Part shown: positions 1-64,000 of the stretch, in pieces
Position numbering within the stretch: the stretch's first letter is position 1
Layout of the letters: the number at the start of each line of letters is the position of its first letter
Source of the DNA: Alphaproteobacteria bacterium
GTDB lineage: Bacteria > Pseudomonadota > Alphaproteobacteria > CAAGCB01 > CAG-977
DNA length: 64,000 bases
Direction of reading: 5' to 3'
NCBI GenBank assembly: GCA_017539865.1
Contig: JAFYCE010000101.1
Span: 7,089-71,088, forward strand
Notes under the pieces: model-generated
The model's database searches: none
The model's input: only the letters and a program-made list of their open reading frames with translations
What the model was told of the DNA's origin: nothing
Translations under genes and position numbers: made by a program

Positions 1-87
1 CACTTTTTCCAAATTTATCAAAGACGGTTGTTTTTCTTTTTCATTCCAAATGAACTTTAATTTTCCGTTCTGATAGCCTTTATACAT
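1..87 (-). CDS. Hypothetical protein (N-terminal 29 codons only; gene runs off the window start). Probably phage/island-associated.
   Basis: The ATG at 87 overlaps the stop of the tail-fibre gene (TAATG). It reads MYKGYQNGKLKFIWNEKEKQPSLINLEKV to the window edge. Confidence 0.3.
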   Translation of the reverse strand, partial: MYKGYQNGKLKFIWNEKEKQPSLINLEKV

Positions 88-1748
88 TATTCTTCTCCTT
101 CTGCGTAGATAAATGAAACAACTGGTGTAGTTTGTCCGTAAGCGATTTGGACGCTTTCTCCCGCTTTTGCCGGAATATAAGCGGATATAGTTGAGCCTAA
201 CGTATAAGAATGATCGGAATCTTTGATAAAAGTTGAGAGGTTCTCAATATCCACAAAGGCAAAACTATTCACCTCAACTGTTCCGGAAATTGTAAAAAAT
301 CCGTTTGCTGGGGCGATGTAGGTTGCGAAAGAAGCACCTGTTACTACAATAAGCCTTTTGCTTCCGGGCATTCCCATTTTGGCCAGTTCAGAGGTTGGAT
401 ATGTATTGATTGTATCTATACTTCTGCTCGGCATCGAAACAATCGATCCTCCGCTGACAACGACTATTCCTAAGTCTGTGAAACCAATATCGGAAAAAAC
501 ATTAAAAGTGCTTTTCGTATTCAGCATCCCGTTCGCATCAACAACAAGATGAAGCGTATTATTTACTGCGACTGTCTGAACACCACTTGTTTCCCATATC
601 GTATTAGAACAAGTACCGTCCGAACTGATTGATTGTAAGGCCTGTCCTTTGATATGAGGCAAAACAAATACGGTTGAAGCAATACAACCGATTCCGTTGA
701 ATACTCGATCTATCTGAACATAAGACGAGCCCAAATAGGCAACTTGCGCGCATGGCAAATATACTTCGCCGACCGTTCCCAAATTATCGTTAAATCTTGT
801 TATCTTGGTGTTCGGATTATACCAAAGATACGGAGCCGCCGGTTCTGTTGTTTGGGAAAAGACATGTGTTAAATCCATTTCCCACAAATGACCCGTCTTT
901 GAAACAACCAGCAGTCCTTTTCCTTGAAATCCACCGTTTAAAGAAAGGTCTTGCTGAAGCCTCATATTGTTACCGTTCCCATCATAAACGACACTTCCTG
1001 CAGTTAGTTTTACAACTCCTGCCGTCAGAGAAATTTTTATGTTTTGTGGAACAGACAAAACACGGCTTGCTGTGTACGTTTTGTTAAATTCCGTCGTATC
1101 CATAATTTCCGCCCATCTTTTTGCGGAATGGATTCCATTGACAGACACGATTTCCTCATCCGTTCCTTCTGCCCAGATTCGGGCTTTATTGGCACTGCTG
1201 GAGGCTTGTGTTGCTTGATTTATCGCATCAGTAATAGCAGATATGTGAGTAGCCGCGGTATGAATAGAAGAAATATCGTCCGAAACTGTCGTCAACGATG
1301 AGATGTTTTGAGCCGCAACAACTATCTCGTCTTTGATACGGTAAAGTTTTTCAATTTTATCTACTAATACAGATGGATCAGAAGCTGAAAATAAGTCCAC
1401 CGTTACCGCCCGTTCCGCCTGCTCTTTCAGCTGTTGAATCTGCATTGTCAGCTTGTCGAAATTGCGTTCAAGCGTTTCAGCCGGCAAAACCTCGTTTTCC
1501 CGATAGTCCGTTTCCTGCGTCAACGGCACTTCGCGCATAATCACGATTTGCGCATCATCCGCCGGAGCCGTCGCAAAAACCATATTCCCGCCCGAAACCG
1601 TCCAATCCGTCCTTTCCGTCTGCACGTTGTTTAAAAGTTGTCTGACCTTTAAATGCTCCCTTTCCAAAAAAGGAAACGGGATTGCAAATGTTGTCGCAAC
1701 CCCGTTCCCGATATAAGCCACTTTGTTTGTTGTTGTACTTACCGTCAT
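87..1748 (-). CDS. Phage tail fibre-like protein.
   Basis: A 553-aa ORF with a GAGG RBS before the ATG. The N-terminal KVAYIGNGVATTFAIPFPF motif is typical of phage tail-fibre/tail-collar N-termini. There is a coiled-coil stretch followed by a Gly/Ser/Thr-rich beta-type C-terminal half. Confidence 0.5.
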   Translation of the reverse strand: MTVSTTTNKVAYIGNGVATTFAIPFPFLEREHLKVRQLLNNVQTERTDWTVSGGNMVFATAPADDAQIVIMREVPLTQETDYRENEVLPAETLERNFDKLTMQIQQLKEQAERAVTVDLFSASDPSVLVDKIEKLYRIKDEIVVAAQNISSLTTVSDDISSIHTAATHISAITDAINQATQASSSANKARIWAEGTDEEIVSVNGIHSAKRWAEIMDTTEFNKTYTASRVLSVPQNIKISLTAGVVKLTAGSVVYDGNGNNMRLQQDLSLNGGFQGKGLLVVSKTGHLWEMDLTHVFSQTTEPAAPYLWYNPNTKITRFNDNLGTVGEVYLPCAQVAYLGSSYVQIDRVFNGIGCIASTVFVLPHIKGQALQSISSDGTCSNTIWETSGVQTVAVNNTLHLVVDANGMLNTKSTFNVFSDIGFTDLGIVVVSGGSIVSMPSRSIDTINTYPTSELAKMGMPGSKRLIVVTGASFATYIAPANGFFTISGTVEVNSFAFVDIENLSTFIKDSDHSYTLGSTISAYIPAKAGESVQIAYGQTTPVVSFIYAEGEE

Positions 1749-1855
1749 TTTTACCTCAAATAAAAAAAGCAGGGATAATTCCCTGCCGGTTTACAATCAA
1801 CTCGATCCAAGATACAACAAATTGTGATTATTTTTATTAAAAAGTCAAGCTGTTT

Positions 1856-2575
1856 TTACCTTTCCCGTTCCGCCGATCTTCTCTGTTCGTGAAGCTCACG
1901 GAGCTGCCGGATCGTTTTGTGCTTACGCGGAATAACCATCTTTGTCAGAGAAAAATCTCTGTCCTGAAACCGTGTCGCCTGCATCTCCCAACCGAACTCT
2001 TTGGCGACTTCGACCTGGTGTTGCCGGAGCATTTGAAGTTGCGCTTTTTTGAACCGCAACCGCTCCCGACCGTTCGACATTTTCAACAGAATGTGTCCGT
2101 GTGTTGCGGATTGATGCGTATGAACGGCGTATAAATACCGATACCCTCTTTCCGCAAAAGGCTCCATATACCGTTCTATAAACCGATAGGCTTCGTCCTC
2201 GCTGATGTTCATTCTTTTCGGGAAAGATACGATCAGGTGAACCATCGCGTTCCCGTTTTTCCGCCGCTGTTCCAGATCATAAGCGTCTATCGCTTCGTTC
2301 AGCTTTTCGGTCGGAATCAGACGCCGTTCGTCGTCATAAACACGGGCGTCTTTCTCCATTCCTTCCGAGCCGTGCGCGATATAATGAGCGATGTTTTTCG
2401 CTCCCGTCGGTGATTTCACATAGAACGCGACTTTAACCATCGCTTCCGGCGGCGGCACTTTGAAAGAAAGCGTCGCCCTCTGTTTTGCGGGCGGCGAATA
2501 GTGAACCGGGAAGCGTTGACGTTCGACGTATATCCCCCGGATATGTTCGTCCAGCCAGTTCCGTTTATTCGCCAT
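1856..2575 (-). CDS. mobA: MOBQ-type relaxase domain protein (MobA-like, about 240 aa, relaxase domain only).
   Basis: Start re-set to MANKRNW (ATG at 2575). It has an N-terminal catalytic Tyr motif NIAHYIAHGSEG (compare RSF1010 ADYIQREG) and a three-His motif AVHTHQSATHGHILL (compare AIHAGGGENPHCHLMI). It overlaps the stop of the upstream mobC-like gene by 11 nt. Confidence 0.6.
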   Translation of the reverse strand: MANKRNWLDEHIRGIYVERQRFPVHYSPPAKQRATLSFKVPPPEAMVKVAFYVKSPTGAKNIAHYIAHGSEGMEKDARVYDDERRLIPTEKLNEAIDAYDLEQRRKNGNAMVHLIVSFPKRMNISEDEAYRFIERYMEPFAERGYRYLYAVHTHQSATHGHILLKMSNGRERLRFKKAQLQMLRQHQVEVAKEFGWEMQATRFQDRDFSLTKMVIPRKHKTIRQLRELHEQRRSAERER

Positions 2576-2936
2576 AATACGCCGCCAATAGTTTGTTGAT
2601 TTTATCCCGGAGCGCGTGAAGTTCACGGCAAACCTGCTGTAAATCCCGCAAAGTTTTTTCTTCAAGAGATTGTTTTTTTATCAGCGTCGTGTTCAAAGCG
2701 CGGACTGCTTGATTGGTGTTGACGCCGACTTTTCGGGCTTGTTCTTCAAGCTTTGTCAGCAACAAAATTTCGTCATAATGCGGGATTTTCATCTGATGAA
2801 CCCCCGCAAGAATGAACAACCGGATCAGGCGGGACGGACATTGTTTTTCGGCAACGAGCGCGTCCCAGATTTCTTTTTCTATTCTGAACGATTTACGCAA
2901 CATTGGCATTTTTAGCCTCGCAATAAAGTCGTTCAA
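2565..2936 (-). CDS. mobC: MobC-like relaxosome accessory protein.
   Basis: A small ORF directly upstream of the relaxase and translationally coupled to it. The motif KVGVNTNQAVRALN resembles the MobC signature (IGNNLNQIARxLN). The true start may be the internal MPMLRK. Confidence 0.5.
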   Translation of the reverse strand: MNDFIARLKMPMLRKSFRIEKEIWDALVAEKQCPSRLIRLFILAGVHQMKIPHYDEILLLTKLEEQARKVGVNTNQAVRALNTTLIKKQSLEEKTLRDLQQVCRELHALRDKINKLLAAYYGE

Positions 2937-3154
2937 GCGTGTGTGACGAAAGAAATTTTACAGCTGTTTGAGGGCGATTTCAAGGGCGGGTTGGCGGGGT
3001 GTTTTTCGCTCTTTTCGTCGGACGAAAAGGCTTTCCTGCAAAAAAGTAGCCCTCAAAAGAATCAATCCCTTGCGAATCAGCCTCAAACAGCCCTGAAACA
3101 GCCTAAAAACTGACCGCGCCCGCCCAACCGCCCTTTGTTGACGGCTTATTCAAA

Positions 3155-3188
3155 CGGTGTCGCCGCGTGTGCGGCGACCGATTTTTTT
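3155..3188 (+). terminator. Rho-independent terminator-like hairpin, orientated for the + strand.
   Basis: GTCGCCGC-gtgt-GCGGCGAC (8-bp stem) followed by CGATTTTTTT. It lies in the noncoding gap between mobC and the upstream minus-strand genes. Confidence 0.4.
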
Positions 3189-3202
3189 CGGGGAATACGG
3201 CT

Positions 3203-3475
3203 CTATTCGGAGCCGTATTCTTTCTCTATATCGGATATTTTCGGGAGAATCTCTTTTTGAAAATAAGCATCAAAGGCTTGGTTCAAGAAATGTTTTTCCA
3301 TTGAATAGAAAAACTCTGCCAGTTGCTCGTTTCTTGCAAGTTCCTGCATCGTTTCCCGATATTTCTCCGCCACTTCCCCGCCGTGAATGAAACAAAATAA
3401 AGCGGTGGAAAACTCAACATCTTTGCGTTCTTCAAAGTCGGGTAAAAACTCCTCGATTAAATCCCAATACAACAT
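3203..3475 (-). CDS. Hypothetical protein (90 aa), coupled to the upstream gene.
   Basis: The ORF starts 3 nt after the stop of the 3479..3892 gene. No recognisable motif. Confidence 0.4.
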   Translation of the reverse strand: MLYWDLIEEFLPDFEERKDVEFSTALFCFIHGGEVAEKYRETMQELARNEQLAEFFYSMEKHFLNQAFDAYFQKEILPKISDIEKEYGSE

Positions 3476-3478
3476 TGT

Positions 3479-3892
3479 TCAATCCTCCCTGATGACCTGA
3501 CCGACAGGGCAAGGCGTAAAAAATAAATCCAATTCCGCAAGCTCCAAAAGTTCGTCAACGGAGATGTATCCGGCCTCGAAACCATATCCGAAACTCGCCC
3601 AACCGAACGCCTGAATTTGCTTTTCGGCGGTGTCTTTTTCGACGATGTAGCCGTCATAGGAACCGACAAAATAGTGCAGTTGAGCCAAAGCGTTTTTGCC
3701 TTGTCCGTCCGTTTCATAGACTTGCGGCATCGTTTTGATTCGCTCGGCAAGGTTCAGGATAATGTCCGCGAACGCTCCGGCTTCCTCGGAATGATACAGA
3801 TTGTCGATAAGGGTTTGAGCCTGCCGAACCGGCATAAACGGTTTAAGGGTCGTTTTCATTTCGTTTAAGGCTTGGTCGAATTTATCGGTCAT
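3479..3892 (-). CDS. Conserved MGE leading-region protein of unknown function (possibly DUF2958-like).
   Basis: 137 aa with a GGAG RBS. Motifs LHYFVGSYDGYIVEKD and AFGWASFGYGFEAGYISVDEL recall a small family found beside ardC on plasmids/ICEs. It shares promoter, leader and the first 6 codons (MTDKFD) with ardC at 6058. Confidence 0.4.
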   Translation of the reverse strand: MTDKFDQALNEMKTTLKPFMPVRQAQTLIDNLYHSEEAGAFADIILNLAERIKTMPQVYETDGQGKNALAQLHYFVGSYDGYIVEKDTAEKQIQAFGWASFGYGFEAGYISVDELLELAELDLFFTPCPVGQVIRED

Positions 3893-4098
3893 TGTCTTGC
3901 TCCTTCTCTGTAAAAAGCACTTGGTTAAAGGGTTTTAGGCATCGCGCCTGAAACCCTTTCGAGGTGCTTCGTCGGAGAGAAGAAAGCGATTGTCATATTC
4001 CAAGAAAAACGGAGGGGTATCGCCCGTCTTGCAGCATTGCGAAAGTCGGGGAAACCGTTTTTCTTCCGTCAGGCGGAGGGAATTGACAATCAAGAAAA
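3875..4098. repeat. Copy A of a ~200-230 bp direct repeat (promoter/leader cassette); about 90% identical to copy B.
   Basis: Aligned by eye to 6041..6271. It contains the start codon plus 6 codons and RBS of the minus-strand gene, a 14-bp-stem hairpin at 3927..3959, and on the + strand a TTGACA box at 4086. Confidence 0.8.
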
Positions 4099-4143
4099 TT
4101 TATTGTCCACTTACTTAAGAAAAATACTGTTAAGGAAAAATCT

Positions 4144-4896
4144 ATGACAAAAATTCATTTTGTAAAAAAGCAAAGCGACATCATAAGAAATATAGAAAAA
4201 CTGTATGAGTATCTTGCTTCTTCCGATAAAACTTTATCTGATTTTGCTTTTAATCTTATGAAGCGAGGGCGAGCCTATGTCGCTTATTATGACGATAATT
4301 GTGATAAATGGCTTTTAGCTCCTAGTAGATTTGTCGGATACAAGAACAATGATTACAAAAAACATAAAATGAATGATGAAAAAGATGGAACAAGAACCTC
4401 TAAAAAAATAGACGAGATTTTAAAATGCGGATACAAAACTAACAAAAAATTAGAATCTCTTTTAAAAACGATTTTTGAAGTTCCTTCTTATAAAGAAGCT
4501 AAACTCCATTTTTGGATTTTAGGAGATGACAGAAAGCTTGATAAACAAACAATGGAAGAACAAGCTCAAAAATATATAGAACAAAAGAAATTAAAAGAGC
4601 ATATATTTTATGAAGGTCGTATTTCTGGAAAAATACGTAAAAAAATAATTGAACAATTAGGAACAACATGCGAAGCCTGTGGCAGAAAAATGGAAGAAAT
4701 ATATGGTGAAATAGGCAGAGGATATATAGAATTACATCATTTAAAACCTTTCTGTAATTTGGATATTGGAAAAGAAAGGGTAGTAACTCCTTCTGATTTT
4801 GCTGTTTTATGCCCGAACTGTCATAAAATGATTCATAAAACAAACGAAACAAGTGATATTAAAAAATTCAAAAAAAGAATAAAAAAATCCGTTTAA
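4144..4896 (+). CDS. McrA-like HNH endonuclease (putative modification-dependent or other restriction/defence nuclease).
   Basis: 250 aa with an AAGGA RBS. The C-terminal CEACG...IELHHLKP...LCPNCHKMIH matches the McrA-type HNH/zinc-finger pattern (CxxC..HH..N..CPNCH..H). The N-terminal 170 aa are unrecognised. The gene sits in a sharply AT-rich island (about 4100-4900). Confidence 0.6.
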   Translation: MTKIHFVKKQSDIIRNIEKLYEYLASSDKTLSDFAFNLMKRGRAYVAYYDDNCDKWLLAPSRFVGYKNNDYKKHKMNDEKDGTRTSKKIDEILKCGYKTNKKLESLLKTIFEVPSYKEAKLHFWILGDDRKLDKQTMEEQAQKYIEQKKLKEHIFYEGRISGKIRKKIIEQLGTTCEACGRKMEEIYGEIGRGYIELHHLKPFCNLDIGKERVVTPSDFAVLCPNCHKMIHKTNETSDIKKFKKRIKKSV

Positions 4897-4994
4897 ACGT
4901 AAAAGAAATTCTTTTTTCGGGCGGATTGCGAAGCAATCGGGCATGGCATCGGGCGAAAAACGGGGCAGATACAGAATCGTATCCGCCTGAATTT

Positions 4995-5159
4995 TTAGAA
5001 GTAATATGTCGTTTTTTCCAAGTCGTCGCGCTTATATCCCTGCGCGATCAGTTCGTAAAATTTGGACAGTTGTGCGGCTTTGCTGTGAAAGTCGAAATGT
5101 TCTTTTTCGTATCCGTCCGCGCCGTAAATCGTCAGTCTGAAAAAAGCAATCTTCATTGT
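4995..5159 (-). CDS. Small hypothetical protein (54 aa) downstream of ardC.
   Basis: Strong RBS AGGAGGAAGAACA-ATG. Reads MKIAFFRLTIYGADGYEKEHFDFHSKAAQLSKFYELIAQGYKRDDLEKTTYYF. Confidence 0.4.
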   Translation of the reverse strand, partial: TMKIAFFRLTIYGADGYEKEHFDFHSKAAQLSKFYELIAQGYKRDDLEKTTYYF

Positions 5160-5185
5160 TCTTCCTCCTCTTTTGAGGGAAGCGG

Positions 5186-6058
5186 TCAAGCCGCTTCCCG
5201 TCCGATTTCCTGGAATGTCAGCAGATAGTCAAAAGCCTTTTGCGCTTCGGAGCAGGCTTTGAAAATCGCCTTTTTGTCGTTCTTCAAAACCTTGAGCCAA
5301 GATTTCAAGTAAGCAAGGTTGTTTTTGCTGAATTGATAGTCATAACCCAAATATCCGGCGACAAATCCCGCGCCGATGTCGGCGATCAGTTCCTCAAAGG
5401 CGTAGGATTCATTTCCGAAACGGCCTTTCATATCCCGGTTTAAGCGGTTCTTGTGTCCGGTCGCGTGGATTGTTTCGTGCGCCAAAGTCGAAACGAAGCC
5501 GGTTTCCGTTTTGAAGTCTTTTCTTTCCGGCATTAAGACAACATTGTTTTTCGGGTCGTAGCCTGCCAAAGTCGCGCCGTAAAAATAAGAGATGTCCGTG
5601 TTTTCAAAAAACGCCATCACGTCCTTTTCAACGCTAAATTCGGCTTTTTCGATGTCTTCGCCGAATCCCTCGACTTGCGAACCGTTAAACACGGAATAAG
5701 CGCGGGCGACAAAAGCCTGGTTTTCGACTTCTTCGATGTCGCCGGTTTCGGTGTTTTCGACTTCGCATTTATAGGAAAGAGGTTTCCAGAAAACGATGGT
5801 CGTCGCCTTTGAGTCTTTCTTGACCTGATAGCCTTTATCCTGCCATTGGCGATAAGTTCCCCAAACGGACGAGGAAAAACCGTTGAACAAAGCGGCAAAG
5901 TTCAAAATCAGAATGTTGATGCCGCGATAAGCCTTTTTTGTCGTGATGTTCCGGGCAAAAGAGGAAATAAACGGCTTTTCCCATTCGCCGGAAAAGTTTT
6001 CCAAATGTTCGATGATGGTGTTTGAAACGGTTTCGATGATGTCGAATTTATCAGTCAT
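5186..6058 (-). CDS. ardC: Anti-restriction protein ArdC (ssDNA-binding N-terminal domain plus C-terminal HExxH metalloprotease-like domain).
   Basis: Start re-set to MTDKFD (ATG at 6058, RBS GGAG). Motifs YRGINILIL and HETIHATGH are characteristic of ArdC/DUF1738. The ORF-track start at 6262 lies inside the repeat/leader. Confidence 0.7.
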   Translation of the reverse strand: MTDKFDIIETVSNTIIEHLENFSGEWEKPFISSFARNITTKKAYRGINILILNFAALFNGFSSSVWGTYRQWQDKGYQVKKDSKATTIVFWKPLSYKCEVENTETGDIEEVENQAFVARAYSVFNGSQVEGFGEDIEKAEFSVEKDVMAFFENTDISYFYGATLAGYDPKNNVVLMPERKDFKTETGFVSTLAHETIHATGHKNRLNRDMKGRFGNESYAFEELIADIGAGFVAGYLGYDYQFSKNNLAYLKSWLKVLKNDKKAIFKACSEAQKAFDYLLTFQEIGREAA

Positions 6059-6271
6059 TTTGAAAGCTCCTTCTCTGTAAAAAGCACTTGTTAAAGGGTT
6101 TTTGGCATCGCGCCTGAAACCCTTTCGAGGTGCTTCGTCGGAGAGAAGAAAGCGATTGTCATATTCCAAGAAAAACGGAGGGGTATCACCCATCTTGCAA
6201 CGACACCGGAGCGAAAGTCGGGGAAACCGTTTTTCTTCCGTTAGGCGGCAGGGAATTGACAATCAAGAAAA
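6041..6271. repeat. Copy B of the promoter/leader cassette repeat.
   Basis: See copy A. Hairpin at 6093..6125 and a TTGACA at 6256. On the minus strand it is upstream of ardC; on the + strand it is upstream of the HU gene. Confidence 0.8.
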
Positions 6272-6338
6272 GGCTTTGCTTAAACCTTGAAAAAAGGATA
6301 ATCTGTGCTTCTGTTTATATTTGAAATGGAGTTGCATT

Positions 6339-6611
6339 ATGAACAAAGCAGAATTAGTGGCTGAAATCGCGAAGAACACCGGTTTGACGAAAGTTGATTC
6401 CGAACGGGCGACGGAAGCCTTGTTGAATACGGTTGCCGCGACCTTGAAGAAAGGCGATGAAGTTCGTTTGGTCGGCTTTGGCACGTTCAGCGTGACGAAA
6501 CGTCCAGCTTCGACCGGTCGCAATCCGCGCACGGGTGCGGAAATCAAGATTCCGGCTTCCAAACAGCCGAAATTCAAAGCCGGTAAAGGTCTGAAAGACG
6601 CTTTGAACTAA
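6339..6611 (+). CDS. hupB: DNA-binding protein HU.
   Basis: MNKAELVAEIA...GFGTFSVTKRPASTGRNPRTGAEIKIPA is the classic HU/IHF-family fold sequence. It is followed by a strong terminator. Confidence 0.9.
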   Translation: MNKAELVAEIAKNTGLTKVDSERATEALLNTVAATLKKGDEVRLVGFGTFSVTKRPASTGRNPRTGAEIKIPASKQPKFKAGKGLKDALN

Positions 6612-6631
6612 TAACCGGTTCAAAAACAGAT

Positions 6632-6666
6632 AAAGGCGTGTCCGTTCGGACGCGCCTTTTCTTTAT
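6632..6666 (+). terminator. Rho-independent terminator of the HU gene.
   Basis: GGCGTGTCCG-ttc-GGACGCGCC followed by TTTTCTTT. Confidence 0.7.
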
Positions 6667-6849
6667 ACCTGAAACGAGATTTCCGAGTTTTCCATTAAAT
6701 TTCCCAATAAGAAAAACAAGAAAAAGATAGTGTTTCCAAAGATTCGTTTGTTTTTGATTCCCTATTTTCCCAAATTCCGTTTTTCCGGGAGAACGAAAGA
6801 TGTGATTCGCATCAAATTTTTCTATTATTTTTTTGAGAAAAACAAAAAC

Positions 6850-6871
6850 GTGATAGAAAAGTGATAGAAAA
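6850..6871. repeat. Tandem 11-mer (GTGATAGAAAA x2) in the AT-rich gap between the HU gene and the tRNA.
   Basis: Two exact adjacent copies. Confidence 0.6.
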
Positions 6872-6907
6872 GTTCTGTTTTTCGCCGTTTCATCAAAACG
6901 TCCGGAA

Positions 6908-6940
6908 AAGAAAAAGCCCTTGAAAATCAAGGGCTTCTTA
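6908..6940 (-). terminator. Terminator hairpin immediately 3' of tRNA-Arg.
   Basis: On the minus strand: AAGCCCTTGA-tttt-CAAGGGCTT followed by TTTCTTTT. Confidence 0.6.
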
Positions 6941-6941
6941 A

Positions 6942-7018
6942 TGGTGATCTCGCCGCGATTCGAACGCGGGACCCACAGCTTAGAAGGCTGTTGCTCTATC
7001 CAGCTGAGCTACGAGACC
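6942..7018 (-). tRNA. argU: tRNA-Arg (anticodon UCU), argU-like.
   Basis: A 77-nt cloverleaf folded by hand: acceptor GGTCTCG/CGAGATC, D arm GCTC-AGCTGGATA-GAGC, anticodon arm ACAGC-CTTCTAA-GCTGT, T arm CCGCG-TTCGAAT-CGCGG, discriminator A plus CCA. The anticodon arm closely matches E. coli argU. Confidence 0.85.
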
Positions 7019-7222
7019 ACTGCGCCATTTTTTAAACCGAACGGCGTTTGATATCAAGTCTTTTTTCAAATAAAGGGAAAAATATCCGGCGAAAAAAGGT
7101 TTTACGGTTTGTCGGAAAAGAAATTTTTAACAAATGATATCTATCATTTAGAACAGTGGAAAAGTTTCTTTAAGCAACAGTGGCCGGCTTTTGTTGCTTT
7201 TATATTTTTTAAGGTGTTCGCC

Positions 7223-10200
7223 ATGAGACAGACAAAAACGACAATTAAAGAATTAACCGCACGGTATAGAACGGTTTTGTTGAAGTGCGCATTGATAAAC
7301 GCCGCGTTTTTTATAACGGTCGGGACGGCAAAGGCGGAGGAAGAGATTCAACCGACAATCAATGTGTTGAAGGAATCTGCAACAGATTATTTGAATAATG
7401 AACATAAAAATTACGTGTTGGCGACGGAAAAAGGCGAACATACGGCGCAAATCGTTATCAACGGCACAACATACTATTTCACGCCGGATGAAAGCTCGCC
7501 GGAATTGAACGATGCGGTGGTAAATCTGGCGAATATAGGAGCCACCGCGCTTATTGCGGGAACGGCAAGCGATTATACTTTCTTCGTTCCGGCACCGGCA
7601 GGATATTTTAAATACGATCCCGCAAAACTGCCGTCTTCCGTTTACAGTTATTCTGATTCCGGTTCAGGGATTACTGCGGTTACTTTTGACAGCTCGCAGT
7701 ATCAGGTCATAAGTCAAACAAGCTTCGGAAGCGGGGGGGAAACCTATTCGTTTACTATAAATGAAGTACCGATAAATGCGCATTACGCATCTCCGTCTTT
7801 GATCAGACAGGTCATTGAAAGCAATGCTGATAATGTGTCAGGGGATTTTTATAATATATCGGGCGACACAATGGGCGGCGCGATTTCTTTTACCAGCACG
7901 GCGGGCGCTTATACCATAGGTTCCGTTAACAGCGATTTTATAGCCAACTATACAACGGACGGTCAAGGCGGCGCGATTTATAATTTTACGAACACGATAG
8001 GTACTATTTCGGGCGATTTTATAGATAACTATGCCGTTTCGACGGCAGATGACGCTTTGACCGCTTACGGTGGGGCCATTGTCAATCAGGGCGGTGCTGA
8101 AGGAACGGGAAAAATCGGTCTTATCAGCGGTAATTTTGTCAGAAACCATGTTGATTTATCCGCTTCGGCCGCAACAGAAAATACAAAAGTTTACGGCGGC
8201 GCGATTTTTAACTGGGATGTTGCCGAAATAGGGACTATTTCGGCGAATTTCATTGCCAACTATGCCAAAGCAAAACCCGAAAAAGAAAATCAAAATGTCG
8301 CCGGCGGTGCGATAGCGAACTTTTCCGAATCCTCTTCAGGGGCGCGTATCGGCAACATTACAGGTGATTTTATCAAAAACAACATTCAAAACGGCAACAG
8401 CAAAGCATACGGCGGCGCGATTTACAATCAATCTGTTATCGGCAATATCACCGGCGATTTTATCGCGAACACGATTACCCGAGCCGGCGGAGAAGGTTAT
8501 GGCGGCGCAATTTATAACGATGGGACTTTAGGAACGGTTACGGGCGATTTTGTCGAAAACTATGTAAAGAACAGCGCAGCCGGCAAAGCATACGGCGGCG
8601 CGGTTTATAATAACGGGACGATAGGTGCGATCACCGGCAGTTTCATAGGAAACTATGCTCAGGTAGTTGCCGGAGAGGGAACGGATGCGCACGGCGGCGC
8701 GATTTATACGAATTCTTCATTAAACTTTGTTGCCGATAACACATCAATGGTGTTTTCCGGAAACTATATCTCAAAAGACGATGGCGGAACTAAGGCTTAT
8801 GAGGCGATTTATGCGTCTTCCGCTTCCGCCGCGCTGACTTTTTCCATAAAAAATGAGGGCGAAGCGACCTTGTACGATTATATCAACGGGGTTGACGGTT
8901 ATTCGGTCAATTTCACGGGCGATGAAACCGGCACGCTCTATTTATTCAATGACATTAAAAATGCGGCTGTCACGTTGGATAAGGTCAAACTCAATCTTCA
9001 AAACAACGAAATCAAAGAATATGACGCTTTCAAAAGTTTGACATTGAACAGCGATATTCCTCTTTCGTTGGATATAAATTTGACTGGTGCTGGATCGGCA
9101 GACAAACTTTCAGCGATGAATGTTGATGCGAATGACCATTTTTTGATTATCGATTCAATCAAATTTTCAGGAGCGATGGAGGGGGCGTCGACCACTATAC
9201 CGGTGGTGGGAGACACTCTGAAAGATTATGTCAAACTTTCGGCGGATGATTTGACGGTTACAGGGCTGGGGACAGGGAATAAATATCTGATTGCGTATGT
9301 AAAAGATGCCGAAGGTGTTTTGAATGTTAAAACGGGGGCCGAAGCCACATTGGCTTCAGCGGTGGCTTCTACGGCAAGCGAGCGTGCTTATGTTTTGGGA
9401 GATAGTGAAGATATTGAGCAGAATCTCGGGGCGATGGGAGGGACGGCTCTTCATATTTTCAAAACAGGCGGCGGCATCGTCACGATAAACGGGCAAACTC
9501 ATGCGGGAATAACCGTTGGCGGCGGTCAAAGTTTGAGTATAAAGGATGTGCTATTCGCTAATTTCAGTACGGTCATCACCAATCAGGGCACATTGTCTCT
9601 GACAAATGTTCAAATCAATGGTGAAAATGCAATCGGAATCAATAATGGCGGAACATTAAAGCTGAATGGAGAAGTGATAATTGATACTTCAATCATTGAT
9701 ACGGCCGGTACGGGAAAAACGGAAATTGCGGCTGACAGCAACAACAACGTTTCTGCTGCTTTGACGCAAAATACGCTGACCGTTGCAACGGGGGCTTCTT
9801 TTACTGCGGGGACGGTGACCGTTACCAACGGCGGATCCATTGCCGCCAATGCGTCCATCTCGGGAGATATGGTTGTAAAGGGCGGTACTTTTACGGTTAG
9901 TGAAAACGGCAGTATAACAGGGACGATCGGGGTCGATCCGGCGGCGACAATGACGGTTGACAAAGGAGCTTTGGCTTCGGTTGAAAACAAAGGGACGATG
10001 CTTGTCAAAAACGCCAGTACGATAGGCGGAAATCTGGTCAATTCCGGAACAATAGGGCTTGATTCCAGCAGTGTGACCGGAAACATAACCAACTCGGGAA
10101 CGATGGGGATTAAAGACAGTGCCTCCGCTAACGTAACCAATACGGGATCATTTACGGTTGCCGGAAATTTTACGGGCAATTTGGAAAACCGTTCTCAATT

Positions 10201-11842
10201 TTCAATAAACGGAAATGTTAATTTTACCGGTTCGATTCATAATGACGCTTCCGCAAATATGAATGTCGCAAATACGCTGACCGTTTCCGGCGGTGTGACA
10301 AACGACGGCATAATAAAGGGCGGCGGAACGATCGCCGGAAACGTGACCAGCAGCGCTCAAGGAACCATCGGTACGTCGATGACAATTGGCGGAACATTGA
10401 CTTCTGCAGGGAACATCCTTTTGGAATCAAACACAACGACCCCCTATGCAATGACGGTCGATACGTTAAACATTACGGGCGGAAAACTGGTTTTATCCTC
10501 CGGAAACAAAACGTATCAGAAAGGCGATGTCGTTACGGTCATCAACTTTGATACGCTGGCGGGATTCAGCGGTTTTGAACCGTGGACGTATCTGACCGAT
10601 TTTGTTGTGGCGATGCCGCATCAGGAAGCGGATAAGATAACCGCGACGATAGATTTCATTCCAATGTCGCAGGAAGCGTCCACGTCTTCTTTCACACCCG
10701 ATGAACACAAGATTATCCAAGCCATTGATGACATTTATATGAATCAGGGCAAAGCGGATTTCGGCAGGTTTTATTTCTATACGCCGCAGGAATTGAAAGA
10801 ACAGGTCAATTTGTTGCGTTCTAAAGCCATGCCCGTTCTGAACGAACAGCTGCCTTTGACAAAAGTCATGTCATCGCAGGTTTATGCGCATCTGTTCACC
10901 AATTCAATGGTCAAAGACGCGGGAACGCTTTACCATCCGCATGTTCCCATGCAGCGGTTCCAAGGGGGCTATTATCGCGGGCGTTCCGGCGGTAGTACGC
11001 TGAAAAATCAGAAAGTGTGGGGGCAAATTCTGGGCGGCGTCACCAAAGAGGACGGAGACGCTTCTGTCGGTCGGAATGATTCAACGACCAGATCCGTCGG
11101 GGTCATGTTCGGATACGACCATGAAACTTCGGAAAAATTCATGTTCGGTTTTACGGCGGGAATGGCTTCCGCGAAATTAAGTCAGGATAATAATAAAGTC
11201 GATCTTCGCGATTATAGGGCGGGTTTCTATACCGCATCGCGATTCGGGCGCATGACGTTGAATACTCTGACGATGGGCGGCTTCCAACAGTATAATACCG
11301 AAAAGAATATGACGCTGGCCGGAATGGAAACCAAAAACAAAGCCGATTTTAACGGATATTCGGCGGAATTTAACGTCAATCTGGGATACGATTTCATGAA
11401 GGTACCGTATCGGGATTATTCTTTCCATATCCGTTCCTATCTGTCGGCGGATGTCAGTTATCTTCATCAGGACGCCTATAAGGAAAAAGGCAGCGTTATA
11501 TCGGCGATCGGTCTGAAAGCGATAGATGATACGTCGGTCAGTGTTTCTCCGGGGATAACGTTCGGTTATACTTTTTCGGAATCGGTTTTGACGGCGGATA
11601 TCGGATATCAACGTCTTCTCAGCGGCGGTTCGTTGCACAGTTCGGCTTATTTCGCGGCGGATGAAACTAAAACGACGTTTGCGTCGTTTGAAACAGAAGC
11701 GGATAAGGATTTCCTGAATGCCGGATTGGGCTTTAAAACAAAATTGACGCGCGATTGCCAGCTGAATTTGTGGGCGGGAACCAGAATATCCGACAAAACA
11801 AGCTCGTTGAATTTTGCAGCGACGTTTTCCTATGCGTTTTAA
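7223..11842 (+). CDS. Pmp-like autotransporter adhesin (type Va secretion): beta-helical passenger plus C-terminal beta-barrel.
   Basis: Start re-set to MRQTKTT (extended signal peptide ending ...TAKA). Nine GGA[IV]...FxxN repeats. The C-terminal 280 aa have alternating aromatic/hydrophobic beta strands ending ...ATFSYAF (terminal Phe). Confidence 0.85.
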   Translation: MRQTKTTIKELTARYRTVLLKCALINAAFFITVGTAKAEEEIQPTINVLKESATDYLNNEHKNYVLATEKGEHTAQIVINGTTYYFTPDESSPELNDAVVNLANIGATALIAGTASDYTFFVPAPAGYFKYDPAKLPSSVYSYSDSGSGITAVTFDSSQYQVISQTSFGSGGETYSFTINEVPINAHYASPSLIRQVIESNADNVSGDFYNISGDTMGGAISFTSTAGAYTIGSVNSDFIANYTTDGQGGAIYNFTNTIGTISGDFIDNYAVSTADDALTAYGGAIVNQGGAEGTGKIGLISGNFVRNHVDLSASAATENTKVYGGAIFNWDVAEIGTISANFIANYAKAKPEKENQNVAGGAIANFSESSSGARIGNITGDFIKNNIQNGNSKAYGGAIYNQSVIGNITGDFIANTITRAGGEGYGGAIYNDGTLGTVTGDFVENYVKNSAAGKAYGGAVYNNGTIGAITGSFIGNYAQVVAGEGTDAHGGAIYTNSSLNFVADNTSMVFSGNYISKDDGGTKAYEAIYASSASAALTFSIKNEGEATLYDYINGVDGYSVNFTGDETGTLYLFNDIKNAAVTLDKVKLNLQNNEIKEYDAFKSLTLNSDIPLSLDINLTGAGSADKLSAMNVDANDHFLIIDSIKFSGAMEGASTTIPVVGDTLKDYVKLSADDLTVTGLGTGNKYLIAYVKDAEGVLNVKTGAEATLASAVASTASERAYVLGDSEDIEQNLGAMGGTALHIFKTGGGIVTINGQTHAGITVGGGQSLSIKDVLFANFSTVITNQGTLSLTNVQINGENAIGINNGGTLKLNGEVIIDTSIIDTAGTGKTEIAADSNNNVSAALTQNTLTVATGASFTAGTVTVTNGGSIAANASISGDMVVKGGTFTVSENGSITGTIGVDPAATMTVDKGALASVENKGTMLVKNASTIGGNLVNSGTIGLDSSSVTGNITNSGTMGIKDSASANVTNTGSFTVAGNFTGNLENRSQFSINGNVNFTGSIHNDASANMNVANTLTVSGGVTNDGIIKGGGTIAGNVTSSAQGTIGTSMTIGGTLTSAGNILLESNTTTPYAMTVDTLNITGGKLVLSSGNKTYQKGDVVTVINFDTLAGFSGFEPWTYLTDFVVAMPHQEADKITATIDFIPMSQEASTSSFTPDEHKIIQAIDDIYMNQGKADFGRFYFYTPQELKEQVNLLRSKAMPVLNEQLPLTKVMSSQVYAHLFTNSMVKDAGTLYHPHVPMQRFQGGYYRGRSGGSTLKNQKVWGQILGGVTKEDGDASVGRNDSTTRSVGVMFGYDHETSEKFMFGFTAGMASAKLSQDNNKVDLRDYRAGFYTASRFGRMTLNTLTMGGFQQYNTEKNMTLAGMETKNKADFNGYSAEFNVNLGYDFMKVPYRDYSFHIRSYLSADVSYLHQDAYKEKGSVISAIGLKAIDDTSVSVSPGITFGYTFSESVLTADIGYQRLLSGGSLHSSAYFAADETKTTFASFETEADKDFLNAGLGFKTKLTRDCQLNLWAGTRISDKTSSLNFAATFSYAF
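7840..8720 (+). repeat. Array of nine GGAI / FxxN (Pmp-type) passenger repeats inside the autotransporter.
   Basis: GGAISF..SDFIANY; GGAIYNF..GDFIDNY; GGAIVN..GNFVRNH; GGAIFN..ANFIANY; GGAIANF..GDFIKNN; GGAIYNQ..GDFIANT; GGAIYND..GDFVENY; GGAVYNN..GSFIGNY; GGAIYTN..SGNY. Confidence 0.8.
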
Positions 11843-11862
11843 GCGTTGACATTCAATCGAAA

Positions 11863-11892
11863 AGAAGCCTCCCGTTCGGGGGGCTTTTTTAT
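11863..11892 (+). terminator. Rho-independent terminator of the autotransporter gene.
   Basis: AAGCCTCCCG-ttcg-GGGGGCTT followed by TTTTTAT. Confidence 0.75.
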
Positions 11893-12001
11893 GACTTTTT
11901 GATGACAATATTTCTGAAAACAGGGTGTATTTTGGACATAAACCGTTAAGAAACATTATTTTTCAATATGTTAAGTTGTTTCTACCCCCCCGCGAATTTA
12001 A

Positions 12002-12029
12002 TTGACTCATACACGTTTTTGTCTACAAT
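12002..12029 (+). promoter_or_regulatory. Sigma70-like promoter for the 12066 gene.
   Basis: TTGACT, a 16-nt spacer, then TACAAT, about 35 nt upstream of the RBS AGGAGGGG. Confidence 0.4.
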
Positions 12030-12065
12030 AGTACTCTATTGAATATTTTTACACAGGAGGGGATT

Positions 12066-12812
12066 ATGCCTTTTTCAAACGATGCTTCTATAAAAGCGTT
12101 AGATTTTTTAAACGGGCGGCGCGGTAGACCGGAATATAAAGTCGCTGCAGATACCGCCCAAAAAGCGCGTCTGAACCGTATTCAAACGATGATGCGGGGA
12201 AGTGACATCGGAAAGCAGTGCGTGGATTATTTGGAAAAAACCGGATGTGAAGTCGTTTTTGAACCGACCGCGCAAAACATCTCCGGTTTTGATGAAATGC
12301 ACAGAAAACTGATTATGAATCCCGCCATTTCCGAAGAAGGTGCCGCGCTGTGCATCATTCAGGCGGCGTGTCACAGAAGACAGGACAGGCAGAACAACTG
12401 GGATATGTTGGCGGAAGAATCTCCGCTTGACAAAAGCTTTTTCAAAATAATCCGTCAGGCCGACGTGACGGCGACACAGGCTCTTTTCGCTTATGAAATG
12501 AAGGAAAAGAACCCGAAGGTCATGGAATTGTTCAACGCGAACGGATATAAGGACGTATCGGATAAGCTGGAAGAATCCATGAAGGAATCGCCGGATAAGG
12601 ATATCGCCCGCACAAAGGCCGTTATTCAGTATTACCACAACAACGACCGTAAAACACCGTGGATGCCGGCCCACATCATTCGCGAGTCGGTTTGCACGAA
12701 TTTCAACGGCAGAACGTATTTCGACGAAAGACAGGTCGAACGTCCGCCGCAGAATGCTTGGGTTGATTTCTTAAGTACCGCGATGGCGATGAATAGACAG
12801 GGCGGCAGATAA
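12066..12812 (+). CDS. Hypothetical protein (248 aa, soluble, no recognised domain).
   Basis: Strong RBS ACAGGAGGGGATT-ATG. It has its own promoter and a bidirectional terminator. Confidence 0.5.
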   Translation: MPFSNDASIKALDFLNGRRGRPEYKVAADTAQKARLNRIQTMMRGSDIGKQCVDYLEKTGCEVVFEPTAQNISGFDEMHRKLIMNPAISEEGAALCIIQAACHRRQDRQNNWDMLAEESPLDKSFFKIIRQADVTATQALFAYEMKEKNPKVMELFNANGYKDVSDKLEESMKESPDKDIARTKAVIQYYHNNDRKTPWMPAHIIRESVCTNFNGRTYFDERQVERPPQNAWVDFLSTAMAMNRQGGR

Positions 12813-12825
12813 GTTTCCCTGCGTT

Positions 12826-12867
12826 AAAAAAACACCCCGTCGAAAAAATCGGCGGGGCGTTTTTTTA
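12826..12867. terminator. Bidirectional rho-independent terminator between convergent genes.
   Basis: AAAAAAA-CACCCCGTCG-aaaaaat-CGGCGGGGCG followed by TTTTTTT. Confidence 0.7.
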
Positions 12868-12875
12868 CGGCTTGT

Positions 12876-13613
12876 TCAGGTCGCGAAGCTTTTGACCAGA
12901 CTGCCGACCAGCATGTACCAACCGTCAATCAGGACAAAGAAAATCAACTTGAACGGCATGGACAGCATGGACGGCGGCAACATCATCATCCCCATGCTCA
13001 TCAGAACGGACGCGACGACCATGTCGATAATCAAAAACGGAACGAAGATCAAAAATCCGATTTCGAAAGCGCGGCGCAGCTCGCTGACCATAAACGCCGG
13101 TATCAAAGCGGTCAAAGGCGTGTCTTCCGGTTTTTCGACTTGCGGCGTTTTGGATATATCCATGAACAACTGCAAATCTTTTTCACGGACGTTTTTTAAC
13201 ATGAATTCTTTAAACGGCTGAACCGTACGTTCCACCGCCGTTTTCGTTTCGATTTTTTCTTCAATCAGAGGATAGATGCCGGTATCCCATGCCTTTTCAA
13301 ACGTCGGCGTCATGATGAATCCGGTCATGAACAAAGCCAGTGCGACCAAAATCATGTTGGACGGCGTTTGCGATGTTCCCAGAGCCTGTCGCGTAATGGA
13401 AAAAACGATCGCGATACGGGTGAACGAGGTCACCATGATTAAAATGCTGGGCGCGACGGACAAAACGGTCATCAGTAAAACCAGCTGGATGATGCGCGCC
13501 GTGGACGAACCGCCGGAATCGCCCAAATCAATATTGATGCTTTGCGCCCACGCCGGTGCGGCGGCCGTCATGACCGGCAAAACGAAAAAGAGAAGCTTTT
13601 TAAATGTTGTCAT
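12876..13613 (-). CDS. fliP: Flagellar biosynthesis protein FliP.
   Basis: Signal peptide plus four TM segments. Conserved FliP stretches: TSFTRIAIVFSITRQALGT, PSNMILVALALFMT, MSMGMMMLPP. Confidence 0.85.
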   Translation of the reverse strand: MTTFKKLLFFVLPVMTAAAPAWAQSINIDLGDSGGSSTARIIQLVLLMTVLSVAPSILIMVTSFTRIAIVFSITRQALGTSQTPSNMILVALALFMTGFIMTPTFEKAWDTGIYPLIEEKIETKTAVERTVQPFKEFMLKNVREKDLQLFMDISKTPQVEKPEDTPLTALIPAFMVSELRRAFEIGFLIFVPFLIIDMVVASVLMSMGMMMLPPSMLSMPFKLIFFVLIDGWYMLVGSLVKSFAT

Positions 13614-13902
13614 GCGGTTTCTCCTGATCTTCGCAGAGAAAAGAATCGACAACGCAATTCGTTTCACCGGTCAAAACCAAATAGTCCTTATTGCGAAGAC
13701 GAAACAGAACCAGACGGTTTTTAGGATCGATGACACGCAGATCCAAGATATTGATCTCCGATTTTTTTACAGAGGAGGATATCCCCGTTATCCATCGTGT
13801 TCCGAACCGTTTGAACAAATAGGTCAATAAAAAAATAACGCCCAGAACAAAAATCAGTCCGAGTAAAGCGGATAAAAAAGAAGCTTCGTGTTCCATAGTC
13901 AT
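13600..13902 (-). CDS. fliO: FliO-like small single-pass membrane protein.
   Basis: 100 aa with one N-terminal TM helix, overlapping the fliP start. Position and topology fit FliO/FliZ. Confidence 0.5.
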   Translation of the reverse strand: MTMEHEASFLSALLGLIFVLGVIFLLTYLFKRFGTRWITGISSSVKKSEINILDLRVIDPKNRLVLFRLRNKDYLVLTGETNCVVDSFLCEDQEKPHDNI

Positions 13903-14171
13903 CCTTTGGCAAGAGGTGAGTCGTCTTTTTCCAGTTGTTTTTCCATAATCGTGCGAAGTTGATCCATTTGCTCCGATAATCGGGTCAAAACGGGTTTAAG
14001 CGTCCGGCAGTCCGCGTATCCTTCTTCTTTTATCAAACGGCAGATATTGCCGACAATGTCTTTCAATGAAGAAATGCTGACGATCCGTCCGCCGTTTATC
14101 AAATCCGCGGCGGCAGTCAGCAAGGCATCGGCTTTATCCAATTCGATTTGAATGTGTTCTATTGATGTCAT
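13899..14171 (-). CDS. Hypothetical soluble protein (90 aa) inside the flagellar gene run.
   Basis: ATGA overlap with fliO. Helical, not FliQ (no TM segments). Confidence 0.35.
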   Translation of the reverse strand: MTSIEHIQIELDKADALLTAAADLINGGRIVSISSLKDIVGNICRLIKEEGYADCRTLKPVLTRLSEQMDQLRTIMEKQLEKDDSPLAKG

Positions 14172-14461
14172 GACAGGACAAACCCCTTTTCAACGGAAAC
14201 ATTGAGTTCGTAAACGTAAGACAGAATTTCGGCAACGGCGGCGAACGCTTCGGGCGGAATTTCGCTGTCTAAATCCAAAGCGGCCAGAATCTCGGCCAAA
14301 TCGGCGTCCTGACGTACTTTGATTCCTGCGGCAAAAGCCAGCTCCAAAATCTTTTCGGCCAAATGACCGTATCCGCCGGCCGTTACGGTAGGCACTCCGC
14401 CTTTTTCCGGATCGTGTTTCAAAGCGACGGCAACCGCTCTTTTGGATTGATTCTGCGTCAT
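14168..14461 (-). CDS. FlhB C-terminal-domain-like protein (EscU/YscU/FlhB family small paralog).
   Basis: About 98 aa, soluble. The ...PTVTAGGYGHLAEKILELAFAAGIKV... stretch resembles the FlhB autocleavage/C-terminal domain paralogs (YlqH-type). Confidence 0.55.
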   Translation of the reverse strand: MTQNQSKRAVAVALKHDPEKGGVPTVTAGGYGHLAEKILELAFAAGIKVRQDADLAEILAALDLDSEIPPEAFAAVAEILSYVYELNVSVEKGFVLS

Positions 14462-14575
14462 TAAGACTCCGTTCTGTTTCAATCAAGTCTGACTCTTCGG
14501 ACTTAAAAAAAATTTAACGTTGATAAAAATAAGTTTTTATGCGAAAATTGGACAAAATTTGAAAGGATGTTTTTT

Positions 14576-15679
14576 ATGGATTCTTTTTCACGTCAGAACT
14601 TGACACGCCTTTTAAAACAGGCGGCTCAAAAGCCCGTTTGCGTTTTTACGGATTTGGATCAGACTTCCTGCATGGAAGGCAACAAGGAATACGCTGCGGA
14701 AAACAAAGCCGAAACAGGACGTCCCGCTTGCTATATGCAGCCGGAGATCAGACGCGCTTTGACCGATTTGCCTAAATCCGGCAGCGGATTTTACATTGTG
14801 ACCGGCCGTCACTGGGAAGATGTACGTATCAACGACGTGACCGGCGAAAAAATACCGGACGGAGCCTTCCATGATTTGCTGGGCGGCGTTAAGGATTTTG
14901 AAAACGCTTCCGTGGTGGCGGGACACGGCCGTTTGTTGGTCGAAAACGGAAAAACGACTGTTTTATGCCGTTCCGCTTCAAAGGAAGACGCGTTTAAGGA
15001 ACAGAAATTCGAACGCTATATCGGTGAAAACGTCATGGCGCTGAAAAAAGAAATCTTTGAACGCTGGCCGGAAGCGCGCGGTCATATCTTGGCCGAGTAC
15101 AAAAAGCATTTGAGCTATCTGAATCTGGCCGAGTTTGTCGAGTCGTCGCCTGAAAAAGGCAAAGAGATGTTCGCTTTTGTCGATCAACGCATGAAATATG
15201 TGATGGAAGGCAAAAATCCCGACGGGACAAAAAATCCGAACGCGCCGGAAAACCCGAACAACGCTTTGTATTATACTGTGGAGCCGACCGGTTCCATGGA
15301 AGTTCGTTCCAGAAACCAGTGCAAGCGCAACGGTGTCGAAAAGTCGGGCTTTTTGGAAAAAGCGTTTGAACAGGGCGGCCCCGTTCTGGTATTGTGCGAC
15401 AGTTTGGCGAAAAACGGCACGGATCGCGATATGGTTGAAGCCGTCCGCGATTATTTTCAGGCAAAAGGCGCGGCCGACCGCGTGTTTGTCATTCATGTGA
15501 TGAACGGCGAAAAGAACCGCATTACGGATAAATCGGATACGTGTTTCCCGACAATCGCCGTGAAGAATCCCGATGAGTTGGGGCAGATCATGAAAATGGT
15601 CGCCGGCCATTCCCGTTCGCGGAATGCCAAAGAAGCGGCTTTGACGCAAACAATGCTGAAGGGACGCGCCGGTCGTTAA
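14576..15679 (+). CDS. HAD-IIB, trehalose-phosphatase-like protein with a degenerate motif IV.
   Basis: Motif I VFTDLDQT (DxDxT), motif II IVTGRHWED, and an AGHG..NGKT block like OtsB. Motif IV is LCDSLAKNGTDRD instead of GDDxTDE. Confidence 0.45.
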   Translation: MDSFSRQNLTRLLKQAAQKPVCVFTDLDQTSCMEGNKEYAAENKAETGRPACYMQPEIRRALTDLPKSGSGFYIVTGRHWEDVRINDVTGEKIPDGAFHDLLGGVKDFENASVVAGHGRLLVENGKTTVLCRSASKEDAFKEQKFERYIGENVMALKKEIFERWPEARGHILAEYKKHLSYLNLAEFVESSPEKGKEMFAFVDQRMKYVMEGKNPDGTKNPNAPENPNNALYYTVEPTGSMEVRSRNQCKRNGVEKSGFLEKAFEQGGPVLVLCDSLAKNGTDRDMVEAVRDYFQAKGAADRVFVIHVMNGEKNRITDKSDTCFPTIAVKNPDELGQIMKMVAGHSRSRNAKEAALTQTMLKGRAGR

Positions 15680-15693
15680 CAAAAGCGATAACT

Positions 15694-15727
15694 TAAAAAA
15701 ACGGAGGATTTTTCCTCCGTTTTTTTA
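15694..15727. terminator. Bidirectional terminator.
   Basis: AAAAAAA-CGGAGGA-ttttt-CCTCCG followed by TTTTTTTAT. Confidence 0.75.
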
Positions 15728-16564
15728 TCTTTCCGTATTTTGCCTTTTTTTAGCGGTTATCAACGTTTCATTTTTAGATTTTTGCCTGTCATGATTCAAA
15801 AGAATCTGCTGCAAATTTTCTTTCGGGGCTTTATCGGCTTTGGAAATCGGGACGGAAATGCCGTGCGCCTCTCCCGAATATGAAACGCTGGCCGCTCCGT
15901 GGTGTTCCAGTGACGTATCGTGATGTCCCCAGCCGCTGCCGGAAAGGTATGCTCCTATGCTTAAACCGACGGTAGTGGCTTCCCGCAGGATATCTTTCGG
16001 TTTGGCGGTTCCTTTGACCCATTTTTTCGTTACCGCGGTCAAAGCTTTGATTTCCGGCGTTACGACCAATGCCGCGATACCTGTCCGCGCAATCAGTTTT
16101 CCATTGACCGCACCCGTCAGACCGCAAGCGACGACCGCCGCCCCTAAAGAAGCGAAAAGCATTGTTTTTGCAGCTTCTTTTCGATTTTTCTTGATAAAGT
16201 CGATGACGCCGGTCACTTTTCCTTCTTTGCGCTGTTGCTCCGCTTCACGGAACATGGGTTTCAACGCTTTGACGGCGTTGTATGTTCCCAAAGCGACCAA
16301 AGCGGGACCGCCGATTTGGCCGGCAATGTAGTATTTACTGATTCCCATGACCATATTGCGTATTTTTGTATAGTTGTTTTTAAAGCGATTGGTCATTTTT
16401 TTGTCAAATCGGATTATTTTATCCTTGACCGTTTTCAAAAGGGGAACGGAATCGATGACCTTATTTCTTTTTTGGGACACCCGGCGCTGTATCATCGCTG
16501 CATTTTGTGTAGCGGTGGCTGCAAAAGCTTCAATCGTTTCCTGTTTTAATGAAAGCCGTGCCAT
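15725..16564 (-). CDS. Hypothetical membrane protein.
   Basis: 279 aa with several hydrophobic segments (e.g. MLFASLGAAVVACGLTGAV). No known motif. Confidence 0.45.
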   Translation of the reverse strand: MARLSLKQETIEAFAATATQNAAMIQRRVSQKRNKVIDSVPLLKTVKDKIIRFDKKMTNRFKNNYTKIRNMVMGISKYYIAGQIGGPALVALGTYNAVKALKPMFREAEQQRKEGKVTGVIDFIKKNRKEAAKTMLFASLGAAVVACGLTGAVNGKLIARTGIAALVVTPEIKALTAVTKKWVKGTAKPKDILREATTVGLSIGAYLSGSGWGHHDTSLEHHGAASVSYSGEAHGISVPISKADKAPKENLQQILLNHDRQKSKNETLITAKKRQNTER

Positions 16565-16578
16565 TTTTTCATCCTTTT

Positions 16579-17274
16579 TTATCGTATCGTTTCCAACAAT
16601 TTTTGATATTCCGCTTCTATTTTGTTTTTGGTTTCGTCGTCAATCGGATCGCCGACGGGAATTTTATCGGCGGCAAACATTAAAACCAAATCTTTTTCCA
16701 TATTCCGCCTTAAATCCGAAAGGTAGATTCGCTCATCGATTTTTTTGTCGGATAAGCTTTGTGAAAGGAACGTTTGAAGCTTGGCCGTATCGATCAGCGT
16801 TTCGACAAAGTTTGTATGCGCCTGTTTGTTGTTGATGCCGTCCGAATCTATGATATCGATTTCGCTTGTCAGGCGGAACAAGTCTTCAAATTCAGAAAAT
16901 TTCAGACCTTTTCCGGTTGTTTCAAAAGGATTCAGCTGTTCGTAAACGGACAAGGCGGCCAGATTGTGTTCAACAACGCTTTTTGTCAAATCATCCAGAC
17001 GGGTTAATCCGTTTTCTTCATCGAATTGATCCAGAAAAGGCTGTACTTTTTCCAAAGCTTTTTCGCACGCTGTTTTTAAATCCTTGTTTTTCGTATCCGA
17101 AAAAGTTCTGAAAAAGGAATAAAACAACGGCGCCGTTTCCGGCTCGGCGGCAATTTCTCCGTTAAGAAATTCATAAGTGTGCGTTAAGGCCTGTTCTTCC
17201 AAACCGGCTAAAGCGGCCATGTCGCCGGCATCGGAAAATTCTTTGTGCTGTTTTAAAAAAGCAATTTGATCCAT
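16579..17274 (-). CDS. Hypothetical acidic protein.
   Basis: Start re-set to MDQIAFL. Highly acidic, helical. It is 15 nt upstream of the membrane protein gene, so probably co-transcribed. Confidence 0.45.
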   Translation of the reverse strand: MDQIAFLKQHKEFSDAGDMAALAGLEEQALTHTYEFLNGEIAAEPETAPLFYSFFRTFSDTKNKDLKTACEKALEKVQPFLDQFDEENGLTRLDDLTKSVVEHNLAALSVYEQLNPFETTGKGLKFSEFEDLFRLTSEIDIIDSDGINNKQAHTNFVETLIDTAKLQTFLSQSLSDKKIDERIYLSDLRRNMEKDLVLMFAADKIPVGDPIDDETKNKIEAEYQKLLETIR

Positions 17275-17407
17275 CGGAAAAACCTGACAATAAAAAAACA
17301 CTTAATATAAAAATAGCAGATTTTCTTTTTAGAATCATTATTAAAACAGCGGATTTTATTAAAATCAAATGATAAAAAAGACTTTATGAACGGTTTTTGA
17401 AAAAACT

Positions 17408-18145
17408 TTAATAAACGACTTTTTCGAAATAGAGGCCTTCCGCCGCGGCGGTGGGGCCTCCGGCTTTACGGTCTTTGGCTTCCAGAGCGTTTATGACGTT
17501 TTGCTTCGTCCAAAGCCCTTCGCCGACCAGTTTCAGCGTGCCGACGATGTTTCTGACCTGATGGTGCAGAAAGGACCGTGCGCAGAAATAAAAGAAAACA
17601 AACTCGCCGTACCGCTCGATCCGGATTTCATCCAGCGTCTTAATCGGGGATTTGGCTTGGCAGGCGGCGGCGCGGAACGTCGAAAAATCGTGTTTGCCGA
17701 TGAGGACTTGTGCCGCGTCTTGCATTTTTTCGACATCAAGCGGCTGATGCACCCACCACATCCGGTTGACATATAACGCCGGACGGGAACGGCGGTTCAA
17801 AATCTTATAGATATAAAACCGTTTTTTCGCGTCGAAGCGGGCATGAAAGTCATCGGAAACGATTTCGGCATTCAAAACCGAAATCGGCTGAGGGCGCAAG
17901 TGGGCGTTGAACGCTTGGCAAAGCTTGAACGGTTCAAGCGTTTTCGTCGTGTCGAAATGCGCGACTTGTCCCAGAGCGTGAACGCCGGCATCCGTTCGTC
18001 CCGCACCTGTGATAAGGACGTCTTCGGCCAAGAATTTGAACGCCGCTTTTTGCAGTTCTTCCTGAATGGAGGGTGCGTCTTTTTGCTGTTGCCAACCGGC
18101 GTAATCCGTGCCGTCGTATTCGATCGTGATTTTATAACGCGGCAT
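17408..18145 (-). CDS. truA: tRNA pseudouridine(38-40) synthase TruA.
   Basis: MPRYKITIEYDGTDYAGWQ...GAGRTDAGVHA, with the catalytic Asp motif. Confidence 0.9.
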   Translation of the reverse strand: MPRYKITIEYDGTDYAGWQQQKDAPSIQEELQKAAFKFLAEDVLITGAGRTDAGVHALGQVAHFDTTKTLEPFKLCQAFNAHLRPQPISVLNAEIVSDDFHARFDAKKRFYIYKILNRRSRPALYVNRMWWVHQPLDVEKMQDAAQVLIGKHDFSTFRAAACQAKSPIKTLDEIRIERYGEFVFFYFCARSFLHHQVRNIVGTLKLVGEGLWTKQNVINALEAKDRKAGGPTAAAEGLYFEKVVY

Positions 18146-19055
18146 TCAGGACGGCTCCTTGCGGAATGTCGAAGCCCCGCAAAAATTCAGAGGCGGGCAA
18201 GGCTTTCTTTCCGTCGCGGCGCAGGACGTTTAATTTCAATCCGCCCGTTTTGCAGGCGATTGTCAGGTTTTCACAGACCGTTCCGGCCGGAGCGTTAAAC
18301 TCTTGTTCCACCGGATCGGCGTCCAGAACGGAAATGCGTTCCCCGTTATGGAAAAACCAAGCCCCCGGCCACGGTAGAAGTCCGCGAATCTTGCAGTCCA
18401 GTTCTTTGGCCGGCATATCGAAGGAAATCAGGCCTTCGTCTTTCGTGACTTTTGCCGCGTGCGTAACGCCTTCTGCCGGCTGAGGAACGGCGGTCAGTTT
18501 GCCTTGTTCAATCAGTTCCAGTCCCTCAAGCATCGTTTCAGCGCCCAACGCCGCCATTTTGTTGAAAACGGTTTCAGACGTGTCTTTCGCTTCGATAGGG
18601 AAGCTTCTTTGCAAAAGCATATCGCCGGTGTCCATGCCGACATCCATTTTCATCAGAGTGACGCCCGTTTCCCTGTCGCCGGCCATGATCGCCCGCTGAA
18701 TCGGCGCTGCGCCCCGCCAACGCGGCAACAATGAGCCGTGAATGTTGACACAGCCGTATTTGAAAGCGTCCAGACAGACTTTTGGCAGCAAAAGCCCGTA
18801 AGCGGCGACAACGGCGATATCGGCGTCCAAAGCGCAAAAGGCGTCCTTTTCCTCCTGCGGTTTCAATGTCGGCGGGCAACGGACGGGAATATTGTTTTCC
18901 TCGGCGTACTGCTGAACCGGCGACGGCGTCAGCTTATGACCTCTGCCGCTCGGTCTGGGCGGCTGAGTGTAGACGCAGACGACTTCGTGATGCTGATGCA
19001 GAGCCTTTAACGCTTCCAGAGCGAAGTCGGGCGTTCCCATAAAGACCGTTTTCAT
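18132..19055 (-). CDS. fmt: Methionyl-tRNA formyltransferase.
   Basis: MKTVFMGTPDFA...HGSLLPRWRGAAPIQ. Confidence 0.9.
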   Translation of the reverse strand: MKTVFMGTPDFALEALKALHQHHEVVCVYTQPPRPSGRGHKLTPSPVQQYAEENNIPVRCPPTLKPQEEKDAFCALDADIAVVAAYGLLLPKVCLDAFKYGCVNIHGSLLPRWRGAAPIQRAIMAGDRETGVTLMKMDVGMDTGDMLLQRSFPIEAKDTSETVFNKMAALGAETMLEGLELIEQGKLTAVPQPAEGVTHAAKVTKDEGLISFDMPAKELDCKIRGLLPWPGAWFFHNGERISVLDADPVEQEFNAPAGTVCENLTIACKTGGLKLNVLRRDGKKALPASEFLRGFDIPQGAVLNAAL

Positions 19056-19589
19056 TTATTCCTCATTTTCCGCGTGAGAATTTTTCCAGCGGCGTTCCTT
19101 TTCGACACGGCGCACGATCATGTCGCGCTTGACTTTGGACAGGTGGTCGATGAACAGCTTGCCCTCCAGATGTTCCAGCTCGTGCTGGATGCAGATGGCT
19201 AACAATCCGTCGGCGGACAGCGTTTGCTTTTTGCCGTTTTCGTCCGTGTATTCGACCGTGACGGTTTCAAAGCGTTCAACGGGCGCGTATTGTTCGGGAA
19301 CGGACAGACAGCCTTCGTCATGCATAAGCGTTTCTTCGGAATGTCCGGTAATGACCGGATTGATCATTTTATACGGATGTTTCGGTTCGTTGTCCCGCGT
19401 AACGTCGATAACGACGATCCGTTTTAAAATTCCGACTTGCGGCGCGGCCACTCCGACCCCCGGCGCGTCATACATCGTTTCCAGCATGTCGTTCATTAAC
19501 CGGCGCATTTCGTCCGTCACTTCCGCGACGGGAGCGCATTTCTTTTTCAAAATCGGGTTCGGAACCTCTAAAATCTTCAATAAAGCCAT
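19056..19589 (-). CDS. def: Peptide deformylase.
   Basis: GVGVAAPQVG, EGCLSVP and HELEHLEG motifs. Confidence 0.9.
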   Translation of the reverse strand: MALLKILEVPNPILKKKCAPVAEVTDEMRRLMNDMLETMYDAPGVGVAAPQVGILKRIVVIDVTRDNEPKHPYKMINPVITGHSEETLMHDEGCLSVPEQYAPVERFETVTVEYTDENGKKQTLSADGLLAICIQHELEHLEGKLFIDHLSKVKRDMIVRRVEKERRWKNSHAENEE

Positions 19590-19757
19590 AGCCTTTTCCT
19601 TTATTCGTTTCCTTTTTAAATACGGTTTTTGACGGGACAGGTCAACACTTCGTATAAATATTTTATTCTAAAGTGTAAAAAAAGGTGTTTCCGGACGAAA
19701 TTTGCGCTATAAATCAAGCCGACAGGATTTAACTTTTAACCACAGGATACAAAGCTT

Positions 19758-22394
19758 ATGATGACTACCGGCGAAATTCGGCGCATTTTTTTGGACTATT
19801 TCCGCAAAAACGACCACGAGATCGTGCCGTCCAGTTCTTTGGTGCCGCACAACGACCCGACTTTGATGTTTACCAATTCCGGCATGGTGCAATTTAAAAA
19901 CATCTTTACGGGCATGGAAAAAAGGCCGTACGTCCGCGCCGCTTCCGACCAGAAGTGCGTGCGCGCCGGCGGAAAGCATAACGATTTGGACAATGTCGGC
20001 TATACCGTGCGCCACCACACGTTTTTTGAAATGCTCGGGAACTGGAGTTTCGGCGACTATTTCAAAGAACAGGCGATTTATTACGCGTGGAACGTCGTGA
20101 CAAAGGAATTCGGCCTGCCGAAGGAAAAGCTGACGGCAACGGTTTACCATACCGATGACGAAGCATTCAATTTATGGAAAAAAATCGCCGGTCTGCCTGA
20201 TGAACGCATCATCCGCATTCCGACGAAGGACAATTTCTGGTCGATGGGCGATACGGGGCCGTGCGGGCCTTGTTCCGAAATCTTTTACGACCATGGCGAA
20301 CATATTCAGGGCGGGCCTCCGGGATCTCCCGACGAGGACGGCGACCGGTTCGTCGAAATCTGGAATCTGGTGTTCATGCAGAACGAACAGCTGGCGGACG
20401 GCCGTTTGATTGATCTGCCTCATCCCTGTATCGACACCGGCATGGGGCTGGAACGTATGGCGGCGGTCATGCTCGGCACGAACGACAACTATGAAACAGA
20501 CGTGCTGAAGGGGCTGATCAACGCGGCCGCGGGAACGGCGGGAGTCGAACCCTACGGCGAATTCAAAACATCGTTGAGAATCATTGCCGACCATTTGCGT
20601 TCCTCCTGCTTCCTGATCGCGGACGGCGTTCTGCCGTCGAACGAAGGGCGCGGCTATGTTCTGCGCCGCATTATGCGCCGCGCGATGCGTCACGCGCACA
20701 TGATGGGATGTCAGGAACCTCTTATGTGGCGGCTGGTGCCGGCTTTGGTGCGGTATATGGGCGACGTGTTCCCCGAACTGATCCGCGCCGAAGCTTTGAT
20801 GACCGAAACCTTGCGTCTGGAGGAAACGCGCTTTAAGGAAACGTTGGGACGCGGTCTGAAGCTGCTGGATGCGGAAACGGGCAAGCTCGGCGAAAACGGT
20901 GTTCTGTCCGGCGATATCGCGTTCAGACTGTATGACACTTACGGTTTTCCGTTGGATTTGACGCAGGACGTTTTGCGCGGCAAGCATATGACAGTTGATA
21001 CAAAAGGCTTTGAGGCCGCGATGGAACGGCAGAAAGCCGAAGCGCGCAAGGCGTGGGCCGGTTCCGGTGAAGCGGCGACCGACGCCGTCTGGTTTGAAGT
21101 CAAGGAAAAAGTCCACGGTACGGAATTCTTGGGATATGACATGACGCAGGCCGAAGGGCAGATCGTTTCTTTGCTGGTTGACGGCAAAATCGTCGATTCC
21201 ATCGCCGAAGGACAAAAAGCGGCCGTTATCACGAATCAGACGCCGTTTTACGGTGAATCCGGCGGTCAGGTCGGCGATACGGGAACGATCGCGATCGCCG
21301 ATTCCGTTTTGTTCGACGTCGAAGACACGCAGAAGAAAGTCGGGGACCTGTTCATTCATCTGGGGACTTTGAAGAAAGGTGCTTTGAAGGTCGGACAGAA
21401 CGTTTTGATGACCGTTGACGAAGAACGTCGGGCGGCGACGGCGCGTCATCACTCGGTTACGCACTTGCTGCAGGCGGCTTTGCGCAAGATTTTGGGCGAA
21501 CACGTTACGCAGAAGGGCTCTTCGGTGCGCCCCGACGGGATGCGTTTCGACTTCTCCCAGCCGCGGCAAATTACGTTTGAGGAATTGCGGCAGGTGGAAA
21601 ATGAAGTCAACCGCAATATTTTGAAAAATTTGGAAGTCACGACGCGCCTGATGTCGCCTGAAACGGCGGTCAAGGACGGCGCGATGGCTCTGTTCGGCGA
21701 AAAATACGGCGACGAAGTCCGCGTTGTGTCGATGGGCGCCGGAGAAGACCGCGTTTCCGTCGAACTGTGCGGCGGGACGCACGTCAAACGCACGGGCGAC
21801 ATCGGTTCCTTCCGCATCGTTTCCGAAAGCGCTTTGGCGGCGGGCGTCCGCCGTATCGAGGCTCTGACCGGTCTGGCGGCGTTGGAATATGCTCAAAAAC
21901 GCGATGATTTGTTGGCGCAGACGGCTGAAATGTTGAAAGCCTCTATCGCGGACATTCCGGCGCGTGTTCAGAGCGTGATTGACGAACGCAAAAAGTTGGA
22001 ACGCGAATTGTCCGATACGCGTAAAAAATTGGCGGTCGGCGGCGCTTCCGGCGCGCAGGCGACAAAACAGATCAACGGCATTTCCTTTATCGGCCGCGAG
22101 CTGAAAGATGTTCCCGCCAAGGAATTAAAAGGCATGGCGGACGAAATGAAAAAGCAGATCGGTTCGGGCGTTGTCGCTTTGACGTGCGTTGCGGACGGAA
22201 AAGTGTCTGTCGTTGTTGGTGTAACGAACGATCTTACATCAAAGATCAATGCGGTCGATTTGGTGCGCATCGGCGCGGCGGCGGCCGGCGGAAAAGGCGG
22301 CGGCGGCCGTCCCGATATGGCGCAGGCCGGCGGTTCCGACGCGTCTAAAACGGCGCAAGTGTTGGCCGAAATCGAAAAAGCGCTGGGAGCTTAG
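19758..22394 (+). CDS. alaS: Alanine--tRNA ligase.
   Basis: 878 aa. N-terminal class II motifs ([25 protein letters not shown]) and C-terminal HSVTHLL..CGGTHV editing/DHHA1 regions. Confidence 0.95.
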
Positions 22395-22397
22395 CCG

Positions 22398-23477
22398 ATG
22401 ACACCGGAACAGGCGGGGGCGTTTTTAACAGTCGACCTGAATAAAATCGCCAACAATTGGCGGAAAATGCAGGCTAAGGTCGGCGATAAAAGGCAGGTGG
22501 CGGCGGTTCTGAAAACGGATGCTTACGGTCTGGGGGCGGAACGGGTCGGACGGGCTTTGTATGAAGCCGGATGCCGCGTGTTCTTTACGGCGTATGTCTT
22601 TGAGGGGATTGCTTTAAGGGAAGTCGCGCCCGAAGCCGACATCTACGTTCTGCATGGCGTTTTGCCGCATACGGAGCTGGATTTTCTGAAATATAATCTG
22701 ATTCCCGTATTGTCCACGCCGCGGCAGGTCGCCGATTGGAATCATCTGGGGCATAAGGAGGACATCGTTTTGCCCGCCGCTTTGCACGTCGATACGGGCA
22801 TGACCCGTTTGGGATTGACGGCGGGACAGATTGACTCGCTGGGAAAAAATCCGGATCAGTGCAAGTATCTGAACGTCAAACTGGTTGTCAGCCACTTGGC
22901 GTGCGCGGACGATCCCGACAACGGGATGAATGCGGAACAGCTTGAAAAGTTTGAAACCGCTTGCGCCAAACTGCGCCGGATTCTGCCGGACGACTTTAAG
23001 GAAAGTCTGTCCGCGACGGACGGATGCCGCTTGGACGACGAACGGTTTTACAGGGATGTCGTGCGGCCGGGGATAGCCTTGTATGACGGTGCGCTTTCTC
23101 TAGAGGTCAAGATTCTGCAAATTCAGGATGTTCAGGTAGGGCAGACGGTCGGATACGGGGCGACGCACATTTTTACGAAAAAATCCCGTGTCGCGACGTT
23201 GGGGATTGGCTATGGAGACGGGTTGCCCCGAAGCCTGTCGAATAAAGGCTATGTTCTGATTGCGGGGCATCAAGCGCCGATCGTCGGGCGGATTTCAATG
23301 GATTTGACGACGGTTGACGTGACGGATATCGACGTTAAGGAATTGCAGCAGGCTCCGATGGCGGAGATTTTCGGCGAGGACTTGCCGTTAAAAGACGTTG
23401 CAAACATCGCCGGAACGATAGACTATGAAATGTTGACAAACTTGAGTAAGCGGTTTTTCCGCATTTATTTGGATTGA
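22398..23477 (+). CDS. alr: Alanine racemase.
   Basis: AVLKTDAYGLG (PLP-Lys region), SHLACAD, GYGDG, GRISMD. Confidence 0.85.
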   Translation: MTPEQAGAFLTVDLNKIANNWRKMQAKVGDKRQVAAVLKTDAYGLGAERVGRALYEAGCRVFFTAYVFEGIALREVAPEADIYVLHGVLPHTELDFLKYNLIPVLSTPRQVADWNHLGHKEDIVLPAALHVDTGMTRLGLTAGQIDSLGKNPDQCKYLNVKLVVSHLACADDPDNGMNAEQLEKFETACAKLRRILPDDFKESLSATDGCRLDDERFYRDVVRPGIALYDGALSLEVKILQIQDVQVGQTVGYGATHIFTKKSRVATLGIGYGDGLPRSLSNKGYVLIAGHQAPIVGRISMDLTTVDVTDIDVKELQQAPMAEIFGEDLPLKDVANIAGTIDYEMLTNLSKRFFRIYLD

Positions 23478-24265
23478 TGAAAGGCGGTCGAATGAATATT
23501 TTTGCTCCCGTCGGACGGGTGTTTTTAAACTTTTTGCGTTCAACCGGACGGCTGACGATTTTCACGTTGAAGTCCCTGTCGTTTTGCGTGCGACCGCCGT
23601 TCTATTTCAGAACGCTGTTTTCCCAAATGGTCGAAATCGGCTTTTATTCCCTGCCGGTTGTCGCTTTGACGACAATGTTTTCCGGTATGGTCATCGCTTT
23701 GCAAAGCTATTCGGGGTTGTCGACTTTGTCTTCCGAAGGGGTTGTCGCTTCCGTTGTCGAGTTGACCGTCACCCGCGAGTTGGGGCCCGTGTTGGCGGCT
23801 TTGATGGTCGCCGGACGAGTCGGGGCGGCGATGGCGGCGGAATTGGGCACGATGCGCGTGACCGAACAGATCGACGCGTTGACGACTCTTTCCACCAATC
23901 CGTTCAAGTATCTGGTCGTTCCCAGAATTTTGGCGGGCATTATCATGTTGCCCGTTCTGGTGCTGATCGGCGATGTCATCGGGATTTACGGCGGTTATCT
24001 GATTTGCATTTACAAATTGGACTTCAATATGACGAACTATCTGCGTAATACGTGGAACTTCATGCAGTCGGTCGATATTATTTCCGGCATGACCAAAGCG
24101 GCGGTGTTCGGGTTTATCGTCACATTGATGGGATGCTATAACGGCTTTTATTCCAAAGGCGGCGCGGAAGGCGTCGGTAAGGCGACGACGAATGCCGTGG
24201 TTTCGTCTTCGATTTTGATTTTGATCAGCAACTATATGCTGACCGAACTGTTCTTTTCCAAATAG
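23477..24265 (+). CDS. mlaE: ABC transporter permease MlaE.
   Basis: TRELGPVLAALMVAGRVG and MRVTEQIDAL signatures. TGATG overlap with alr. Confidence 0.8.
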   Translation: MKGGRMNIFAPVGRVFLNFLRSTGRLTIFTLKSLSFCVRPPFYFRTLFSQMVEIGFYSLPVVALTTMFSGMVIALQSYSGLSTLSSEGVVASVVELTVTRELGPVLAALMVAGRVGAAMAAELGTMRVTEQIDALTTLSTNPFKYLVVPRILAGIIMLPVLVLIGDVIGIYGGYLICIYKLDFNMTNYLRNTWNFMQSVDIISGMTKAAVFGFIVTLMGCYNGFYSKGGAEGVGKATTNAVVSSSILILISNYMLTELFFSK

Positions 24266-24274
24266 GAGGCGGCT

Positions 24275-25048
24275 ATGACGGATGAAATCAAAGTCAAAAT
24301 GACGGACGTGCATAAGGCTTTCGGCAGGAAAGTCGTTCTGGACGGCGTCAATCTGGAAGTCAAAAAAGGCGAATCCCTTGTCATCATCGGCGGGTCGGGT
24401 ACGGGAAAATCCGTGACGATCAAGTGCATTCAAGGCTTGTTGACACCCGATTCCGGTTCGATCCAAGTCGATGGAAAAGAAATCGTCGGCATGAACGCCA
24501 AAGAACTGGAACGCGTGAACGCGCAGACGGGAATGTTGTTTCAGGGGGCGGCTCTGTTCGACAGTTTGAATATCTGGGAAAACGTGGCGTTCGGCCTGAT
24601 TCAGGGCAAAAAGATGAAGCGCGCCGAAGCGAAGGAAATCGCAATTAAGAAGCTGGCGCAAGTCGGTTTGAGCGCTGATGTCGGAATGCTGTATCCCGAT
24701 GAAGTGTCGGGCGGCATGAAAAAGCGTGTCGGGTTGGCGCGGGCGATCGCTTCGGATCCCGAATTGATTTTCTTTGACGAACCGACGACGGGGCTTGATC
24801 CGATCATGTCGGATGTCATTAACGATTTGATTCGTTCCTGTGTCAAGGACTTGGGCGCGACGGGCATTACGATTACGCACGACATGTCTTCCGTGCGTAA
24901 AATCGCCGATAAAGTCGCCATGCTGTATAAAGGCAAAATCATTTGGTACGGGAACGTTGCCGATATCGATCATTCGGATAATCCGTATGTTGAACAATTC
25001 ATCAACGGTCGGGCGGAGGGGCCCATTCAAATGGAAATTCGGGGATAA
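24275..25048 (+). CDS. mlaF: ABC transporter ATP-binding protein MlaF.
   Basis: Walker A GGSGTGKS, LSGGMKKRVGLARA signature, Walker B IFFDEPTTGLD. Confidence 0.85.
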   Translation: MTDEIKVKMTDVHKAFGRKVVLDGVNLEVKKGESLVIIGGSGTGKSVTIKCIQGLLTPDSGSIQVDGKEIVGMNAKELERVNAQTGMLFQGAALFDSLNIWENVAFGLIQGKKMKRAEAKEIAIKKLAQVGLSADVGMLYPDEVSGGMKKRVGLARAIASDPELIFFDEPTTGLDPIMSDVINDLIRSCVKDLGATGITITHDMSSVRKIADKVAMLYKGKIIWYGNVADIDHSDNPYVEQFINGRAEGPIQMEIRG

Positions 25049-26457
25049 TGGCAAAGAGCGCGGCCAGATTTGTCTGTCAAAGCTGCGGCGCAATATATCC
25101 GCGTTGGGCGGGGCGTTGCGAAGCTTGCGGCGAATGGAATACGATCATCGAGGAGGAAACCGCTGCGGCGGCCGCGCCGAAAGCAACCGGCGGCAAAGGC
25201 GGACGGACGATTAATTTTGTCAGTCTGGACGGCGTGCCGGAAACGACTTTCCGGCTGAAATCGGGGATTAAAGAGCTTGACCGCGTCTGCGGCGGCGGAC
25301 TTGTCGCCGGTTCCGTCCTGTTGATCGGCGGCGATCCGGGGATAGGAAAGTCAACGCTTTTATTGCAGGTGACAGCGGCGTTGTCAGCCGTCTGCAATAT
25401 TAAAGGCGCGCCGGTTCGCTGTGTTTATATCTCGGGTGAAGAATCCGTCGATCAGGTGCGTCTGCGCGCCGCCCGTCTGGGATTGGCAAAAGCGAATGTC
25501 GAGCTTGCAACCGCGATGAACGTGCGCGATATCGTCGCCACTTTGGATTCGGGGGAGGCGCCCGATGTCGTCGTGATCGATTCAATTCAAACGATGTTTG
25601 TCGATACGATGGATTCCGCCCCCGGAACGGTCGGACAAGTCCGCGCTTGCGGCAACGAATTGATAAGACTGGCAAAACGGCGCGGTTTCGCGCTGTTTCT
25701 GGTCAGCCACGTTACGAAAGAAGGGACATTGGCAGGGCCTCGCGTTCTGGAACATATGGTCGATACGGTGCTTTATTTTGAAGGCGACAGAGGTCATCAC
25801 TTCCGTATTTTGCGCGGCGTGAAGAACCGCTTCGGCGCGACGGATGAAATCGGCGTTTTCGAAATGACCGAAAGAGGATTGGTTGAAGTTCCGAATCCGT
25901 CCGCTTTGTTTCTGGCGGAACGGCGGGGCAATGTGACAGGTAGCTGCGTTTATGCGGGGATCGAAGGATCGCGTCCGATGCTGGTCGAAATTCAGGCGCT
26001 TGTCGCACCGGCGGGAACGTCGCCCAGACGTGCGGTGGTCGGTTGGGATTCTTCGCGTCTGGCAATGGTTTTGGCGGTGTTGGAAGCCCGATGCGGTCTG
26101 CCGATGTCGACAAAGGACATTTATTTGAACGTGGCAGGCGGTTTAAGGATTACCGAACCGGCGGCGGATCTGGCGGTGGCGGCGGCGTTGCTGTCGTCCG
26201 TGTCGCAGATTCCCGTTCCGGCGGATGCCGTTATTTTCGGTGAAGTCGGTCTTTCCGGCGAAATTCGCGCCGTGCCGCAGCCGGATTTAAGGTTAAAGGA
26301 GGCTTCGAAGCTTGGTTTCGCCCGCGCGTTGATTCCGCCGCGCCATGTTAATAAAAAATCAGTAAAAGAAGCGGATACTGTTTTAAGATTAAGTGAAATC
26401 GGACATTTAAAAACATTGTTGGATATGTTTGGTTTGTCGGATAAACGGGATTCTTGA
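25048..26457 (+). CDS. radA: DNA repair protein RadA/Sms.
   Basis: N-terminal zinc finger CQSCGAIYPRWAGRCEACGEW, Walker A GDPGIGKST, Lon-like C-terminal domain. TAATG overlap with mlaF. Confidence 0.9.
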   Translation: MAKSAARFVCQSCGAIYPRWAGRCEACGEWNTIIEEETAAAAAPKATGGKGGRTINFVSLDGVPETTFRLKSGIKELDRVCGGGLVAGSVLLIGGDPGIGKSTLLLQVTAALSAVCNIKGAPVRCVYISGEESVDQVRLRAARLGLAKANVELATAMNVRDIVATLDSGEAPDVVVIDSIQTMFVDTMDSAPGTVGQVRACGNELIRLAKRRGFALFLVSHVTKEGTLAGPRVLEHMVDTVLYFEGDRGHHFRILRGVKNRFGATDEIGVFEMTERGLVEVPNPSALFLAERRGNVTGSCVYAGIEGSRPMLVEIQALVAPAGTSPRRAVVGWDSSRLAMVLAVLEARCGLPMSTKDIYLNVAGGLRITEPAADLAVAAALLSSVSQIPVPADAVIFGEVGLSGEIRAVPQPDLRLKEASKLGFARALIPPRHVNKKSVKEADTVLRLSEIGHLKTLLDMFGLSDKRDS

Positions 26458-26458
26458 A

Positions 26459-27238
26459 ATGGAAAATATTTGCGGTGTTGACATATTTATTGCTGTCGTT
26501 TTGGCCGTTTCCGCCGTATTGTCTTTTTTCCGCGGCTTTGCCAGCGAAATGTTGGGGGTCGGTTCATGGATTGTTTCGGGAGTCGCCGGTTTTTACGCAA
26601 TGCCGTATCTGGAACCGTTTATGCTGAAATACGTTCACAAGCCGTTATTCGCCAATCTGATTTCTTTGACGGTTGTTGCCGTTGCGACATTAGTCGTTTT
26701 GACAATCGTTTGCTCTAAAATCACGGGTAAAGTACGCAAAAGCGTTTTGAATCGCCTTGATCATTTTCTGGGCTTTATTTTCGGCGGACTTCGCGGCGTC
26801 GTCATTCTGGTTTTGATTTACTTTCTGATGATGACGCTGGCACCGAAAAATTTGGAACAGATACAGAAAAAAAGCAAGGCGTTTCCTTATTTGGAACGCG
26901 TGACCGAAAGCGTCAAAGAGCATTTGCCCGAATCCTTATTTGACAATCCGACCAAGCCGGAGGATAAAAAGTCTGACGAAATCGAAGAGTTGATTGAAAA
27001 ACTGAACACTTCCCCTCAAAAGAAAAACAAAAAAACGACAAAAGAGTCCCCTCAAAAGCAGGAAGAGAAACCGGTTGATCCTGAAAAGAAAAACGATTTG
27101 TTCGAAGCTCTGAATGATCCGCAGGTGGAGGAAAAATCTGTTGATTCCGAAAAGCAAGGCTATAATAAAAAAGAACGCGAACAACTGGATAAACTGTTTC
27201 TGGAAAGTATCGAAGAAGCGGATTCTGTCGCGGATTGA
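26459..27238 (+). CDS. cvpA: CvpA (colicin V production) family membrane protein with a Lys/Glu-rich C-terminal tail.
   Basis: Four TM helices typical of CvpA in the first 170 aa, then about 90 aa of charged low-complexity. Confidence 0.7.
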   Translation: MENICGVDIFIAVVLAVSAVLSFFRGFASEMLGVGSWIVSGVAGFYAMPYLEPFMLKYVHKPLFANLISLTVVAVATLVVLTIVCSKITGKVRKSVLNRLDHFLGFIFGGLRGVVILVLIYFLMMTLAPKNLEQIQKKSKAFPYLERVTESVKEHLPESLFDNPTKPEDKKSDEIEELIEKLNTSPQKKNKKTTKESPQKQEEKPVDPEKKNDLFEALNDPQVEEKSVDSEKQGYNKKEREQLDKLFLESIEEADSVAD

Positions 27239-27245
27239 CGGATAA

Positions 27246-28064
27246 ATGGAACAAACGGATTTAATTCTTGCAGTTTTAACAGGCCTTTCCGTTTTAATCG
27301 GGCTGAGCCGCGGATTTTGTTCCGAAGTTTTAAATCTGGCCGTTTATGTTTTTTCCGGTGTTCTGGGATATGCCCTTGTTCCCGTTTTTCGTCCCGTTTT
27401 TGCATTTATTCCGTATGAGCCGGTACAACAGGCCGCCGCCGGTCTTTTGGGAATGTTCGTTGCGTGGTTTGTTTTGAAAGTGTTTACCGGTTCTTTAATC
27501 GGTGCTGTCAAAAAAAGCTCTTTAAACAAGCTGGACAGATCCTTGGGCGGCATTTTCGGCGCGGTGAGAGCCGGCGTCTGTATCGTGCTTTTTTATGTCG
27601 CTTTGTTTTTTTGCTCTCCGGATTTGATTGGAAAAAGCCGGATTTTGACGCTTTCCTCAGGGTGGATAAAAAAAATTCCGGAATTGGATTTTCAAAAAGA
27701 AAAAACGGTTTTATCTTCGGATGAAATGAAAACGGCAGAAGCGAAGGATTGGAAAAAACGGGTGCTGTTTTATTTGCAAAATAAAACGGTCAAAACCGAA
27801 GACGGCGAAAAGAAACTGATTTCCGTTCTTTCTTCTCGGGCGGCAAAGGAATTTTCCGGCGTCCTGCTTGAACAGGGGGATGAGGATGTTCCTCTTTCTT
27901 CAATGCAGAAGCGGCAGTTGGCGGAAGACGCTTTTGAAATGCAGCTGACGGCATGGCTGAACGGAGAAACTTTGGATAAAGAGGAAGCTGAAAAAAGACT
28001 TCGGCTGAAAATGCTTGAAATGGTAAAAGAAAAGAGTTCGAAAAATGAAGATTCTGGCGATTGA
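27246..28064 (+). CDS. Second, tandem CvpA-family paralog with a charged tail.
   Basis: Same topology and conserved ...LDRSLGGIFGAVRAGV... block as the upstream copy. Its C-terminus overlaps the tsaB start. Confidence 0.6.
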   Translation: MEQTDLILAVLTGLSVLIGLSRGFCSEVLNLAVYVFSGVLGYALVPVFRPVFAFIPYEPVQQAAAGLLGMFVAWFVLKVFTGSLIGAVKKSSLNKLDRSLGGIFGAVRAGVCIVLFYVALFFCSPDLIGKSRILTLSSGWIKKIPELDFQKEKTVLSSDEMKTAEAKDWKKRVLFYLQNKTVKTEDGEKKLISVLSSRAAKEFSGVLLEQGDEDVPLSSMQKRQLAEDAFEMQLTAWLNGETLDKEEAEKRLRLKMLEMVKEKSSKNEDSGD

Positions 28065-28686
28065 CAGCACACACGGCACATGTTCGGCGGCTTTTTTCGA
28101 CGGGGAAAAAGTCGTTTCCGAAATTGTCGAAGAGATAGAGCGCGGACAGGCGGAACGGCTGATACCGATGGTGCAGGATGTTTTGAAAAAAGCGGATGTC
28201 GGTTTTTCTGATGTTGACGCTGTTGCCGTGACGACGGGGCCGGGGTCTTTTACGGGCGTTCGCGTCGGCTTGGCGGCGGCGGACGGTATCGCTTTGGCGG
28301 CGGAAGTACCGATGATAGGCGTTTCCGTTTTGGATGCGTTGGCTTGGAAAATCGCCGGCCGGTATCCCGATGTGAAAAAAGTTTGTCTTGTTCTGGAAAC
28401 AAAACGCGACGATTATTACGTCCAATGTTTTGATGCGGGTAAACCGCTGGCGGAACCGGCAGCATTATTCGCAAAGGATTTAGCCGGATTAAAAGACTTT
28501 TTCTTCGCCGGTAATGCCGTTGACAGACTGGTTGCGGAAAATGGTCTGTCAAACGATGTAATTATAAATATTACAATGCCGACGGCCGCAGAAATCGCTG
28601 TTTTTGCCGCCGGAAAGACGCCGCGGAAAGAATATCCCGAACCGCTTTATTTGCGGGAGGCCGATGTAACATTATGCCGGAAATAA
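28045..28686 (+). CDS. tsaB: tRNA threonylcarbamoyladenosine biosynthesis protein TsaB (YeaZ).
   Basis: MKILAIDSTHGTCSAAF...; inactive Kae1/YgjD paralog architecture. Confidence 0.8.
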   Translation: MKILAIDSTHGTCSAAFFDGEKVVSEIVEEIERGQAERLIPMVQDVLKKADVGFSDVDAVAVTTGPGSFTGVRVGLAAADGIALAAEVPMIGVSVLDALAWKIAGRYPDVKKVCLVLETKRDDYYVQCFDAGKPLAEPAALFAKDLAGLKDFFFAGNAVDRLVAENGLSNDVIINITMPTAAEIAVFAAGKTPRKEYPEPLYLREADVTLCRK

Positions 28687-29117
28687 AAATCAGAAACGCC
28701 GATTTCGCCCGAACGTATGCGGATATTCATTCCGTTTGCTTTGCTCACGGTTGGAACGAATCCACGATGCGGCAAATGCTGTTGATGCCCGGTGCGGTCG
28801 GTCTGATTGCTTATGAACGGGAAAAACCGGTCGGCATCGTCCTGTATGCGTACAGTCCGGAACAGGCGGATATTGTGACGTTCGGCATTCTGCCCGATTA
28901 TCGCGGAAAACACGTTTCCGACAAACTGATGGATAAATCGTTTGCTTTTTTAAAAGAAAAAGGAATCAAGGAGATTTTTTTGGAAGTCGCCGTGGATAAC
29001 GAACACGCCATCGCTCTTTACCGCCGTCACGGTTTCGAACAAGTTGGCCGCCGCTCCAACTATTATGTCCGCGGAGATGTAAAAACGGACGCTTTGGTGA
29101 TGCGTGTCGATTTGTAA
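28674..29117 (+). CDS. rimI: Ribosomal-protein-alanine N-acetyltransferase (GNAT).
   Basis: The GNAT fold motif ...GILPDYRGKHVSDKLMD... and its position after tsaB. Confidence 0.75.
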   Translation: MPEIKIRNADFARTYADIHSVCFAHGWNESTMRQMLLMPGAVGLIAYEREKPVGIVLYAYSPEQADIVTFGILPDYRGKHVSDKLMDKSFAFLKEKGIKEIFLEVAVDNEHAIALYRRHGFEQVGRRSNYYVRGDVKTDALVMRVDL

Positions 29118-29713
29118 TCTTTTATTCCGGAAGGAATCAGCGGGGCTTTTCGGGCGGAAAGGATGGAAAAAGTTCCTCCGCCGAAAGGCAGAACGGACAA
29201 AAACTTGTCCGCTCTTTCCCAAAAAGGCGCGTTATAAGGGAAATATAACAGACTTTTCTTTTTTTGCAGTTCAAAATCGTTTTTACGAAGCTCGTTTAAA
29301 AGAAAGGACGTTTTTATTTCGGGCATTCCGTTGATCGTGACGGACGCCGCCGTTTTGTTTTTCGACAGGATGAACAATCGTCCTTGCGGTTTTAGCAGAT
29401 GTTCGGCTTCTTTGATCAGCAAAGGAAGATTGTCTGAGACGGAATTGTTTAATACGCTGATAAAAATAGAATCAATGCCGCTTGCCGTCGGCAGGGATGA
29501 AAAAAAGCCGCTTTCAACGATACTTTCCTGTTCCCAAAGAATTTCCGGCGCGTTTTGTTCGAAAGCGGTCAGAAAAGGAAAAATAAAACCGAAAAAGATA
29601 CAATGTTGTCCCTGCAATTCCGTATCGTCAAAAAAAGAACGGATTCTCTTTTGCAGCCGTTTGCCGGCTGGCGAAACAAAAAAAGCGGCGGGGGTTCGAT
29701 AAACAAAAGTCAT
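29063..29713 (-). CDS. Putative class I methyltransferase-like protein, possibly degenerate.
   Basis: The C-terminal half has MTase-like GIDSIFISVLNNSVSD and LLKPQGRLFIL blocks, but no GxGxG motif I. It overlaps rimI convergently by 55 nt. Confidence 0.3.
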   Translation of the reverse strand: MTFVYRTPAAFFVSPAGKRLQKRIRSFFDDTELQGQHCIFFGFIFPFLTAFEQNAPEILWEQESIVESGFFSSLPTASGIDSIFISVLNNSVSDNLPLLIKEAEHLLKPQGRLFILSKNKTAASVTINGMPEIKTSFLLNELRKNDFELQKKKSLLYFPYNAPFWERADKFLSVLPFGGGTFSILSARKAPLIPSGIKDYKSTRITKASVFTSPRT

Positions 29714-29824
29714 TTCTTATCTGATGTTGTTAGCGCAAACATAAGGTAAAGCCGAGTATATTCCGGTTCAATCTGGATTTTATAATATATTTGCCGTTTA
29801 TCAAATGAAACGGAAAAAACACCG

Positions 29825-30502
29825 TTATTTTTTTTCATTCCCGTCCGTTTTTTTTACAGGCGGGATATCGGTCGTTTTTAATTCGTTTGCGGCAGGTTTT
29901 CCGGTTTTTGCCGGAATAGGCTTTTTTTCGACTTTGGGTGTTTCAACGGATGCGGATTCTTTGTTTCCGACCGGAACGGCCGGCTTTGCTGAAACGGGTT
30001 TCCGTTTCTTTCTGGTTTTCAGGGCTTCAAAACGTTTTAATTCCAAATCCATAATATGGCACCGGTGGTCTTTAACGTCCCATGAAATGTTCAACGCCTT
30101 GCAAACAATGATTTGATGAACTTTTTCGGTCGCCGGCAGAAACAAAGGAATACTTTCCCCTGCCGCAAATAAAAAAGCAAGAGCCAGCGGTGCAATCAGA
30201 CTGCGGCGGAATGTTTTTTGCCTGATCAGCAATTCGTAACAAAGAAAGCCGCCGATAACAAATAAAAGGGTTTCAAGGCTCAGCGCCGTCCACAATTGCG
30301 TTTCCGCGGATTTCCGGTCAAGCCATTCCGGTTCGTCCGAAAAAGTGTTCAATGTGTCGGAAAAATCAAATGGATCGGAAATCCACAGCTTGACGGTTTT
30401 AATGCCCAATCCGACCAATAAAGACAGATTGAACAGAAAAAACAAATACTTGACCAGCAAAACGCTGTATTTTCGTACAGATGAAAAAAAACGGTCTTCC
30501 AT
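29825..30502 (-). CDS. Hypothetical membrane protein with a Lys/Pro-rich tail.
   Basis: Three or four TM segments, then KRKPVSAKPAVPVGNKES...KKTDGNEKK. Confidence 0.4.
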   Translation of the reverse strand: MEDRFFSSVRKYSVLLVKYLFFLFNLSLLVGLGIKTVKLWISDPFDFSDTLNTFSDEPEWLDRKSAETQLWTALSLETLLFVIGGFLCYELLIRQKTFRRSLIAPLALAFLFAAGESIPLFLPATEKVHQIIVCKALNISWDVKDHRCHIMDLELKRFEALKTRKKRKPVSAKPAVPVGNKESASVETPKVEKKPIPAKTGKPAANELKTTDIPPVKKTDGNEKK

Positions 30503-30630
30503 TTTAATCCTTTTAAATACGTTTCTTTTTTATCCGCTTTACGTCAAAAAGAAAAGAATTTTTATCGTTTAGAAAATGCTTGTTGTTTGGAAACAGCAAG
30601 TATATTCTGTAGAAAATTTTTTTCATTAAC

Positions 30631-32970
30631 ATGACTAGAGAGATTTGTATGTTTTCAAAACGTCAGGAATTTTTACTTAATGCTTTCGCTTCTTATGTCC
30701 GTCAAACGACAATCGCTACGAAGCGGGCTGTTTTGCAGGCTTATCAGGATCATCCCGAAATCGCCGCAATGTTTTTGCAGTACTTCGATTTGAAATTCAA
30801 TCCTGTCAACGCCGGAAAAGAGGCTCATGCGGCAAAGGAAAAGGAAATCGAAGCGGCAATGCCGAAAAATACGGCGCTAAAGGCGGTTTTTTCGGTTTTG
30901 AAAGCGATGCTTCGCACCAATTTTTATCAAGGCGAAAAAGACTATGTTTCTTTTAAAGTGAAATCTTCCGATATCCATCATTTGCCTAAACCCAAACCGA
31001 TGGCGGAAATCTTCGTTTATTCAAATGATGTCGACGCCGTTCATTTGCGTTTCGGCAAGATCGCTCGCGGCGGCATCCGCTGGTCAAACAGAAAAGAGGA
31101 TTTCAGAACGGAAATTTTGAGCTTGGTCAAAACGCAGCAGGTTAAAAATGTCGTTATCGTTCCGGTCGGTTCCAAAGGCGGATTTTTCCCTAAGAAACCG
31201 CCCGAAAACGGAACGAAGGAACAGATTCAGGAATACGCAATCAGCTGCTACAAGACATTGATCCGCGGATTGCTGGATATTACGGATAATATTGTCGGCG
31301 GAAAGATTGTCACTCCGAAAGACGTCGTCCGTTACGATGATGACGATCCGTATCTGGTCGTTGCGGCCGATAAGGGAACGGCAGGTTTTTCCAATATCGC
31401 AAACGCCATTTCCGCCGAATACGGTTTTTGGTTGGGCGATGCGTTCGCTTCCGGCGGTTCTACGGGCTTCAGCCATAAAGGCATGGCAATTACGGCCAAA
31501 GGATCGTGGGAAAGCGTTAAACGCCACTTCCGCGAAATGGGGCGCGATTGCCAGACGCAGGATTTTACAATGGTCGGCGTCGGCAGTATGGCCGGTGACG
31601 TTTTCGGTAATGCGATGTTGTGTTCGGAACATGGAAAGCTGATTGCGGCGTTCAGTTCGTCCGCGATTTTCATTGACCCGAATCCGGATGTCGCCGCTTC
31701 TTTTAAAGAGCGCAAGCGTTTGTTCGACGCCGAAGCCGGATGGGCGGAATATGACCGCTCCGTTTTATCCGCAGGCGGTGGCATATACAGCCGTAAAGAA
31801 AAAACAATTACGATTTCAAAAGAGGCTTGCGCCGTTTTGGGCATATCGCAAACGGTTTTGTCGCCGGACGATTTAATCAAGGCGATTTTGTCCGCACCGG
31901 TCGATTTATTATATTTCGGCGGTATCGGAACGTATGTTAAATCTTCTTCCGAAACACAAATGGACGCTAAGGACGGTACAAACGCTGCCTGTCGTATTGA
32001 CGCGCCGCAAATCAGGGCAAAAGTCGTCGCGGAAGGCGCTAATTTGGGATTGACGCAAAAAGCCCGTATCGAATACGCTTTGAACGGCGGCCGGCTGAAT
32101 ACGGACGCTGTCGACAATTCGGGCGGCGTTGATTGTTCCGACCACGAAGTCAATATCAAAATCATGCTGAATGCCATTGTCGCCGACGGGAAGATGATAA
32201 TGGAGGAACGCAACGCTTTGCTGAAATCCATGCAGGATGAGGTCGCCGGTTTGGTGTTGCGCGACAACTATTTGCAAACGCAGATTTTATCCTATATGCA
32301 GCATCGCGGCGCAAAAAGCATTCCCGGCAATAAAAAGTTGCTGCGCGCGTTGGAAAGAGCCGATCGTTTGAACAGAGAGCTTGAATCTTTGCCGTCGGAT
32401 GCGGAAATGGATGCCGGTTTCAATCGCGGATTGGGGTTGACCCGTCCCGCTTTGGCTGTTTTGATGGCGTATGCTAAATTATATTTGTATGACGCTGTTT
32501 TGAACAGCGACTTGCCGGATGATCCGTACATTCGTGAAAATTGGCTGCCATTCTATTTTCCGGCCGTTTTGCGTCAGAAAGAAAAGGATTATATCGCCAA
32601 GCATCAGTTGGGACGCGAAATCAGCGCGACGATGATTGTGAACAATCTGATCAACCGCGTCGGTGTGAATTTTATCGGAAAAATGCGCGGCGAAAGCGGT
32701 TCGCCGGTCGTGGATGTCGTCAAGGCTTATCTGATTGTTTTGTCGGCGTTTGATACTGAACGGCTGTTCGGTCTGATTGAAGCGCAGGACGGCGTCATGC
32801 CGGCTGAAAAGCAGATGGATATGATGCGCAAGCTGATCGCTGAAATCGAGAACATGACGCTGACGGTTTTGCGTAACGGCATGGAAAGCGAGATTGAAGG
32901 CGAAATCAAAACGTGGAAAGAATATCAGGATGAGAAATTTTCACAGTTTGAAGGGATGTTTTCCGCATAA
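30631..32970 (+). CDS. gdhB: NAD-specific glutamate dehydrogenase, short form (catalytic domain plus C-terminal domain only).
   Basis: FGKIARGGIRWS (catalytic Lys region) and the VIVPVGSKGGFFPK, GTAGFSNIAN and DNSGGVDCSDHEVNIKI blocks of the large bacterial NAD-GDH family. The start could be 30649. Confidence 0.75.
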   Translation: MTREICMFSKRQEFLLNAFASYVRQTTIATKRAVLQAYQDHPEIAAMFLQYFDLKFNPVNAGKEAHAAKEKEIEAAMPKNTALKAVFSVLKAMLRTNFYQGEKDYVSFKVKSSDIHHLPKPKPMAEIFVYSNDVDAVHLRFGKIARGGIRWSNRKEDFRTEILSLVKTQQVKNVVIVPVGSKGGFFPKKPPENGTKEQIQEYAISCYKTLIRGLLDITDNIVGGKIVTPKDVVRYDDDDPYLVVAADKGTAGFSNIANAISAEYGFWLGDAFASGGSTGFSHKGMAITAKGSWESVKRHFREMGRDCQTQDFTMVGVGSMAGDVFGNAMLCSEHGKLIAAFSSSAIFIDPNPDVAASFKERKRLFDAEAGWAEYDRSVLSAGGGIYSRKEKTITISKEACAVLGISQTVLSPDDLIKAILSAPVDLLYFGGIGTYVKSSSETQMDAKDGTNAACRIDAPQIRAKVVAEGANLGLTQKARIEYALNGGRLNTDAVDNSGGVDCSDHEVNIKIMLNAIVADGKMIMEERNALLKSMQDEVAGLVLRDNYLQTQILSYMQHRGAKSIPGNKKLLRALERADRLNRELESLPSDAEMDAGFNRGLGLTRPALAVLMAYAKLYLYDAVLNSDLPDDPYIRENWLPFYFPAVLRQKEKDYIAKHQLGREISATMIVNNLINRVGVNFIGKMRGESGSPVVDVVKAYLIVLSAFDTERLFGLIEAQDGVMPAEKQMDMMRKLIAEIENMTLTVLRNGMESEIEGEIKTWKEYQDEKFSQFEGMFSA

Positions 32971-32991
32971 TTTCGACTGAAAATATAAATT

Positions 32992-33030
32992 CCGCCGTGT
33001 TTTGAAAAAAAAACGGCGGTTTTTATTTTG
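32992..33030 (+). terminator. Terminator after gdh.
   Basis: CCGCCG...(A-rich loop)...CGGCGG followed by TTTTTATTTT. Confidence 0.5.
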
Positions 33031-33111
33031 CCTTTCGATTGTCTGCTTACGGTCAGGCTGATTTTATTTTTGGAAGAATTTAAAATGGCCGGTAAGAAAA
33101 GGGGGAGGCCG

Positions 33112-33567
33112 ATGAAAAATTCCGTTCTGTTCATTTTTTGTTTTTTGCTTTTATCCTGTGCAAGTGACATTAACAACGATTCTTACCGGCTTTCTTCCGT
33201 CGGCAGCGCGAATCATGTCGGACAGGGGGTGATTGTTGATGTAAGAACCGTTCAGATTCAAGGTGATAATCAGACGGGAAATTTAATCGGAGGTTTGACG
33301 GGCGGTGTCGTCGGATCGACAATCGGACGCGGAAAGGGCAGTATTTTGGCTTCTGTCGGCGGGGCTCTGCTGGGGGCGTTTGTTGGCGGCATGACGCAGA
33401 AAGAACTGAGTAAACAAAATGCGTTGCAATATATTGTACGTTTATCGGACGGGAATTTGATTACGGTTATTCAGGGGATGAAGAACCGACTCGCGATCGG
33501 GCAACGGGTTTTCGTTCTGTACGGAAACGAAACGCGTTTGATTCCCGATGATTTGTCATTATCGTGA
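33112..33567 (+). CDS. Glycine-zipper outer-membrane lipoprotein (SlyB / 17-kDa antigen-like).
   Basis: RBS GGGGGAGG. Lipobox LLLSC. GGLTGGVVGSTIGRGKGSILASVGGALLGAFVGG is a glycine zipper. Confidence 0.6.
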   Translation: MKNSVLFIFCFLLLSCASDINNDSYRLSSVGSANHVGQGVIVDVRTVQIQGDNQTGNLIGGLTGGVVGSTIGRGKGSILASVGGALLGAFVGGMTQKELSKQNALQYIVRLSDGNLITVIQGMKNRLAIGQRVFVLYGNETRLIPDDLSLS

Positions 33568-33801
33568 AATCATTTTTTTCTTGAAAACTGTTGAATCATC
33601 AAGATGTTGTGATTTTTTTACAACTAAGGGCTACTTTTTGTCTGAATTTTATGATATAGTGCTTTTCCGCAGGGAGTTTCGCCAGATTTATGTTTTGCGG
33701 CTTCCTTATTTTATGGCGGTTTGTAAAAACAGATGATTTTAAAAAAGCACATGATGTTTTTTTTACAGATCGCGGATGATGACACATACAGGATATTGGA
33801 A

Positions 33802-34302
33802 ATGGTAAAAGAGATTTCTTTTTCGACGGGTGACTTTGTGGTTTATCCGACTCATGGCGTCGGCAAAGTTTTGAGTATTACGAAAGACACCGTCGCAGGA
33901 CAGGAATTGGAATTGATCGCCGTTCATTTTGACAAGGATCGGATGACTTTACGGGTTCCGATGACAAAAGCGAAAAATTCGGGCTTAAGAAAGCTTTCCA
34001 ACAGGAACATTATGGATACCGCTTTGGAAACGTTGCGCGGAAAATCAAAAGCCAAACGTACGATGTGGAGCCGCCGTGCTCAGGAATATGAAGCGAAAAT
34101 CAATTCGGGCGATCCGGTTTCCATTGCCGAAGTGGTGCGCGATTTATACCGTTCTCAGGCTCAGTCCGACCAGTCTTACAGCGAACGCCAGATTTATGAA
34201 CAGGCGTTGGATCGTCTGGCGAATGAATTAGCTGCGTTGGAGAAAATAAACACGCAGGAAGCGACCGTTAAATTAAGCGGCATCCTTCAACAGGCAAATT
34301 GA
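33802..34302 (+). CDS. cdnL: CarD/CdnL-family transcriptional regulator.
   Basis: N-terminal FSTGDFVVYPTHGVGKV (RNAP-interacting Tudor-like domain) plus a helical C-terminal domain. Confidence 0.7.
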   Translation: MVKEISFSTGDFVVYPTHGVGKVLSITKDTVAGQELELIAVHFDKDRMTLRVPMTKAKNSGLRKLSNRNIMDTALETLRGKSKAKRTMWSRRAQEYEAKINSGDPVSIAEVVRDLYRSQAQSDQSYSERQIYEQALDRLANELAALEKINTQEATVKLSGILQQAN

Positions 34303-34318
34303 TTTATTAAAAGAATCG

Positions 34319-34348
34319 AAAAAAGAGGGCCGTTCGCCCTCTTTTTTA
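34319..34348. terminator. Bidirectional terminator between cdnL and udg.
   Basis: AAAAAGAGGGC-cgtt-CGCCCTCTTTTTT. Confidence 0.75.
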
Positions 34349-35083
34349 TATCTCAAGCGCTTTTTTTACGGATAAAAAATCCCTCCAAGCCAATTTCTTT
34401 TGCGCGGGTGTTCGTAACAAAAAGGCCGGATGAAATGAAGCCATGACCTGAATGTTTATGTCGCCGGCGGAATAGGTCATCCAGTGACCGCGTGTTTTTG
34501 TGATACCCGCGCTTGTGTTCATCAGGGCGGATACCGCACTGCCGCCCAGCAATAAAAGAATCTGCGGCCGGATCAAGGCGATATGACAACGTACAAACGG
34601 AGTGAATAGAGAAACTTCGTCTTCAGAAGGCTTTCTGTTTCCGGGGGGGCGCCACGGAAGGATGTTGGTGATATAAACATCGGAACGATTCAGTCCGATG
34701 GATTTCAGCATCAGATCCAATAAATGACCGCTGGCGCCGACAAAAGGCAGTCCCTGTTTGTCTTCTTCCGCACCGGGGGCTTCGCCGATGATCATCAGTT
34801 TCGCGTGCGGGTTTCCCGCGCCGAAAACCATATTGGTCGCCGTCGCTTTCAACGGGCATTTATCAAAACCGGCAATCAGGTTTTTCAGTTCTTCCAAAGA
34901 AGACGCCTGAGGCAAAACAATGTTTTCCGCCGCCGTCCGTTGCAGGGGAACCGTTTCGAAAGCCTGAAACGCCGGCTGTTCCCGCCGTTCAAACCGATTG
35001 ACGGGGGCATTTTCAGTATTTTCGTCTGCGCCGGCAGTCAAAAGCCACTGTAATATTTTTTCAGGCGGTAAAACTTCATTCAT
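34346..35083 (-). CDS. udg: Uracil-DNA glycosylase, family 4.
   Basis: GEAPGAEEDKQGLPFVGASGHLL and HPAFLLR motifs. Confidence 0.75.
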   Translation of the reverse strand: MNEVLPPEKILQWLLTAGADENTENAPVNRFERREQPAFQAFETVPLQRTAAENIVLPQASSLEELKNLIAGFDKCPLKATATNMVFGAGNPHAKLMIIGEAPGAEEDKQGLPFVGASGHLLDLMLKSIGLNRSDVYITNILPWRPPGNRKPSEDEVSLFTPFVRCHIALIRPQILLLLGGSAVSALMNTSAGITKTRGHWMTYSAGDINIQVMASFHPAFLLRTPAQKKLAWRDFLSVKKALEI

Positions 35084-35220
35084 GAAAAACAAGATAACAT
35101 ATTTTCCGGTCGTGTTGATAAAATTTCTTTGAAAAAGAATTTTTTAAAAACGAAGGATGAACTTGATTTTTAAAAGAAAACATAACAAAATGAAAAGACT
35201 GTACTCGGGAAAATTTTAAA

Positions 35221-36996
35221 ATGCGTTCGTATTCGAAGATATTTGCTTTATTGTTTTTAATTCTCGCCGCTTGCGTTCCGTATCATACGGAGGCTGAAAC
35301 GTCTTCTTCCGTCGAGGCGGGGAAAAAGTCTTCTCCGGCGGCGATAGGAAGTTATTTGCTTTATCTTCAAGCCAAACAAAATCAGGACTTCGTCACCGCC
35401 GTCCGGTATTTGCGGCAATCGCTAAAAGAAGATCCGGATAATCGGGAATTGCAGTCGGAAATGTTTGCGCTATTGGCGATGGAAGGCCGAATCGAAGAAG
35501 CTTATTCATATGCGTTGAAAGAATTGAAAAATGCTCCGGATTCGTTATTGGCATCTTTAGTGGTCGTGACGTATTTCGCGTCAAAAAATGATTTTGCGGC
35601 GGCTCAACAGCACATTGACGCTTATCCGATAAAAGAGGACAACGTGTTTTTGCAGCCGTTACTGGAAGTTTGGATCCACGCCGGCGCAGGCGATAAAAAG
35701 AAAGCTCTGGCTTTTTTGGAGAAGCTGAATCAAAACGGTTTGGAGGCGTTATACCATTTCCACGCGGCGTTGCTTTACGATTTATGGGACGATGAGGACA
35801 AAGCAAAAGAGCAATACGAAGCTTTGTTGCTTGAACCCGGCGGTTTGTCTTTAAGAGCGGCTCAAGCGTACGGAAATTTCTTGTTGCGTCAGGGGGAAAT
35901 GAAAAAATTCCAGTCGCTGGTACAAGCGTATCGGCGCGGTGCAAAATCTTATCCTTTGTTGGATGAAACGTTTTTTACGGCGGGAGCCGACCGGCCGGAT
36001 AAAAATGTGCCGAAAAGTGTCGATACGCCGAAAAAAGGTTTGGCGGAAGCGTTTTTCGATGTTTCGGGCAGTTTGGCGGATAAGGGAAATTCGGAAATTT
36101 CCCTGTTTTTCACGCGGTTCAGTCTGATTTTGGATCCTTCCTTGTCGTTGGCGCGCGTTCTGCTGGGGGAAACTTACGAAAAACAAGGGCGTTATGATGA
36201 AGCTTTGAAACTCTATGGCGAGGAAACGGAAAATTCCGAAACGTATTTCGCCAGTCAGGTGCGCATGGGCATTCTTTATGCTCAGCAAAACGATTTGAAA
36301 CGCGCGGAAAAACAGCTGCGCTCGTTGGCCAAAAAAAGGCCGGAACTGGCTTTCCCGTGGATCGAGTTGGGAAATATTTTCATCGCGCATAAAAAATATC
36401 CGCAGGCGATAGAAGCCCTTTCCGAAGCGATTGACCGCATTCCCGCTCTGAATCGTTCCCATTGGAGTTTGTTCTACAGCCGCGGAGCCGCGTATGAACG
36501 TAATAAACAGTGGGATTTGGCGGAACAGGATTTGTTGCAGGCTTTGGTTTTGTCACCGGATCAGCCGTTGACCCTGAATTATTTGGGGTATTCGTGGGTG
36601 GAGCGCGGGCAAAATATAAACAAAGCCCGCGAAATGCTGGAGCGGGCGGCTTTTCTGGCTCCACGCGAGGGATTCATCGCCGACAGTCTGGGGTGGACGT
36701 ATTATCTTTTGAAAAATTTCACATCGGCCGTTCTTTTGTTGGAAAACGCGGTGGCGTTGGATCCGGGCAGCGGCGTTATCAACGATCATTTGGGCGATAT
36801 TTATTGGCGTTTGGGGCGGAAAAGGGAAGCCCGTTTCCAATGGAGCAAGGCTTTGAGCGTTAAAGACGATTTCGCCGAAGGCGACCGGCAGCGCGTCGAA
36901 TTGAAATTGGAAAAAGGATTGGACGCGGTCGGAGATAAAATCACGTTACCGTCTTCCGCCGCTCAAAAAGGAAAAAAATCCGGAAAAGCGAAATGA
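35221..36996 (+). CDS. TPR-repeat (lipo)protein.
   Basis: Signal peptide with ILAAC. Multiple TPR-like helical repeats. It precedes ispE as in many alphaproteobacteria. Confidence 0.7.
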   Translation: MRSYSKIFALLFLILAACVPYHTEAETSSSVEAGKKSSPAAIGSYLLYLQAKQNQDFVTAVRYLRQSLKEDPDNRELQSEMFALLAMEGRIEEAYSYALKELKNAPDSLLASLVVVTYFASKNDFAAAQQHIDAYPIKEDNVFLQPLLEVWIHAGAGDKKKALAFLEKLNQNGLEALYHFHAALLYDLWDDEDKAKEQYEALLLEPGGLSLRAAQAYGNFLLRQGEMKKFQSLVQAYRRGAKSYPLLDETFFTAGADRPDKNVPKSVDTPKKGLAEAFFDVSGSLADKGNSEISLFFTRFSLILDPSLSLARVLLGETYEKQGRYDEALKLYGEETENSETYFASQVRMGILYAQQNDLKRAEKQLRSLAKKRPELAFPWIELGNIFIAHKKYPQAIEALSEAIDRIPALNRSHWSLFYSRGAAYERNKQWDLAEQDLLQALVLSPDQPLTLNYLGYSWVERGQNINKAREMLERAAFLAPREGFIADSLGWTYYLLKNFTSAVLLLENAVALDPGSGVINDHLGDIYWRLGRKREARFQWSKALSVKDDFAEGDRQRVELKLEKGLDAVGDKITLPSSAAQKGKKSGKAK

Positions 36997-37850
36997 GCGT
37001 TGTTTCTGTTCAAGCTCCGGCAAAAGTCAATCTTTATCTGCATGTGACGGGACGGCGTCCGGACGGATATCATTTGCTGGACAGTTTGTTCGTTTTCACA
37101 ACCGACGGCGATGTCATCCGCGTTTGCGATGATGAAAAGCTTTCTTTGAAAATAACCGGCGCTTATGCCGGAGCGTTGGCCGGAGAAAATGACAATATCG
37201 TTTTAAAGGCGGCGCGTATGCTGGCTCAAGCCGGCGGTGTTTCTCCGAATGCCGGAATAACGCTTGAAAAGAATTTGCCGGTCGCTTCCGGCATCGGCGG
37301 CGGTTCGGCCGATGCGGCGGCGACGTTGAAGGCGCTGAGTCAATTATGGCGGTTGAACGTTCCGGCGGACGAGCTGCAAAAAATCGCTTTGAATTTGGGG
37401 GCGGACGTTCCGTCCTGTCTGGCCTCCGAAGCGGTTCAGGTGTCCGGAATCGGGGATGTTTTGACGCCGGCTCCCCGTTTGCCCGAGTTGTTTATTTTAT
37501 TGGTCAACCCGAACAAGCCCGTTTCCACGCCGGCTGTTTTCAAAAGCCGCCGCCCCGTTTTTTCCGAAGCGGCGCCTTTCACACGGGATATCGCCGGTTT
37601 TGATGAGTTTGTCAGCGCGTTGGAACGGCGCCGTAATGATTTGTGTGAAGCCGCTTGCCTGTTGGAGCCGGATGTCGGAAAAGTTCTTCAGTCTTTATCC
37701 GGAGAACCGCATTGCCGGCTGGCGCGAATGTCCGGCAGCGGCGGAACATGTTTCGGTCTTTTTTCAAGTTTTTCCGATGCAGCCGCCTGCTGTGAAAAAA
37801 TCCGGTCAATTCATCCGGAATGGTGGTTTTTGAATACTCAAGCCGTATAA
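36993..37850 (+). CDS. ispE: 4-diphosphocytidyl-2-C-methyl-D-erythritol kinase.
   Basis: APAKVNLYLHVTGRRPDGYH and PVASGIGGGSADAAA (GHMP kinase motif). Confidence 0.9.
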   Translation: MSVVSVQAPAKVNLYLHVTGRRPDGYHLLDSLFVFTTDGDVIRVCDDEKLSLKITGAYAGALAGENDNIVLKAARMLAQAGGVSPNAGITLEKNLPVASGIGGGSADAAATLKALSQLWRLNVPADELQKIALNLGADVPSCLASEAVQVSGIGDVLTPAPRLPELFILLVNPNKPVSTPAVFKSRRPVFSEAAPFTRDIAGFDEFVSALERRRNDLCEAACLLEPDVGKVLQSLSGEPHCRLARMSGSGGTCFGLFSSFSDAAACCEKIRSIHPEWWFLNTQAV

Positions 37851-37934
37851 AAACACTTGTAGGAAACAGCCTATTTAGGTATAAAAGGGAAGGTTTTGAC
37901 AAAGCCTCCATAAATTCCGATCGGGAGAAATCAT

Positions 37935-39152
37935 ATGTTTGAAAAACGTTCTTTATCTGTCTTTGTAATGGCGTTCGGCGCTGTATTACTGTTGAACGGT
38001 TGCGGAAAGAAAAACAATCAACCGGTACAGGTGGCGCAAAAACCGCATGTGACGGTTGAAAAAGCTGTTTATAAGCCCTATACGGAACGTTTTGATTTTC
38101 CCGGCCGCGTGGAAGCCGTTAACACCGTGACGTTGAAAGCGCGCGTCGCCGGTTTTCTGAAAGACAGACTGTTTGAGGAAGGCGATGTTGTTAAAAAAGG
38201 ACAGTTATTGTTTACGTTGGAACGTGAACCGTTTGAAGCGAAAGTCGCCGAAGCTTCAGCCAATCTGACTAAAATGGAAGCTGATGCCAAAAACGCCAAG
38301 TTGAAACTGGAACGCGCTTTGGAACTGCGCAAGACCGGAAACATTTCGCAAGCCACGCTGGATGCGCGCGAAGCCGAAAACAGCATGGCAAAAGGACAGG
38401 TATTGCAAGCTTTGGCGGCTTTGAATCTGGCAAAACTGGACTTGAGCTATACGGATATCAAGGCTCCGTTTACCGGAAAAATCGGTTTGTCCGCTTATTC
38501 CGCAGGCGAATTCCTGCCCGTCAATACGACATTGGCGACGCTGGTCAGCAGCGATCCGATGTATGTTCTGTTTTCCGTTTCCGAACGGGAATTGCTGTCG
38601 ATGCAGAACGCCGGTATTTTAAAGTCGGGTAACGATAATCTGGCCGTTTCCATGGTTATGGGGGATTCTTCCGTTTATCGTTATGGCGGACAGATCGATT
38701 TTACGGATGTCGTCGTTGATGATTCGACCGATACCGTAAAAATGCGCGCCGTTTTCCCGAATCCGTCAAAACAGCTCGTTTCCGGTCAATTCGTTTCCAT
38801 TTTGCTGGAATATGAATCGCCGGAGGAAAAAATCGCCGTTCCTCAAGCGGCGGTCATGTCTTCCGTGGCGTCCAAATATGTTTATGTCGTCGATGCTCAG
38901 AACAAAATCGTCAATAAACCGGTTCAAACCGGTGTATTGCAGGGAAAGGACATCGTTGTCCTGTCAGGATTGGAAGCCGGAGAACGGGTCGTTGTCAACG
39001 GTATTCAAAAAGTACGGCCCGGACAGGAAGTTATCATAGATTCTCCCGCGGCAGCCAAACCGGCGGCGACTAAAGCCGGAAAGCCCGTAGAACAGCCGTC
39101 TGCGGCTAAAGCGGCTCCGGTCGTCAAGAATGCGGCTCCGGCTAAAAAATAA
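37935..39152 (+). CDS. RND efflux periplasmic adaptor (membrane fusion protein, AcrA/MexA family).
   Basis: Lipobox LLLNGC; coiled-coil, lipoyl and beta-barrel segments; directly upstream of the RND pump. Confidence 0.85.
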   Translation: MFEKRSLSVFVMAFGAVLLLNGCGKKNNQPVQVAQKPHVTVEKAVYKPYTERFDFPGRVEAVNTVTLKARVAGFLKDRLFEEGDVVKKGQLLFTLEREPFEAKVAEASANLTKMEADAKNAKLKLERALELRKTGNISQATLDAREAENSMAKGQVLQALAALNLAKLDLSYTDIKAPFTGKIGLSAYSAGEFLPVNTTLATLVSSDPMYVLFSVSERELLSMQNAGILKSGNDNLAVSMVMGDSSVYRYGGQIDFTDVVVDDSTDTVKMRAVFPNPSKQLVSGQFVSILLEYESPEEKIAVPQAAVMSSVASKYVYVVDAQNKIVNKPVQTGVLQGKDIVVLSGLEAGERVVVNGIQKVRPGQEVIIDSPAAAKPAATKAGKPVEQPSAAKAAPVVKNAAPAKK

Positions 39153-39164
39153 AGGATAACTCAG

Positions 39165-42100
39165 ATGTTTTCCCGTATTTTCATTAAAAGACCCCGTTTG
39201 GCGATTGTTATTTCTTTAGTGATTACGATCGCCGGCTTGATTTCTTTGAAAAACATTCCGGTGGCCATGCTGCCGGATGTTGTGCCTCCTTCCGTGATGG
39301 TTTCCGCCAAATACCCCGGCGCTTCCGCGGAAGTGGTTGAACAAACGGTCGCGCAAATCATTGAATCGCAAGTTAACGGCGTCGACGATATGCTCTATAT
39401 GGAATCAAGCAGTTCCAATGACGGCAGTTATTCTTTGACGGTGACGTTTGCAGCCGGAACAAATCCGGACATGAACACCGTGAACGTGCAGAACCGTATC
39501 AATCAGATACAGTCCAAGCTTCCTTCAGAAGTTCAGCAATTGGGCGTGACGGTGAAAAAAATAACCTCCAATATGCTTTTGGGTTTTGCATTGTATTCGC
39601 CGGCCAACTCGCGTGACGAAAGTTTTCTGGCCAACTACATGAACATCCGCATTAAAGATGTTTTGTCCCGTGTGCGCGGCGTCGGCGAAGTCAATACGTT
39701 CGGTGACAAAGATTTCAGTATGCGTGTTTGGCTGGATCCGCAGAAACTGGCCAATTTAGGTGTCAGCAATGCGGAAATCATGGCCGCCATTTCCGCCCAG
39801 AACATTCAGCCTGCGGTCGGTTCGGTCGGTGCGGCTCCCGCGCCGGCGGAGCAGCAAATGCAGTTTACCATTAAAACGTCCGGACGTTTAAGCACGCCGG
39901 AACAGTTCGGCGACATCATCATTCGCGCCAACAAGGACGGCGGATTGCTGAAATTGAAAGATGTCGCGCGAATTGAACTCGGAACAACGTCTTATGCTTC
40001 CGGCGCGCAATACAACGGCCGGATCGCTTCCGGTGCAGTGATCAACCTGGCACCCGGCGCAAACGCGATGGAAGTGGCAAAAGGCGTTAAAAGCGAATTG
40101 CAGCGTATGAAGACGTTTTTTCCGGATGATGTCGACTATGTCATCATTTTTGATACGACGCTGTTTATTGAATCGACGGTCAGCGAAGTTGTCCATACGA
40201 TTCTTGAAGCGTTTGTTTTGGTGTTGCTGACGGTTTATCTGTCTTTGGGAACGTGGCGCGCAACGCTGATTCCCGCTGTCGCCGTTCCCGTTTCTTTGAT
40301 CGGTACGTTCATTTTCATGGGGTTGTTCGGCATTTCGGCCAATACGGTTTCGTTACTGTCGATTGTTTTGGTAATCGGTATTGTCGTTGACGACGCGATT
40401 ATGGTCGTTGAAAATACCGAACGCGTGATTTCCGAAGAGCCGGAATTGTCGATTCCGGATGCTGTAGCCAAAGCGATGAGCCAAATCACCGCGCCGATTG
40501 TTGCGATTACGCTGGTGATTTTGTCCGTGTTCGTGCCGGTTATTTTCATTCCGGGGATTACGGGGCAGTTGTTTAAGCAGTTCGCCGTGACGGTGTCTTG
40601 TTCCATGATGATTTCGGCAATTAACGCGCTGACGCTTTCTCCGGCTCTGTGCGCCATTTTGCTGCATCGGGAGGAAGGGGAAAAACGCGGTCTTGTTCCT
40701 TGGGTCATGCGCCAGATCGACAGAGGGCGTGACGGCTATACTTCCATTGTCAGACGCTTGGTACGTCATTCTTCGTTGTCCATTTTAATCATTGCCGCCG
40801 TCATTGCGGGTGCGTGGCAGTTGAACCGCATCACGCCGGCCGGTTTTTTGCCCGACGAAGATCAGGGAATGTTTATGATTGACGTTCAGCTGCCGGAAGG
40901 AGCCGCACTTGACAGAACCAGAGAAGTTTTGAAGCAGATCTACGACATTGTTAAAAACAATCCTGCTGTTGACAATACAATGCAGGTCGCCGGTTTCAGC
41001 TTAATCGGCGGGAACGGCTCCAATATGGCGATGACGGTGGTCGGCTTGAAACCGTATGAATACCGGCGGGATACCGCTCGGCAGGTCAAAGTGATTTTGA
41101 TGGATGTGCAGCCGAAATTCAATCAAATCATGGGGGCGAACATCCGAGCGTTCAATCTGCCCGCCATTCCGGGGGTCGGTGTTGCGAACGGTTTTGACTA
41201 CCGTTTGCAAAACGCAAATGGCGATTCCGTCGAAAACATGGAAAAGGTCATGTTCAAGCTTTTGATGACGGCCAATCAGGATCCCGAACTGCGGATGGTG
41301 TACAGTACGTTCAATACGTCAACGCCGCAGCTGTTTTTGGAACTTGACCGCGTGAAAGCGAAAATGTTGGGCGTGAACATTAAAGACGTTTTCTATCAGC
41401 TGCAAACGACTTTAGGCTATGTTTACGTGAACGACTTTACGCTGAACGGCCGTGTGTATCAGGTGAATGTTCAGGGACGCGCCGATTCCCGCGCGACACA
41501 AGAATCCGTTTCCCGTCTGTATGTCCAGAATAATAAAGGCGATATGGTTCCGTTGCGTTCTCTGGTGACAATCAAGCCGGTCTTAGGACCTTTGTCACTG
41601 GCTCGTTACAACAACACGATGACCGTCAAGATCAACGGTTCCGCTGCGCCGGGATTCAGCTCGACTCAAGCGATGGACGAAATGGAAAAACTCTCCAATC
41701 AAGTCTTGCCCAAGGGCTATGAATACGAATGGACGGGGATGTCTTTGCAAGAAAAGACGGCGGCAGGTCAAATGCCTGTGATTTTGTTCCTAGCGTTCTT
41801 GTTCGCCTATCTGTTTCTGGTCGCTTTGTATGAAAGCTGGATGATTCCGTTCCCTGTGCTGCTGTCCGTGTCCGTGGCTTTGTTGGGAGCGCTGTGCTTC
41901 CTGAAAGTTTTAGGCTTGGATAATAACGTGTATGCGCAGATCGGTATGGTTCTGTTGATTGCGCAAGCGTCTAAAAACGCGATTTTGATTGTTGAATTTG
42001 CTAAAGAATTGCGTGAAAAAGACGGCATGGAACCTGAAGAGGCGGCGGTTAAAGCGGCTTATCTGCGTTTCCGCGCGGTGATGATGACGGCTGTGTCCTT

Positions 42101-42323
42101 TATTTTGGGGTTGTGGCCGTTGGTGATTGCTTCGGGTGCGGGAGCTATTGCCAGACGCTGTATCGGTACGACGGTGTTCGGCGGCATGATTTTCGCAACG
42201 GCTTTCGGTATTTATGTCATTCCGATGTTATTTGTCGTGTTTGTCCGTCGGCGCGAAAAATTCCACTCCAAACGTCGCCAGAAAATGGAAAGACGGTTGG
42301 AAGCGAAAAACGCGGATTATTAA
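39165..42323 (+). CDS. RND multidrug efflux transporter (AcrB/HAE1 family).
   Basis: 1052 aa, 12 TM segments, two large periplasmic loops, conserved GIVVDDAIVVVEN. Confidence 0.9.
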   Translation: MFSRIFIKRPRLAIVISLVITIAGLISLKNIPVAMLPDVVPPSVMVSAKYPGASAEVVEQTVAQIIESQVNGVDDMLYMESSSSNDGSYSLTVTFAAGTNPDMNTVNVQNRINQIQSKLPSEVQQLGVTVKKITSNMLLGFALYSPANSRDESFLANYMNIRIKDVLSRVRGVGEVNTFGDKDFSMRVWLDPQKLANLGVSNAEIMAAISAQNIQPAVGSVGAAPAPAEQQMQFTIKTSGRLSTPEQFGDIIIRANKDGGLLKLKDVARIELGTTSYASGAQYNGRIASGAVINLAPGANAMEVAKGVKSELQRMKTFFPDDVDYVIIFDTTLFIESTVSEVVHTILEAFVLVLLTVYLSLGTWRATLIPAVAVPVSLIGTFIFMGLFGISANTVSLLSIVLVIGIVVDDAIMVVENTERVISEEPELSIPDAVAKAMSQITAPIVAITLVILSVFVPVIFIPGITGQLFKQFAVTVSCSMMISAINALTLSPALCAILLHREEGEKRGLVPWVMRQIDRGRDGYTSIVRRLVRHSSLSILIIAAVIAGAWQLNRITPAGFLPDEDQGMFMIDVQLPEGAALDRTREVLKQIYDIVKNNPAVDNTMQVAGFSLIGGNGSNMAMTVVGLKPYEYRRDTARQVKVILMDVQPKFNQIMGANIRAFNLPAIPGVGVANGFDYRLQNANGDSVENMEKVMFKLLMTANQDPELRMVYSTFNTSTPQLFLELDRVKAKMLGVNIKDVFYQLQTTLGYVYVNDFTLNGRVYQVNVQGRADSRATQESVSRLYVQNNKGDMVPLRSLVTIKPVLGPLSLARYNNTMTVKINGSAAPGFSSTQAMDEMEKLSNQVLPKGYEYEWTGMSLQEKTAAGQMPVILFLAFLFAYLFLVALYESWMIPFPVLLSVSVALLGALCFLKVLGLDNNVYAQIGMVLLIAQASKNAILIVEFAKELREKDGMEPEEAAVKAAYLRFRAVMMTAVSFILGLWPLVIASGAGAIARRCIGTTVFGGMIFATAFGIYVIPMLFVVFVRRREKFHSKRRQKMERRLEAKNADY

Positions 42324-42357
42324 AAAAAGGCGGCTGTTTTTTTCAGCCGCCTTTTTC
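42322..42357. terminator. Bidirectional terminator (RND operon / gpt).
   Basis: AAAAAAA-GGCGGCTG-aaaaaaa... Precisely: AAAAAAAGGCGGCTG-ttttttt-CAGCCGCC followed by TTTTT. Confidence 0.75.
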
Positions 42358-42436
42358 ATAGCATGAAAACCGCAAGACCGGTGCGGGCCTTTTTATGGAA
42401 ATCCTTTTTCTGAAAACAGGTGGCGGAATTTTTTCT

Positions 42437-42916
42437 TTACCCGTCTTTTTCGCAACGAATCAAGGGCGTGGCCGGAGCCAGTTCCGCTTCCCAAGGAAAT
42501 AATATCCATGTATCCTGAGCTACGGCGGAAACAAAATCATCGACAACTTTCTTTCCGTTAGGTTTTGCGTACAACGTTACAAAATAAGCCTTCGGCATCA
42601 ATTCGCGAATGATTCGTCCCGTTCTGCCGGAATCGACCAAATCGTCAACGACCAGAACCCCTTCCCCGTCTGTTTCGGGAACTTTAAGCAAAGAAGCGGT
42701 CGTGCCGCGTGTTTCTTCATCATAGCCGGCGACACATACGGTATCGACCCACCGGATTTCCAATTCTCTGGCTAAAATGGCCGCCGGAAACAATCCGCCG
42801 CGAGTGACACAAATGATTTTTTTCAAATCTTTGCGTTCAATCAAGCGGGAAGCCAACACACGGGCATCATTGTGGAATTGTTCCCAAGAGATTTTTAAAT
42901 AGCGTGGTTTCGTCAT
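42437..42916 (-). CDS. gpt: Xanthine-guanine phosphoribosyltransferase.
   Basis: Near-colinear with E. coli Gpt: VTRGGLFPAAILARELEIRWVDTVC and VLVVDDLVDSGRTG. Start re-set to MTKPRY (RBS GGAG). Confidence 0.85.
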   Translation of the reverse strand: MTKPRYLKISWEQFHNDARVLASRLIERKDLKKIICVTRGGLFPAAILARELEIRWVDTVCVAGYDEETRGTTASLLKVPETDGEGVLVVDDLVDSGRTGRIIRELMPKAYFVTLYAKPNGKKVVDDFVSAVAQDTWILFPWEAELAPATPLIRCEKDG

Positions 42917-43010
42917 AGGATTCTCCATGTGTTAACGCGGCATCCGGAAAAGCCTTTTTTATCTCTTTTATAGGGAGAATCAAGTTTTTTTTAAAAAAAC
43001 AAGGCTTTCT

Positions 43011-43685
43011 CTATTTTTTAAACCAGCTTTGAATTTCTTTTGTGACAGTCGCCGGTGAAAGGGGGGAAGACTCTGCGGAAGTTTTAAGTTTTTCCTCTTC
43101 AAGGATAGCTTGCTTTTTTAAAGCTTTTTGTTTTGCCGTGCGAATCATATCTCTGATTTGAGCTTTGATTTTAGTCCCGTCCCATTCGACTATTCCGCGA
43201 ATCCGGCCGGCTTCCCGTCCTTCTTCGTCAATAAGAAAAGTCGTAGGCAATCCTTTGACATCGGCGGCTTGGGCAAATTTTGCCTGCGGATCGGCGTAGA
43301 TTTTTAAATGCTTTATGCCGCGATTGCTCCAAAAGCGTTTTAAAACCGGCAGGGGATCCAAATCCGAAGACAAGGCGATAACTTGAAATTTAACTCCGCC
43401 CATATCTTTTTGAAGCCGGTCGAGCATGGGCAATTCAATCACACATTGAGGACAGGATGTTGACCAGATGTTTACTAAAACGATTTTTCCTTTGAAATCG
43501 GCCAGAGATGTTTTTTCCCCCGCTTCATTCAAGAAAGTCGCCGTCGGTGCCGGAACCGGATAAGAATGCAGCCGGAATGTTTCCGGAACGAGTTTGTTCT
43601 TTAACGATATCTCGCCCGTTGTCTGTGCGTTTAAAGCGGAAAACGGGAACAAAAGGGCTATCAGAAAAAGACACGATTTCAGCAT
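43011..43685 (-). CDS. TlpA/ResA-like periplasmic thiol:disulfide oxidoreductase.
   Basis: Signal peptide; thioredoxin fold with NIWSTSCPQC (CxxC). Confidence 0.7.
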   Translation of the reverse strand: MLKSCLFLIALLFPFSALNAQTTGEISLKNKLVPETFRLHSYPVPAPTATFLNEAGEKTSLADFKGKIVLVNIWSTSCPQCVIELPMLDRLQKDMGGVKFQVIALSSDLDPLPVLKRFWSNRGIKHLKIYADPQAKFAQAADVKGLPTTFLIDEEGREAGRIRGIVEWDGTKIKAQIRDMIRTAKQKALKKQAILEEEKLKTSAESSPLSPATVTKEIQSWFKK

Positions 43686-43795
43686 GCGCTTTGACTTTTT
43701 TAAGAAAGGATACGATTTATTATAAAAAAAAAGAGTGAATAACCGTTTAACACTTGGTATTCTGAAAACCGGTTCCGGAGGGGAAAGAGAAAGTC

Positions 43796-43999
43796 ATGAA
43801 AAAATTTTTAGCAGTGTTTTTATGTGCGCTTTGTTTGGCCGGCTGCGGTAAACGCGGTAAGCTTGATTTTCCGAAAGGATCTTCGTATCCGCGGCAATAT
43901 CCGGCCGCGCGTCAGCCAAAATCCGTTCAAAAAACGGCAATATCCGTTGAACAAAAGGAAAACGCCGGTATTCCTGCTGAAACGGAAGAACAGCCATGA
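43796..43999 (+). CDS. lptM: Small lipoprotein upstream of lysA (LptM/YifL-like).
   Basis: Lipobox LAGCG; 67 aa. It overlaps the lysA start (ATGA). A conserved synteny partner of lysA/dapF. Confidence 0.5.
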   Translation: MKKFLAVFLCALCLAGCGKRGKLDFPKGSSYPRQYPAARQPKSVQKTAISVEQKENAGIPAETEEQP

Positions 44000-45255
44000 C
44001 ACCTTTTCATTATCAGAACGGAAAACTTTACGTCGAAAATGTTTCCATTGAGGCTTTGGGGCGGGAAGAAAAAACGCCGTTTTATGTGTATTCCGAACAA
44101 AAGCTCCGTTCTCAAATGCGGACTTTTACGGAAGCGGCACAAAAATATCTGTCATCTTTCCAAATTTGTTTCGCGCTGAAAAGCAACGCGAATCTGGCCG
44201 TTATAAAAGTGCTGACATCAATGGGGGCGGGAGCGGATATCGTTTCCGGAGGCGAACTCCTGTTGGCTTTGCGCGTCGGCGTTCCGGCGGATAAGATCGT
44301 TTTTTCAGGCGTTGGAAAAACGCGCGAAGAATTGACGCTTGCGGTTGAAAAAGAAATCGGACAAATCAATCTTGAATCCGCCGAAGAAGCTGTAATGCTT
44401 GAGGATATCGCTAAAAAAGCCGGCAAAAAAGTACGTGTCGCCGTGCGTGTCAATCCCGATGTGGATGCTCATACGCATCAAAAAATCACGACGGGGAAAA
44501 AAGAAAACAAATTCGGCGTAGCATGGCGGGAGGCTCGTTCCCTTTACCGGAATTTAGCCGCGTCCGAAAACTTGATACCGGTCGGCATAGACGTTCATGT
44601 CGGGTCGCAGTTATTGGAAACGCAGCCGTTTGACGAAGCTTTCAAAAAAACGGCGGCAATCATTCGTACGCTGAAAGAAGACGGGATTGTTCTGGAAACG
44701 ATAGATATCGGCGGCGGTCTCGGGGTTTCTTATCAGGAAACGGACAAGCCGTGTTCTCCGGATGATTATATGAAAGTCGTTGCTGAAAATCTGGCTGATT
44801 TCGGGTGTCGGATTATTTTTGAGCCGGGGCGTTTTTTGGTCGCGCCTGCGGGCGTTTTGGTTTCGCGTGTCGTTCGGACGAAGCATACGGAAACAAAGGA
44901 TTTCTTGGTTTTGGATGCCGGTATGAATGATTTGATTCGTCCGGCGATTTACGATGCGTATCATGCTGTCAAGGCTGTCAAAGAGGCGGAACCGAGCCGG
45001 CTTTATGATGTGGTCGGGCCGATCTGTGAAAGCAGCGACGTTTTCGGGAAAGCCAGAAAACTGCCGGAAATGAAAGCCGGAGATCTGGTCGTTTTGGAAA
45101 CGGCGGGAGCATATGGAACCTCTATGGGCTCAAATTATAATTTCCGACCGTTATGTGCCGAATTTCTTGTCAACGGCGACCATTTTGCAATCGTGCGGAA
45201 AGCGCAGACGTTTGAAGAAATGCTGTCTTTGAATGTTCTTGCGCCGTGGCTTTAA
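43996..45255 (+). CDS. lysA: Diaminopimelate decarboxylase.
   Basis: PLP fold-III decarboxylase motifs: FALKSNANLAV, HVGSQ, GGGLGVSY, EPGRFLVA. Confidence 0.9.
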   Translation: MTPFHYQNGKLYVENVSIEALGREEKTPFYVYSEQKLRSQMRTFTEAAQKYLSSFQICFALKSNANLAVIKVLTSMGAGADIVSGGELLLALRVGVPADKIVFSGVGKTREELTLAVEKEIGQINLESAEEAVMLEDIAKKAGKKVRVAVRVNPDVDAHTHQKITTGKKENKFGVAWREARSLYRNLAASENLIPVGIDVHVGSQLLETQPFDEAFKKTAAIIRTLKEDGIVLETIDIGGGLGVSYQETDKPCSPDDYMKVVAENLADFGCRIIFEPGRFLVAPAGVLVSRVVRTKHTETKDFLVLDAGMNDLIRPAIYDAYHAVKAVKEAEPSRLYDVVGPICESSDVFGKARKLPEMKAGDLVVLETAGAYGTSMGSNYNFRPLCAEFLVNGDHFAIVRKAQTFEEMLSLNVLAPWL

Positions 45256-45884
45256 TCGTCAACCGTTTCAGTCAGTATCAAAATGACTTTGGCCGTTTTG
45301 GACGGCGGCCGTTCGATTAGGAGGTGGATTTCCGTCACGTCGCGGGGCAGCAGGGTTTCTACGGGCGAGGAAACGGCGGCTGTTGTCAGTACGCGGTTGT
45401 TTTCATCCATGAAGCGTGCCGTGAAAGCTTTCGGCTTGACGGCGGCGTCCGTATTGTTGAATGCGGCCGCTTTTAAAGAAAGATATGTTTTATAATCTTT
45501 TTCAACAAGTTCGTAGGACACGGTTTGCAGCGTTACGGGAGCGCGTTTTTCCGGATGGAAAAAGAACAGGTAAATCGCTGCGGCAATGCAAAACAGGCTG
45601 AAGAAATATAACGGTTTCAGCCATTTGATAAAACTGGTGTCTTCTTTTTCGGGTTCTTTGAAAAAATTTTGAAAAGAGGGAATCGGCATATCCGGTTCTT
45701 CGGGCGCCGGAGTTTGAAACTGCGGCAGTTCTATGGATAAAGGATCAATGACATCCAAAGCCGGCTGCCATACATGACTGCATTTGGCGCAACGGACTTT
45801 TTGGTCGGGATTTTCCTCTTTGATAGGAACGTCATAAGAGGTTCTGCATTTCGGACAAGTGATCAGCATTCGGATGTTTCCCAT
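45252..45884 (-). CDS. MJ0042-type zinc-ribbon membrane protein.
   Basis: N-terminal CPKCRTSYDVP...RCAKCSHVW zinc ribbon, one TM segment, C-terminal periplasmic domain. Start ambiguous (45869-45908). Confidence 0.5.
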   Translation of the reverse strand: MGNIRMLITCPKCRTSYDVPIKEENPDQKVRCAKCSHVWQPALDVIDPLSIELPQFQTPAPEEPDMPIPSFQNFFKEPEKEDTSFIKWLKPLYFFSLFCIAAAIYLFFFHPEKRAPVTLQTVSYELVEKDYKTYLSLKAAAFNNTDAAVKPKAFTARFMDENNRVLTTAAVSSPVETLLPRDVTEIHLLIERPPSKTAKVILILTETVDD

Positions 45885-45968
45885 AAAATTTAATCTAATA
45901 TAATGCAAGTTTACGTATAAAATGTTAACTTATTTTATTAAATATGCTTAAATGCTTGAAAACGGGAG

Positions 45969-46697
45969 ATGCCGGTGACGGAGTATGTGACGGAATTTGA
46001 TGCGGTGGGACTGCGGTACGGACAAGGCACGGAAGTGCTGAAGGACGTTTCGTTTGCGTTGCCGGCGGGATCTTTTCATTTTTTGACCGGCGAAAGTGGC
46101 GCTGGCAAGACGTCATTGCTCAGTCTGTTGTATTTAGCACAAAGTCCGACGCGCGGGTGCGTCAAGCTGTTCGGCAAAGTCGTTCAAAACATTGCGCGGG
46201 ACGATTTGCCTGAAATCCGGCGCAAAATCGGCGTCGTTTTTCAGGATTTCCGTTTGTTGGATCATTTGTCGGCGGTCGACAACACGGCGTTGCCTTTGCG
46301 TGTGGCGGGCTATCCGGAGGAAGAAATTCAAAAGCGGGTTCCCGAATTGCTGATGTGGGTCGGTTTGGGGGCGCATTTGAATGCCAAGCCGCCGACGCTT
46401 TCGGGCGGGCAAAAGCAAAGTGTGGCAATCGCCCGGGCGGTCATCAACCGTCCGCAGCTGTTGGTGGCGGACGAGCCGACGGGTAACATGGATGATAAAT
46501 CCGCCGCGCGGTTGATGCGGTTGTTTATCGAGCTGAACAAACGCGGGACGACGGTGGTCATCGCAACGCATAACGAAGGGTTGATCCGGACGTTTCCGTA
46601 TCCGCGCATGCACTTGTCAAAGGGCAGGCTGACGATTTATCCGGTGGGATATTCGCCGGATCAGGCTTATTTGAAATCGGGGAATGATTATGTTTAG
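45969..46697 (+). CDS. ftsE: Cell division ATP-binding protein FtsE.
   Basis: Walker A GESGAGKT, LSGGQKQSVAIARA, Walker B LLVADEPTGNMD. Confidence 0.9.
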   Translation: MPVTEYVTEFDAVGLRYGQGTEVLKDVSFALPAGSFHFLTGESGAGKTSLLSLLYLAQSPTRGCVKLFGKVVQNIARDDLPEIRRKIGVVFQDFRLLDHLSAVDNTALPLRVAGYPEEEIQKRVPELLMWVGLGAHLNAKPPTLSGGQKQSVAIARAVINRPQLLVADEPTGNMDDKSAARLMRLFIELNKRGTTVVIATHNEGLIRTFPYPRMHLSKGRLTIYPVGYSPDQAYLKSGNDYV

Positions 46698-47586
46698 GCG
46701 GCCGAGCGATTTGCCTTTTGCGACTGACACATCGGCGTGGTTTTTGCCGTGGATGGTGATGCTGATGGTGTTTTTCGCCGGTTTGACAACGGCGGGGACG
46801 TTGTCTTTGAATTCAATGTTATCGCGGTGGAGCCGGTCGATTTCCGGTTCGTTGACGGTTCAAGTCATTCCGATAGAGGAGGACGGCCGCATCAACAAGA
46901 AAAAGACCCAGCAGGAAACGCAGAATGTTTTGGATATTTTGCGTAAAACGGCGGGGGTCGCGTCGGCGGAAGTTTTAACGGACAGCCAGATGAAAGCCTT
47001 GTTGAAGCCGTGGCTCGGGGAATCTTTTTTATTGGAAGACTTGCCCATGCCGCATTTGATCGATGTCCAACTGATACCGGAGGCGGAAGTCGATTTGGAA
47101 ATGCTGCGGGCGCTGCTGGGCAGGGAAACTCCGAACGCGTCGTTGGACGTTCATAAATTATGGTTGGGCAAGCTGATTAAATTGGTTCGGACATTGGATT
47201 TTTTGGCGTCTTCGCTGCTCAGTCTGGTGATAGCGACGACATCCGTCATCGTGATTTACGTGACGTGTTCGTCTTTGGCGGTACACAAGCCTGTCATTGA
47301 GCTGTTGCATCAAACGGGGGCGCATGACGCTTATATATCAAAGCAGTATGCGCAAAGAACGGCATTATTGGCGGGGATAGGCGCTCTGGCCGGTTTTTCG
47401 GGCGTTTTGCCGGTGATTTTCATGCTGTCGTCCGTTGCGCGGGAAGTTCAAGGCGGTTTGCTGTCCGAAGCGAAATTTGACATTGCGTCATGGGGGCTGT
47501 TAAGTTTGGTGCCGGTTTTGGCCGTTGTTTTATCGACGTTGACGGCGTATTGGACGGTTCAAAGAACGTTGAGGCGGATGCTGTGA
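46684..47586 (+). CDS. ftsX: Cell division permease FtsX.
   Basis: Four TM segments plus periplasmic loop, immediately after ftsE with overlap. Confidence 0.85.
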   Translation: MIMFRRPSDLPFATDTSAWFLPWMVMLMVFFAGLTTAGTLSLNSMLSRWSRSISGSLTVQVIPIEEDGRINKKKTQQETQNVLDILRKTAGVASAEVLTDSQMKALLKPWLGESFLLEDLPMPHLIDVQLIPEAEVDLEMLRALLGRETPNASLDVHKLWLGKLIKLVRTLDFLASSLLSLVIATTSVIVIYVTCSSLAVHKPVIELLHQTGAHDAYISKQYAQRTALLAGIGALAGFSGVLPVIFMLSSVAREVQGGLLSEAKFDIASWGLLSLVPVLAVVLSTLTAYWTVQRTLRRML

Positions 47587-48200
47587 TGAAAAAGGCGCTT
47601 TTTCCTTTTCTTTTGTTTGCGGCGGCGGTTTGGACGGCCGGTCTGATATGGTTTGCGTCTTTGGTCAATCGCGCGCCTCAGGATGTTTCGACGCGGACGG
47701 AAGCTCTGATTGTTTTGACGGGAGGAACGGAACGCGTTGCGACAGCGGTGGATTTGCTGAAGCAGAACAAAGCGGAAAGGCTGTTGATTTCGGGGGTGAA
47801 CCGGAAAGTCGATTGGGTTTTATTGGCGCAGACGATTGACGGGTTGCCGGACGAGTTGTCGGACAACATCGTTTTGGGGCATGTGGCGTGCAACACGCGG
47901 CAGAATGCTTTGGAAAGCAAGGATTGGATGGACAGAAACAGATTCAAGACGATGCGGCTGGTGACGGCGTCATATCATATGCCGCGCAGTCTTTCCGAGT
48001 TTAAAAACGTCATGCCGGACGTCAAGATTATTCCTTATCCGGTTTTTCCGCAGACGGTAAAGCACCGCGAATGGTGGAAATGGCCGGGGACGTTTGTTTT
48101 GATTACGTCGGAATACATGAAGTTTTTGATTGTGGGAATCAAGCATATGTTTCCTTTTATACATGATTCTTTTGATGCGGAAAAAGTGTGTGGACAATGA
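47586..48200 (+). CDS. DUF218 (YdcF/ElyC-like) protein.
   Basis: TGATG coupling to ftsX. N-terminal TM segment; LIVLTGGTERV...LLISGVNRKV...ASYHMPRS. Confidence 0.65.
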   Translation: MKKALFPFLLFAAAVWTAGLIWFASLVNRAPQDVSTRTEALIVLTGGTERVATAVDLLKQNKAERLLISGVNRKVDWVLLAQTIDGLPDELSDNIVLGHVACNTRQNALESKDWMDRNRFKTMRLVTASYHMPRSLSEFKNVMPDVKIIPYPVFPQTVKHREWWKWPGTFVLITSEYMKFLIVGIKHMFPFIHDSFDAEKVCGQ

Positions 48201-48904
48201 AGTGGATCAGGTCTTTATTATTTAACGTTTATTATATCTTAGTGACGTTTGTCGTTTGTACGACGGGGGTGATATGCGGTTTGTTTTCGCGTCGTTTGTG
48301 TTCGTTGAACGCGCGGATGTGGGGTAAGCTGTTGTTATTCGGCCTGCGTTGGCTGGCGGGTGTGAAGTGCTGTGTGAAAGGGGTTGAAAACCTGCCGGAA
48401 AGCGGCGCTTACATTGTTGCGTCGAAACACCAGTCGGCGTGGGAAACGGTAGCGTTTCACGCATTGCTGCCGTCGCCGGCGTATATTTTGAAACAGGAGC
48501 TGTTGTACATTCCGCTGTTCGGCTGGAATTTGAAGCTGACGGGCTGTGTGGCGATCGATCGGGCGTCGGGAACGAAAGCGATGCGTTCGATATTGGAAGG
48601 CAGTGAAAAGCGTTTGAAGGAAGGCCGTCCGGTCATTATTTTTCCGGAAGGCACAAGAACGCAGCCGGGGGCGACGACGCGTTACAATCCGGGGGTCGGG
48701 CTGTTATATGAAAAGTGCGGCGTTCCGGTGGTTCCGGTCGCGTTGAATTCGGGTGTCCACTGGGCGAAAAAGGCGTTTTTGAAAAAGCCGGGGACGATTA
48801 CGATTGAATTTTTGCCGCCTATGCCTCAAGGGTTGGATAAGCGGGAGTTCATATCGGAATTGCAGAACCGGATAGAAGCGGCATGCGCGCAGTTGCCCGA
48901 TTGA
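48188..48904 (+). CDS. plsC: 1-acyl-sn-glycerol-3-phosphate acyltransferase.
   Basis: Acyltransferase motifs: SKHQSAWE (HxxxxD/E-type) and FPEGTR. Confidence 0.8.
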   Translation: MWTMKWIRSLLFNVYYILVTFVVCTTGVICGLFSRRLCSLNARMWGKLLLFGLRWLAGVKCCVKGVENLPESGAYIVASKHQSAWETVAFHALLPSPAYILKQELLYIPLFGWNLKLTGCVAIDRASGTKAMRSILEGSEKRLKEGRPVIIFPEGTRTQPGATTRYNPGVGLLYEKCGVPVVPVALNSGVHWAKKAFLKKPGTITIEFLPPMPQGLDKREFISELQNRIEAACAQLPD

Positions 48905-48909
48905 TAAGG

Positions 48910-48938
48910 AAAAAGCTCCGGATTACGGAGCTTTTTTT
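48910..48938. terminator. Terminator after plsC. It also encodes the last codons of the convergent flavin reductase gene.
   Basis: AAAAAGCTCCG-gatta-CGGAGCTTTTTTT. Confidence 0.7.
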
Positions 48939-49648
48939 GTAAATTTTTTCTTGGCCGGATATTTTTTAAAGGGCTTTTTTTCATTTTTTTCCGGCCGGAA
49001 GGTTTTATTTTTTTGTTCGCCTGTTTTTTTGTTTTTTTGAGCGGCGCGGCGTTCATGTTTGATTCGGGCGATTTTTTGTTTGCGCGTTTTCTTTTTGGCG
49101 ACCGAAAAACCGAAGGAGCCGAGCTTTCCGCCCAAAGCGTAATAAGCTCCGTGACAGAAAGCGACCAGTCCGCTTTTTTCCAATTCGAAGCGGCCGTTGG
49201 CGTCCAGCAATTCTTCATCGACGCGGACGGCGACGATTTCGGCCAGAAACATATCGTGCGATCCCAGCGATTTGATTTCGGTGACGCGGCATTCAAGGGA
49301 CAGGGGGCTTTCTTCGATGACGGGGGCTTTGACTTTTTTGCCGGCGGACGGAGTCAACCCCGTTTCTTTGAATTTATCGGTGTCGCGGCCTGATTTGACG
49401 CCGCAGAAGTCGGCGGCTTTCAGCATTTTGGCGGTTGTCAGGTTGATGACGAATTCGCGGCTGTTTTTGATGATTTCGTGTGAAAATCGGGACGGGCGTA
49501 CGGAAATGTAGGTCATGGCGGGATCCGAATTGATGATTCCCGTCCATGCGACGGTCAGGACGTTGGGTTTTTCCATCGTACCGCAAGTCACCATGACGGG
49601 CGGCAAGGGGTATAACATGGTTCCGGCGGGCCAAACGATTTTTGTCAT
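48923..49648 (-). CDS. Flavin reductase-like FMN-binding protein with a Lys-rich C-terminal tail.
   Basis: RBS AAGGAGC. Flavin_Reduct-like core (PLPPVMVTCGT...NVLTVAW) followed by about 60 aa of K/R-rich tail. Confidence 0.7.
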   Translation of the reverse strand: MTKIVWPAGTMLYPLPPVMVTCGTMEKPNVLTVAWTGIINSDPAMTYISVRPSRFSHEIIKNSREFVINLTTAKMLKAADFCGVKSGRDTDKFKETGLTPSAGKKVKAPVIEESPLSLECRVTEIKSLGSHDMFLAEIVAVRVDEELLDANGRFELEKSGLVAFCHGAYYALGGKLGSFGFSVAKKKTRKQKIARIKHERRAAQKNKKTGEQKNKTFRPEKNEKKPFKKYPAKKKFTKKAP

Positions 49649-49772
49649 AGAAAGCTCCTTTGATAAAACGCAAGCGATTATAGCGGCCTTTTAAAAAAAC
49701 GAAAGCGGATATTTTTATATTTTTTTCCGTTTTTTTTGATATAGTTTCCGAAAAGGCGGAAAGGGGCGGAAC

Positions 49773-50816
49773 ATGCGTCGGCTGATAGAAAAAGCGGAAA
49801 ATGAACATTCGTTGGACAAGGCGGATATCGTCGCTTTATTAAGCGATGGAGAATCAACACAAGAGTTATTGAATGCCGCGGACAGGGTTCGGGAACGGTA
49901 TGTCGGGTCGGCGGTTCATTTGCGCGGGCTGATAGAGTTTTCGAATTACTGCCGGCAGAACTGCTGTTATTGCGGAATACGCAGGGACAATAAACAAGCG
50001 CAAAGATATCGCTTAAATCCGGAAGAGATCGTTTTGCATGCGCGGGCGGCGGCGAAGCTGGGATTTAAAACGGTTGTCATGCAGTCGGGCGAGGACGTTT
50101 TTTTCACGGTCGACCGGATGACGGATATCATACGCGAGATAAAAAAGTCCGACATTGCGGTGACATTGAGCATCGGGGAAAAATCGTTCGAGGAATATCA
50201 GGCGTACCGCGAAGCCGGCGCGGACAGATATTTATTGCGGATAGAAACGACGGATAAGGAATTGTATCACCGGCTTGACCCCGGAATGAGCTGGGACAAT
50301 CGCCGCCGGTGTTTGTCGGATTTGAAATCGCTGGGCTATGAAGTCGGGTCGGGATCGATGGTCGGATTGCCCGATCAAAGTATCGAATCGATCGCGGACG
50401 ATATTTTGTTTTTCAAGGAAACCGGCGTCGACATGGCGGGGATAGGGCCTTTTATTCCGCACGGACAGACGCCGCTGGCAAACGCGAAGGGACGGGAATT
50501 CGTTTTGTCGTTAAAGACGATGGCGATAACGCGGCTGTTGCTGCCGGATATCAACATTCCGGCGACGACGGCGATGGAAACGCTGAATCCGAACGGCAGG
50601 ATCATTGCTTTGCAAAGCGGGGCGAATGTCGTGATGCCGAATGTGACGCAGGGCGAATACAGGAAAAAGTACGAGCTTTACCCCGGAAAAATCTGCGTGA
50701 ACGACACGCCGGTGAAATGCCGTACGTGCATTGAAGCCAAAATATTGTCCATCGGACGGACGATCGGAACGGGCAAAGGGTTCCGCGGGGAATTTTTGAA
50801 CGGCCGGCCGGATTAG
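49773..50816 (+). CDS. Radical SAM protein of the HydE/BioB/ThiH family (HydE-like).
   Basis: LRGLIEFSNYCRQNCCYCGIRRDNKQAQRYRL (CxxxCxxC cluster; HydE-like context). No hydG/hydF or hydrogenase genes adjacent. Confidence 0.65.
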   Translation: MRRLIEKAENEHSLDKADIVALLSDGESTQELLNAADRVRERYVGSAVHLRGLIEFSNYCRQNCCYCGIRRDNKQAQRYRLNPEEIVLHARAAAKLGFKTVVMQSGEDVFFTVDRMTDIIREIKKSDIAVTLSIGEKSFEEYQAYREAGADRYLLRIETTDKELYHRLDPGMSWDNRRRCLSDLKSLGYEVGSGSMVGLPDQSIESIADDILFFKETGVDMAGIGPFIPHGQTPLANAKGREFVLSLKTMAITRLLLPDINIPATTAMETLNPNGRIIALQSGANVVMPNVTQGEYRKKYELYPGKICVNDTPVKCRTCIEAKILSIGRTIGTGKGFRGEFLNGRPD

Positions 50817-51541
50817 CCGCCGCTGCACGACAGATTGTTGGAAACGGGGGTTTCCAGATTTCCTTCCACCTGTGTCAAGGCGACGATATAATCGTTGTTC
50901 AAGGCGGCGCCCAAAGTGCCGGACGCCATCGGGAATTTACAAGTGATATAGTCGGGCATAACGACGGCGCCGGAGGAGGAATTTCCGCCGGATTGGATAT
51001 AATAGGACGATGTCGCGCTGTTTGATATCGGTTTTAACAAACCGACGAAACGCGAACCGTTGGTGGCGTCGGCAATGGCGCGCAGAACGGTCATTTTCGC
51101 GGCTCCGCTGTATTTTTCGGGCATCGGACGGATGGTGGCGATATATTTGACGGTGTCTGTCAGATTGCATTTCGAAGCGGTCTGCGCGGCGGTCATGCAA
51201 AGCAGATAGGAACGGGTACCGTTTTGCGCTTTATACATCGTCGGCAGGTTTCTCCGGATGTGTCCCAGAAGCGTATCGTTTCCTCCGGTCAGAGCATTGT
51301 TGTTTGCGACGGCCAGTTGAACGATGCCGGTATTGATACTGTTGATGTATGTTTTGGCACTGTCGTTATAGCGCATGGCGTCCATATATCCGCGTTCCGC
51401 CGCCAGATGCTGCTGATAGGTGCTGAGCGCCATCGCCTGATATACGGGAACGACAAAATCGGCTTGTTCCTTTGTTTTTTCATGCAGGCTGCCAAACATG
51501 ACAACACCCATCAGCGAAGCCAGAACCATCCAGAAAAACAT
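50813..51541 (-). CDS. Hypothetical N-terminally anchored (periplasmic) protein, co-oriented 33 nt downstream of the giant pilin-like gene.
   Basis: RBS GGAGAAATTC-ATG. One N-terminal TM helix, then a Cys-containing, Asn/Ser/Thr-rich domain. Confidence 0.45.
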   Translation of the reverse strand: MFFWMVLASLMGVVMFGSLHEKTKEQADFVVPVYQAMALSTYQQHLAAERGYMDAMRYNDSAKTYINSINTGIVQLAVANNNALTGGNDTLLGHIRRNLPTMYKAQNGTRSYLLCMTAAQTASKCNLTDTVKYIATIRPMPEKYSGAAKMTVLRAIADATNGSRFVGLLKPISNSATSSYYIQSGGNSSSGAVVMPDYITCKFPMASGTLGAALNNDYIVALTQVEGNLETPVSNNLSCSGG

Positions 51542-51574
51542 GAATTTCTCCTTTCTTTGCCGTTCTTGTGCCGT

Positions 51575-54500
51575 TTATTTCATGTATCTACCATTACCAA
51601 TATCAAGAAGCGGGTTGTCCATCGGCGTTACGATGGGGAGATCGGCCGTGCCTTTAACGGCCATATTCGGCATTTCGAAGCGATCCGGATTGAAATAACA
51701 ATAGGTATGGGCGAGCGCGCTCCAACTGTCGGCCGGAATGCCGCCGAAATTCCAAATGAAACCGGAGGTGTTGTCGTTCGTCGGGGTGATTGTTCCCATG
51801 GCGACCCGCCATCCTTCTTCTCCAGAAGTTTCATCTACGTATTTATCTGCAACGATTCCCACGCGGGATCCGCCCTGAATGATGCTGGTCGCCGTGCGGT
51901 TCGTCTCATTGTCGGGAGGCAGATATCCGTAATTGTAGTTGGAACCGTTTGCCGCCACATTTGTAAAGCTTGACCCGTCGAATTCCGTGTAATAGGCCTT
52001 GATTGTATCGGAACCGAAGGCTTTTTGATAAATGGGGTTGACGGCCAGCAGCCGCGATATTTCAAACGCGTTCGGGGATACGGTCATTACGGCCTGATAT
52101 CCGTCAGGACAAGGTCCTTCATCGCTGGAGTATAATTTTTCAGTGCTTTCTGCGCCGGTATCGGTTTGGATCTCCGTTTTTACAAATTTTCCCGGAGCGG
52201 GAACCTTTCCCATGAACGGGTGCGCCCATCTGTAGTTTGCGTCACTTTCAATGTAGCGGTCTTTATCACTATTATATAAATCGAATTTGACATATTTTGT
52301 GCTTGCATCGCAACCGCCGCTGTTGGTGTTCGGGGCGCCGCTGTTTTCGCATTTACAGCTGTGTGCAGGATGGGTGCCTGAAGTGAAACCGTCGCAGTTG
52401 AATTCTTCGCCGCCGTTTGTCAATCCCAGATCCGCCGGCGTATAATAAGGCATTTTGAAAGAACAGTCGCCGGAGGCTGCACTGCAGGGCCAACGTCCGG
52501 CCCGATAACTGTTGGACAGAACGTAAATGCCTTTCAGAATGTAGTTGGGCAACGCTTCGCTTAACCGCGCGCCGCCGCGGGACGTGATTTTGATATCGTT
52601 CATCACGGAAATGAATGCGGGATCCACACGGAAACGGTCATACTTCTCATCTCTGTCATGTACGTTATAGGGGGTTGGCGCGCCGGCGCCAATCGAGGCT
52701 ACATTAATATCCACCGCCGCGTTTACGCCATTTAATTGGTACACATTACCAAGCATTTTTCCCTCATTAGCGTGGGAAGTATCAAGTTTGAGATGTCCTC
52801 TCGTATGGACAATATTCACCCATGCGCTGCCGTTCCAAATTTTGTCTTCCGGTTGGAAGAAAGAACCGCCGATACGTCCGCTTTCCGGATAAAACGCAAT
52901 GGGGCTGTTGCTTTCGCTGGCACTCCCTTGGATATTGGCTATTCTGATGGCTTTCCCTCTGGCGCCCATCTGACTCGTATCGCCGAAAACGGAAACTGAT
53001 AAATCCGTTCCGTTAAAATGGATACGGGGCGAGCTTCCATTTCTTACAAGCAGTTCCAGTGCGGTCTGGTCGCTACCATCGCTGGTGAGTTCGATTGCCG
53101 CTTTTGTCGGGGTCAGTTTGAACAGACCCATGTTGTGAGCTCCGATATTGGTTTGCAGCTGAATTTGCGGTGTAGAGTTTGATTCCAAGTTTAACATCGC
53201 CGTGCCGCTACTGCCCGTTGTTCCCACTGTCGCGTGTCCCGGAACAAACGTCGCGTTTGAATCAGCGGTTGCTGACCCGTCAAAATATCCTATTCTGGCT
53301 CTTCTGGTGTTCCCGGTTCCGATTAATTCCATTAAGTATGGGCCGCTGCTTATATTGATTAAAGTCGGAGCGTTCATATGAATATCAGCATTAGTCATAT
53401 GAAGTTGAGAAGAACTGTTCGTGCTTAATAGAATGTTGTTGTTTTCCATTGTCAAAGTGGAAGCGCCGCCGCGTATGGTCGCTTGCGTGGCAGCGTTTAA
53501 AGCCATACTTTGCGCATCCGCGTTTATGTCGGTACTTGCGGTCATGTTTATATACGAACCCGCGACCGTATTGATGTAACTGTTTGTGTGCGTATTGATG
53601 TAACCGCTTGCGGACGTATTGATGTTGCCTGTGTTCAGCGTGGTTCCGGAATTGTTTATGGCTAATCTGTTCGAGTCGTTGGATCTCATGGTAACTGTAC
53701 TATTTGTTGCAACGAACTTCGATTCACCATAGGACATAAAACTCTGTGAACCATCTATTTTAACGGATCCGTCACCTTTGTACAGGTGAGCTCTGTCTGC
53801 AGCCAACCACAGTTTTCCGCCGGTGCTGCCTTGCAAAAGGATATCGTTGGAGACATTCATAAGGACTTTGTCCGCTCCCAATGCGATCTTTGTCTTGCCG
53901 TCCGTATTCGTCCATGTCTGGTCGTTTCCCGCGCCGGTGTTTTGGGAACGGATGATGATTTTGCCGCCGACAACTTCCAATCCGCCGGCGTTTTTGATTT
54001 GATGGCAGGCGCCGTTCGTTCCGTTGTCGCAATTTTCATTGGCGCCGCCCATGTCCAAAGTCGTGAACATGGAATTCGCCCCCGGCATGCTGTTCGGTTT
54101 GCGATACAGGTAATCCCCCGCAAAGCCTTCCGCATAAACCGTTGTCGCCGCCACGCGTCCGCCGACGTCCGTGTTGACGCTGGCGTCATCGAAATAATCG
54201 CTGACATCGCCTTCCCAAATGCCTTGCGTTCCCAACAATTTTTTCTTGTCGACGGACAGCGCGGTCGACACTTTGCTGGTACGCATGTATCCGCCGTCCG
54301 CCCCGACCATCGAGGCGATGCGCGTCGCCCGCCGGTCGTCGATTTCCTGCGATCCGCTGTCGGATAAAACGACCCCCGTCATTTTATAACGGGAACATTT
54401 GATCGTCGCGCTCAGACCGCAATCCGCCCCGTTGCACGGGGACGTCGCGTATGTCGGCGATGTCGTGTCCTGTTTTTCAATACAAACCTGTCTGACGCCG

Positions 54501-54856
54501 AGCTTGTAATTGTCAATCAATTTGTTGCCGCGGAAGTTCGCTCCGTCAATCATGCTTGATGATAAATACGGCGCCAGATCCGACGCGGAAATCGATTTTT
54601 TGTTGACGGCGGTATGACTGCCGTTCAGTGTGTTGGCTTCCGACGCGTAATTCGACGTAATCCAGTTGCTTAACGCGTCTTTCAACTCTTTTATCTGACC
54701 GGCGATGGCGACTTCCTCCATTTCGGACGTGCGGTCGGCCGTCTGGCGGACAACCATCGGCGACATCATCGTCATCAATCCCAACAGCGCAATCGCTTCA
54801 ATCATCAACGCGCCGCGTTCGTTCATTTCCGTCTTATCGTTCCGATGCGCAACCAT
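51575..54856 (-). CDS. Giant (~1,093 aa) TadE/prepilin-like (class III signal) protein with a Cys/Asn/Thr/Gly-rich repeat domain; candidate pilus-associated adhesin.
   Basis: Start re-set to the ATG at 54856 (RBS AAGGAAGG). N-terminus is MVAHRNDKTEMNERG | ALMIEAIALLGLMTMMSPMVV, with Gly at -1, Glu at +5 and a hydrophobic stretch. The ORF-track start at 55147 adds 97 unlikely residues. Confidence 0.6.
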   Translation of the reverse strand: MVAHRNDKTEMNERGALMIEAIALLGLMTMMSPMVVRQTADRTSEMEEVAIAGQIKELKDALSNWITSNYASEANTLNGSHTAVNKKSISASDLAPYLSSSMIDGANFRGNKLIDNYKLGVRQVCIEKQDTTSPTYATSPCNGADCGLSATIKCSRYKMTGVVLSDSGSQEIDDRRATRIASMVGADGGYMRTSKVSTALSVDKKKLLGTQGIWEGDVSDYFDDASVNTDVGGRVAATTVYAEGFAGDYLYRKPNSMPGANSMFTTLDMGGANENCDNGTNGACHQIKNAGGLEVVGGKIIIRSQNTGAGNDQTWTNTDGKTKIALGADKVLMNVSNDILLQGSTGGKLWLAADRAHLYKGDGSVKIDGSQSFMSYGESKFVATNSTVTMRSNDSNRLAINNSGTTLNTGNINTSASGYINTHTNSYINTVAGSYINMTASTDINADAQSMALNAATQATIRGGASTLTMENNNILLSTNSSSQLHMTNADIHMNAPTLINISSGPYLMELIGTGNTRRARIGYFDGSATADSNATFVPGHATVGTTGSSGTAMLNLESNSTPQIQLQTNIGAHNMGLFKLTPTKAAIELTSDGSDQTALELLVRNGSSPRIHFNGTDLSVSVFGDTSQMGARGKAIRIANIQGSASESNSPIAFYPESGRIGGSFFQPEDKIWNGSAWVNIVHTRGHLKLDTSHANEGKMLGNVYQLNGVNAAVDINVASIGAGAPTPYNVHDRDEKYDRFRVDPAFISVMNDIKITSRGGARLSEALPNYILKGIYVLSNSYRAGRWPCSAASGDCSFKMPYYTPADLGLTNGGEEFNCDGFTSGTHPAHSCKCENSGAPNTNSGGCDASTKYVKFDLYNSDKDRYIESDANYRWAHPFMGKVPAPGKFVKTEIQTDTGAESTEKLYSSDEGPCPDGYQAVMTVSPNAFEISRLLAVNPIYQKAFGSDTIKAYYTEFDGSSFTNVAANGSNYNYGYLPPDNETNRTATSIIQGGSRVGIVADKYVDETSGEEGWRVAMGTITPTNDNTSGFIWNFGGIPADSWSALAHTYCYFNPDRFEMPNMAVKGTADLPIVTPMDNPLLDIGNGRYMK

Positions 54857-55273
54857 GGTGTCCTTCCTTTCTTTCGCCGTTTTTCTTTTCCGGCCTTCCG
54901 GCTTGTGCCGTCTCTTTACCTTTCCCGCCGAATCCGTTCCCGTCGCCCGAACAGGGCTTGCCGCGGACAGACTGCCGGCTTTTGTCTTGACTATCAGTCT
55001 AACGGTTAAAAAATCCGCAACGCAATGAAAAAAGTATATATCCGAGGTTATAAATAAAGGATTCCCGCCGTTTTCAAGAAAAATACACCTAAAGATATAA
55101 TCAATATAAGTTATTGAAAATAAACGATTCTGTTTTTTCCTTTTCAAGGACGGAAAAGATGAAAAATCTGTTTTTTTTATTCTTTCCGTTCCGTTTTTTT
55201 AGAAAAGCATGCGAATCGGATCTAAATCGAATCGCGGGAAGGCGTTTTTTTTATATTGTGCCGCCGGCAGAAT

Positions 55274-56149
55274 TTAATTCCCGCCGGGAGGGCGTGATGC
55301 CCCTACGGCCAGTAGCCAGTCGACGACATCGTCACCGGCGCCGAAATCGTACAAATCGACGTGATGCCCCGCCGGATAAAGCTTGAGCGTTTTGTTCGCC
55401 GAACCCGCCGCTTCAAATACCGCCTTCCCCTGTTCCACCGGAACGGTTTTATCCTTTTCACCGTGCAAGACCAGCAAGGGGGCTTGCAATTTCGCAATGC
55501 GCCGTTTCGATTCGTAGGTGTCTTTCAGAATATGCCTGACCGGAAACATCGGATAATGGACTTTCGCCGCATCCGTCATCGACGTGAAGCCGCATTCCTG
55601 AATCAATCCCGCCGGCGGACGGCGTTCCGCCAATCCGTTTGCCACTCCGGTACCCAACGACATGCCGTAATAATAAACCCGCGCGTCATCGCCTTGTTTC
55701 GACAATATGAAGTCCAAGCCCGCTTCCGCGTCGGCAATCAGCCCTTCTTCGCTCGGATGCCCCGGATTGCCGCCGTATCCCCGATACTCCAACAGCAATA
55801 CGCCGTACCCTGCGTTCACAACCGGTATCAATTTGTGCGCCGCATCCCCCGCCGGCCCCGTGTTGCCGTGCAGATACAATACCGTCGGCATCGCTTTCCC
55901 CGATTCCGTTGAACGCGGAGCTTTGTAATACGAAACCAATGTCAAGCCGTCTGCGGTCTTCAGCTCAATCGTTTCCAAGTCGGGCGATTCATCACGGTGC
56001 GGCGTGTTCACATGTCTGTGCGGGGCGTACATCAGACGGCGCTGAAACAGATAAATCGATCCCGTCAGAACGAAATACAAAGCGGCCAGACCGAAAATGA
56101 TTTCCAGCAATAACGTCATTCTTTTCCTAAGGGGTACAGTTGAAGTCAT
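55274..56149 (-). CDS. Alpha/beta-hydrolase (serine hydrolase).
   Basis: N-terminal TM segment; LYLHGNTG; nucleophile elbow GMSLG; C-terminal His region. Confidence 0.75.
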   Translation of the reverse strand: MTSTVPLRKRMTLLLEIIFGLAALYFVLTGSIYLFQRRLMYAPHRHVNTPHRDESPDLETIELKTADGLTLVSYYKAPRSTESGKAMPTVLYLHGNTGPAGDAAHKLIPVVNAGYGVLLLEYRGYGGNPGHPSEEGLIADAEAGLDFILSKQGDDARVYYYGMSLGTGVANGLAERRPPAGLIQECGFTSMTDAAKVHYPMFPVRHILKDTYESKRRIAKLQAPLLVLHGEKDKTVPVEQGKAVFEAAGSANKTLKLYPAGHHVDLYDFGAGDDVVDWLLAVGASRPPGGN

Positions 56150-56855
56150 AAATTCTCACATTTTCATCGGAAACAACAGCCGGAATGCGCCCCGACGGAA
56201 CAACATCCACCCCCGCTTTGTCCGATAACAGCCGGAAATTGCTGTTCGGACAAATGTTTTGAATCGTCCGTCGCGCCAGTTTCTTGTTATCGGAAACGGT
56301 TCCGCCGAACAGCCGTATCCGGATCTGCCGGTATCCGTCCGCCGCCGGCGGCAGAACATCCACATACGCGTTGACGTCGCCGATTTTATCCCAATGCCGC
56401 CGCGCTAAAGACCATTTTTGCTGCTCCGCCGCCAGATCCATGCCGTGCGGCGTTCCGGAACGGCAGGAATACGTCACCCCTATCGACGCGTCGCCGTATT
56501 GATAAAAGAAACGGTCGATTATCCGGCCGTTCAACGGCGCCGCCGCCGCGTCTATCGCCGGAAAAACGGGTGAACACGCCGCCGTCATTAAATTAAACGC
56601 CGTTTTTTGCGCCGCCTGAATGTAGCCGTCCGCCGTCGACGGCAACCCGTCGCGGTGCGTTTCCAAACGCAATTCCGTCCGTTCCCCCGCCTGAGTCCGG
56701 CGGACGAGAATGCGGAAAGAATCCATTTCCTGCCAGTCCTTATCCGCCGTTTCCCAGTACTTGTATTGCCGGTATAACGGATAGTCCGATTCATACAGCG
56801 GCTTCATACAGCCGGTCAACGTCAGCAAAGCGGTCAATAAAAACAGGCGTTTCAT
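56127..56855 (-). CDS. Hypothetical lipoprotein.
   Basis: Lipobox LTLTGC. No recognised domain. 1 nt after the prfB stop. Confidence 0.5.
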   Translation of the reverse strand: MKRLFLLTALLTLTGCMKPLYESDYPLYRQYKYWETADKDWQEMDSFRILVRRTQAGERTELRLETHRDGLPSTADGYIQAAQKTAFNLMTAACSPVFPAIDAAAAPLNGRIIDRFFYQYGDASIGVTYSCRSGTPHGMDLAAEQQKWSLARRHWDKIGDVNAYVDVLPPAADGYRQIRIRLFGGTVSDNKKLARRTIQNICPNSNFRLLSDKAGVDVVPSGRIPAVVSDENVRIYDFNCTP

Positions 56856-56856
56856 C

Positions 56857-57958
56857 TCATTCCTTTATCTTCGAAGCCAAAGACGCTTCCAAAAACAAAT
56901 CGATGTCCCCGTCCAAAACGGCGCGGACGTTCGACGTTTCGGCTTCCGTACGCAAGTCTTTGACCATTTGGTAGGGCTGCAAAACATACGACCGGATCTG
57001 ATATCCCCAGCCGATGTCCGATTTCGATTCTTCAACGGCATTGTGCTGTTCTTCGCGCTTTTTCAATTCCAGTTCGTATAAACGCGCACGCAGCATCCCC
57101 CACGCCGTGTCCCTGTTCTGAAACTGCGACCGCTGCGTCTGGCACGAAACGACAATGCCCGTCGGCAAATGCGTGATGCGGACGGCCGATTCCGTCTTGT
57201 TGACGTGCTGTCCGCCCGCCCCCGAAGACCGGTACGTGTCGATTTTGCAGTCCGCCGGATTGATGTCGATCTTGATCGTGTCGTCAATCACCGGATAAAC
57301 CCAGGCCGACGCAAAGCTGGTGTGTCGGCGCGCATTCGCATCAAACGGCGATATGCGCACCAGACGGTGTACGCCGCTTTCCGTTTTCAGCCAGCCGAAA
57401 GCGTTGTGTCCGCTGATCCGGATGACGGCGGATTTGATGCCCGCTTCTTCGCCGTCGCTCTGTTCCAACAGTTCCGTTTTGTATCCGTGCTTTTCCGCCC
57501 AGCGCATATACATCCGCAGCAGCATGCTTGTCCAATCCTGCGCTTCGGTGCCGCCGGCTCCCGCGTGCAGTTCCAAAAACGTGTCGTTATGGTCGGCTTC
57601 GCCGGAAAGCAACGCTTCCAGTTCGCTTTTTTGAACCTGCGCGTGCAAAGCTTCCAGCGCGTGCTGCGCTTCGCTCAGGACGGTTTCGTCGTTTTCCGCT
57701 TCGGCCAACTCTATCAGGTCGGCCGTGTCTTTCAATTCCTTTTCCTGCGATGAGATCGACTGAATCGATGTTTCCAGATAATTGCGCTCCGACAGCAGCT
57801 TTTGCGCCTTTTCCGGATCGTTCCACAGATCCCCGTCCGCTGTCAGCGAATTGATTTCATCCAAACGATTGACGGCTGCATCCCAGTCAAAGACGCCTCC
57901 TCAGCAGAACTAAAGACTGCTCGATGTCGTTGATGATGGATTGTAATTCCGCTTTCAT
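56857..57958 (-). CDS. prfB: Peptide chain release factor 2, with programmed +1 frameshift (exon 1 57890..57958, exon 2 56857..57888).
   Basis: Frame 0: MKAELQSIINDIEQSLVLLRRRL then TGA. Shift site AGGAGG CGT CTT TGA C. Frame +1 continues DWDAAVNRLDEINSL...SGAGGQHVNKTESAVRITHLPTGIV (GGQ motif). Confidence 0.9.
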
Positions 57959-57972
57959 GTCATGCCTCTTTC

Positions 57973-60465
57973 CTAAAATACGCCGCCGATTCCCGGAATG
58001 TTGTCTTCCTCTTCCTCCGTTTGGGAGGCCTTTGTGCTTTCCCGTTCGTCGGTTTCATTTGATTCGTTCGCCGTGTCTTCCGAACCGTCAATATAGCCTT
58101 TGATTTTGCCTTGCCAGTTTTCATCCGCTTTGAACGCTTCCAGAACCACATCCGTATCTTTCGGTGAAGCGGGCTTTCCCGTTTTGTGGTTGACGCGGAC
58201 GAAACGGATGCCCGTCGGCACACGGAACGGAATTAAAGGCTGGTTCTTTAGCGCAGAATTCACAAAGTCTTTGAAAACAGGCGCGGCAATCACACCGCCC
58301 GTGTCGTGATCCCCCAATGTTCTGGGATCGTCAAAACCTAAAAATATCGCAACGACCAAGTCCGGCGTCATGCCCACGAACCATCCGTCAAAAGAACTGT
58401 TCGACGTTCCCGTCTTGCCCGCAAACGTTTTGCCTAACGAACGCAGGGATTGCGCGCTCCCCCCCGGCTGCAGGACGCCGGTCATGATGTTGATGATTTG
58501 ATACGCGCTGCGCGGGTCTTCTATCTGTTCGCGAATATCCGGAATTTTCGGGGCGTTCTCGCCTGTCCAGCCTTCGGTATGGCACTTTTCGCACGGACGC
58601 GAATCCGAATTGTAAACGGTCGTTCCCGTCCTGTCCTGAATGCGGTCGATCAAAACGGGTTCGATCTTTTTGCCGCCGTTCACCAGCATGCCGTACGCCG
58701 TCGCCATCCGTAAAACGGTGGTTTCCCCCGATCCCAACGCAATCGACATCTGATTCGGTATGTCGTCCGATATGCCGAATTTTTTCGCATACTCGACAAC
58801 CTTGTCGATACCGATCGCTTTTGCCAGACGGACGGTCATCAGATTACGGGATTTCTCAATCCCCATCCGCAGCGTCGTCGGCCCGTAAAAACGCTTGGAA
58901 TAGTTTTTCGGTTTCCATTTCCCCAAACCGTTGCCTTGATCCATGACAAACGGCGCGTCCAAAATCAACGAAGACGGCGTAAAACCTTCATCCAATGCCG
59001 CCAGATATACAAACGGCTTGAATGACGACCCCGGCTGACGTTTGGCTTGAACGGCGCGATTGAACTGGGAACGCTTGAACGAATAGCCGCCCACCATCGC
59101 CAGTACACGACCCGTGTGCGGATCCAGAACGACCATCGCCCCCTCCACATTCGGAAGCTGGCGCAAAGCATATGTACCGTCGGGATAAGGCTGACGCTTG
59201 GCATCGCGCTTGACCGGTTCCACCCAGACGACATCGCCGGCGGATAAAACCTGATCCGCAGACTGGATTTCAGGACCCAACGTCTGATCCGGCATATTCT
59301 TTTGCGCCCATTTCATTTCCGCCAAGGGAAGCGTTCCCTTCTCTCCGGATTTCAGACCGATTTCCACCGTTTCCTTTTCTACGGACAGAACAATCGCCGG
59401 CATCCATTCGGACGGGGCGTAAACCGGAACGGAAACCGATTGCAACGCTTGAGCCCAGTCGTCTTGTTCCGAAAGTTCGATATGCGTAATCGGGGCGCGG
59501 AAACCGTGCCGCTGATCGTAAGTGATCAAGCCGCGCCGCAATGCTTTGGCCGCGTGTTTCTGCATTTCCGGATCGACCGTCGTCCGGACGACCAGCCCGC
59601 CTTCATATAAAGCGTTCTCACCATAGCGGGACACCAGAAAACGGCGGACTTCTTCGGAAAAATATTCGGCATCCGTCGTCACTTCCTTTTCCGAACGGGT
59701 CGCCAGAGTGATCGGTTCCTCCGAAGCGGTTTTCGCCTGTTCTTCGGTAATATAGCCTTCTTCCAGCATACGGGACAAAACCCAGTTTCTGCGCGCAATC
59801 GCTTCGTCATAGCGCTTGTTCGGGTCGTAATTGTTCGGCCCTTTCGGCAAGGCGGCCAAAAACGCGCATTCCGCAATCGTCAATTCGTCAAGCGATTTGT
59901 TGAAATAATTCAATGCCGCCGCCGCAATCCCGTAGGAATAATGCCCCAGATAAATCTGGTTCAAATATAATTCCGCTATGTATTCTTTGGAAAAAGCCCG
60001 TTCGATGCGGATAGCCAGAATGGCTTCCTTGATTTTGCGCTCGAAAGACGCTTCGTTCGTCAGCAAAAAGTTTTTCGCCACCTGCTGCGTGATGGTCGAC
60101 GCTCCGATCATACGCCGACCCGAACCGATAAAACGGATGTTTTGAATGACGGCGCGGATAATACCCAGAAAGTCAATGCCGCCATGCGTGAAAAACTTTT
60201 TGTCCTCGGCGGAAATAAAGGCTTGAACCAACGGCTTGGGAATGGCTTCATACGGAACGAACGCCCGCTTTTCGGCGGCGTATTCCGCCAGCAGGCGGCC
60301 GTCCGAAGCATACAACCGGCTGGTAATCGGCGGCTCGTATGTCGCCAGACGCCGGTAGTCGTCAACGCTTTTCCCGTAATATGAAAAAATCAAAAGAAGC
60401 GCTATCAGCCCTAAAATCACTAAAAAAAGCGCGTAACTGACAAGTGTTGAAAAAAGTTTTGACAT
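57973..60465 (-). CDS. mrcA: Penicillin-binding protein 1A (bifunctional glycosyltransferase/transpeptidase).
   Basis: N-terminal TM segment, GT51 motifs (EDKKFFTHGGID, GASTITQQ), transpeptidase STFK and KTGT. ATG at 60465 chosen over the TTG at 60489. Confidence 0.9.
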   Translation of the reverse strand: MSKLFSTLVSYALFLVILGLIALLLIFSYYGKSVDDYRRLATYEPPITSRLYASDGRLLAEYAAEKRAFVPYEAIPKPLVQAFISAEDKKFFTHGGIDFLGIIRAVIQNIRFIGSGRRMIGASTITQQVAKNFLLTNEASFERKIKEAILAIRIERAFSKEYIAELYLNQIYLGHYSYGIAAAALNYFNKSLDELTIAECAFLAALPKGPNNYDPNKRYDEAIARRNWVLSRMLEEGYITEEQAKTASEEPITLATRSEKEVTTDAEYFSEEVRRFLVSRYGENALYEGGLVVRTTVDPEMQKHAAKALRRGLITYDQRHGFRAPITHIELSEQDDWAQALQSVSVPVYAPSEWMPAIVLSVEKETVEIGLKSGEKGTLPLAEMKWAQKNMPDQTLGPEIQSADQVLSAGDVVWVEPVKRDAKRQPYPDGTYALRQLPNVEGAMVVLDPHTGRVLAMVGGYSFKRSQFNRAVQAKRQPGSSFKPFVYLAALDEGFTPSSLILDAPFVMDQGNGLGKWKPKNYSKRFYGPTTLRMGIEKSRNLMTVRLAKAIGIDKVVEYAKKFGISDDIPNQMSIALGSGETTVLRMATAYGMLVNGGKKIEPVLIDRIQDRTGTTVYNSDSRPCEKCHTEGWTGENAPKIPDIREQIEDPRSAYQIINIMTGVLQPGGSAQSLRSLGKTFAGKTGTSNSSFDGWFVGMTPDLVVAIFLGFDDPRTLGDHDTGGVIAAPVFKDFVNSALKNQPLIPFRVPTGIRFVRVNHKTGKPASPKDTDVVLEAFKADENWQGKIKGYIDGSEDTANESNETDERESTKASQTEEEEDNIPGIGGVF

Positions 60466-60528
60466 TATTTCCGTTCCGTTCGAATCCAACTGTGCAGTTT
60501 ACCTTCAGGTTTCAGTTTTGTCCATGCT

Positions 60529-61728
60529 CTAATTGAAGTTTGCCTTATGCTTTTCGGCAAAATAGGAATCAATCGCGCGGACGGATGCTTTGGCCAGCTT
60601 TTCCCGATAGGGCGCCTGACGCAGCAGTTTTTCCTCCTCTTTATTGGACAGGTAGCCCATTTCAATCAAAACGGACGGTACATCGGGCGATTTCAATACG
60701 GCAAAACCCGCAAAACGGTGCGAATTTTGCAGAACCGTGATTTCCTTGCGAATTTCCGTCATCAGCTTTTCCGCAAAATAAGACGAGTGATTGTTCGTTT
60801 CGCGTCTGGCCAGATCAATCAGAATGTCCGTGACTTCCTGTGTTTCGCCGGACAGGTCTATACCGGCGATCAAGTCGACTTTGTTTTCTGATTCGGCCAG
60901 TTTTTCCGCTTCTTTATCCGATGCTTTTTCGGAAAGGGTGTAAACCGACAATCCTCGGGTTTCCGGTTTTCTGATGCTGTCCGCATGAATGGATATGAAC
61001 AAGTCCGCGTTGACGGAGCGGGCGAATCGCCGGCGGGCGTATAATGCAATGAAAATGTCCGTTTCGCGCGTCAGTTTGACCCGATAACGTCCCGTTTTTT
61101 CCAGCAGTTCCCGCAGCTGTTTTGCCATAGCCAGCGTCAAATGCTTTTCATAAACGCCGGAAACGCCGATGGCTCCGGGATCTTTGCCGCCGTGTCCCGG
61201 ATCCAGAACGATCAAAGGCTTGACTTTTGGCTGTTCGGCGGTTTGTTGTACAGGCTTTTTTTCTTCGGCAACGGAGTTGTCATACCATTCCGGCGTGACT
61301 TGTTTCAGGTTGTCCGTTTTCGCCATCAGCTCCAAGTCAACGACCAATCGCCATTGAAAACCGCTTTGAGGTGTCAGCGTAAACGATTTTTTGATGATGA
61401 CCGACCGGTTCAACTCTAAAACGATTCGCGCGGCGGAAGCGTCCGTCTTTCCCAGCCGGATGCCGTTCAGATAATCCCTTTTGGGAAGATCGCTTTCTTT
61501 CACGCTGAAAGACGTCCCCGGCAAGTCGATGACAACACGATCGGGATTTGTCAACGGAAAGATTTTACTGTCGACCTGTTCCGATAAGTCGATGACAATG
61601 CGAACGGTCGAACCGCTTTGCGCTCCCAGCCGGATGTCTTGAACGACGGCGCATTCCCCTTGCCGCGGATACAGAGCGGTGGCCGCAATAAAAATCAAAA
61701 AGAGAAATATTCGGCGGAAAACGGTCAT
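60529..61728 (-). CDS. amiC: N-acetylmuramoyl-L-alanine amidase with an AMIN domain (AmiC-type).
   Basis: Signal peptide, N-terminal AMIN domain, amidase_3 domain (VLDPGHGGKDPGA, SIHADS). Confidence 0.85.
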   Translation of the reverse strand: MTVFRRIFLFLIFIAATALYPRQGECAVVQDIRLGAQSGSTVRIVIDLSEQVDSKIFPLTNPDRVVIDLPGTSFSVKESDLPKRDYLNGIRLGKTDASAARIVLELNRSVIIKKSFTLTPQSGFQWRLVVDLELMAKTDNLKQVTPEWYDNSVAEEKKPVQQTAEQPKVKPLIVLDPGHGGKDPGAIGVSGVYEKHLTLAMAKQLRELLEKTGRYRVKLTRETDIFIALYARRRFARSVNADLFISIHADSIRKPETRGLSVYTLSEKASDKEAEKLAESENKVDLIAGIDLSGETQEVTDILIDLARRETNNHSSYFAEKLMTEIRKEITVLQNSHRFAGFAVLKSPDVPSVLIEMGYLSNKEEEKLLRQAPYREKLAKASVRAIDSYFAEKHKANFN

Positions 61729-62067
61729 TTTAGAAGCTTTCTTTTCCTTAAAACAAAAATTTCTGATTGATAATACTAAAATATGATTGTTCTTTAGTTA
61801 ATAGATGGTTATTCTAAGCACGCTGTAAACAATTTTTTTTGTTGAGGGCTTTTTTTCGCCGCCGCAAACGGACGGAAAAAAGAAAAACGTATAGCGTTTC
61901 TCAAAGTTTTTTGCGGAACGGAAACAGGGGCTTTTTTTAGACGATGGAACAGTTGATAAACATGAATCAAAACTGCGGCTCGGTATTCGTCCCTTTCCGT
62001 CTTTCCGCAGGTGTATTTAATAAGCTGCAGTCCTTCGCGGGCTGTATGGCGCGGAGTTTTATTGTTA

Positions 62068-64000
62068 ATGACCAAAAAGATGCTTATAGACGCCACTCAT
62101 TCCGAAGAAATGAGGGTGGTCGTCGTGGACGGAACCCGTCTGGATGAACTGGATATCGAAACATCAACCAAAAGACAACTGAAAGGAAACATCTATCTGG
62201 CCAAAGTCGCCAGAGTCGAACCGTCTTTGCAGGCGGCTTTTGTCGATTATGGCGGAAATCGACACGGTTTTCTCGCTTTTAACGAAATCCATCCCGATTA
62301 TTATCAGATCCCCGTCGCGGATCGCGAGGCTTTGAAGGAAGCTTTGCTGCAGGAGGAAGCTGAAGACGATGACGAAGAAGACGGAAATAAAAAAGGCCGT
62401 CGCCGCCGCCGTTCCAAAAAAGGGGATGAAAACGAAGCTCAGCCGATGAACGCCGAACAGGATCCTTCCGTTCAGGACGAATCGGAAAATGCCGAAGACG
62501 TCGAGCAGATCGTTGAAACCGTCAGCGAAAACGAAAGCGACGAAGTCATCGCCCGCAATCGTTACAATCAGATTAAACATTATAAAATTCAGGAAGTGAT
62601 TCACCGCGGTCAGGTTCTGTTGGTGCAGGTGATTAAAGAAGAACGCGGCAACAAAGGCGCGGCGTTGACAACGTATCTGTCTTTGGCCGGCCGGTATTGC
62701 GTGTTGATGCCGAATAATGCGCGCGGCGGCGGCGTTTCCAGAAAAATCACCAATGCGGCAGACAGAAAACGGCTGAAATCCATTGTCGCAAAATTGCCGC
62801 TGCCGACGGGAATGTCCGTTATCGTCAGAACGGCGGGTAAGGAAAGAACCAGTTTGGAAATCAAACGCGACTACGAGTATTTGATTAAAACGTGGGTTCA
62901 GATTCGCGATAAGACGATGGAATCTTCCGCTCCGGCGCTGATTCACGAGGAGGGAAACCTGATTAAACGGGCTTTGCGCGATATGTATACGCGTGATATT
63001 TCCGAAGTTTTGATCGAAGGTGAAGCCGAATACCGTATGGCCAAGGAGTTCATGAAAATTTTAACGCCCAGCCATGCCAAGAAAATCAAGCTGTATAAAG
63101 ACGATACCGTACCGCTGTTTTTCCGTTATCAGGTGGAAGGTCAGCTGGAAGCTCTGCACAGCAATATCGTTCAACTGAAGTCCGGAGCTTATCTGGTCAT
63201 GGATCAGACCGAAGCTTTGGTCGCAATTGACGTGAACTCGGGACGGGCGACAAAAGAACGCAATATTGAAGAAACCGCTTTGAAAACAAATCTGGAAGCG
63301 GCAGATGAAATCGCCCGTCAGCTGCGGCTGCGCGATATGGCCGGCTTGGTCGTTATCGATTTCATCGATATGGAGGAAGCTCGCAACAATCATGCGGTTG
63401 AACGCCGGATGAAAGAGGCTTTGAAACGCGATCGCGCCCGCGTTCAGATGGGACGGATCACCGGTTTCGGTCTGATGGAACTGTCACGCCAACGGTTGCA
63501 TTCAAGCTTTATTGAAACCAGTTATTCTCTGTGTCCGTACTGCAAAGGCAAAGGCATGATGCGGTCGACGGAATCCGTTTCCATACATACGCTTCATGTG
63601 TTGGAGGAAGAAAGTCTGAAACGCCGGTTCAGCGAATTGCATATGACGGTTCCGACGCCGACCGCTTTGTATGTACTGAACAAGAAACGCGAAGATCTGC
63701 ACAAGATCGAAACGGCTTACAATGTCCGCATTTTCTTGGAAACGGATGATTCCTTATTATTCCCGACGGATTACCGTATGGAACGCGTCGTTCGTGTGGA
63801 AGAACCGGAACAGCCGGCCGTTTCCGAACCGGAAGCGATTGAAGAAGATGGGGAAACTCAACAAAATCAAGAGGATGCTCCATCGGTACACGCTGAAAAA
63901 GCACCGCGGGATCGCCGCCGTCGTCGCAACCGCCGCGACCGTCAAGACAGACAGGCGGAAAAAAACGAAGCCGCCGCTACACCGGAAGAAAATTCCGAAG
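62068..64000 (+). CDS. rne: Ribonuclease E (N-terminal part; continues beyond the window end).
   Basis: MTKKMLIDATHSEEMRVVVVDGTRLDELDIE (S1 domain), catalytic domain, Zn-link CPYCKGKG, then an Arg-rich region. Not in the ORF track because there is no stop in the window. Confidence 0.9.
   Translation, partial: MTKKMLIDATHSEEMRVVVVDGTRLDELDIETSTKRQLKGNIYLAKVARVEPSLQAAFVDYGGNRHGFLAFNEIHPDYYQIPVADREALKEALLQEEAEDDDEEDGNKKGRRRRRSKKGDENEAQPMNAEQDPSVQDESENAEDVEQIVETVSENESDEVIARNRYNQIKHYKIQEVIHRGQVLLVQVIKEERGNKGAALTTYLSLAGRYCVLMPNNARGGGVSRKITNAADRKRLKSIVAKLPLPTGMSVIVRTAGKERTSLEIKRDYEYLIKTWVQIRDKTMESSAPALIHEEGNLIKRALRDMYTRDISEVLIEGEAEYRMAKEFMKILTPSHAKKIKLYKDDTVPLFFRYQVEGQLEALHSNIVQLKSGAYLVMDQTEALVAIDVNSGRATKERNIEETALKTNLEAADEIARQLRLRDMAGLVVIDFIDMEEARNNHAVERRMKEALKRDRARVQMGRITGFGLMELSRQRLHSSFIETSYSLCPYCKGKGMMRSTESVSIHTLHVLEEESLKRRFSELHMTVPTPTALYVLNKKREDLHKIETAYNVRIFLETDDSLLFPTDYRMERVVRVEEPEQPAVSEPEAIEEDGETQQNQEDAPSVHAEKAPRDRRRRRNRRDRQDRQAEKNEAAATPEENSE

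Follow-up and report, generated by a model that had tools for sequence, protein, structure and literature searches.

What kind of mobile element adjoins the 3′ side of the tRNA-Arg(UCU) gene in this alphaproteobacterial genome, and how far does it extend? The first-pass annotation of the window, the whole 64,000-nt stretch analysed here, had read everything from the tRNA to beyond position 1 as one eroded mosaic with a tail fibre, mobilization genes and anti-defence genes. Every feature that it listed was confirmed where it had been placed, and its inference that the DNA on the 3′ side of the tRNA is of mobile-element origin stands. However, comparison with a metagenome contig (L001) and a related genome (L035) confines the inserted DNA to window positions 1858-6902 (5,045 bp). 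The insert represents the entry end of an element family (ICE/IME) that adjoins tRNA genes in uncultured human-gut Alphaproteobacteria. We consider it likely to be a non-autonomous mobilizable module, dependent on a helper, within this tRNA-adjoining family of conjugative and mobilizable elements.

The boundaries are set by sequence on both sides. The tRNA gene is intact (6942-7018, minus strand; ARAGORN; Rfam tRNA, 65.9 bits), with its 3′ end towards the insert, and its terminator hairpin, AAGCCCTTG-ATTTT-CAAGGGCTT (6914-6936, minus strand), aligns with those of L028, L040, L042 and L035. At the empty site of L035, the tRNA-Arg(TCT) and terminator are followed by the tail-fibre promoter and gene, the flanks of the insert lying 22 nt apart with no mob genes. 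Contig L001 matches the window without a difference over 7,767 nt and adds 4.7 kb on the left, where the tail fibre is followed by orf129, a terminator, genes for a GT2 glycosyltransferase and Mdh, and another ORF of 767 aa. The first-pass annotation had noted that the window lacks an integrase and had proposed finding one further left, together with a repeat of the tRNA 3′ end. The first point is borne out, and no integrase was found in the 4.7-kb extension either; the repeat was not found anywhere in the window or in L001. As a positive control, the repeat search recovered an 82-nt attR, adjoining the integrase, in the IME L033. Because the extension holds neither feature, and because L035 joins the tRNA to the fibre promoter, the insert is limited to 1858-6902. 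Rather than continuing beyond position 1, it stops at the relaxase stop codon (1856-1858), and this junction between relaxase stop and fibre promoter is common to the window genome and two other genomes.

From the tRNA, reading along the minus strand, the entry end comprises an AT-rich end, HU, a cassette, ArdC, orf53, a variable slot, a second cassette, orf137, orf90, an oriT-like repeat, MobC and the relaxase. The AT-rich end (6612-6902; defined by alignment A5, repeats and composition) contains tandem TCTATCAC boxes (6850-6868) and GGAAA-rich repeats, which may be binding sites for a recombinase or accessory proteins. It is homologous in L001, L028 and L040-42 (A5), and family members retain it beside three different tRNA genes. 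The HU-family DNA-binding protein (6339-6611, plus strand; PF00216, 6.7e-35) had been suspected to be island-borne. This proved correct: it occupies the same element end in L040, L041, L042 and L052 (86-93% at the amino acid level), is truncated in L051, and is absent from the empty site.

The ArdC-type anti-restriction protein (290 aa; 5186-6058, minus strand) combines an ArdcN domain (1e-31) with a zincin metallopeptidase domain (2e-37), has a HETIH motif, and matches phrog_7245 (5e-71). It is followed by the conserved small orf53 (4995-5156, minus strand; gene call on L001) and by a terminator-like hairpin (4964-4987; terminator scan). A putative leading-region protein, orf137 (3479-3892, minus strand), has phrog_5203 (1e-18) as its sole match and is kept by every family member seen. 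The small protein orf90 (3203-3475, minus strand) is also conserved, although the window allele is divergent (dS 1.3-1.8 against L051 and L052). By consensus match only, a sigma-70-like promoter, TTGAAA-17-TAAAAT (2955-2983, minus strand), precedes mobC, which encodes a MobC-like relaxosome accessory protein (MobC_2, PF19514; 2565-2909, minus strand). The relaxase (1856-2575, minus strand; 239 aa) has a MobA/VirD2-type nuclease domain with an HxH motif (PF03432, 7.5e-12); the label 'MOBQ' given to it earlier is tentative, as its profile match is to this general domain only, and no solved relative was found. Its length had been taken for a truncation, but family relaxases 240-247 aa long are found repeatedly (44-96% identity), and about 245 aa is a normal length.

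Between orf90 and mobC lies an oriT-like block of about 95 nt (3108-3208), aligned across 7 elements (alignment A7) whose relaxases are only 37-94% identical. Inside it, an invariant GC-rich inverted repeat, GTCGCCGCGTGTGCGGCGAC (3159-3178), is bordered by conserved flanks. The nic site is presumably located here. We assign the nicked strand, and hence the leading genes, from the usual 'relaxase last' geometry alone.

The repeated 'promoter cassette' of the earlier description is a real sequence repeat of about 230 nt, its copies being 90.5% identical over 232 nt (BLAST). Copy 1 (6038-6271, minus strand) contains two long hairpins and spans the Shine-Dalgarno sequence and first 6 codons of ArdC; copy 2 precedes orf137 (3872-4098, minus strand). 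The DNA folding z-score is -5.4 on both strands. Across 13 aligned copies, mean column identity is 89%, and the consensus forms two hairpins, the second of which sequesters the Shine-Dalgarno sequence; covariation is seen at just 2-3 base pairs. Neither manual inspection nor a promoter scan revealed a convincing -35/-10 pair (16-18 nt spacing) in either arm of the cassette. The duplicated cassette may be a single-stranded DNA promoter or a 5′ mRNA leader. Masking of the Shine-Dalgarno sequence by the second hairpin suits an mRNA leader equally well.

The slot carries an HNH nuclease resembling type IV restriction enzymes (4144-4896, plus strand), antisense to the backbone. The label 'McrA-like' was approximate: the Pfam HNH match falls below cut-off (E 6e-4), while PADLOC supports a type IV methyl-directed restriction enzyme (1.2e-7). 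With 29% GC and a GC3 of 20%, the block is, as had been proposed, a foreign AT-rich acquisition, here in the family's variable defence-cargo slot. The same slot holds GmrSD_N and a 255-aa protein in L002 and L051, Shedu in L028, DUF3800 in L040-42, an OLD nuclease in L038, and a 222-aa protein in L052. The local GC skew reported earlier is also present, at 28-35% over 4000-5000 and 38% over 6600-7000, against 49% for the window. GC3 is 0.46-0.59 in the backbone, 0.58-0.68 in most core genes, 0.20 in the HNH gene and 0.40 in the tail fibre.

The family backbone adjoins tRNA-Arg(TCT) in L028, tRNA-Thr(TGT) in L040 and L042, and tRNA-Arg(ACG) in L041, L051 and L052. L028 and L043 have, after the relaxase, a T4CP and VirB11/B10/B9/B8-type genes of a VirB-type T4SS, and other family members carry 4 to >10 kb more genes past the relaxase. 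The right ends of full-length relatives are absent from the family sequences recovered. The insert itself has no integrase, coupling protein, T4SS or tRNA-derived attR, and can therefore neither excise nor transfer on its own. Lacking an integrase and a mating pore, it is an ordinary island remnant, though its genes are intact.

The erosion proposed earlier is not reflected in these genes. Among the three genomes that share the right junction, dN/dS is 0.02-0.17 throughout (HU 0.115, ArdC 0.02-0.06, orf53 0.08-0.12, orf137 0.10-0.15, orf90 0.14-0.17, MobC 0.04-0.10, relaxase 0.07-0.09), with dS of 0.1-0.4 for the backbone genes and 1.3-1.8 for orf90. Judged by their sequences, the element genes are intact and under purifying selection, not decayed. 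Since the right junction is common to three diverged genomes (dS ~0.3), this end has stayed in place for a long time, and so the module may have been domesticated. Transfer would then have been lost, with the host keeping HU for its nucleoid, the HNH or other slot genes for defence, and ArdC or the relaxase for a host role. Low dN/dS, near-native GC3, and the lack of an integrase or T4SS nearby are all consistent with this. Nevertheless, domestication seems unlikely, as MobC, the relaxase and the invariant oriT-like repeat are also constrained and have no role known outside transfer. The module has also evidently recombined with other copies of the element: the orf90 allele has been replaced, the slot cargo has turned over, and there has been a left-flank swap between tRNA-Arg(UCU) and tRNA-Arg(ACG).

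The junctions invite another reading. An 8-nt direct repeat, AAAAACAG (minus-strand reading), has its left copy at 6875-6882 and its right copy at 1850-1857, where it includes the final two bases of the stop codon of the relaxase. The empty site of L035 has a single AAAAACGG. What this repeat signifies is uncertain: an att core, a target-site duplication, microhomology and a chance match are all candidates. As an att core or target duplication, it would make the insert a complete miniature IME, excised and integrated by the integrase of a related resident ICE in trans and then mobilized by the T4SS of that ICE. The repeat lies exactly at both junctions, the tandem boxes of the conserved end could be arm-type sites, all genes are under purifying selection, and relatives occupy three different tRNA loci. 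We still hold a miniature IME to be improbable. An 8-nt A-rich match could arise by chance or from deletion microhomology, and in L051 the junction motifs match over just 6-7 nt. Further, a right junction identical in three diverged genomes runs contrary to recent excision and re-integration, and the relatives that extend past the relaxase indicate that the family's usual right end lies further out.

The tail fibre lies outside the element (87-1748, minus strand). It stands alone, with a conserved T7-type N-terminal domain (E 4.6e-5, just short of the Pfam cut-off; phrog_1640 'tail protein', 3e-36) and a variable C-terminal part. Its resident promoter and leader (1749-1848, minus strand), likewise outside the element, are kept in six genomes and comprise TTGACT-16-CACAAT at 1821-1848 and a leader terminator hairpin with T-run at 1768-1787, just 5′ of the fibre Shine-Dalgarno sequence. 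The start of orf129 (1-90, minus strand), also outside the element, overlaps the fibre stop codon by 4 nt and continues beyond position 1; on L001 the protein is 129 aa. Profile searches gave no family match for orf129. It occupies the position of a tail-fibre assembly chaperone, where relatives have a Phage_tail_APC protein.

Stand-alone pairs of fibre and chaperone adjoin glycan-synthesis loci in eight genomes, and pairs without mob genes occur in L003, L035, L036, L037 and L053. Nucleotide identity to L002 is 99.3% for the fibre segment and 90-93% for the mob genes, so the two have different histories. Instead of being phage cargo of the island, as had been claimed, the fibre and orf129 are an unrelated resident module that flanks the insertion site by chance. 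A single decayed mosaic, phage-plasmid or IME, would run from the tRNA through the mob and fibre genes past position 1 to an integrase and tRNA 3′ repeat at its far end. Phage-like and plasmid-like genes do adjoin each other and a tRNA, and the fibre GC3 is lower than that of core genes. Yet such a mosaic is very improbable, given these separate histories, the pairs that lack mob genes, the gene content of the left 4.7 kb, and the tRNA of L035 directly 5′ of the same fibre promoter. The specific model thus fails on grounds that the first-pass annotation had itself named (att and integrase both missing, the same genes in relatives, near-native GC), while its broader claim of a conjugative or mobilizable relic holds. 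Scarcely credible is a phage satellite or GTA-linked island, in which the adjacent fibre retargets particles and the relaxase module serves replication or packaging: the fibre gene lies 107 nt past the relaxase in the same orientation in three genomes, but genes for a capsid, terminase, primase-replicase or integrase are absent, the fibre's own conserved promoter and leader also occur in genomes without the mob module, and L028 and L038-43 have the mob backbone but lack the fibre.

The neighbouring fibre module, and only this, resembles multi-locus gene transfer agent (GTA) genomes such as that of RcGTA, whose tail fibres and head spikes have their genes outside the main cluster (Hynes et al. 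2016, PMC5026251; PMC10218006). Both have a stand-alone chromosomal fibre gene, linked to surface-polysaccharide genes, whose product varies at the C-terminus but is conserved at the particle-binding N-terminus. However, RcGTA is siphovirus-like, whereas the N-terminal domain here is of T7 (podovirus) type. No GTA or tailocin structural cluster was seen with the fibre module, and any link to a particle is conjecture.

The helper-dependent module that we favour has its closest parallels among IMEs and decayed ICEs or IMEs (Guedon et al. 2017, PMC5704250). Like them, it is chromosomal, on the 3′ side of a tRNA gene, with its own relaxase, accessory protein, oriT-like site and defence cargo but no mating pore, and its relatives include elements with a full T4SS. 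It falls outside the definition of an IME because an integrase, an excision module and a recognisable attR are all missing. Unlike typical decayed elements, it has kept all its genes intact, and purifying selection acts on them in three genomes. CIMEs, which are ICE or IME derivatives that have lost recombination and transfer genes and kept attL and attR (PMC5704250), are similarly non-autonomous derivatives of conjugative-element families that need a related helper. In contrast to CIMEs, the insert retains relaxosome genes and an oriT-like site, and its attR is either absent or the 8-nt repeat.

The other side of the oriT-like block recalls plasmid leading regions, where anti-defence islands occur with single-strand promoters of the Frpo/ssi type (Samuel et al. 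2024, PMC11541004; Masai & Arai 1997, cited therein). ArdC and small genes lie opposite the relaxase side of oriT, all facing it, and a long imperfect hairpin (z = -5.4) precedes both ArdC and orf137. Those plasmids are enterobacterial, whereas this is an integrated alphaproteobacterial element, and unlike Frpo/ssi the cassette stem has no canonical -35/-10 pair and has an extra hairpin masking the Shine-Dalgarno sequence. The group formed by ArdC of the IncW plasmid pSa and related proteins (ArdcN and MPTase-PolyVal) shares both domains at high significance, the HExxH motif and the leading-region position; the protein predicted here differs in being 290 aa and on a chromosomal island.

No helper T4SS or integrase is visible within the 64-kb window. 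A co-resident relative, such as a T4SS-bearing element of the L028 or L043 type, would have to serve the module in trans. With a T4SS supplied, MobC and the relaxase would nick the oriT-like site, and orf90, orf137, ArdC and HU would enter the recipient first. The incoming strand would be usable as a template for these genes because all point toward oriT; their orientation agrees with the published rule that anti-defence genes of leading regions can be transcribed from the T-strand (PMC11541004). The two-hairpin cassette may drive or control early expression of these leading genes. Because the element is fixed in the chromosome, its transfer would be Hfr-like, or would be rescued through homologous recombination with resident copies.

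The DNA between tRNA-Arg(UCU) and the tail-fibre gene is an ICE/IME-family backbone that lacks an integrase, a T4SS and a tRNA-derived attR, and that retains relaxosome and leading-region genes under constraint together with a slot for defence genes. The tRNA concerned, tRNA-Arg(TCT) at 6942-7018 on the minus strand, is the sole tRNA gene in the window (ARAGORN and Rfam). On its 3′ side lie HU (6339-6611, plus strand) and ArdC (5186-6058, minus), the latter matching PF08401 (ArdcN, 1.2e-31) and PF18818 (zincin, 2.1e-37). The features of the ArdC family are present, namely an ArdcN ssDNA-binding domain, a C-terminal zincin metallopeptidase and HETIH (HExxH) in the translation. These are followed by a small ORF, orf53 (4995-5156, minus); an HNH protein (4144-4896, plus), with a Pfam HNH match slightly below cut-off and a PADLOC match to a type IV restriction enzyme at about 1e-7; orf137 (3479-3892, minus), whose sole match is phrog_5203; orf90 (3203-3475, minus); MobC_2 (2565-2909, minus); and a PF03432 relaxase (1856-2575, minus). 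The tail-fibre gene (87-1748, minus) encodes 553 aa with a T7-type N-terminus, and matches phrog_1640 at 3e-36. No Pfam family was matched, even at permissive E-values, by orf137, orf90, orf53 or orf129, the ORF downstream of the fibre, and a PDB sequence search returned no solved relative of the relaxase.

The gene inventory of the first-pass annotation was accurate, in that the tRNA, HU, ArdC, HNH, mob genes and tail fibre were all found. The AT-rich blocks are also borne out by composition: the HNH gene has 29% GC and a GC3 of 0.20, versus a window mean of 49% GC, and is foreign, as had been proposed. The backbone has a GC3 of 0.46-0.59, near that of the core genes (0.58-0.68 for most). The right flank of the window is core chromosome, with an autotransporter, FliP, TruA, Fmt, Def, AlaS, RadA, an RND pump and PBP1A, and a species-representative genome scan with the dehydrogenase gene places the window among uncultured gut Alphaproteobacteria MAGs. 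The autotransporter, a 1,577-aa protein at 7109-11842, lies across the tRNA from the insert; its periodic repeats of ~90 nt encode GGAI...F..N-type motifs that resemble those of polymorphic membrane proteins. A subtilase-type autotransporter occupies the equivalent position in two comparison loci, L028 and L035.

The limits of the insert were obtained from an empty site. L001, a 12.4-kb metagenome contig that encodes the exact tail-fibre protein, equals the window over all 7,767 common bases and continues to the left of position 1 with orf129 (129 aa), a terminator-like hairpin, a family-2 glycosyltransferase, a malate/lactate dehydrogenase and a further 767-aa ORF. In L035, a locus from a related genome, the order is autotransporter, tRNA-Arg(TCT), terminator, promoter (CTTGACA...AAAAATAATCACAAT), tail-fibre gene, Phage_tail_APC chaperone and glycan-synthesis cluster. 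BLAST aligns L001 to L035 in two homology blocks, spaced 22 nt apart in L035 versus 5,045 nt in L001, and the inserted DNA is therefore window 1858-6902. Its ends lie about 40 nt past the tRNA and at the relaxase stop codon. The backbone is thus polymorphic for presence and absence, with L035 as its empty site. Two earlier proposals, that the phage genes belong to the element and that its far end lies beyond position 1, do not survive this comparison, as L035 passes from tRNA-Arg(TCT) to the fibre promoter with no insert. A 14-nt match between L001 887-900 and 7969-7982 (inside orf129) is treated as chance, because the empty site puts fibre and chaperone outside the insert.

The att sites of ICEs and IMEs are direct repeats, usually copies of the 3′ end of the tRNA. 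Even at up to 3 mismatches, neither L001 nor the window has such a copy, and no recombinase domain was found in any ORF of window 1-7020 or of the 4.7 kb to its left, the direction in which an integrase and a tRNA repeat had been anticipated. The search method works, since it recovered an 82-nt attR beside the distal tyrosine integrase of L033, a distantly related IME. That locus belongs with L030 and L031 to a second, more distant IME family at tRNA-Val(GAC), whose relaxases (P0059 and P0068) are 40% identical to that of the window and fall in the same relaxase clade, and whose cargo includes Eco57I/ResIII, reverse transcriptases and an NB-ARC/AAA_16 protein. Both junctions of our insert carry the 8-nt AAAAACAG, and the empty site has a single AAAAACGG; this repeat may represent an att core or a target duplication, or else reflect deletion microhomology or chance. 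An alternative reading of the insert is that of a complete mini-IME using an integrase in trans.

The insert contains a PF03432 relaxase, MobC_2 and an oriT-like inverted repeat found in seven elements, the nic site being putative, and no T4SS or T4CP gene of the kind that defines an ICE lies between the tRNA and the tail fibre. An integrase and flanking att sites are required of ICEs and IMEs, and the insert is without either; it works like an IME, yet falls outside the IME/ICE definition on those two features. A CIME keeps attL and attR and has lost its recombination and transfer genes. The insert has a conserved attL-side end region and, for attR, nothing recognisable other than the 8-nt repeat; unlike a CIME, it keeps its relaxosome genes. 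Its gene content and geometry resemble those of plasmid leading regions. Of the capsid, portal, terminase and tail structural genes expected of a prophage or phage-plasmid, none is present, the tail fibre being the only match to phage structural families. Megablast of window 1-7100 against plasmid and phage collections returned the tRNA as its sole match.

The relaxase has 81 detectable relatives, every named one of which is from an Alphaproteobacteria MAG, many of them on contigs 100-400 kb long. One and the same order was recovered repeatedly, both by context look-ups and by scanning metagenomes with orf137: end region, HU, sometimes YolD with a UmuC-like polymerase, cassette-ArdC-orf53, a variable cargo slot, cassette-orf137-orf90, inverted repeat, MobC and relaxase. 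The cassette is a repeat described below. This backbone adjoins the 3′ side of three tRNA genes, namely tRNA-Arg(TCT) in L028, tRNA-Thr(TGT) in L040 and L042, and tRNA-Arg(ACG) in L041, L051 and L052. Where a tRNA adjoins the backbone, the AT-rich tRNA-proximal end is homologous, tandem TCTA(A/T)CA boxes included (alignment of L001, L028 and L040-42). The mobile origin proposed for the region next to tRNA-Arg is supported, and HU is indeed island-borne. Relatives were not found in viral contigs scanned with the relaxase and orf137, and no named description of this gut-alphaproteobacterial ICE/IME family was found.

What follows the relaxase differs among family members. L028 and L043 have a coupling protein there with VirB11/B10/B9/B8-type genes, and these elements are therefore ICE-like. 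A C39-ABC exporter with HlyD follows in L040 and L041, and a restriction-modification-like cluster in L038 and L039. Of the versions seen, the window copy is the shortest and has no element gene beyond the relaxase. The integrase and attR of a full-length relative were sought via the VirB8 gene; loci L048-L050 gave T4SS genes along with LPD3, Fic and resolvase genes, and no integrase within 10 kb. L028 shows signs of decay: behind its own 342-aa relaxase is a fragment (11091-11459) of a window-type short relaxase (78% identical, residues 145-267), and its VirB8 (20274-20951) is split into ORFs of 75 and 143 aa in two independent assemblies (L028/L029), intact homologues being 225 aa long.

Cargo in the slot, which lies between orf53 and the second cassette, is different in almost every element, and it is antisense in all except the DUF3800 ones. 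At least six cargoes were found: HNH in the window, with a 77% identical homologue in L045; GmrSD_N with a 255-aa protein in L002/L051; Shedu in L028; DUF3800 in L040-42; an OLD-family nuclease in L038; and a 222-aa protein in L052. Four of these match known defence families (HNH/type IV-like, GmrSD-like, Shedu and OLD). In L045, a metagenome relative, an insertion of ~8.8 kb, adjoining the slot with the HNH homologue, splits orf137 (1149-1304 and 10122-10274). A slot of this kind is a practical place to seek new defence systems.

The first-pass annotation had regarded the element as decayed and its relaxase as truncated, neither of which is supported. Relaxases of 240-247 aa, at 44-96% identity, recur alongside forms of ~345 aa, and the L028 relaxase fragment has the same ...ERER* C-terminus as the window relaxase; the length is therefore a family variant. 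The junction between relaxase stop and fibre promoter is the same in the window, L051 and L052. Across these three genomes the genes are intact and dS is 0.1-0.4, except for orf90, which reaches 1.3-1.8 against the divergent allele of the window. The dN/dS values are 0.02-0.06 for ArdC, 0.07-0.09 for the relaxase, 0.04-0.10 for MobC, 0.10-0.15 for orf137, 0.08-0.12 for orf53, 0.14-0.17 for orf90 and 0.115 for HU, with 0.11 for the dehydrogenase as a comparison. Conservation extends to a ~95-nt block between orf90 and mobC, found in seven elements with relaxases down to 37% identical, which holds the invariant inverted repeat GTCGCCGCAC(A/G)CGCGGCGAC and is likely the oriT. Rfam, at gathering and E-value thresholds, had no match for this region or for the cassette. 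A domesticated module is another reading of the insert.

Constraint on the backbone is accompanied by mosaicism. In the part that runs rightwards from the first cassette, L051 and L052 share 96% identity with the window; their left flank is tRNA-Arg(ACG), orthologous to that of L041. The window is without the YolD and UmuC genes, and its orf90 allele is highly divergent from theirs. The simplest reading is homologous recombination among element copies residing at separate tRNA loci, the breakpoints falling close to the repeated cassette. The adjacency of tRNA-Arg(TCT) and fibre in L035 suggests that the window keeps the original insertion context.

The cassette is a ~230-nt repeat that lies ahead of both ArdC (6038-6271) and orf137 (3872-4098), on the minus strand, and takes in the first six codons of each. 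Thirteen non-identical copies (from L001, L002, L028, L038, L040-43 and L045) align at 89% mean column identity and are better conserved than the proteins behind them. The consensus folds into two hairpins, an imperfect one of ~110 nt and a second of ~90 nt; in the closing stem of the latter, CTTCTCT is paired with the AGAGAAGGAG Shine-Dalgarno region. On either strand, single copies fold at z = -5.4. Compensatory changes affect 2-3 pairs only, all within the L028 copies, and G-U and C-A pair counts are similar (~11 and ~9 variable cells), so that sense RNA and antisense ssDNA are not told apart. In L028, L040 and L041, the two copies of one element have indels in common that vary between elements, which suggests gene conversion between them; the two copies in the window differ by one such indel. 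On the opposite strand, TTGACA stands at the outer end of the cassette, where it could act as the -35 for divergent promoters of HU and the slot genes.

The position of these hairpins recalls a known arrangement. In plasmid leading regions, anti-defence genes are transcribed from the incoming strand via Frpo-type hairpin promoters (PMC11541004). Like Frpo/ssi, the cassette has a long imperfect hairpin upstream of leading-region genes facing oriT, if the presumed T-strand is correct; the cassette-led genes point toward the oriT-like site, as the mob genes do. The 3′ arm of the template-strand hairpin, TTGACAAT, contains TTGACA and a -10-like GACAAT. By manual reading, no partner hexamer stands 16-18 nt from either motif in the stem, and for the cassette in sense orientation, a promoter scan with manual reading found no dsDNA sigma-70 promoter. 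We consider it a possibility, short of an even chance, that the cassette serves as an ssDNA promoter, the alternative being an mRNA leader.

Outside the insert, the tail fibre belongs to a module of its own. Its homologues are numerous in Alphaproteobacteria MAGs, with N-terminal 130-220 residues 52-84% identical to those of the window, variable C-termini and full lengths of 305-704 aa. All eight genomes with readable context (window/L001, L002/L051, L052, L003, L035, L036, L037 and L053) have a small ORF and then glycan-synthesis genes behind the fibre, the small ORF being a Phage_tail_APC chaperone in five, and no other phage structural gene is annotated within 10 kb. The copy at hand occupies window 87-1848 and L001 7681-8135. 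Six of the eight loci, those that were aligned, share an upstream promoter and a hairpin with a run of seven or eight T directly before the Shine-Dalgarno, which is a predicted leader terminator; expression would need readthrough. The promoter motif has no further copies in the window, and viral contigs scanned with the fibre gave distant N-terminal matches only (25-39% identity). In L036, a small serine recombinase of the resolvase/invertase type (178 aa, 9367-9903) lies directly upstream of the stand-alone fibre gene, a position that recalls the Gin/Cin invertases, which switch phage tail-fibre C-termini.

Between the window and L002, DNA identity is 99.3% for the fibre, 99.2% for orf129 and 97.3% for the glycosyltransferase, versus 86% for the dehydrogenase and 90-93% for the mob genes. 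The fibre-glycan segment therefore has a separate, more recent history, which points to a recent exchange of fibre, orf129 and glycosyltransferase as a unit (window 87-1748 plus L001 7681-9201). L052 has a different fibre allele in the same place, with a glycosyltransferase only 66% identical. Between glycosyltransferase and dehydrogenase, L002 carries a full-length GmrSD (type IV restriction) gene (10943-12631, equal to L051 13233-14921) that is absent from the genome of the window, and in L003 the fibre pair has a type I R-M HsdR gene next to it; the neighbourhood behaves as a defence hot spot. The fibre pairs could serve a GTA or tailocin whose genes lie elsewhere, or could be turned on in trans by a phage late regulator.

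As an integrase-less member of the ICE/IME family, the insert would be unable to move by itself. It would be nicked at its own oriT and passed through a helper T4SS, such as that of L028- or L043-type elements, with orf90, orf137, ArdC and HU leading transfer, and might reach recipients by homologous recombination or Hfr-like transfer. Two bolder readings carry a low probability: that fibre and chaperone form a swappable receptor-binding module for a domesticated phage-like particle (GTA/tailocin) not yet described, or a trans-activated decoy fibre under a phage late regulator, or that the cassette is a Frpo-type ssDNA promoter in an integrated alphaproteobacterial element, whose oriT-relaxase module would drive Hfr-like transfer of neighbouring chromosomal DNA. 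The particle or decoy reading draws on the conserved promoter and leader terminator, the neighbouring glycan locus in many gut Alphaproteobacteria, and the recent fibre/glycosyltransferase exchange. A GTA or tailocin fibre would be partnered by a structural particle cluster in the same genome, with an adaptor for the conserved fibre N-terminus; the sequence read comprises 64 kb of this genome and 10-kb flanks in relatives.

As an island beside a tRNA gene, the insert is ordinary; the fibre module and the cassette most deserve further study. With its late-gene-like leader and position beside glycan loci, the fibre module may be a lead to a phage-derived particle or defence yet to be discovered in this clade. 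The insert and its relatives document an ICE/IME family in uncultured human-gut Alphaproteobacteria. Within it, an integrase-less, pore-less module of oriT, relaxase and leading region can stay under strong purifying selection in several genomes, which bears on how much chromosomal DNA is mobilisable in trans.

Follow-up and report, generated by a model that had tools for sequence, protein, structure and literature searches.

A duplicated two-hairpin cassette ahead of ardC in a gut alphaproteobacterium: a candidate start signal on single-stranded DNA

Why should one stretch of about 215 nt stand, nearly unchanged, in front of two different genes of the same locus? The window analysed here, a 64,000-nt stretch from an Alphaproteobacteria bacterium, holds two direct repeats (3875-4098 and 6041-6271) with 90.1% identity between the two units; a preliminary description had already put them at about 90%, and the repeat is confirmed, with sharp ends. 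Homology sets in at GTCGAATTTATC (3875 / 6041) and ends abruptly at ...CAATCAAGAAAA (4098 / 6271). Read on the minus strand, both copies close with GGAG and ATG ACx GAT AAA TTC GAC (MTDKFD), after which a gene runs on, so that the leader, the ribosome-binding site (GGAG) and the first six codons are indeed supplied by each copy, as proposed earlier. The idea of a reused module likewise holds, in the form of a self-contained expression cassette before two co-oriented genes.

The repeated cassette and its genes

The features of the locus are as follows.

1856-2665, minus strand: MobA/VirD2-type relaxase gene
2565-2936, minus strand: MobC-like gene
2937..3202: intergenic region between orf90 and mobC, presumed location of oriT, with inverted repeats (3159-3178, 3011-3029) and GGCTGTTT repeats
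3203..3475, minus strand: orf90, downstream of geneA in every case
3479..3892, minus strand: geneA, 137 aa, no Pfam family, matching phrog_5203 (function unknown)
3875..4098, minus strand: copy A of the cassette (distal tail, hairpin 1, hairpin 2, SD, ATG, first six codons of geneA), 90% identical to copy B; covariance-model match at 3987-4094, 111.8 bits
4144..4896, plus strand: HNH nuclease resembling type IV methyl-directed restriction enzymes, variable cargo at the distal end of copy A
4995..5189, minus strand: orf64, downstream of ardC
5186..6058, minus strand: ardC, ArdC-type anti-restriction protein (ArdcN, 1e-31, plus a zincin metallopeptidase domain, MPTase-PolyVal, 1e-37)
6041..6271, minus strand: copy B of the cassette, in front of ardC, from the repeat comparison; covariance-model match at 6153-6267, 117.8 bits
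6339..6611, plus strand: HU-type DNA-binding protein, past the distal end of copy B

The gene order is ardC, geneA, orf90, intergenic region, mobC and relaxase, and the first three genes point towards the MobC-relaxase module, just as the leading genes of F point towards oriT and tra. The region looks like the leading region of a small mobilizable element. Within 2937..3202 no nick motif is recognisable, the inverted repeats and GGCTGTTT repeats being all that is present, and a tblastn search with the relaxase against PLSDB returned no relatives; from the gene layout we infer that oriT lies in this interval and that the transferred strand is the + strand of the window, the template of ardC and geneA. 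The earlier label "DUF2958-like" for geneA is unsupported, since the 137-aa protein has no Pfam match and resembles phrog_5203 instead. Homologues of geneA are known from the early regions of phages and the leading regions of plasmids, among them one on an Iodobacter plasmid within an SSB/ParA/KorB/MobC leading-type cluster. Elsewhere, a umuC-like gene lies upstream on the opposite strand (L025), a position described for anti-defence islands (PMC11541004), and in L034 the neighbours of the ArdC copy are prophage-type genes and a tRNA gene, and no relaxase is visible.

How widespread is the unit? Two diagnostic sub-motifs occur exactly twice each in the 64 kb (expected 0.00-0.02), and a covariance-model search of the window found no third copy. 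Scanning the genomes of 185,579 species with an exact two-anchor pattern matched four contigs, and 15 of 17 metagenome matches were true copies; 21 distinct copies, gathered from gut alphaproteobacterial contigs, form our covariation set. There are at most two or three per locus, never at unrelated intergenic sites, and wherever the downstream sequence is in view the unit stands upstream of ardC, geneA or a small inovirus ORF. Given two copies in 64 kb and no unrelated intergenic contexts, we rejected a generic REP or MITE-like intergenic repeat, the case that the preliminary description had set against its own reading; the copy counts show that the element is not REP-like. The BLASTN comparison with plasmids proposed there found no match to the unit among the 72,556 plasmids of PLSDB, and exact-pattern scans of viral contigs with two unit motifs gave none either. 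In Rfam 15 the only match above gathering score in the whole window is a tRNA, and relaxing the cut-off to E 10 brought up no match below E 1.5 in 3700-6500. Sequence conservation is often higher in the unit than in the gene it precedes (e.g. 93% vs 80%, 94% vs 87.5%).

A conserved fold, shared with filamentous phages

Folding of the single-stranded form was suggested in the preliminary description. The whole unit of copy A forms two abutting hairpins, 3899-3987 and 3988-4091, with no spacer; whichever strand is folded, and whether as RNA or DNA, z-scores relative to shuffles are -4.4 to -7.0. As DNA, the + strand reaches -52.0 kcal/mol (z -7.0), a stable stem-loop upstream of the gene on what would be the transferred strand. 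The two-hairpin fold is present in all variants, and its parts are the following.

3988..4091, minus strand: hairpin 1 of copy A, from folds and covariation
3899..3987, minus strand: hairpin 2 of copy A, with an inner 13-14 bp hairpin at 3927-3959
6154..6264, minus strand: hairpin 1 of copy B, with TTGACA on the + strand at 6256-6261
6066..6153, minus strand: hairpin 2 of copy B, which includes the SD (GGAG, the complement of 6067-6070)

In copy A, hairpin 1 is built from a basal stem, GATTGTCA(T)ATTCC / GGAATTGACAATC, a middle stem, AAGAAAAACGG / CCGTTTTTCTT, and a variable tip, and its 3' arm on the + strand carries TTGACA at 4083-4088; the tip loop of copy B is 6 nt longer. In hairpin 2 of copy A, read in the gene's sense, the pyrimidine tract GCTTTCTTCTCTCC is base-paired to the region of the SD, AGAGAAGGAGC. 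The "14-bp stem" reported earlier at 3927-3959 is real as a hairpin, but with 13 Watson-Crick pairs, the other pair being G.T when read on the + strand and a mismatched A.C when read on the minus; its counterpart in copy B has one further T.T mismatch, and the whole is the mere tip of a much larger fold.

This structure is under selection and has been maintained in evolution. Across the 21 copies 98.5% of cells are paired, and nine pairs are changed on both sides against 3.5 +/- 1.1 in shuffles (0/500), slid controls giving 0-3. For hairpin 1 in all contexts, double changes occur in 15 of 31 pairs (vs 7.4); paired cells make up 96.5%, and in slid controls 57% at most. Conservation extends about 8 nt past the base of hairpin 1; further upstream the flanks are unrelated among copies. 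A terminator-like hairpin stands directly upstream in some flanks (L004, L022, L035), although the idea of a terminator upstream of every copy had to be rejected, as it holds for some only. Because the flanks are unrelated and in some cases carry such a hairpin, any start signal should lie inside the unit.

A homologous module occurs in filamentous phages. In one inovirus family, the hairpin-1 module and a second long abutting hairpin are found in the intergenic region of seven of seven loci, between a DUF2726 gene and an IS110-type transposase gene and within the prophage boundaries. The family (Zot 60-97% identical to the query) includes both free contigs, about 9 kb long, and prophages integrated at differing sites; a protein search of IMG/VR for relatives yielded none. 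Relative to the phage genes, the module runs antisense in every case. The strand packaged by inoviruses is that of mRNA sense, and in Ff phages the RNA-polymerase-primed minus-strand origin sits in the intergenic region. Thus, with the module always antisense, its polarity on the packaged strand is that of the presumed T-strand. We also considered that it might be the bridge RNA of the IS110-type transposase; this was rejected, since it lies on the opposite strand and the copies of the mobilizable elements have no such gene nearby.

Start signal, mRNA leader or duplex module

The reading we favour, to which we give about an even chance, is that the unit represents a new class of signal, akin to an ssDNA promoter or ssi, from which RNA synthesis starts on a single-stranded DNA template. 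Such starts would most likely take place on entering ssDNA, because the unit stands before two early-entry genes and recurs in an ssDNA phage. Each copy would be a self-contained start-and-leader cassette for genes needed at once upon ssDNA entry. The entering strand, presumably the + strand, would fold into the two directly abutting hairpins; hairpin 1 would offer the conserved TTGAC(A) as duplex on its 3' arm, with a 1-2 nt bulge opposite, and host RNA polymerase would bind the folded DNA and begin RNA towards the gene. From this RNA the anti-defence proteins would be translated, and it might also prime the complementary strand. Conversion to duplex would remove the hairpins and switch expression off, since what remains (ATGACA, 17 bp, GACGAA) is not a usable sigma-70 promoter; any read-through transcript from the duplex would be poorly translated, because hairpin 2 is predicted to pair its ribosome-binding site with the upstream pyrimidine tract. 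More tentatively, we propose an undescribed class of ssDNA start signal, made of two coaxially abutting hairpins and common by descent to the complementary-strand origin region of an inovirus and the leading cassettes of mobilizable elements (ArdC, phrog_5203) in uncultured gut Alphaproteobacteria.

Several observations argue for a start signal on ssDNA: the covariation that marks the structure as selected, the often higher conservation of the unit than of the gene behind it, the leading-region genes oriented towards MobC-relaxase, the same design in F (Frpo1/Frpo2), and the inovirus intergenic module with a polarity matching the presumed T-strand. To these may be added the promoter signals. 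A sigma-70 promoter was sought inside the unit on both strands, down to 8/12 matches with 15-19 nt spacers, and none was found bar TTGACA-19-TAAACC in copy B, although any start signal should lie there. Every copy from mobilizable elements and inoviruses retains TTGAC on the 3' arm of the entering strand (with TTGAtt in L034), whereas the opposite arm varies (ATGAC, GTGAC, bulges). On the other side, the only box is a -35-like TTGACA, with no -10 at 15-19 nt from it on either arm or strand and no -10-like hexamer at a steady distance on any arm, and for this reason we do not claim reconstituted promoter boxes. A split promoter, with its -35 in hairpin 1 and TG-TAAAAA in the internal loop of hairpin 2, was rejected as a general solution: it fits the window, where the spacer is about 15-16, but the spacer is about 12-13 in L009, and spacing is not conserved in L009, L024 or the inoviruses. 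Sigma-54, sigma-32 and ECF-type motifs were rejected by eye, the spacing differing among copies. Also against the start signal are the lack of similarity to Frpo/ssi or the M13 origin, the deduced nature of both nick site and transferred strand, and the surroundings of the L034 ArdC copy described above. Nor do the functional-strand tests favour a single strand: G.U-type and A.C-type substitutions are about equal, which does not single out a functional strand, and by folding energy the entering strand is better in 17-18 of the 21 mobilizable-element copies and worse in the inovirus and L034 copies.

The main rival, in our view unlikely, holds that the unit is a structured mRNA 5' untranslated leader, driven by a promoter that lies within the variable flank or else at the outer edge of the unit, in which hairpin 2 hides the ribosome-binding site until a trigger (protein, small RNA, processing or temperature) opens it, and hairpin 1 stabilises the transcript or binds a regulator. 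Its strength lies in the SD, which is paired with the conserved pyrimidine tract in every mobilizable-element copy. That pairing survives two-sided changes in L034 (UUCUCCC/GGGAGAA) and persists with G.U, in the gene's sense, in L009 and L024; compensatory change of this kind is most simply explained at the RNA level, and counts against a start signal on ssDNA. In the inoviruses the upstream AACCUCC, which differs from the tract of the mobilizable elements, pairs with the GGAGGUU SD; there too the unit precedes a small gene, a 25-aa hydrophobic ORF, and could simply be its promoter and leader. Two G.U pairs, 128:211 and 141:199, are near-invariant in the gene's sense, in the inoviruses and L034 the gene-sense strand gives the better fold of the two strands, and the flank of copy A has a weak promoter-like site (TTGTCA-18-TATTTT at 4150..4121). 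Yet with unrelated flanks, some bounded by a terminator-like hairpin, each copy would need an outside promoter of its own; there is no Rfam family match, hairpin 2 of the inoviruses excludes the SD, and neither the constancy of TTGAC against a variable partner arm nor a polarity equal to that of the entering strand in both conjugative and filamentous-phage settings is explained.

An ordinary double-stranded bidirectional promoter/operator module, driving the minus-strand gene and its plus-strand neighbour, seems to us very improbable. Here the palindromic arms (TTGTCAAT ... TTGACAA, AAAAACGG ... CCGTTTTT) would bind RNA polymerase or a plasmid global repressor, and repeated promoter modules under global repressors are indeed common on plasmids. 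The outward TTGACA noted in the preliminary description is present, 55-80 nt before the HNH and HU start codons, and some copies have a weak -10-like hexamer 17-19 nt on (CTTAAT, TAAAAA, TAAACC); however, duplex binding sites require no co-variation of arms over more than 30 positions with a variable tip, and a conserved -10 is absent in both directions. Towards HNH and HU, the search for an outward + strand promoter met variable flanks without a conserved -10, and the would-be targets are variable cargo (copy 2 of L025 has no outward gene). A bidirectional promoter is a guess.

Recombination between the two copies is documented, and as direct repeats 2.2 kb apart they can be expected to recombine. 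The metagenome contig L001 has a single hybrid copy and lacks the intervening 2.17 kb; the hairpin regions of the two L025 copies are essentially identical (126.1 bits each), and copy variants, told apart by their tip loops, do not track gene type. Past the sharp distal boundary the cargo differs among copies (HNH, SWIM, a UvrD-like gene, HU), and the HNH beside copy A is swapped for other genes in L005. The recombination or module shuffling that the preliminary description offered as an alternative is therefore borne out by the hybrid, the variable distal cargo and the independence of variant and gene type, and exchange between copies would delete or swap the genes lying between. It is highly doubtful that the unit serves primarily recombination or mobility, as the boundary of a cassette or as a folded site of MITE-like or attC-like kind where cargo genes come and go, and stands before genes only incidentally, since its proximal end always covers the SD and start codon and so belongs to the expression signals, deletion and homogenisation are expected of any 90-100% identical direct repeats through homologous recombination, copies are few and never at unrelated sites, and no consistently linked recombinase, terminal inverted repeats, target duplications or, by inspection, attC core (GTTRRRY) were seen, on which grounds attC-like and MITE-like readings were rejected.

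ssDNA promoters are the switch by which conjugative plasmids express anti-defence genes before restriction and CRISPR of the recipient act. To our knowledge the experimentally defined cases so far all come from IncF and IncI plasmids of E. coli, those elsewhere having been found mostly by similarity or from promoter boxes in hairpins. If the start-signal reading is true, the unit would add, from an uncultured gut lineage, a sequence-unrelated class of ssDNA promoter backed by covariation rather than motif spotting and tied directly by evolution to an intergenic element of filamentous phages. Expression of the "zygotic" kind, from ssDNA on entry, would then be an exchangeable module of conjugative elements and ssDNA phages, well beyond the enterobacterial plasmids where it was defined, and phrog_5203 and orf90 would be marked as candidate early anti-defence proteins. 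Should the mRNA-leader explanation be true instead, the unit would be an uncatalogued structured leader controlling ArdC.

Comparison with known systems

The unit shares with SD-sequestering mRNA leaders, such as translational riboregulators and type I toxin mRNAs, a pyrimidine tract upstream of the SD whose pairing with it is preserved by compensatory change; unlike these, it has no Rfam match, identified trigger or conserved upstream promoter, and the role of hairpin 1 is not obvious. The ssoA and ssoU elements of rolling-circle plasmids are orientation-specific folded ssDNA recognised by RNA polymerase, and ssoU supports establishment after mobilization. The unit may be likened to them as orientation-specific folded ssDNA, but the RS-B and CS-6 (TAGCGT) motifs are not seen in it, and it is coupled to the translation signals of the downstream gene and present twice.

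The analogy with Frpo/ssi drawn in the preliminary description gains from the inovirus intergenic module, which has the expected polarity, and fails at the level of sequence, where similarity is nil: profile HMM and covariance-model searches of the F leading region (L031, both Frpo copies) returned nothing. Several unrelated hairpin classes of ssDNA promoter are already known (PMC12672017). Frpo1 and Frpo2 of the F plasmid are 92% identical and 5 kb apart (PMC9849209), and our unit likewise forms two near-identical direct copies a few kb apart; it is non-coding, folds strongly, has no usable promoter as duplex and stands upstream of leading-region genes (ArdC included) templated by the presumed transferred strand. 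Both pairs are substrates for deletion between the copies, predicted for Frpo1/2 and observed here in L001. The differences are that Frpo is one stem-loop of about 330 nt, whereas the unit has two abutting hairpins in about 215 nt; that the unit shows a recognisable -35-like hexamer only, without a reconstituted -10; that its repeat takes in the ribosome-binding site and first codons; and that it belongs to an uncultured gut alphaproteobacterium, in a small MobC-relaxase mobilizable element rather than an IncF/IncI plasmid, and is known here from sequence alone.

The minus-strand origin of Ff phages comprises hairpins [B] and [C] and is primed by host RNA polymerase; plasmid ssi elements, Frpo (= ssiD) included, were historically defined by replacing it. 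With filters off, the covariance model gave no significant match in the M13 intergenic region (best E 0.15), and strings common to the unit and the M13 origin (CTTGATTTG, CGGTTTTTC...TTGAC) were treated as chance. The unit resembles the Ff origin (mentioned in PMC7948647) in having two adjacent hairpins, on the packaged strand, in an inovirus intergenic region: a homologous module occupies such a position with fixed polarity in seven of seven loci of one family, where priming is putative. It differs in that the module also precedes a gene, the 25-aa hydrophobic ORF in the phage and ardC or geneA in the mobilizable element.

The repeated unit and its fold

We propose, in a judgement that we regard as evenly poised, that the ~215-nt unit repeated in the window represents a new class of start-and-leader cassette, supported by covariation, which would act at the single-stranded stage, serve leading-region anti-defence genes and be shared with a family of filamentous phages. 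The preliminary description of this unit is confirmed as regards the repeat itself and supported in part as regards its interpretation. The two copies, 3875-4098 (copy A) and 6041-6271 (copy B), are direct repeats with 90.1% identity. Homology starts 18 nt within two different minus-strand genes, so both proteins begin with MTDKFD, as had been noticed, and its distal end is abrupt, at ...GGAATTGACAATCAAGAAAA. Diagnostic sub-motifs of the unit occur exactly twice each in the 64-kb window, versus 0.00-0.02 expected, and a covariance-model search of the window gave no third copy. The adjoining genes are:

3479-3892, minus strand: geneA, 137-aa protein, member of phrog_5203, downstream of copy A
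5186-6058, minus strand: ardC, protein with ArdcN and zincin peptidase domains, downstream of copy B
4144-4896, plus strand: HNH gene, beyond the distal end of copy A
6339-6611, plus strand: HU gene, beyond the distal end of copy B

The HNH and HU genes thus lie where they had been placed; the label "DUF2958-like" for geneA is unsupported, because its product matches no Pfam family and belongs to phrog_5203 instead. A tRNA-Arg(TCT) gene (6942-7018) follows the HU gene directly at the island edge, and after it comes a gene for a 1577-aa protein (7109-11842), a putative autotransporter judging from its sequence. The relaxase gene is followed immediately downstream by a podovirus-type tail or tail-fibre gene (87-1748, minus strand; phrog_1640, E 3e-36; T7 tail-fibre N-terminal domain), so the mobilization module may adjoin a prophage or form part of one; on its left the island extends beyond the window.

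The hairpin reported earlier is present, but it is merely the tip of a larger fold, which takes in the whole unit as two directly adjoining hairpins with no spacer:

3988-4091 (copy A): hairpin 1, distal
Hairpin 1, basal stem: palindrome GATTGTCA.../...TGACAATC
Hairpin 1, middle stem: AAGAAAAACGG / CCGTTTTTCTT
Hairpin 1, tip: variable
3899-3987 (copy A): hairpin 2, proximal

Both strands, folded as RNA or as DNA, are far more stable than shuffled controls (z -4.4 to -7.0). In hairpin 2 the Shine-Dalgarno (SD) region of the gene pairs with a pyrimidine tract. The stretches UACCCCU and CCGACGAAGCACCUCG are conserved and unpaired; the second falls partly within the search pattern, yet it is also kept in L009 and L034, two loci that were reached by other routes.

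The structure of the unit is under selection. Across 21 distinct copies, standard pairs occupy 98.5% of cells and nine pairs have changed on both sides, versus 3.5 +/- 1.1 in shuffles, with none of 500 shuffles reaching nine; slid controls give 0-3 pairs with double changes. For hairpin 1 over all contexts, in an alignment that was fitted to the model and is so biased towards pairing, double changes affect 15 of 31 pairs versus 7.4, and paired cells make up 96.5%, versus at most 57% when slid. Compensatory changes include TT/AA to AA/TT in the basal stem (L024, L030), A-T to C-G (the L017 group), G-C to C-G to T-A at the top of the A5/T5 stem, and AAAAACGG/CCGTTTTT to AAAAAGAGG/CCTCTTTTT in L038. 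The unit is often better kept than the genes behind it (93% vs 80%, 94% vs 87.5%, 89% vs 78%).

Covariation cannot tell RNA from single-stranded DNA (ssDNA) as the folded form. Substitutions giving G.U are about equal between the two strands; the plus strand folds better in 17-18 of the 21 mobilizable-element copies, and the relation is reversed in the inovirus and L034 copies. Sequestration of the SD is preserved by compensatory change in L009, L024 and L034, most simply at the RNA level, so a structured mRNA leader has to be taken seriously, either as the main rival, although we consider it unlikely to be the principal explanation, or as a second layer. As a second layer on the proposed cassette, the leader could, for instance, keep read-through transcripts from duplex DNA untranslated.

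Relatives, gene order and recombination

Among genomes of 185,579 species, an exact two-anchor pattern was found in four contigs, all Alphaproteobacteria MAGs and at least one labelled as a human-gut MAG. A 20-mer search gave 17 metagenome contigs, several from human-gut assemblies; 15 hold true copies, and two, both from soil, were set aside as chance matches. L009, reached via a 73%-identical geneA homologue, has a more diverged copy, and the IMG/VR contig L034, found by structural pattern, has a still more diverged one before an ArdC gene. The ArdC cassette of L034 directly adjoins the 3' end of a tRNA gene.

Every copy whose downstream sequence is in view is followed by an ardC-type or geneA-type gene and, where sequence suffices, the order is element-ardC-(cargo)-element-geneA-orf90-intergenic region-mobC-relaxase. 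Upstream in L025, on the opposite strand, is a umuC-like gene; Samuel et al. (PMC11541004) describe umu-like genes at the flanks of many anti-defence islands. The neighbours of the cassette vary among relatives and look defence-related: they encode the HNH protein of the window, which resembles a type IV restriction nuclease, a SWIM protein (L005, 3906-4520), a UvrD/GajB-like helicase (L007, 998-3691) and, in L025, a DUF3800 protein (7065-8264) matching the PADLOC candidate system PDC-S51 (E 1e-81). Members of the geneA family (phrog_5203), seen in L008, L010, L011 and L033 besides the window, are found both in early regions of phages, beside RadC, DnaB and polymerase genes, and on an Iodobacter plasmid, in a leading-type cluster with C5 methylase, SSB, ParA, KorB and MobC genes; judging from these neighbourhoods, it is a candidate early or anti-defence protein.

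Recombination or module shuffling, the alternative raised in the preliminary description, finds support. L001 has HU, a single hybrid copy and geneA, without HNH, orf64 and ardC; its hybrid is copy B-like distally and copy A-like proximally, the product expected of recombination between the two direct repeats. The hairpin regions of the two L025 copies are essentially identical, and unit variants do not track gene type. The repeats are therefore recombination substrates; this is the behaviour of any direct repeats with 90-100% identity and leaves the conserved structure unexplained. The unit is not a generic REP-like repeat scattered over unrelated intergenic contexts, because every copy that can be followed precedes an ardC- or geneA-type gene.

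The presumed transferred strand and a filamentous-phage module

The genes ardC, orf64 (4995-5189), geneA and orf90 (3203-3475) all face the intergenic region before mobC-relaxase, just as the F leading genes face oriT and the tra genes. Entry of the relaxase last is the usual case (PMC11541004); if it applies here, the plus strand, on which these genes are templated, would be the transferred strand. The intergenic region (2937-3202) contains inverted repeats GTCGCCGC/GCGGCGAC (3159-3178) and CTTTTCGTC/GACGAAAAG (3011-3029) and tandem GGCTGTTT-like repeats (~3080-3110). It is a likely oriT where accessory proteins would also bind, although none of the known nick motifs could be recognised in it.

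The geneA of L027 is interrupted by a filamentous prophage of 8.8 kb. The prophage encodes a Rep_trans initiator, g8-like and g3-like proteins, a DUF2523 protein, Zot, a secretin, a DUF2726 protein and an IS110-type transposase, and its intergenic region contains a hairpin-1 homologue (87 bits) with a different, long hairpin immediately after it. The phage family was sampled at seven further loci, with Zot 60-97% identical to that of L027; among them are free contigs of ~9 kb and prophages integrated in various chromosomal positions. In all seven the hairpin-1 module occupies the same place, within the prophage boundaries and always antisense to the phage genes. Since inoviruses, by the textbook rule for Ff phages, package the mRNA-sense strand, the polarity of the element on the entering phage strand would match that on the presumed T-strand. 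After gene orientation, this is the second line of argument for a link with single-stranded DNA.

The phage module also precedes a conserved 25-aa hydrophobic ORF, the template of which is again the entering strand. This ORF (VTKQRMLTILTLAIIFWFSFIKELN and variants; L035 ~7130-7210, minus strand; L027 2346-2423, plus strand; also L036, L037 and L038) runs antisense to every phage gene and begins shortly after the structured module; an upstream AACCUCC pairs with its SD. Besides geneA in L027, insertion sites of the family lie beside a GmrSD gene (L038) and beside murJ (L041). In L039 (4582-5002, 14563-15275), and also in L040, a type II CRISPR array is split by a ~9.5-kb filamentous prophage that has an IS110-type transposase; the 36-nt repeats (GTTGCGGTTTGACCCAAAATAATTATCTGCTATAAT, 66-nt period) flank the prophage on both sides, with Cas2/Cas1/Cas9 adjacent.

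Start signals and known ssDNA promoters

Conservation ends ~8 nt past the base of hairpin 1, the upstream flanks of different copies bear no relation to one another, and in some copies (L004, L022, L035) a strong terminator-like hairpin stands right at the boundary; a self-contained cassette should therefore hold its own start signal. No sigma-70-type promoter was found inside the unit on either strand, the duplex sense strand offering only ATGACA, 17 bp and GACGAA. The sole promoter-like feature is TTGAC(A) in the 3' arm of hairpin 1, on the plus strand, kept in all mobilizable-element and inovirus copies (TTGAtt in L034); the arm opposite varies (ATGAC, GTGAC, TTGAC), with a 1-2 nt bulge at that spot. 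Of the bidirectional promoter suggested earlier, the TTGACA is thus present, but outward use on the plus strand would lack a conserved -10, and its supposed targets are variable cargo (HNH in the window, the SWIM protein in L005, the helicase in L007); copy 2 of L025 has no outward target gene. A -10 drawn from the internal loop of hairpin 2 was dropped, as it fits the window and not other variants.

In F, Frpo1 and Frpo2 are 92% identical and 5 kb apart, are needed for early leading-gene expression and form a predicted deletion substrate (PMC9849209). Both pESBL and F have ssDNA promoter hairpins of other classes, unrelated in sequence, for which starts have been mapped (PMC12672017), and hairpins of this kind also retard synthesis of the complementary strand (bioRxiv 10.64898/2026.01.09.698686). 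The unit shares logic and layout with these classes; it differs in its smaller size, its pair of hairpins and the inclusion of the ribosome-binding site. Because it shows no sequence similarity to the described classes and no reconstituted -10 such as they have, we file it, as an element that may work like an ssDNA promoter or ssi, outside the Frpo family. The Frpo/ssi analogy drawn previously is supported by layout, logic and the phage link, but not by sequence or a reconstituted -10.

Ff phages have a two-hairpin origin in their intergenic region, where RNA polymerase primes complementary-strand synthesis, and the phage module described here also lies in an intergenic region; similarity of the unit to the M13 origin is not detectable. 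Since plasmid ssi elements, Frpo (= ssiD) included, were historically defined by replacing the Ff minus-strand origin, a module common to plasmid and phage settings would have its precedent in function rather than in sequence.

Follow-up and report, generated by a model that had tools for sequence, protein, structure and literature searches.

Organization of the locus

A 250-codon nuclease gene lies on the plus strand of the window (the whole 64-kb stretch of DNA that was analysed), in a cargo slot between an ArdC-like anti-restriction gene and a 137-aa leading-region gene. The neighbours of the nuclease gene comprise a relaxase, MobC_2, open reading frames of 90, 137 and 64 aa, ArdC, HU, tRNA-Arg and an autotransporter. 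The proposal of a first-pass annotation that the gene is carried on a mobile element is borne out. The features of the locus are as follows.

3479-3892, minus strand: 137-aa leading-region gene (PHROG 5203)
3875-4095, minus strand: leader copy A, structured, about 210 nt, preceding the 137-aa gene and forming the left edge of the slot
4096-4143, plus strand: upstream region travelling with the nuclease gene (ribosome-binding site and probable promoter)
4144-4896, plus strand: complete two-domain nuclease gene, 250 aa (reading-frame list, homologues, dN/dS, GC)
4144-4524, plus strand: N-terminal domain, residues 1-127 (profile search, 75-sequence alignment, AF2 model)
4537-4896, plus strand: McrA-type HNH module, residues 132-250 (6ghc alignment, PADLOC, Pfam HNH, PHROG)
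4897-4990, no strand assigned: 3' flank of the cassette (hairpin at 4964-4987)
4995-5189, minus strand: 64-aa open reading frame, 3' of ArdC, at the right edge of the slot
5186-6058, minus strand: ArdC-like anti-restriction gene, 290 aa from the MTDKFD start (ArdcN and zincin MPTase domains)
6041-6262, minus strand: leader copy B, preceding ArdC
6942-7018, minus strand: tRNA-Arg(TCT) (ARAGORN, Rfam)

The ArdC-like product matches Pfam ArdcN (1.2e-31) and MPTase-PolyVal (2.1e-37), and the 137-aa product belongs to PHROG 5203, a family of unknown function (E = 1e-18). The 64-aa open reading frame has no family match in Pfam or PHROG and is 93-97% identical in three sister loci (L009, L011 and L012). 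Chromosomal genes lie to the right of tRNA-Arg(TCT), which is probably the integration site of the element, and a megablast search of positions 3400-6700 against plasmids returned no match. The two leader copies are 97% identical and fold strongly as single-stranded DNA (z = -7.0 and -6.9); they gave no match in Rfam, and the repeated leader may be a single-stranded DNA promoter. ArdC, the 64-, 137- and 90-aa reading frames, MobC and the relaxase are all encoded on the minus strand and the nuclease gene on the plus strand; moreover, the leader copies precede ArdC and the 137-aa gene only, so that the nuclease gene has none.

No methyltransferase gene was found within about 10 kb of the nuclease gene or in seven contexts of its homologues. 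The absence of such a gene nearby rules out a remnant of a Type II restriction-modification system and agrees with the earlier description of a solo gene. The same annotation had placed the nuclease next to ArdC, which is correct as to position, ArdC being the next large gene, and incorrect if a functional partnership is meant, given that the two genes lie on opposite strands. ArdC was also rejected as an operon member on the grounds that the nuclease gene has its own upstream region and that one homologue occurs without ArdC.

An intact, AT-rich gene acquired by horizontal transfer

The reading frame starts with ATG, ends with TAA and encodes an intact product of 250 codons; an AAGGA ribosome-binding site lies 9 nt 5' of it. 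By a hand estimate, an open frame of this length at 29% GC would occur by chance with a probability of about (1-0.08)^250, or about 1e-9. Full-length homologues of 250-264 aa are present at 98, 87 and 65% identity, and the gene is under purifying selection, with dN/dS = 0.26 against the 87% homologue and similar values in both halves. These homologues and the purifying selection rule out a fragment of a larger, disrupted gene, which had been named at the outset as a finding that would overturn the first reading. The encoded protein is basic (pI 9.4); in one variant (P0004) the catalytic motif is no longer present.

The gene has a GC content of 29.0% (GC3 = 0.20), and the island at 4096-4960 has 29.9% as against 48.8% for the whole window. 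Across the 64 kb, 800-bp windows have a mean GC of 0.488 (sd 0.045), and the lowest of them starts at 4101 (0.289, about 4.4 sd under the mean); the gene and its flanks are thus as AT-rich as had been noted, at 29% versus 49% GC. The gene was acquired recently and horizontally, and it arrived within a cassette of about 0.87 kb that has 29% GC. This composition of about 29% is kept in hosts of 44-55% GC, and the cassette occurs in unrelated contexts, namely the mobile-element slot (the window and L001) and the flank of a chromosomal tRNA-Arg(TCT) gene (L005-L008). In addition, the 65%-identical copy persists without the element.

A sharply bounded slot for defence cargo

About 50 nt upstream of the nuclease gene have been conserved between the window, L001 and the chromosomal copy of L005. 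Divergence from L009, a locus in which the slot is empty, begins right after ...GGGAATTGACAATCAAGA, the point at which this upstream region starts. On the other side, the 3' flank is common to the window and L001 up to about position 4960 and homology to L009 resumes at about 4985; the empty L009 site is not simply the window sequence with the cassette cleanly removed. The hairpin at 4964-4987 is terminator-like and could end transcription from both sides, that of the nuclease gene and that of the converging ArdC/64-aa unit.

Sister elements were found by using the 137-aa gene as an anchor, which gave 13 syntenic loci in gut alphaproteobacterial MAGs. The leader is a sharp junction in these 13 loci: its start, TCTTGATTGTCAATTCCC, is common to them, and just past it the sequence is wholly different. 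Lying between ArdC and the next leading-region gene, the slot contains Shedu plus Gabija (L011), BrxL (L010), GmrSD_N (L012), PDC-S60 (L018), PDC-S01 (L019) or a UvrD-like helicase (L017), and the cargo extends beyond recognised defence genes to a SWIM protein in one locus and a 311-aa unknown protein in another. The nuclease gene therefore sits in a sharply bounded slot that carries known defence systems in sister elements.

A C-terminal McrA-type HNH module

Sequence comparison identifies the C-terminal module as a McrA-type Cys4-zinc HNH nuclease whose activity is predicted. Two leading helices are followed by the putative zinc site (C176, C179, C222 and C225) and the catalytic histidines (H197/H198, H226 and H230), with the spacing C176-x2-C179, H197-H198, C222-x2-C225-H226 and H230. 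The motifs on which the first-pass annotation had based its McrA assignment are found as quoted, and residues 132-238 align to residues 175-273 of E. coli McrA (PDB 6ghc) with E = 4.3e-6. A PADLOC scan of the protein returned mREase_IV (E = 1.2e-7 on residues 139-238), a match confined to the HNH part, in which just positions 174-263 of the 277 in model PDLC03656 are matched, that is, the nuclease part and not the whole model. The Pfam HNH score of 20.3 bits is slightly below the 21.4 cut-off, and PHROG HNH families also match the C-terminus. The position of the HNH-motif Asn is occupied by Asp (D216), as it is in two more distant homologues that were read (P0006 and P0019).

An N-terminal domain of a large undescribed family

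The N-terminal domain (N-domain) had been called unassignable and 170 aa long. It is indeed unassigned in all the libraries searched, but its length is about 127 aa because residues 132-170 are helices of the McrA-type HNH module. Modelling points to an autonomous, confidently folding domain that belongs to a large undescribed family. A profile search found 759 representative clusters (50% identity) at E<=1e-3, 516 at 1e-10 and 3 at 1e-30, and a 75-sequence alignment yields the signature FAPSRFVGY..N....H..N..KDGR.TN plus a C-terminal (K/R)(Y/F)W. Conserved positions of this signature in the window protein include R62, F63, Y66, N69, H74, K80, D81, T85 and W124. The AF2 model built from this alignment has pLDDT 93.4 and pTM 0.87, and predicts two long helices, a beta hairpin, four shorter helices and one closing strand. 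The trusted model is that of the N-domain alone; a full-length AF2 model from six close homologues was unusable (pLDDT 46).

No match to the N-domain was found in Pfam, NCBIfam, PHROGs or PADLOC, and its profile matched none of the PDB chains (best E 0.91). The structure search suggested in the first-pass annotation was performed with Foldseek, and the model has no relative in the PDB (best E 1.1) or BFVD. Searching 75 stand-alone family members gave scattered single matches only in Pfam at E<=1 and, in NCBIfam at E<=0.01, only T2SS/T4P ATPase models, one member each. None of the Pfam families of PUA-superfamily readers (EVE, SRA, ASCH, YTH) matched these 75 proteins or 68 multi-domain members at E<=1, and the same scans gave no match of the N-domain to a PUA or winged-helix family; moreover, the predicted fold is mainly helical with three strands and is not a PUA-like barrel. 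The domain is absent from 50,697 phage records, and it matched no homing-endonuclease or transposon-associated family, a relationship that the earlier annotation had regarded as decisive against its proposal. A literature search returned no description of the domain. Two recently reported groups were rejected as equivalents, CMoRE (PMC12923530) being a GIY-YIG nuclease with a C-terminal sensor and the END nucleases (PMC12191111) having an inactive EndoIII sensor.

Architectures and contexts of the N-domain elsewhere

Among the 68 multi-domain members, in none of which a Pfam family covers the N-domain, the partners are HNH (22), HNH_2 (19), HEPN_Swt1 (2), NOV_C (2), McrB-type AAA_5 (2), MUG113 (1) and T5orf172 (1). 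Weak matches to nSTAND3, ABC-3C CTD5, IstB and PhoH fall over P-loop or HNH regions and were rejected as extra partners. Given the fusions to HEPN RNases, the ligand of the N-domain may be RNA. In the McrB fusion P0145, a McrC gene (PF10117) follows with a 4-nt overlap in three loci; a second fusion, in L040, is likewise followed by McrC (E = 1.7e-26), and P0139 and L039 provide two more N-domain-McrB fusions. By sequence, then, McrB proteins of McrBC operons can begin with the N-domain, at the place where Type IV enzymes have their reader. Tandem N-domains precede HNH_2 in P0025, P0075 and L043; domains that read symmetric sites are typically duplicated in this way before their nuclease.

Of the best family members, about half stand alone, as proteins of 115-145 aa. 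Three that were examined lie on mobile elements with no nuclease adjoining, and the N-domain may thus serve some independent role. One Acinetobacter plasmid carries an N-domain-HNH gene among xseAB and genes for an SOS-response-associated peptidase, an S24 peptidase and a Y-family polymerase; other N-domain-HNH genes are located in variable islands or at mobile-element borders.

Interpretation

We think it rather probable that the product of the nuclease gene is a solo, Type IV-like restriction enzyme and that a mobilizable element, integrated at tRNA-Arg of a gut alphaproteobacterium, carries the gene as cargo. On our best reading, this enzyme needs no methyltransferase and carries an uncharacterised domain in the reader position. 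Type IV enzymes combine a separate specificity domain with a nuclease and lack a cognate methyltransferase, and this arrangement is present in the window protein. Since the N-domain occupies the Type IV reader position elsewhere, the most likely role of the gene is single-gene defence by a nuclease that carries a new kind of reader. The nuclease fusions, the N-terminus of McrB and the defence slot all support the first-pass suggestion of a Type IV-like nuclease with a novel reader, although modification dependence is the part that we infer. Because the N-domain lacks a detectable fold relative, its function, DNA binding and modification dependence included, is deduced entirely from domain architecture and genomic position.

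In the mechanism that we propose, the N-domain would bind nucleic acid, most probably recognising a base or backbone modification or some other mark absent from host DNA. Once bound, the N-domain would position the HNH domain on DNA of an incoming phage or rival element. Nicking or cutting might follow close by, and a dimer would probably be responsible if the analogy with McrA-type enzymes holds; host DNA would be spared because the mark is absent from it. The orientation opposite to the ArdC and 137-aa genes and the lack of a structured leader suggest that expression of the nuclease would wait until the element has become established, as expected of a defence gene and not of an early anti-defence gene.

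Several properties of the locus also fit other explanations. The compact unit of about 0.87 kb with its own upstream region, the low GC retained in richer hosts, the unrelated contexts of slot and tRNA flank, and the PHROG HNH matches are what would be seen for a free-standing, selfish HNH cassette akin to homing endonucleases, in which the N-domain would be a sequence-specific DNA binder directing cleavage of empty sites and spread would depend on repair-mediated copying in place of host benefit. Nevertheless, we regard this as quite unlikely. The NUMOD, IENR1 and AP2 modules of free-standing homing HNH enzymes are absent and the context is a mobile-element cargo slot; the phage records lack the N-domain, no Pfam homing DNA-binding family matches it, and its McrB plus McrC and HEPN partners are not homing contexts. 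The HNH module itself belongs to the McrA Cys4 type, the many unrelated cargoes at one fixed junction argue for recombination at the leader and not at a nuclease-specific target, and the empty site of L009 does not correspond to precise loss of the cassette. The occurrence of the N-domain alone and on several effector nucleases, including HEPN_Swt1, the stand-alone copies on mobile elements without an adjoining nuclease, and the lack of a fold relative among known DNA readers would suit a toxic effector of an abortive-infection or conflict system, with the N-domain as a phage-protein sensor or homotypic adaptor (compare effector-associated domains) and an HNH that degrades DNA indiscriminately once triggered. 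That explanation is unlikely given that a second N-domain gene was not found near the window gene or its homologues and that the N-terminus of McrB, followed by McrC, is the classical position for DNA specificity; in addition, the tandem N-domains ahead of a nuclease resemble symmetric-site readers, and the domain is basic.

The location of the nuclease between two leading-region units, each with the same structured leader and one of them ArdC, raises the idea of an establishment or competition gene that attacks host or rival-element DNA on entry or acts with ArdC. Leading-region anti-defence genes are, however, reported exclusively on the T-strand behind Frpo-type promoters (PMC11541004), and the nuclease gene has neither the T-strand orientation, being opposite to ArdC and the 137-aa gene, nor a leader. 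Bona fide defence systems fill the slot in sister elements, and the 65%-identical copy survives without the element, so that a role in establishment appears very unlikely. Least probable of these alternatives is a repair or recombination nuclease that recognises DNA lesions or structure and has no immune function. The company of xseAB, the two peptidases and the Y-family polymerase on the Acinetobacter plasmid favours it, but this is a single context; elsewhere the setting is one of variable islands or mobile-element borders, here it is a defence slot, and the McrBC fusions argue for restriction.

Returning to the solo restriction nuclease, a bolder form of this reading, to which we give only tentative credence, is that the N-domain reads nucleic-acid modifications by means of a new fold, and that this reader, found in at least 759 clusters, is widespread and used in HNH, HNH_2, HEPN, NOV_C and McrBC effectors as well as alone. 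It is also conceivable, though again we would not presume it, that the mark lies outside the reach of the SRA, EVE/YTH, NEco, ADAM/DUF3578, winged-helix, SBD and iEndoIII readers. Were the N-domain such a reader, its stand-alone plasmid copies could be shields or regulators that bind the same mark.

Modification-dependent nucleases are both defence systems and tools for epigenetic mapping, and each new reader has opened new specificity. The compact family delimited here has no entry in the searched libraries and no detected structural relative, and, because it takes the place of the reader in McrBC and in several nuclease families, it is a cheap, well-defined target for binding and restriction assays. 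The slot, which exchanges Gabija, Shedu, BREX, GmrSD-like and PDC cargo, can serve as bait for more defence genes in uncultured gut Alphaproteobacteria. If the N-domain turns out to bind specific DNA sequences in the ordinary way, what remains is one further HNH nuclease on a mobile element.

Comparison with known systems

The closest parallel is EcoKMcrA (PDB 6ghc), a Type IV, 5mC/5hmC-dependent HNH enzyme that shares with the window protein the N-terminal position of the specificity domain and the C-terminal Cys4-zinc HNH, including the helices preceding the zinc finger. Both genes are solo, without a methyltransferase, and on a mobile element, McrA being carried on the e14 prophage. In contrast, NEco, the 5mC/5hmC reader of EcoKMcrA, is unrelated to the N-domain: the alignment starts only at residue 132, and Foldseek of the N-domain against a PDB set that includes 6ghc found nothing. 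Moreover, EcoKMcrA has the HNH-motif Asn where the window protein has Asp. Reader-HNH enzymes such as EVE-HNH VcaM4I, SRA-HNH TagI/ScoMcrA and PUA-wH-HNH HhiV4I are modification-dependent endonucleases that similarly place a small reader N-terminal to HNH and rarely have methyltransferase genes nearby (PMC11037411, PMC7897488, PMC6765204), and the wH-HNH enzymes of this class, with 224-283 aa, are similar in overall size to the 250-aa window protein. The EVE, PUA, SRA and ASCH readers differ from the N-domain, which none of these Pfam families matched; the winged-helix families also went unmatched in Pfam, and the N-domain may differ from the DpnI-like winged helix of the 6mA-dependent wH-HNH enzymes as well.

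McrBC resembles the window family in that the N-domain also stands at the N-terminus of McrB-type AAA_5 GTPases with McrC next. Known McrB proteins carry DUF3578/ADAM or EVE at this terminus, which in canonical McrB is a small modular DNA-binding specificity domain (PMC11090510). The window protein differs from McrBC in having neither NTPase nor McrC, the N-domain being joined directly to HNH. At the level of the element, defence-cargo hotspots offer a likeness in their fixed slot and sharp junctions, here holding Gabija, Shedu, BREX, GmrSD-like or PDC systems, and leading-region anti-defence islands offer another, ArdC and repeated structured leaders flanking the slot (PMC11541004). The leaders match no known Rfam family. 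Unlike the known islands, the locus described here has its defence slot within what is presumed to be the leading region, and the element, which is small, mobilizable and integrated at a tRNA gene, belongs to uncultured gut Alphaproteobacteria.

The nuclease gene and its HNH module

The sole long open reading frame of the flagged interval, at 4144-4896 on the plus strand, runs from ATG to TAA, encodes 250 aa and has an AAGGA ribosome-binding site 9 nt 5' of its start. Its GC content is 29.0% (GC3 0.20) against 48.8% for the window, and the lowest-GC 800-bp window of the entire 64 kb begins at 4101 (800-bp windows: mean 0.488, s.d. 0.045), in agreement with the AT-rich island described in the first-pass annotation. 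A hand estimate from base composition puts the probability of a chance 250-codon open frame in such AT-rich DNA at about one in 1e9. Full-length homologues of 250-264 aa exist at 98%, 87% and 65% identity, and dN/dS relative to the 87% homologue is 0.26, with both halves of the gene alike. These data show a genuine, uninterrupted gene under purifying selection and rule out the possibility, raised at first pass, that it is a fragment of a larger gene. A 240-aa relative, P0004, shares ~77% identity over most of its length, diverges totally after ...MEEIYGE and has neither the His-His nor the CPNCH motif; it would seem to be a copy that a frameshift has left catalytically dead.

The McrA-type HNH proposed at first pass, with its quoted motifs, is borne out in the 250-aa protein: E. 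coli McrA (PDB 6ghc, residues 175-273) aligns with residues 132-238 (E = 4.3e-6), matching the CxxC...CxxC zinc site (C176, C179, C222, C225), the His-His pair (H197, H198) and the CPNCH..H segment. A PADLOC scan, suggested there as a check, returns the Type IV model mREase_IV (1.2e-7) over the same C-terminal part. The Pfam HNH score, 20.3 bits, is slightly below the cut-off of 21.4, and Asp replaces the Asn of the HNH motif in the window protein, as in the more distant homologues P0006 and P0019. Judging from the start of the McrA alignment at residue 132, the two helices preceding the zinc finger form part of the nuclease module, and the unassigned N-terminal part (hereafter the N-domain) is shorter than the 170 aa first allotted to it. 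The HNH modules nearest in sequence (P0005, P0007-P0011, P0013-P0016; 44-49% identity over the last 100-120 aa) share a region that includes the YEGRIS...IYG.IG..YIELHH stretch. Their N-termini differ from that of the window protein and, in those read, contain hydrophobic, transmembrane-like stretches, so that these would be membrane-anchored HNH proteins.

A mobilizable element with a structured leader

By its gene content this is a small mobilizable element, with a tRNA gene as its probable integration site, consistent with the mobile-element carriage proposed earlier:

3479-3892, minus: 137-aa leading-region gene (PHROG 5203, E = 1e-18, annotated 'function unknown')
3875-4095, minus: leader copy 5' of the 137-aa gene
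4144-4896, plus: nuclease gene
5186-6058, minus: ArdC
6041-6262, minus: leader copy 5' of ArdC
6942-7018, minus: tRNA-Arg(TCT), abutted by the element
minus, co-directional with ArdC: 64-, 137- and 90-aa ORFs, MobC_2 and MobA/VirD2 relaxase

To the right of ArdC lie HU, the tRNA gene and then ordinary chromosomal genes. Relatives of the 137-aa protein, which show 76-97% identity across 12 gut alphaproteobacterial MAG loci, place the element in uncultured gut Alphaproteobacteria; one of the 12 is filed under Limosilactobacillus gorillae, probably a binning error. The 137-aa gene may itself act in anti-defence or establishment. Immediately 3' of the relaxase, a 553-aa ORF (87-1748, minus) weakly matches the phage T7 tail fibre N-terminal domain, below the cut-off (23.6 bits). 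The match is odd for a mobilizable element; perhaps a phage-like or satellite-like region extends beyond the left end of the window.

The two leader copies (~210 nt, 97% identity) take in the ribosome-binding site and first six codons (MTDKFD), and several sister elements, i.e. loci syntenic with the window, also have two copies per locus. Folded as single-stranded DNA, the leader forms two long hairpins (z ~ -7 on either strand), one stem pairing TTGATTGTCAATTCC with GGAATATGACAATCG; Rfam gave no match to it. By comparison with leading regions that have single-strand promoters (PMC11541004), the repeated leader may act as a single-strand promoter of the Frpo/ssi type in a conjugative leading region. 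The nuclease gene lies between the two leader-headed units, on the opposite strand, and has no leader.

A cargo slot and the distribution of the cassette

At 13 syntenic loci the sequence is kept as far as the start of the leader, TCTTGATTGTCAATTCCC. Immediately past that junction it is wholly different. We define the cargo slot as the stretch from this junction to the ArdC/64-aa unit, equivalent to 4096-4990 in the window and compared in sister loci L009-L020.

Contents of the cargo slot in sister loci
L009: 725 bp, 47% GC, no ORF of at least 60 aa
L010: end of a BREX operon (BrxL)
L011: Shedu SduA and Gabija GajA/GajB
L012: GmrSD_N protein and 255-aa partner
L015: SWIM protein
L016: uncharacterised 311-aa protein
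L017: UvrD-like helicase, 923 aa
L018: PDC-S60
L019: PDC-S01

At 27-34% GC, the majority of these cargoes are AT-rich. The slot is a sharply bounded hotspot for cargo, and its cargoes without known function are candidates for new defence genes. Since the 'empty' slot of L009 is filled by unrelated sequence, turnover looks like replacement and not simple insertion and excision. Within L009, ~500 bp at 5277-5792 (41-47% GC) show no similarity to the nuclease cassette.

The cassette (~4096 to ~4960) is common to the window and locus L001, where the 87% homologue occupies the equivalent slot position. The 65% homologue (L005-L008) stands alone, without the rest of the element, 165 bp from tRNA-Arg(TCT) (L005 8960-9036, minus) and adjoining fliP on a related 55%-GC chromosome; it retains 29.6% GC and the ~50-nt upstream region, and may be what is left of the element or have inserted independently at that att site. 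More distant genes with the N-domain-HNH architecture occur at a resolvase/Mob border, near an EVE protein, within a variable island of Pseudomonas luteola and on plasmids, where they are annotated merely 'HNH endonuclease'; as around the window gene, no methyltransferase lies beside them in these settings. One, on an Acinetobacter sp. PK01 plasmid (L038, NZ_CP094644.1, 3729-4550), stands in a row of DNA-damage genes (xseA, xseB, SOS-response-associated peptidase, S24 peptidase, Y-family polymerase), unlike the other contexts seen.

The N-domain and its partners

Residues 1-133 together with four homologues gave a profile that, in a search of 1.84 billion representative proteins, defines an N-domain family of 759 clusters at E<=1e-3 (516 at E<=1e-10), with the signature FAPSRFVGY..N....H..N..KDGR.TN and a C-terminal (K/R)(Y/F)W. 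G42, P60 and N69 are invariant in an alignment of 75 stand-alone members, from which AlphaFold2 gives a confident model (pLDDT 93.4, pTM 0.87) made up of a pair of long helices, a beta hairpin, another four helices that are shorter, and a closing strand. The first-pass description of the N-terminus as unassignable stands: Pfam (68 multi-domain members, and the 75 stand-alone members at E<=1), NCBIfam, PHROGs, PADLOC and PDB sequences (best E 0.91) returned no match to it. Nor did the structure search recommended at that stage, in which Foldseek compared the model with 350,542 PDB chains (best E 1.1) and BFVD (best E 0.79). The window protein is basic (pI 9.4). We found no paper describing the N-domain, and databases label the family through its nuclease part only, its source names being 'hypothetical protein', 'HNH endonuclease' and 'predicted HNH restriction endonuclease'. 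The JGI name '5-methylcytosine-specific restriction protein A', attached to some members, is no evidence of specificity; its presence even on stand-alone copies of 122-132 aa that have no HNH (P0148, P0276) suggests that the orthology profile behind the mcrA label includes N-domain proteins.

Seventy-four of the best 148 representatives are 115-145 aa long, i.e. the N-domain alone. Pfam partners of the 68 longer members are HNH (22), HNH_2 (19), HEPN_Swt1, NOV_C and McrB-type AAA_5 (2 each), and MUG113 and T5orf172 (1 each); nSTAND3, CTD5, IstB and similar extra domains were rejected as weak hits over P-loop or HNH regions. In four proteins (P0139, P0145 and ORFs in L039 and L040) the N-domain is the N-terminus of a McrB-like GTPase, and McrC follows directly after P0145 (PF10117, 4-nt overlap, three loci) and after the L040 fusion (E = 1.7e-26). 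Between N-domain and GTPase, P0145 (~130-320) and P0139 (~130-690) have 200-550 aa with no Pfam match, which may be a second specificity module. Some HNH_2 proteins (P0025, P0075, L043 3971-5236) carry two tandem N-domains ahead of the nuclease, the second copy far more divergent. In canonical McrB, DNA-binding specificity resides in a small modular domain at the N-terminus; a specificity domain together with a nuclease is what defines a Type IV enzyme (PMC11090510). Known readers such as EVE, SRA or wH have a fusion repertoire of this kind (PMC7897488, PMC6765204, PMC11037411). This likeness, one of architecture, is the main argument that the N-domain would target nucleic acid.

For three stand-alone members, long contigs show genuine genes carried by mobile DNA: amid integrases and resolvases (L025), adjoining GmrSD_N genes and Fic (L026-L028), and on a ParA/Rep3/DnaB plasmid (L029-L031). 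No adjacent nuclease is present at any of their loci, so the N-domain probably also serves some function by itself, which keeps alive the sensor or adaptor reading weighed below.

Proposed mechanism and alternatives

The window holds a solo gene, acquired horizontally, in which an McrA-type HNH is linked to an autonomous domain that takes the reader position in several nuclease families and in McrBC; the gene is placed in a slot otherwise holding defence systems. We consider it reasonably probable that the product is a solo nuclease whose N-domain reads foreign nucleic acid and whose HNH cuts nearby, expressed after establishment. The N-domain would recognise a feature of foreign nucleic acid, in the likeliest case a modification of base or backbone without counterpart in host DNA, and so tether the HNH domain for a nearby cut; the host would require no protecting methyltransferase, and expression would follow establishment of the element and not its entry.

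An abortive-infection effector, with the N-domain as protein sensor or adaptor, would suit the numerous stand-alone copies, but seems unlikely, since the domain occupies its place in McrB and no partner gene carries the same domain. That the unit is compact, constant in composition and hops contexts would also fit a homing-type selfish HNH cassette; this we regard as quite unlikely, since the N-domain is absent from phage records, no homing-type DNA-binding modules were found, McrBC and HEPN occur as partners, and one junction is common to many unrelated cargoes. The strand of the nuclease gene, its missing leader and the slot contents make a leading-region establishment or anti-defence role very improbable, and a lesion- or structure-specific repair nuclease, to which the single plasmid context of L038 would point, is hardly to be expected.

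Relation to known systems

A system of this type is itself expected on a mobile element; what the reader-nuclease interpretation adds is an N-domain family that is large, well delimited, confidently folded, without detected structural relative and directly testable. In its mode of working the window protein would resemble McrA-type and other reader-HNH Type IV enzymes. Without the NEco domain of EcoKMcrA, it falls outside that family as strictly defined. A test for a PUA-type reader in its N-domain was negative. No clear sign of a DpnI-type winged helix was seen, the Pfam scans of the 68 and 75 members giving no match to winged-helix families. The window protein therefore combines a known architecture with an uncharacterised domain at the reader position.
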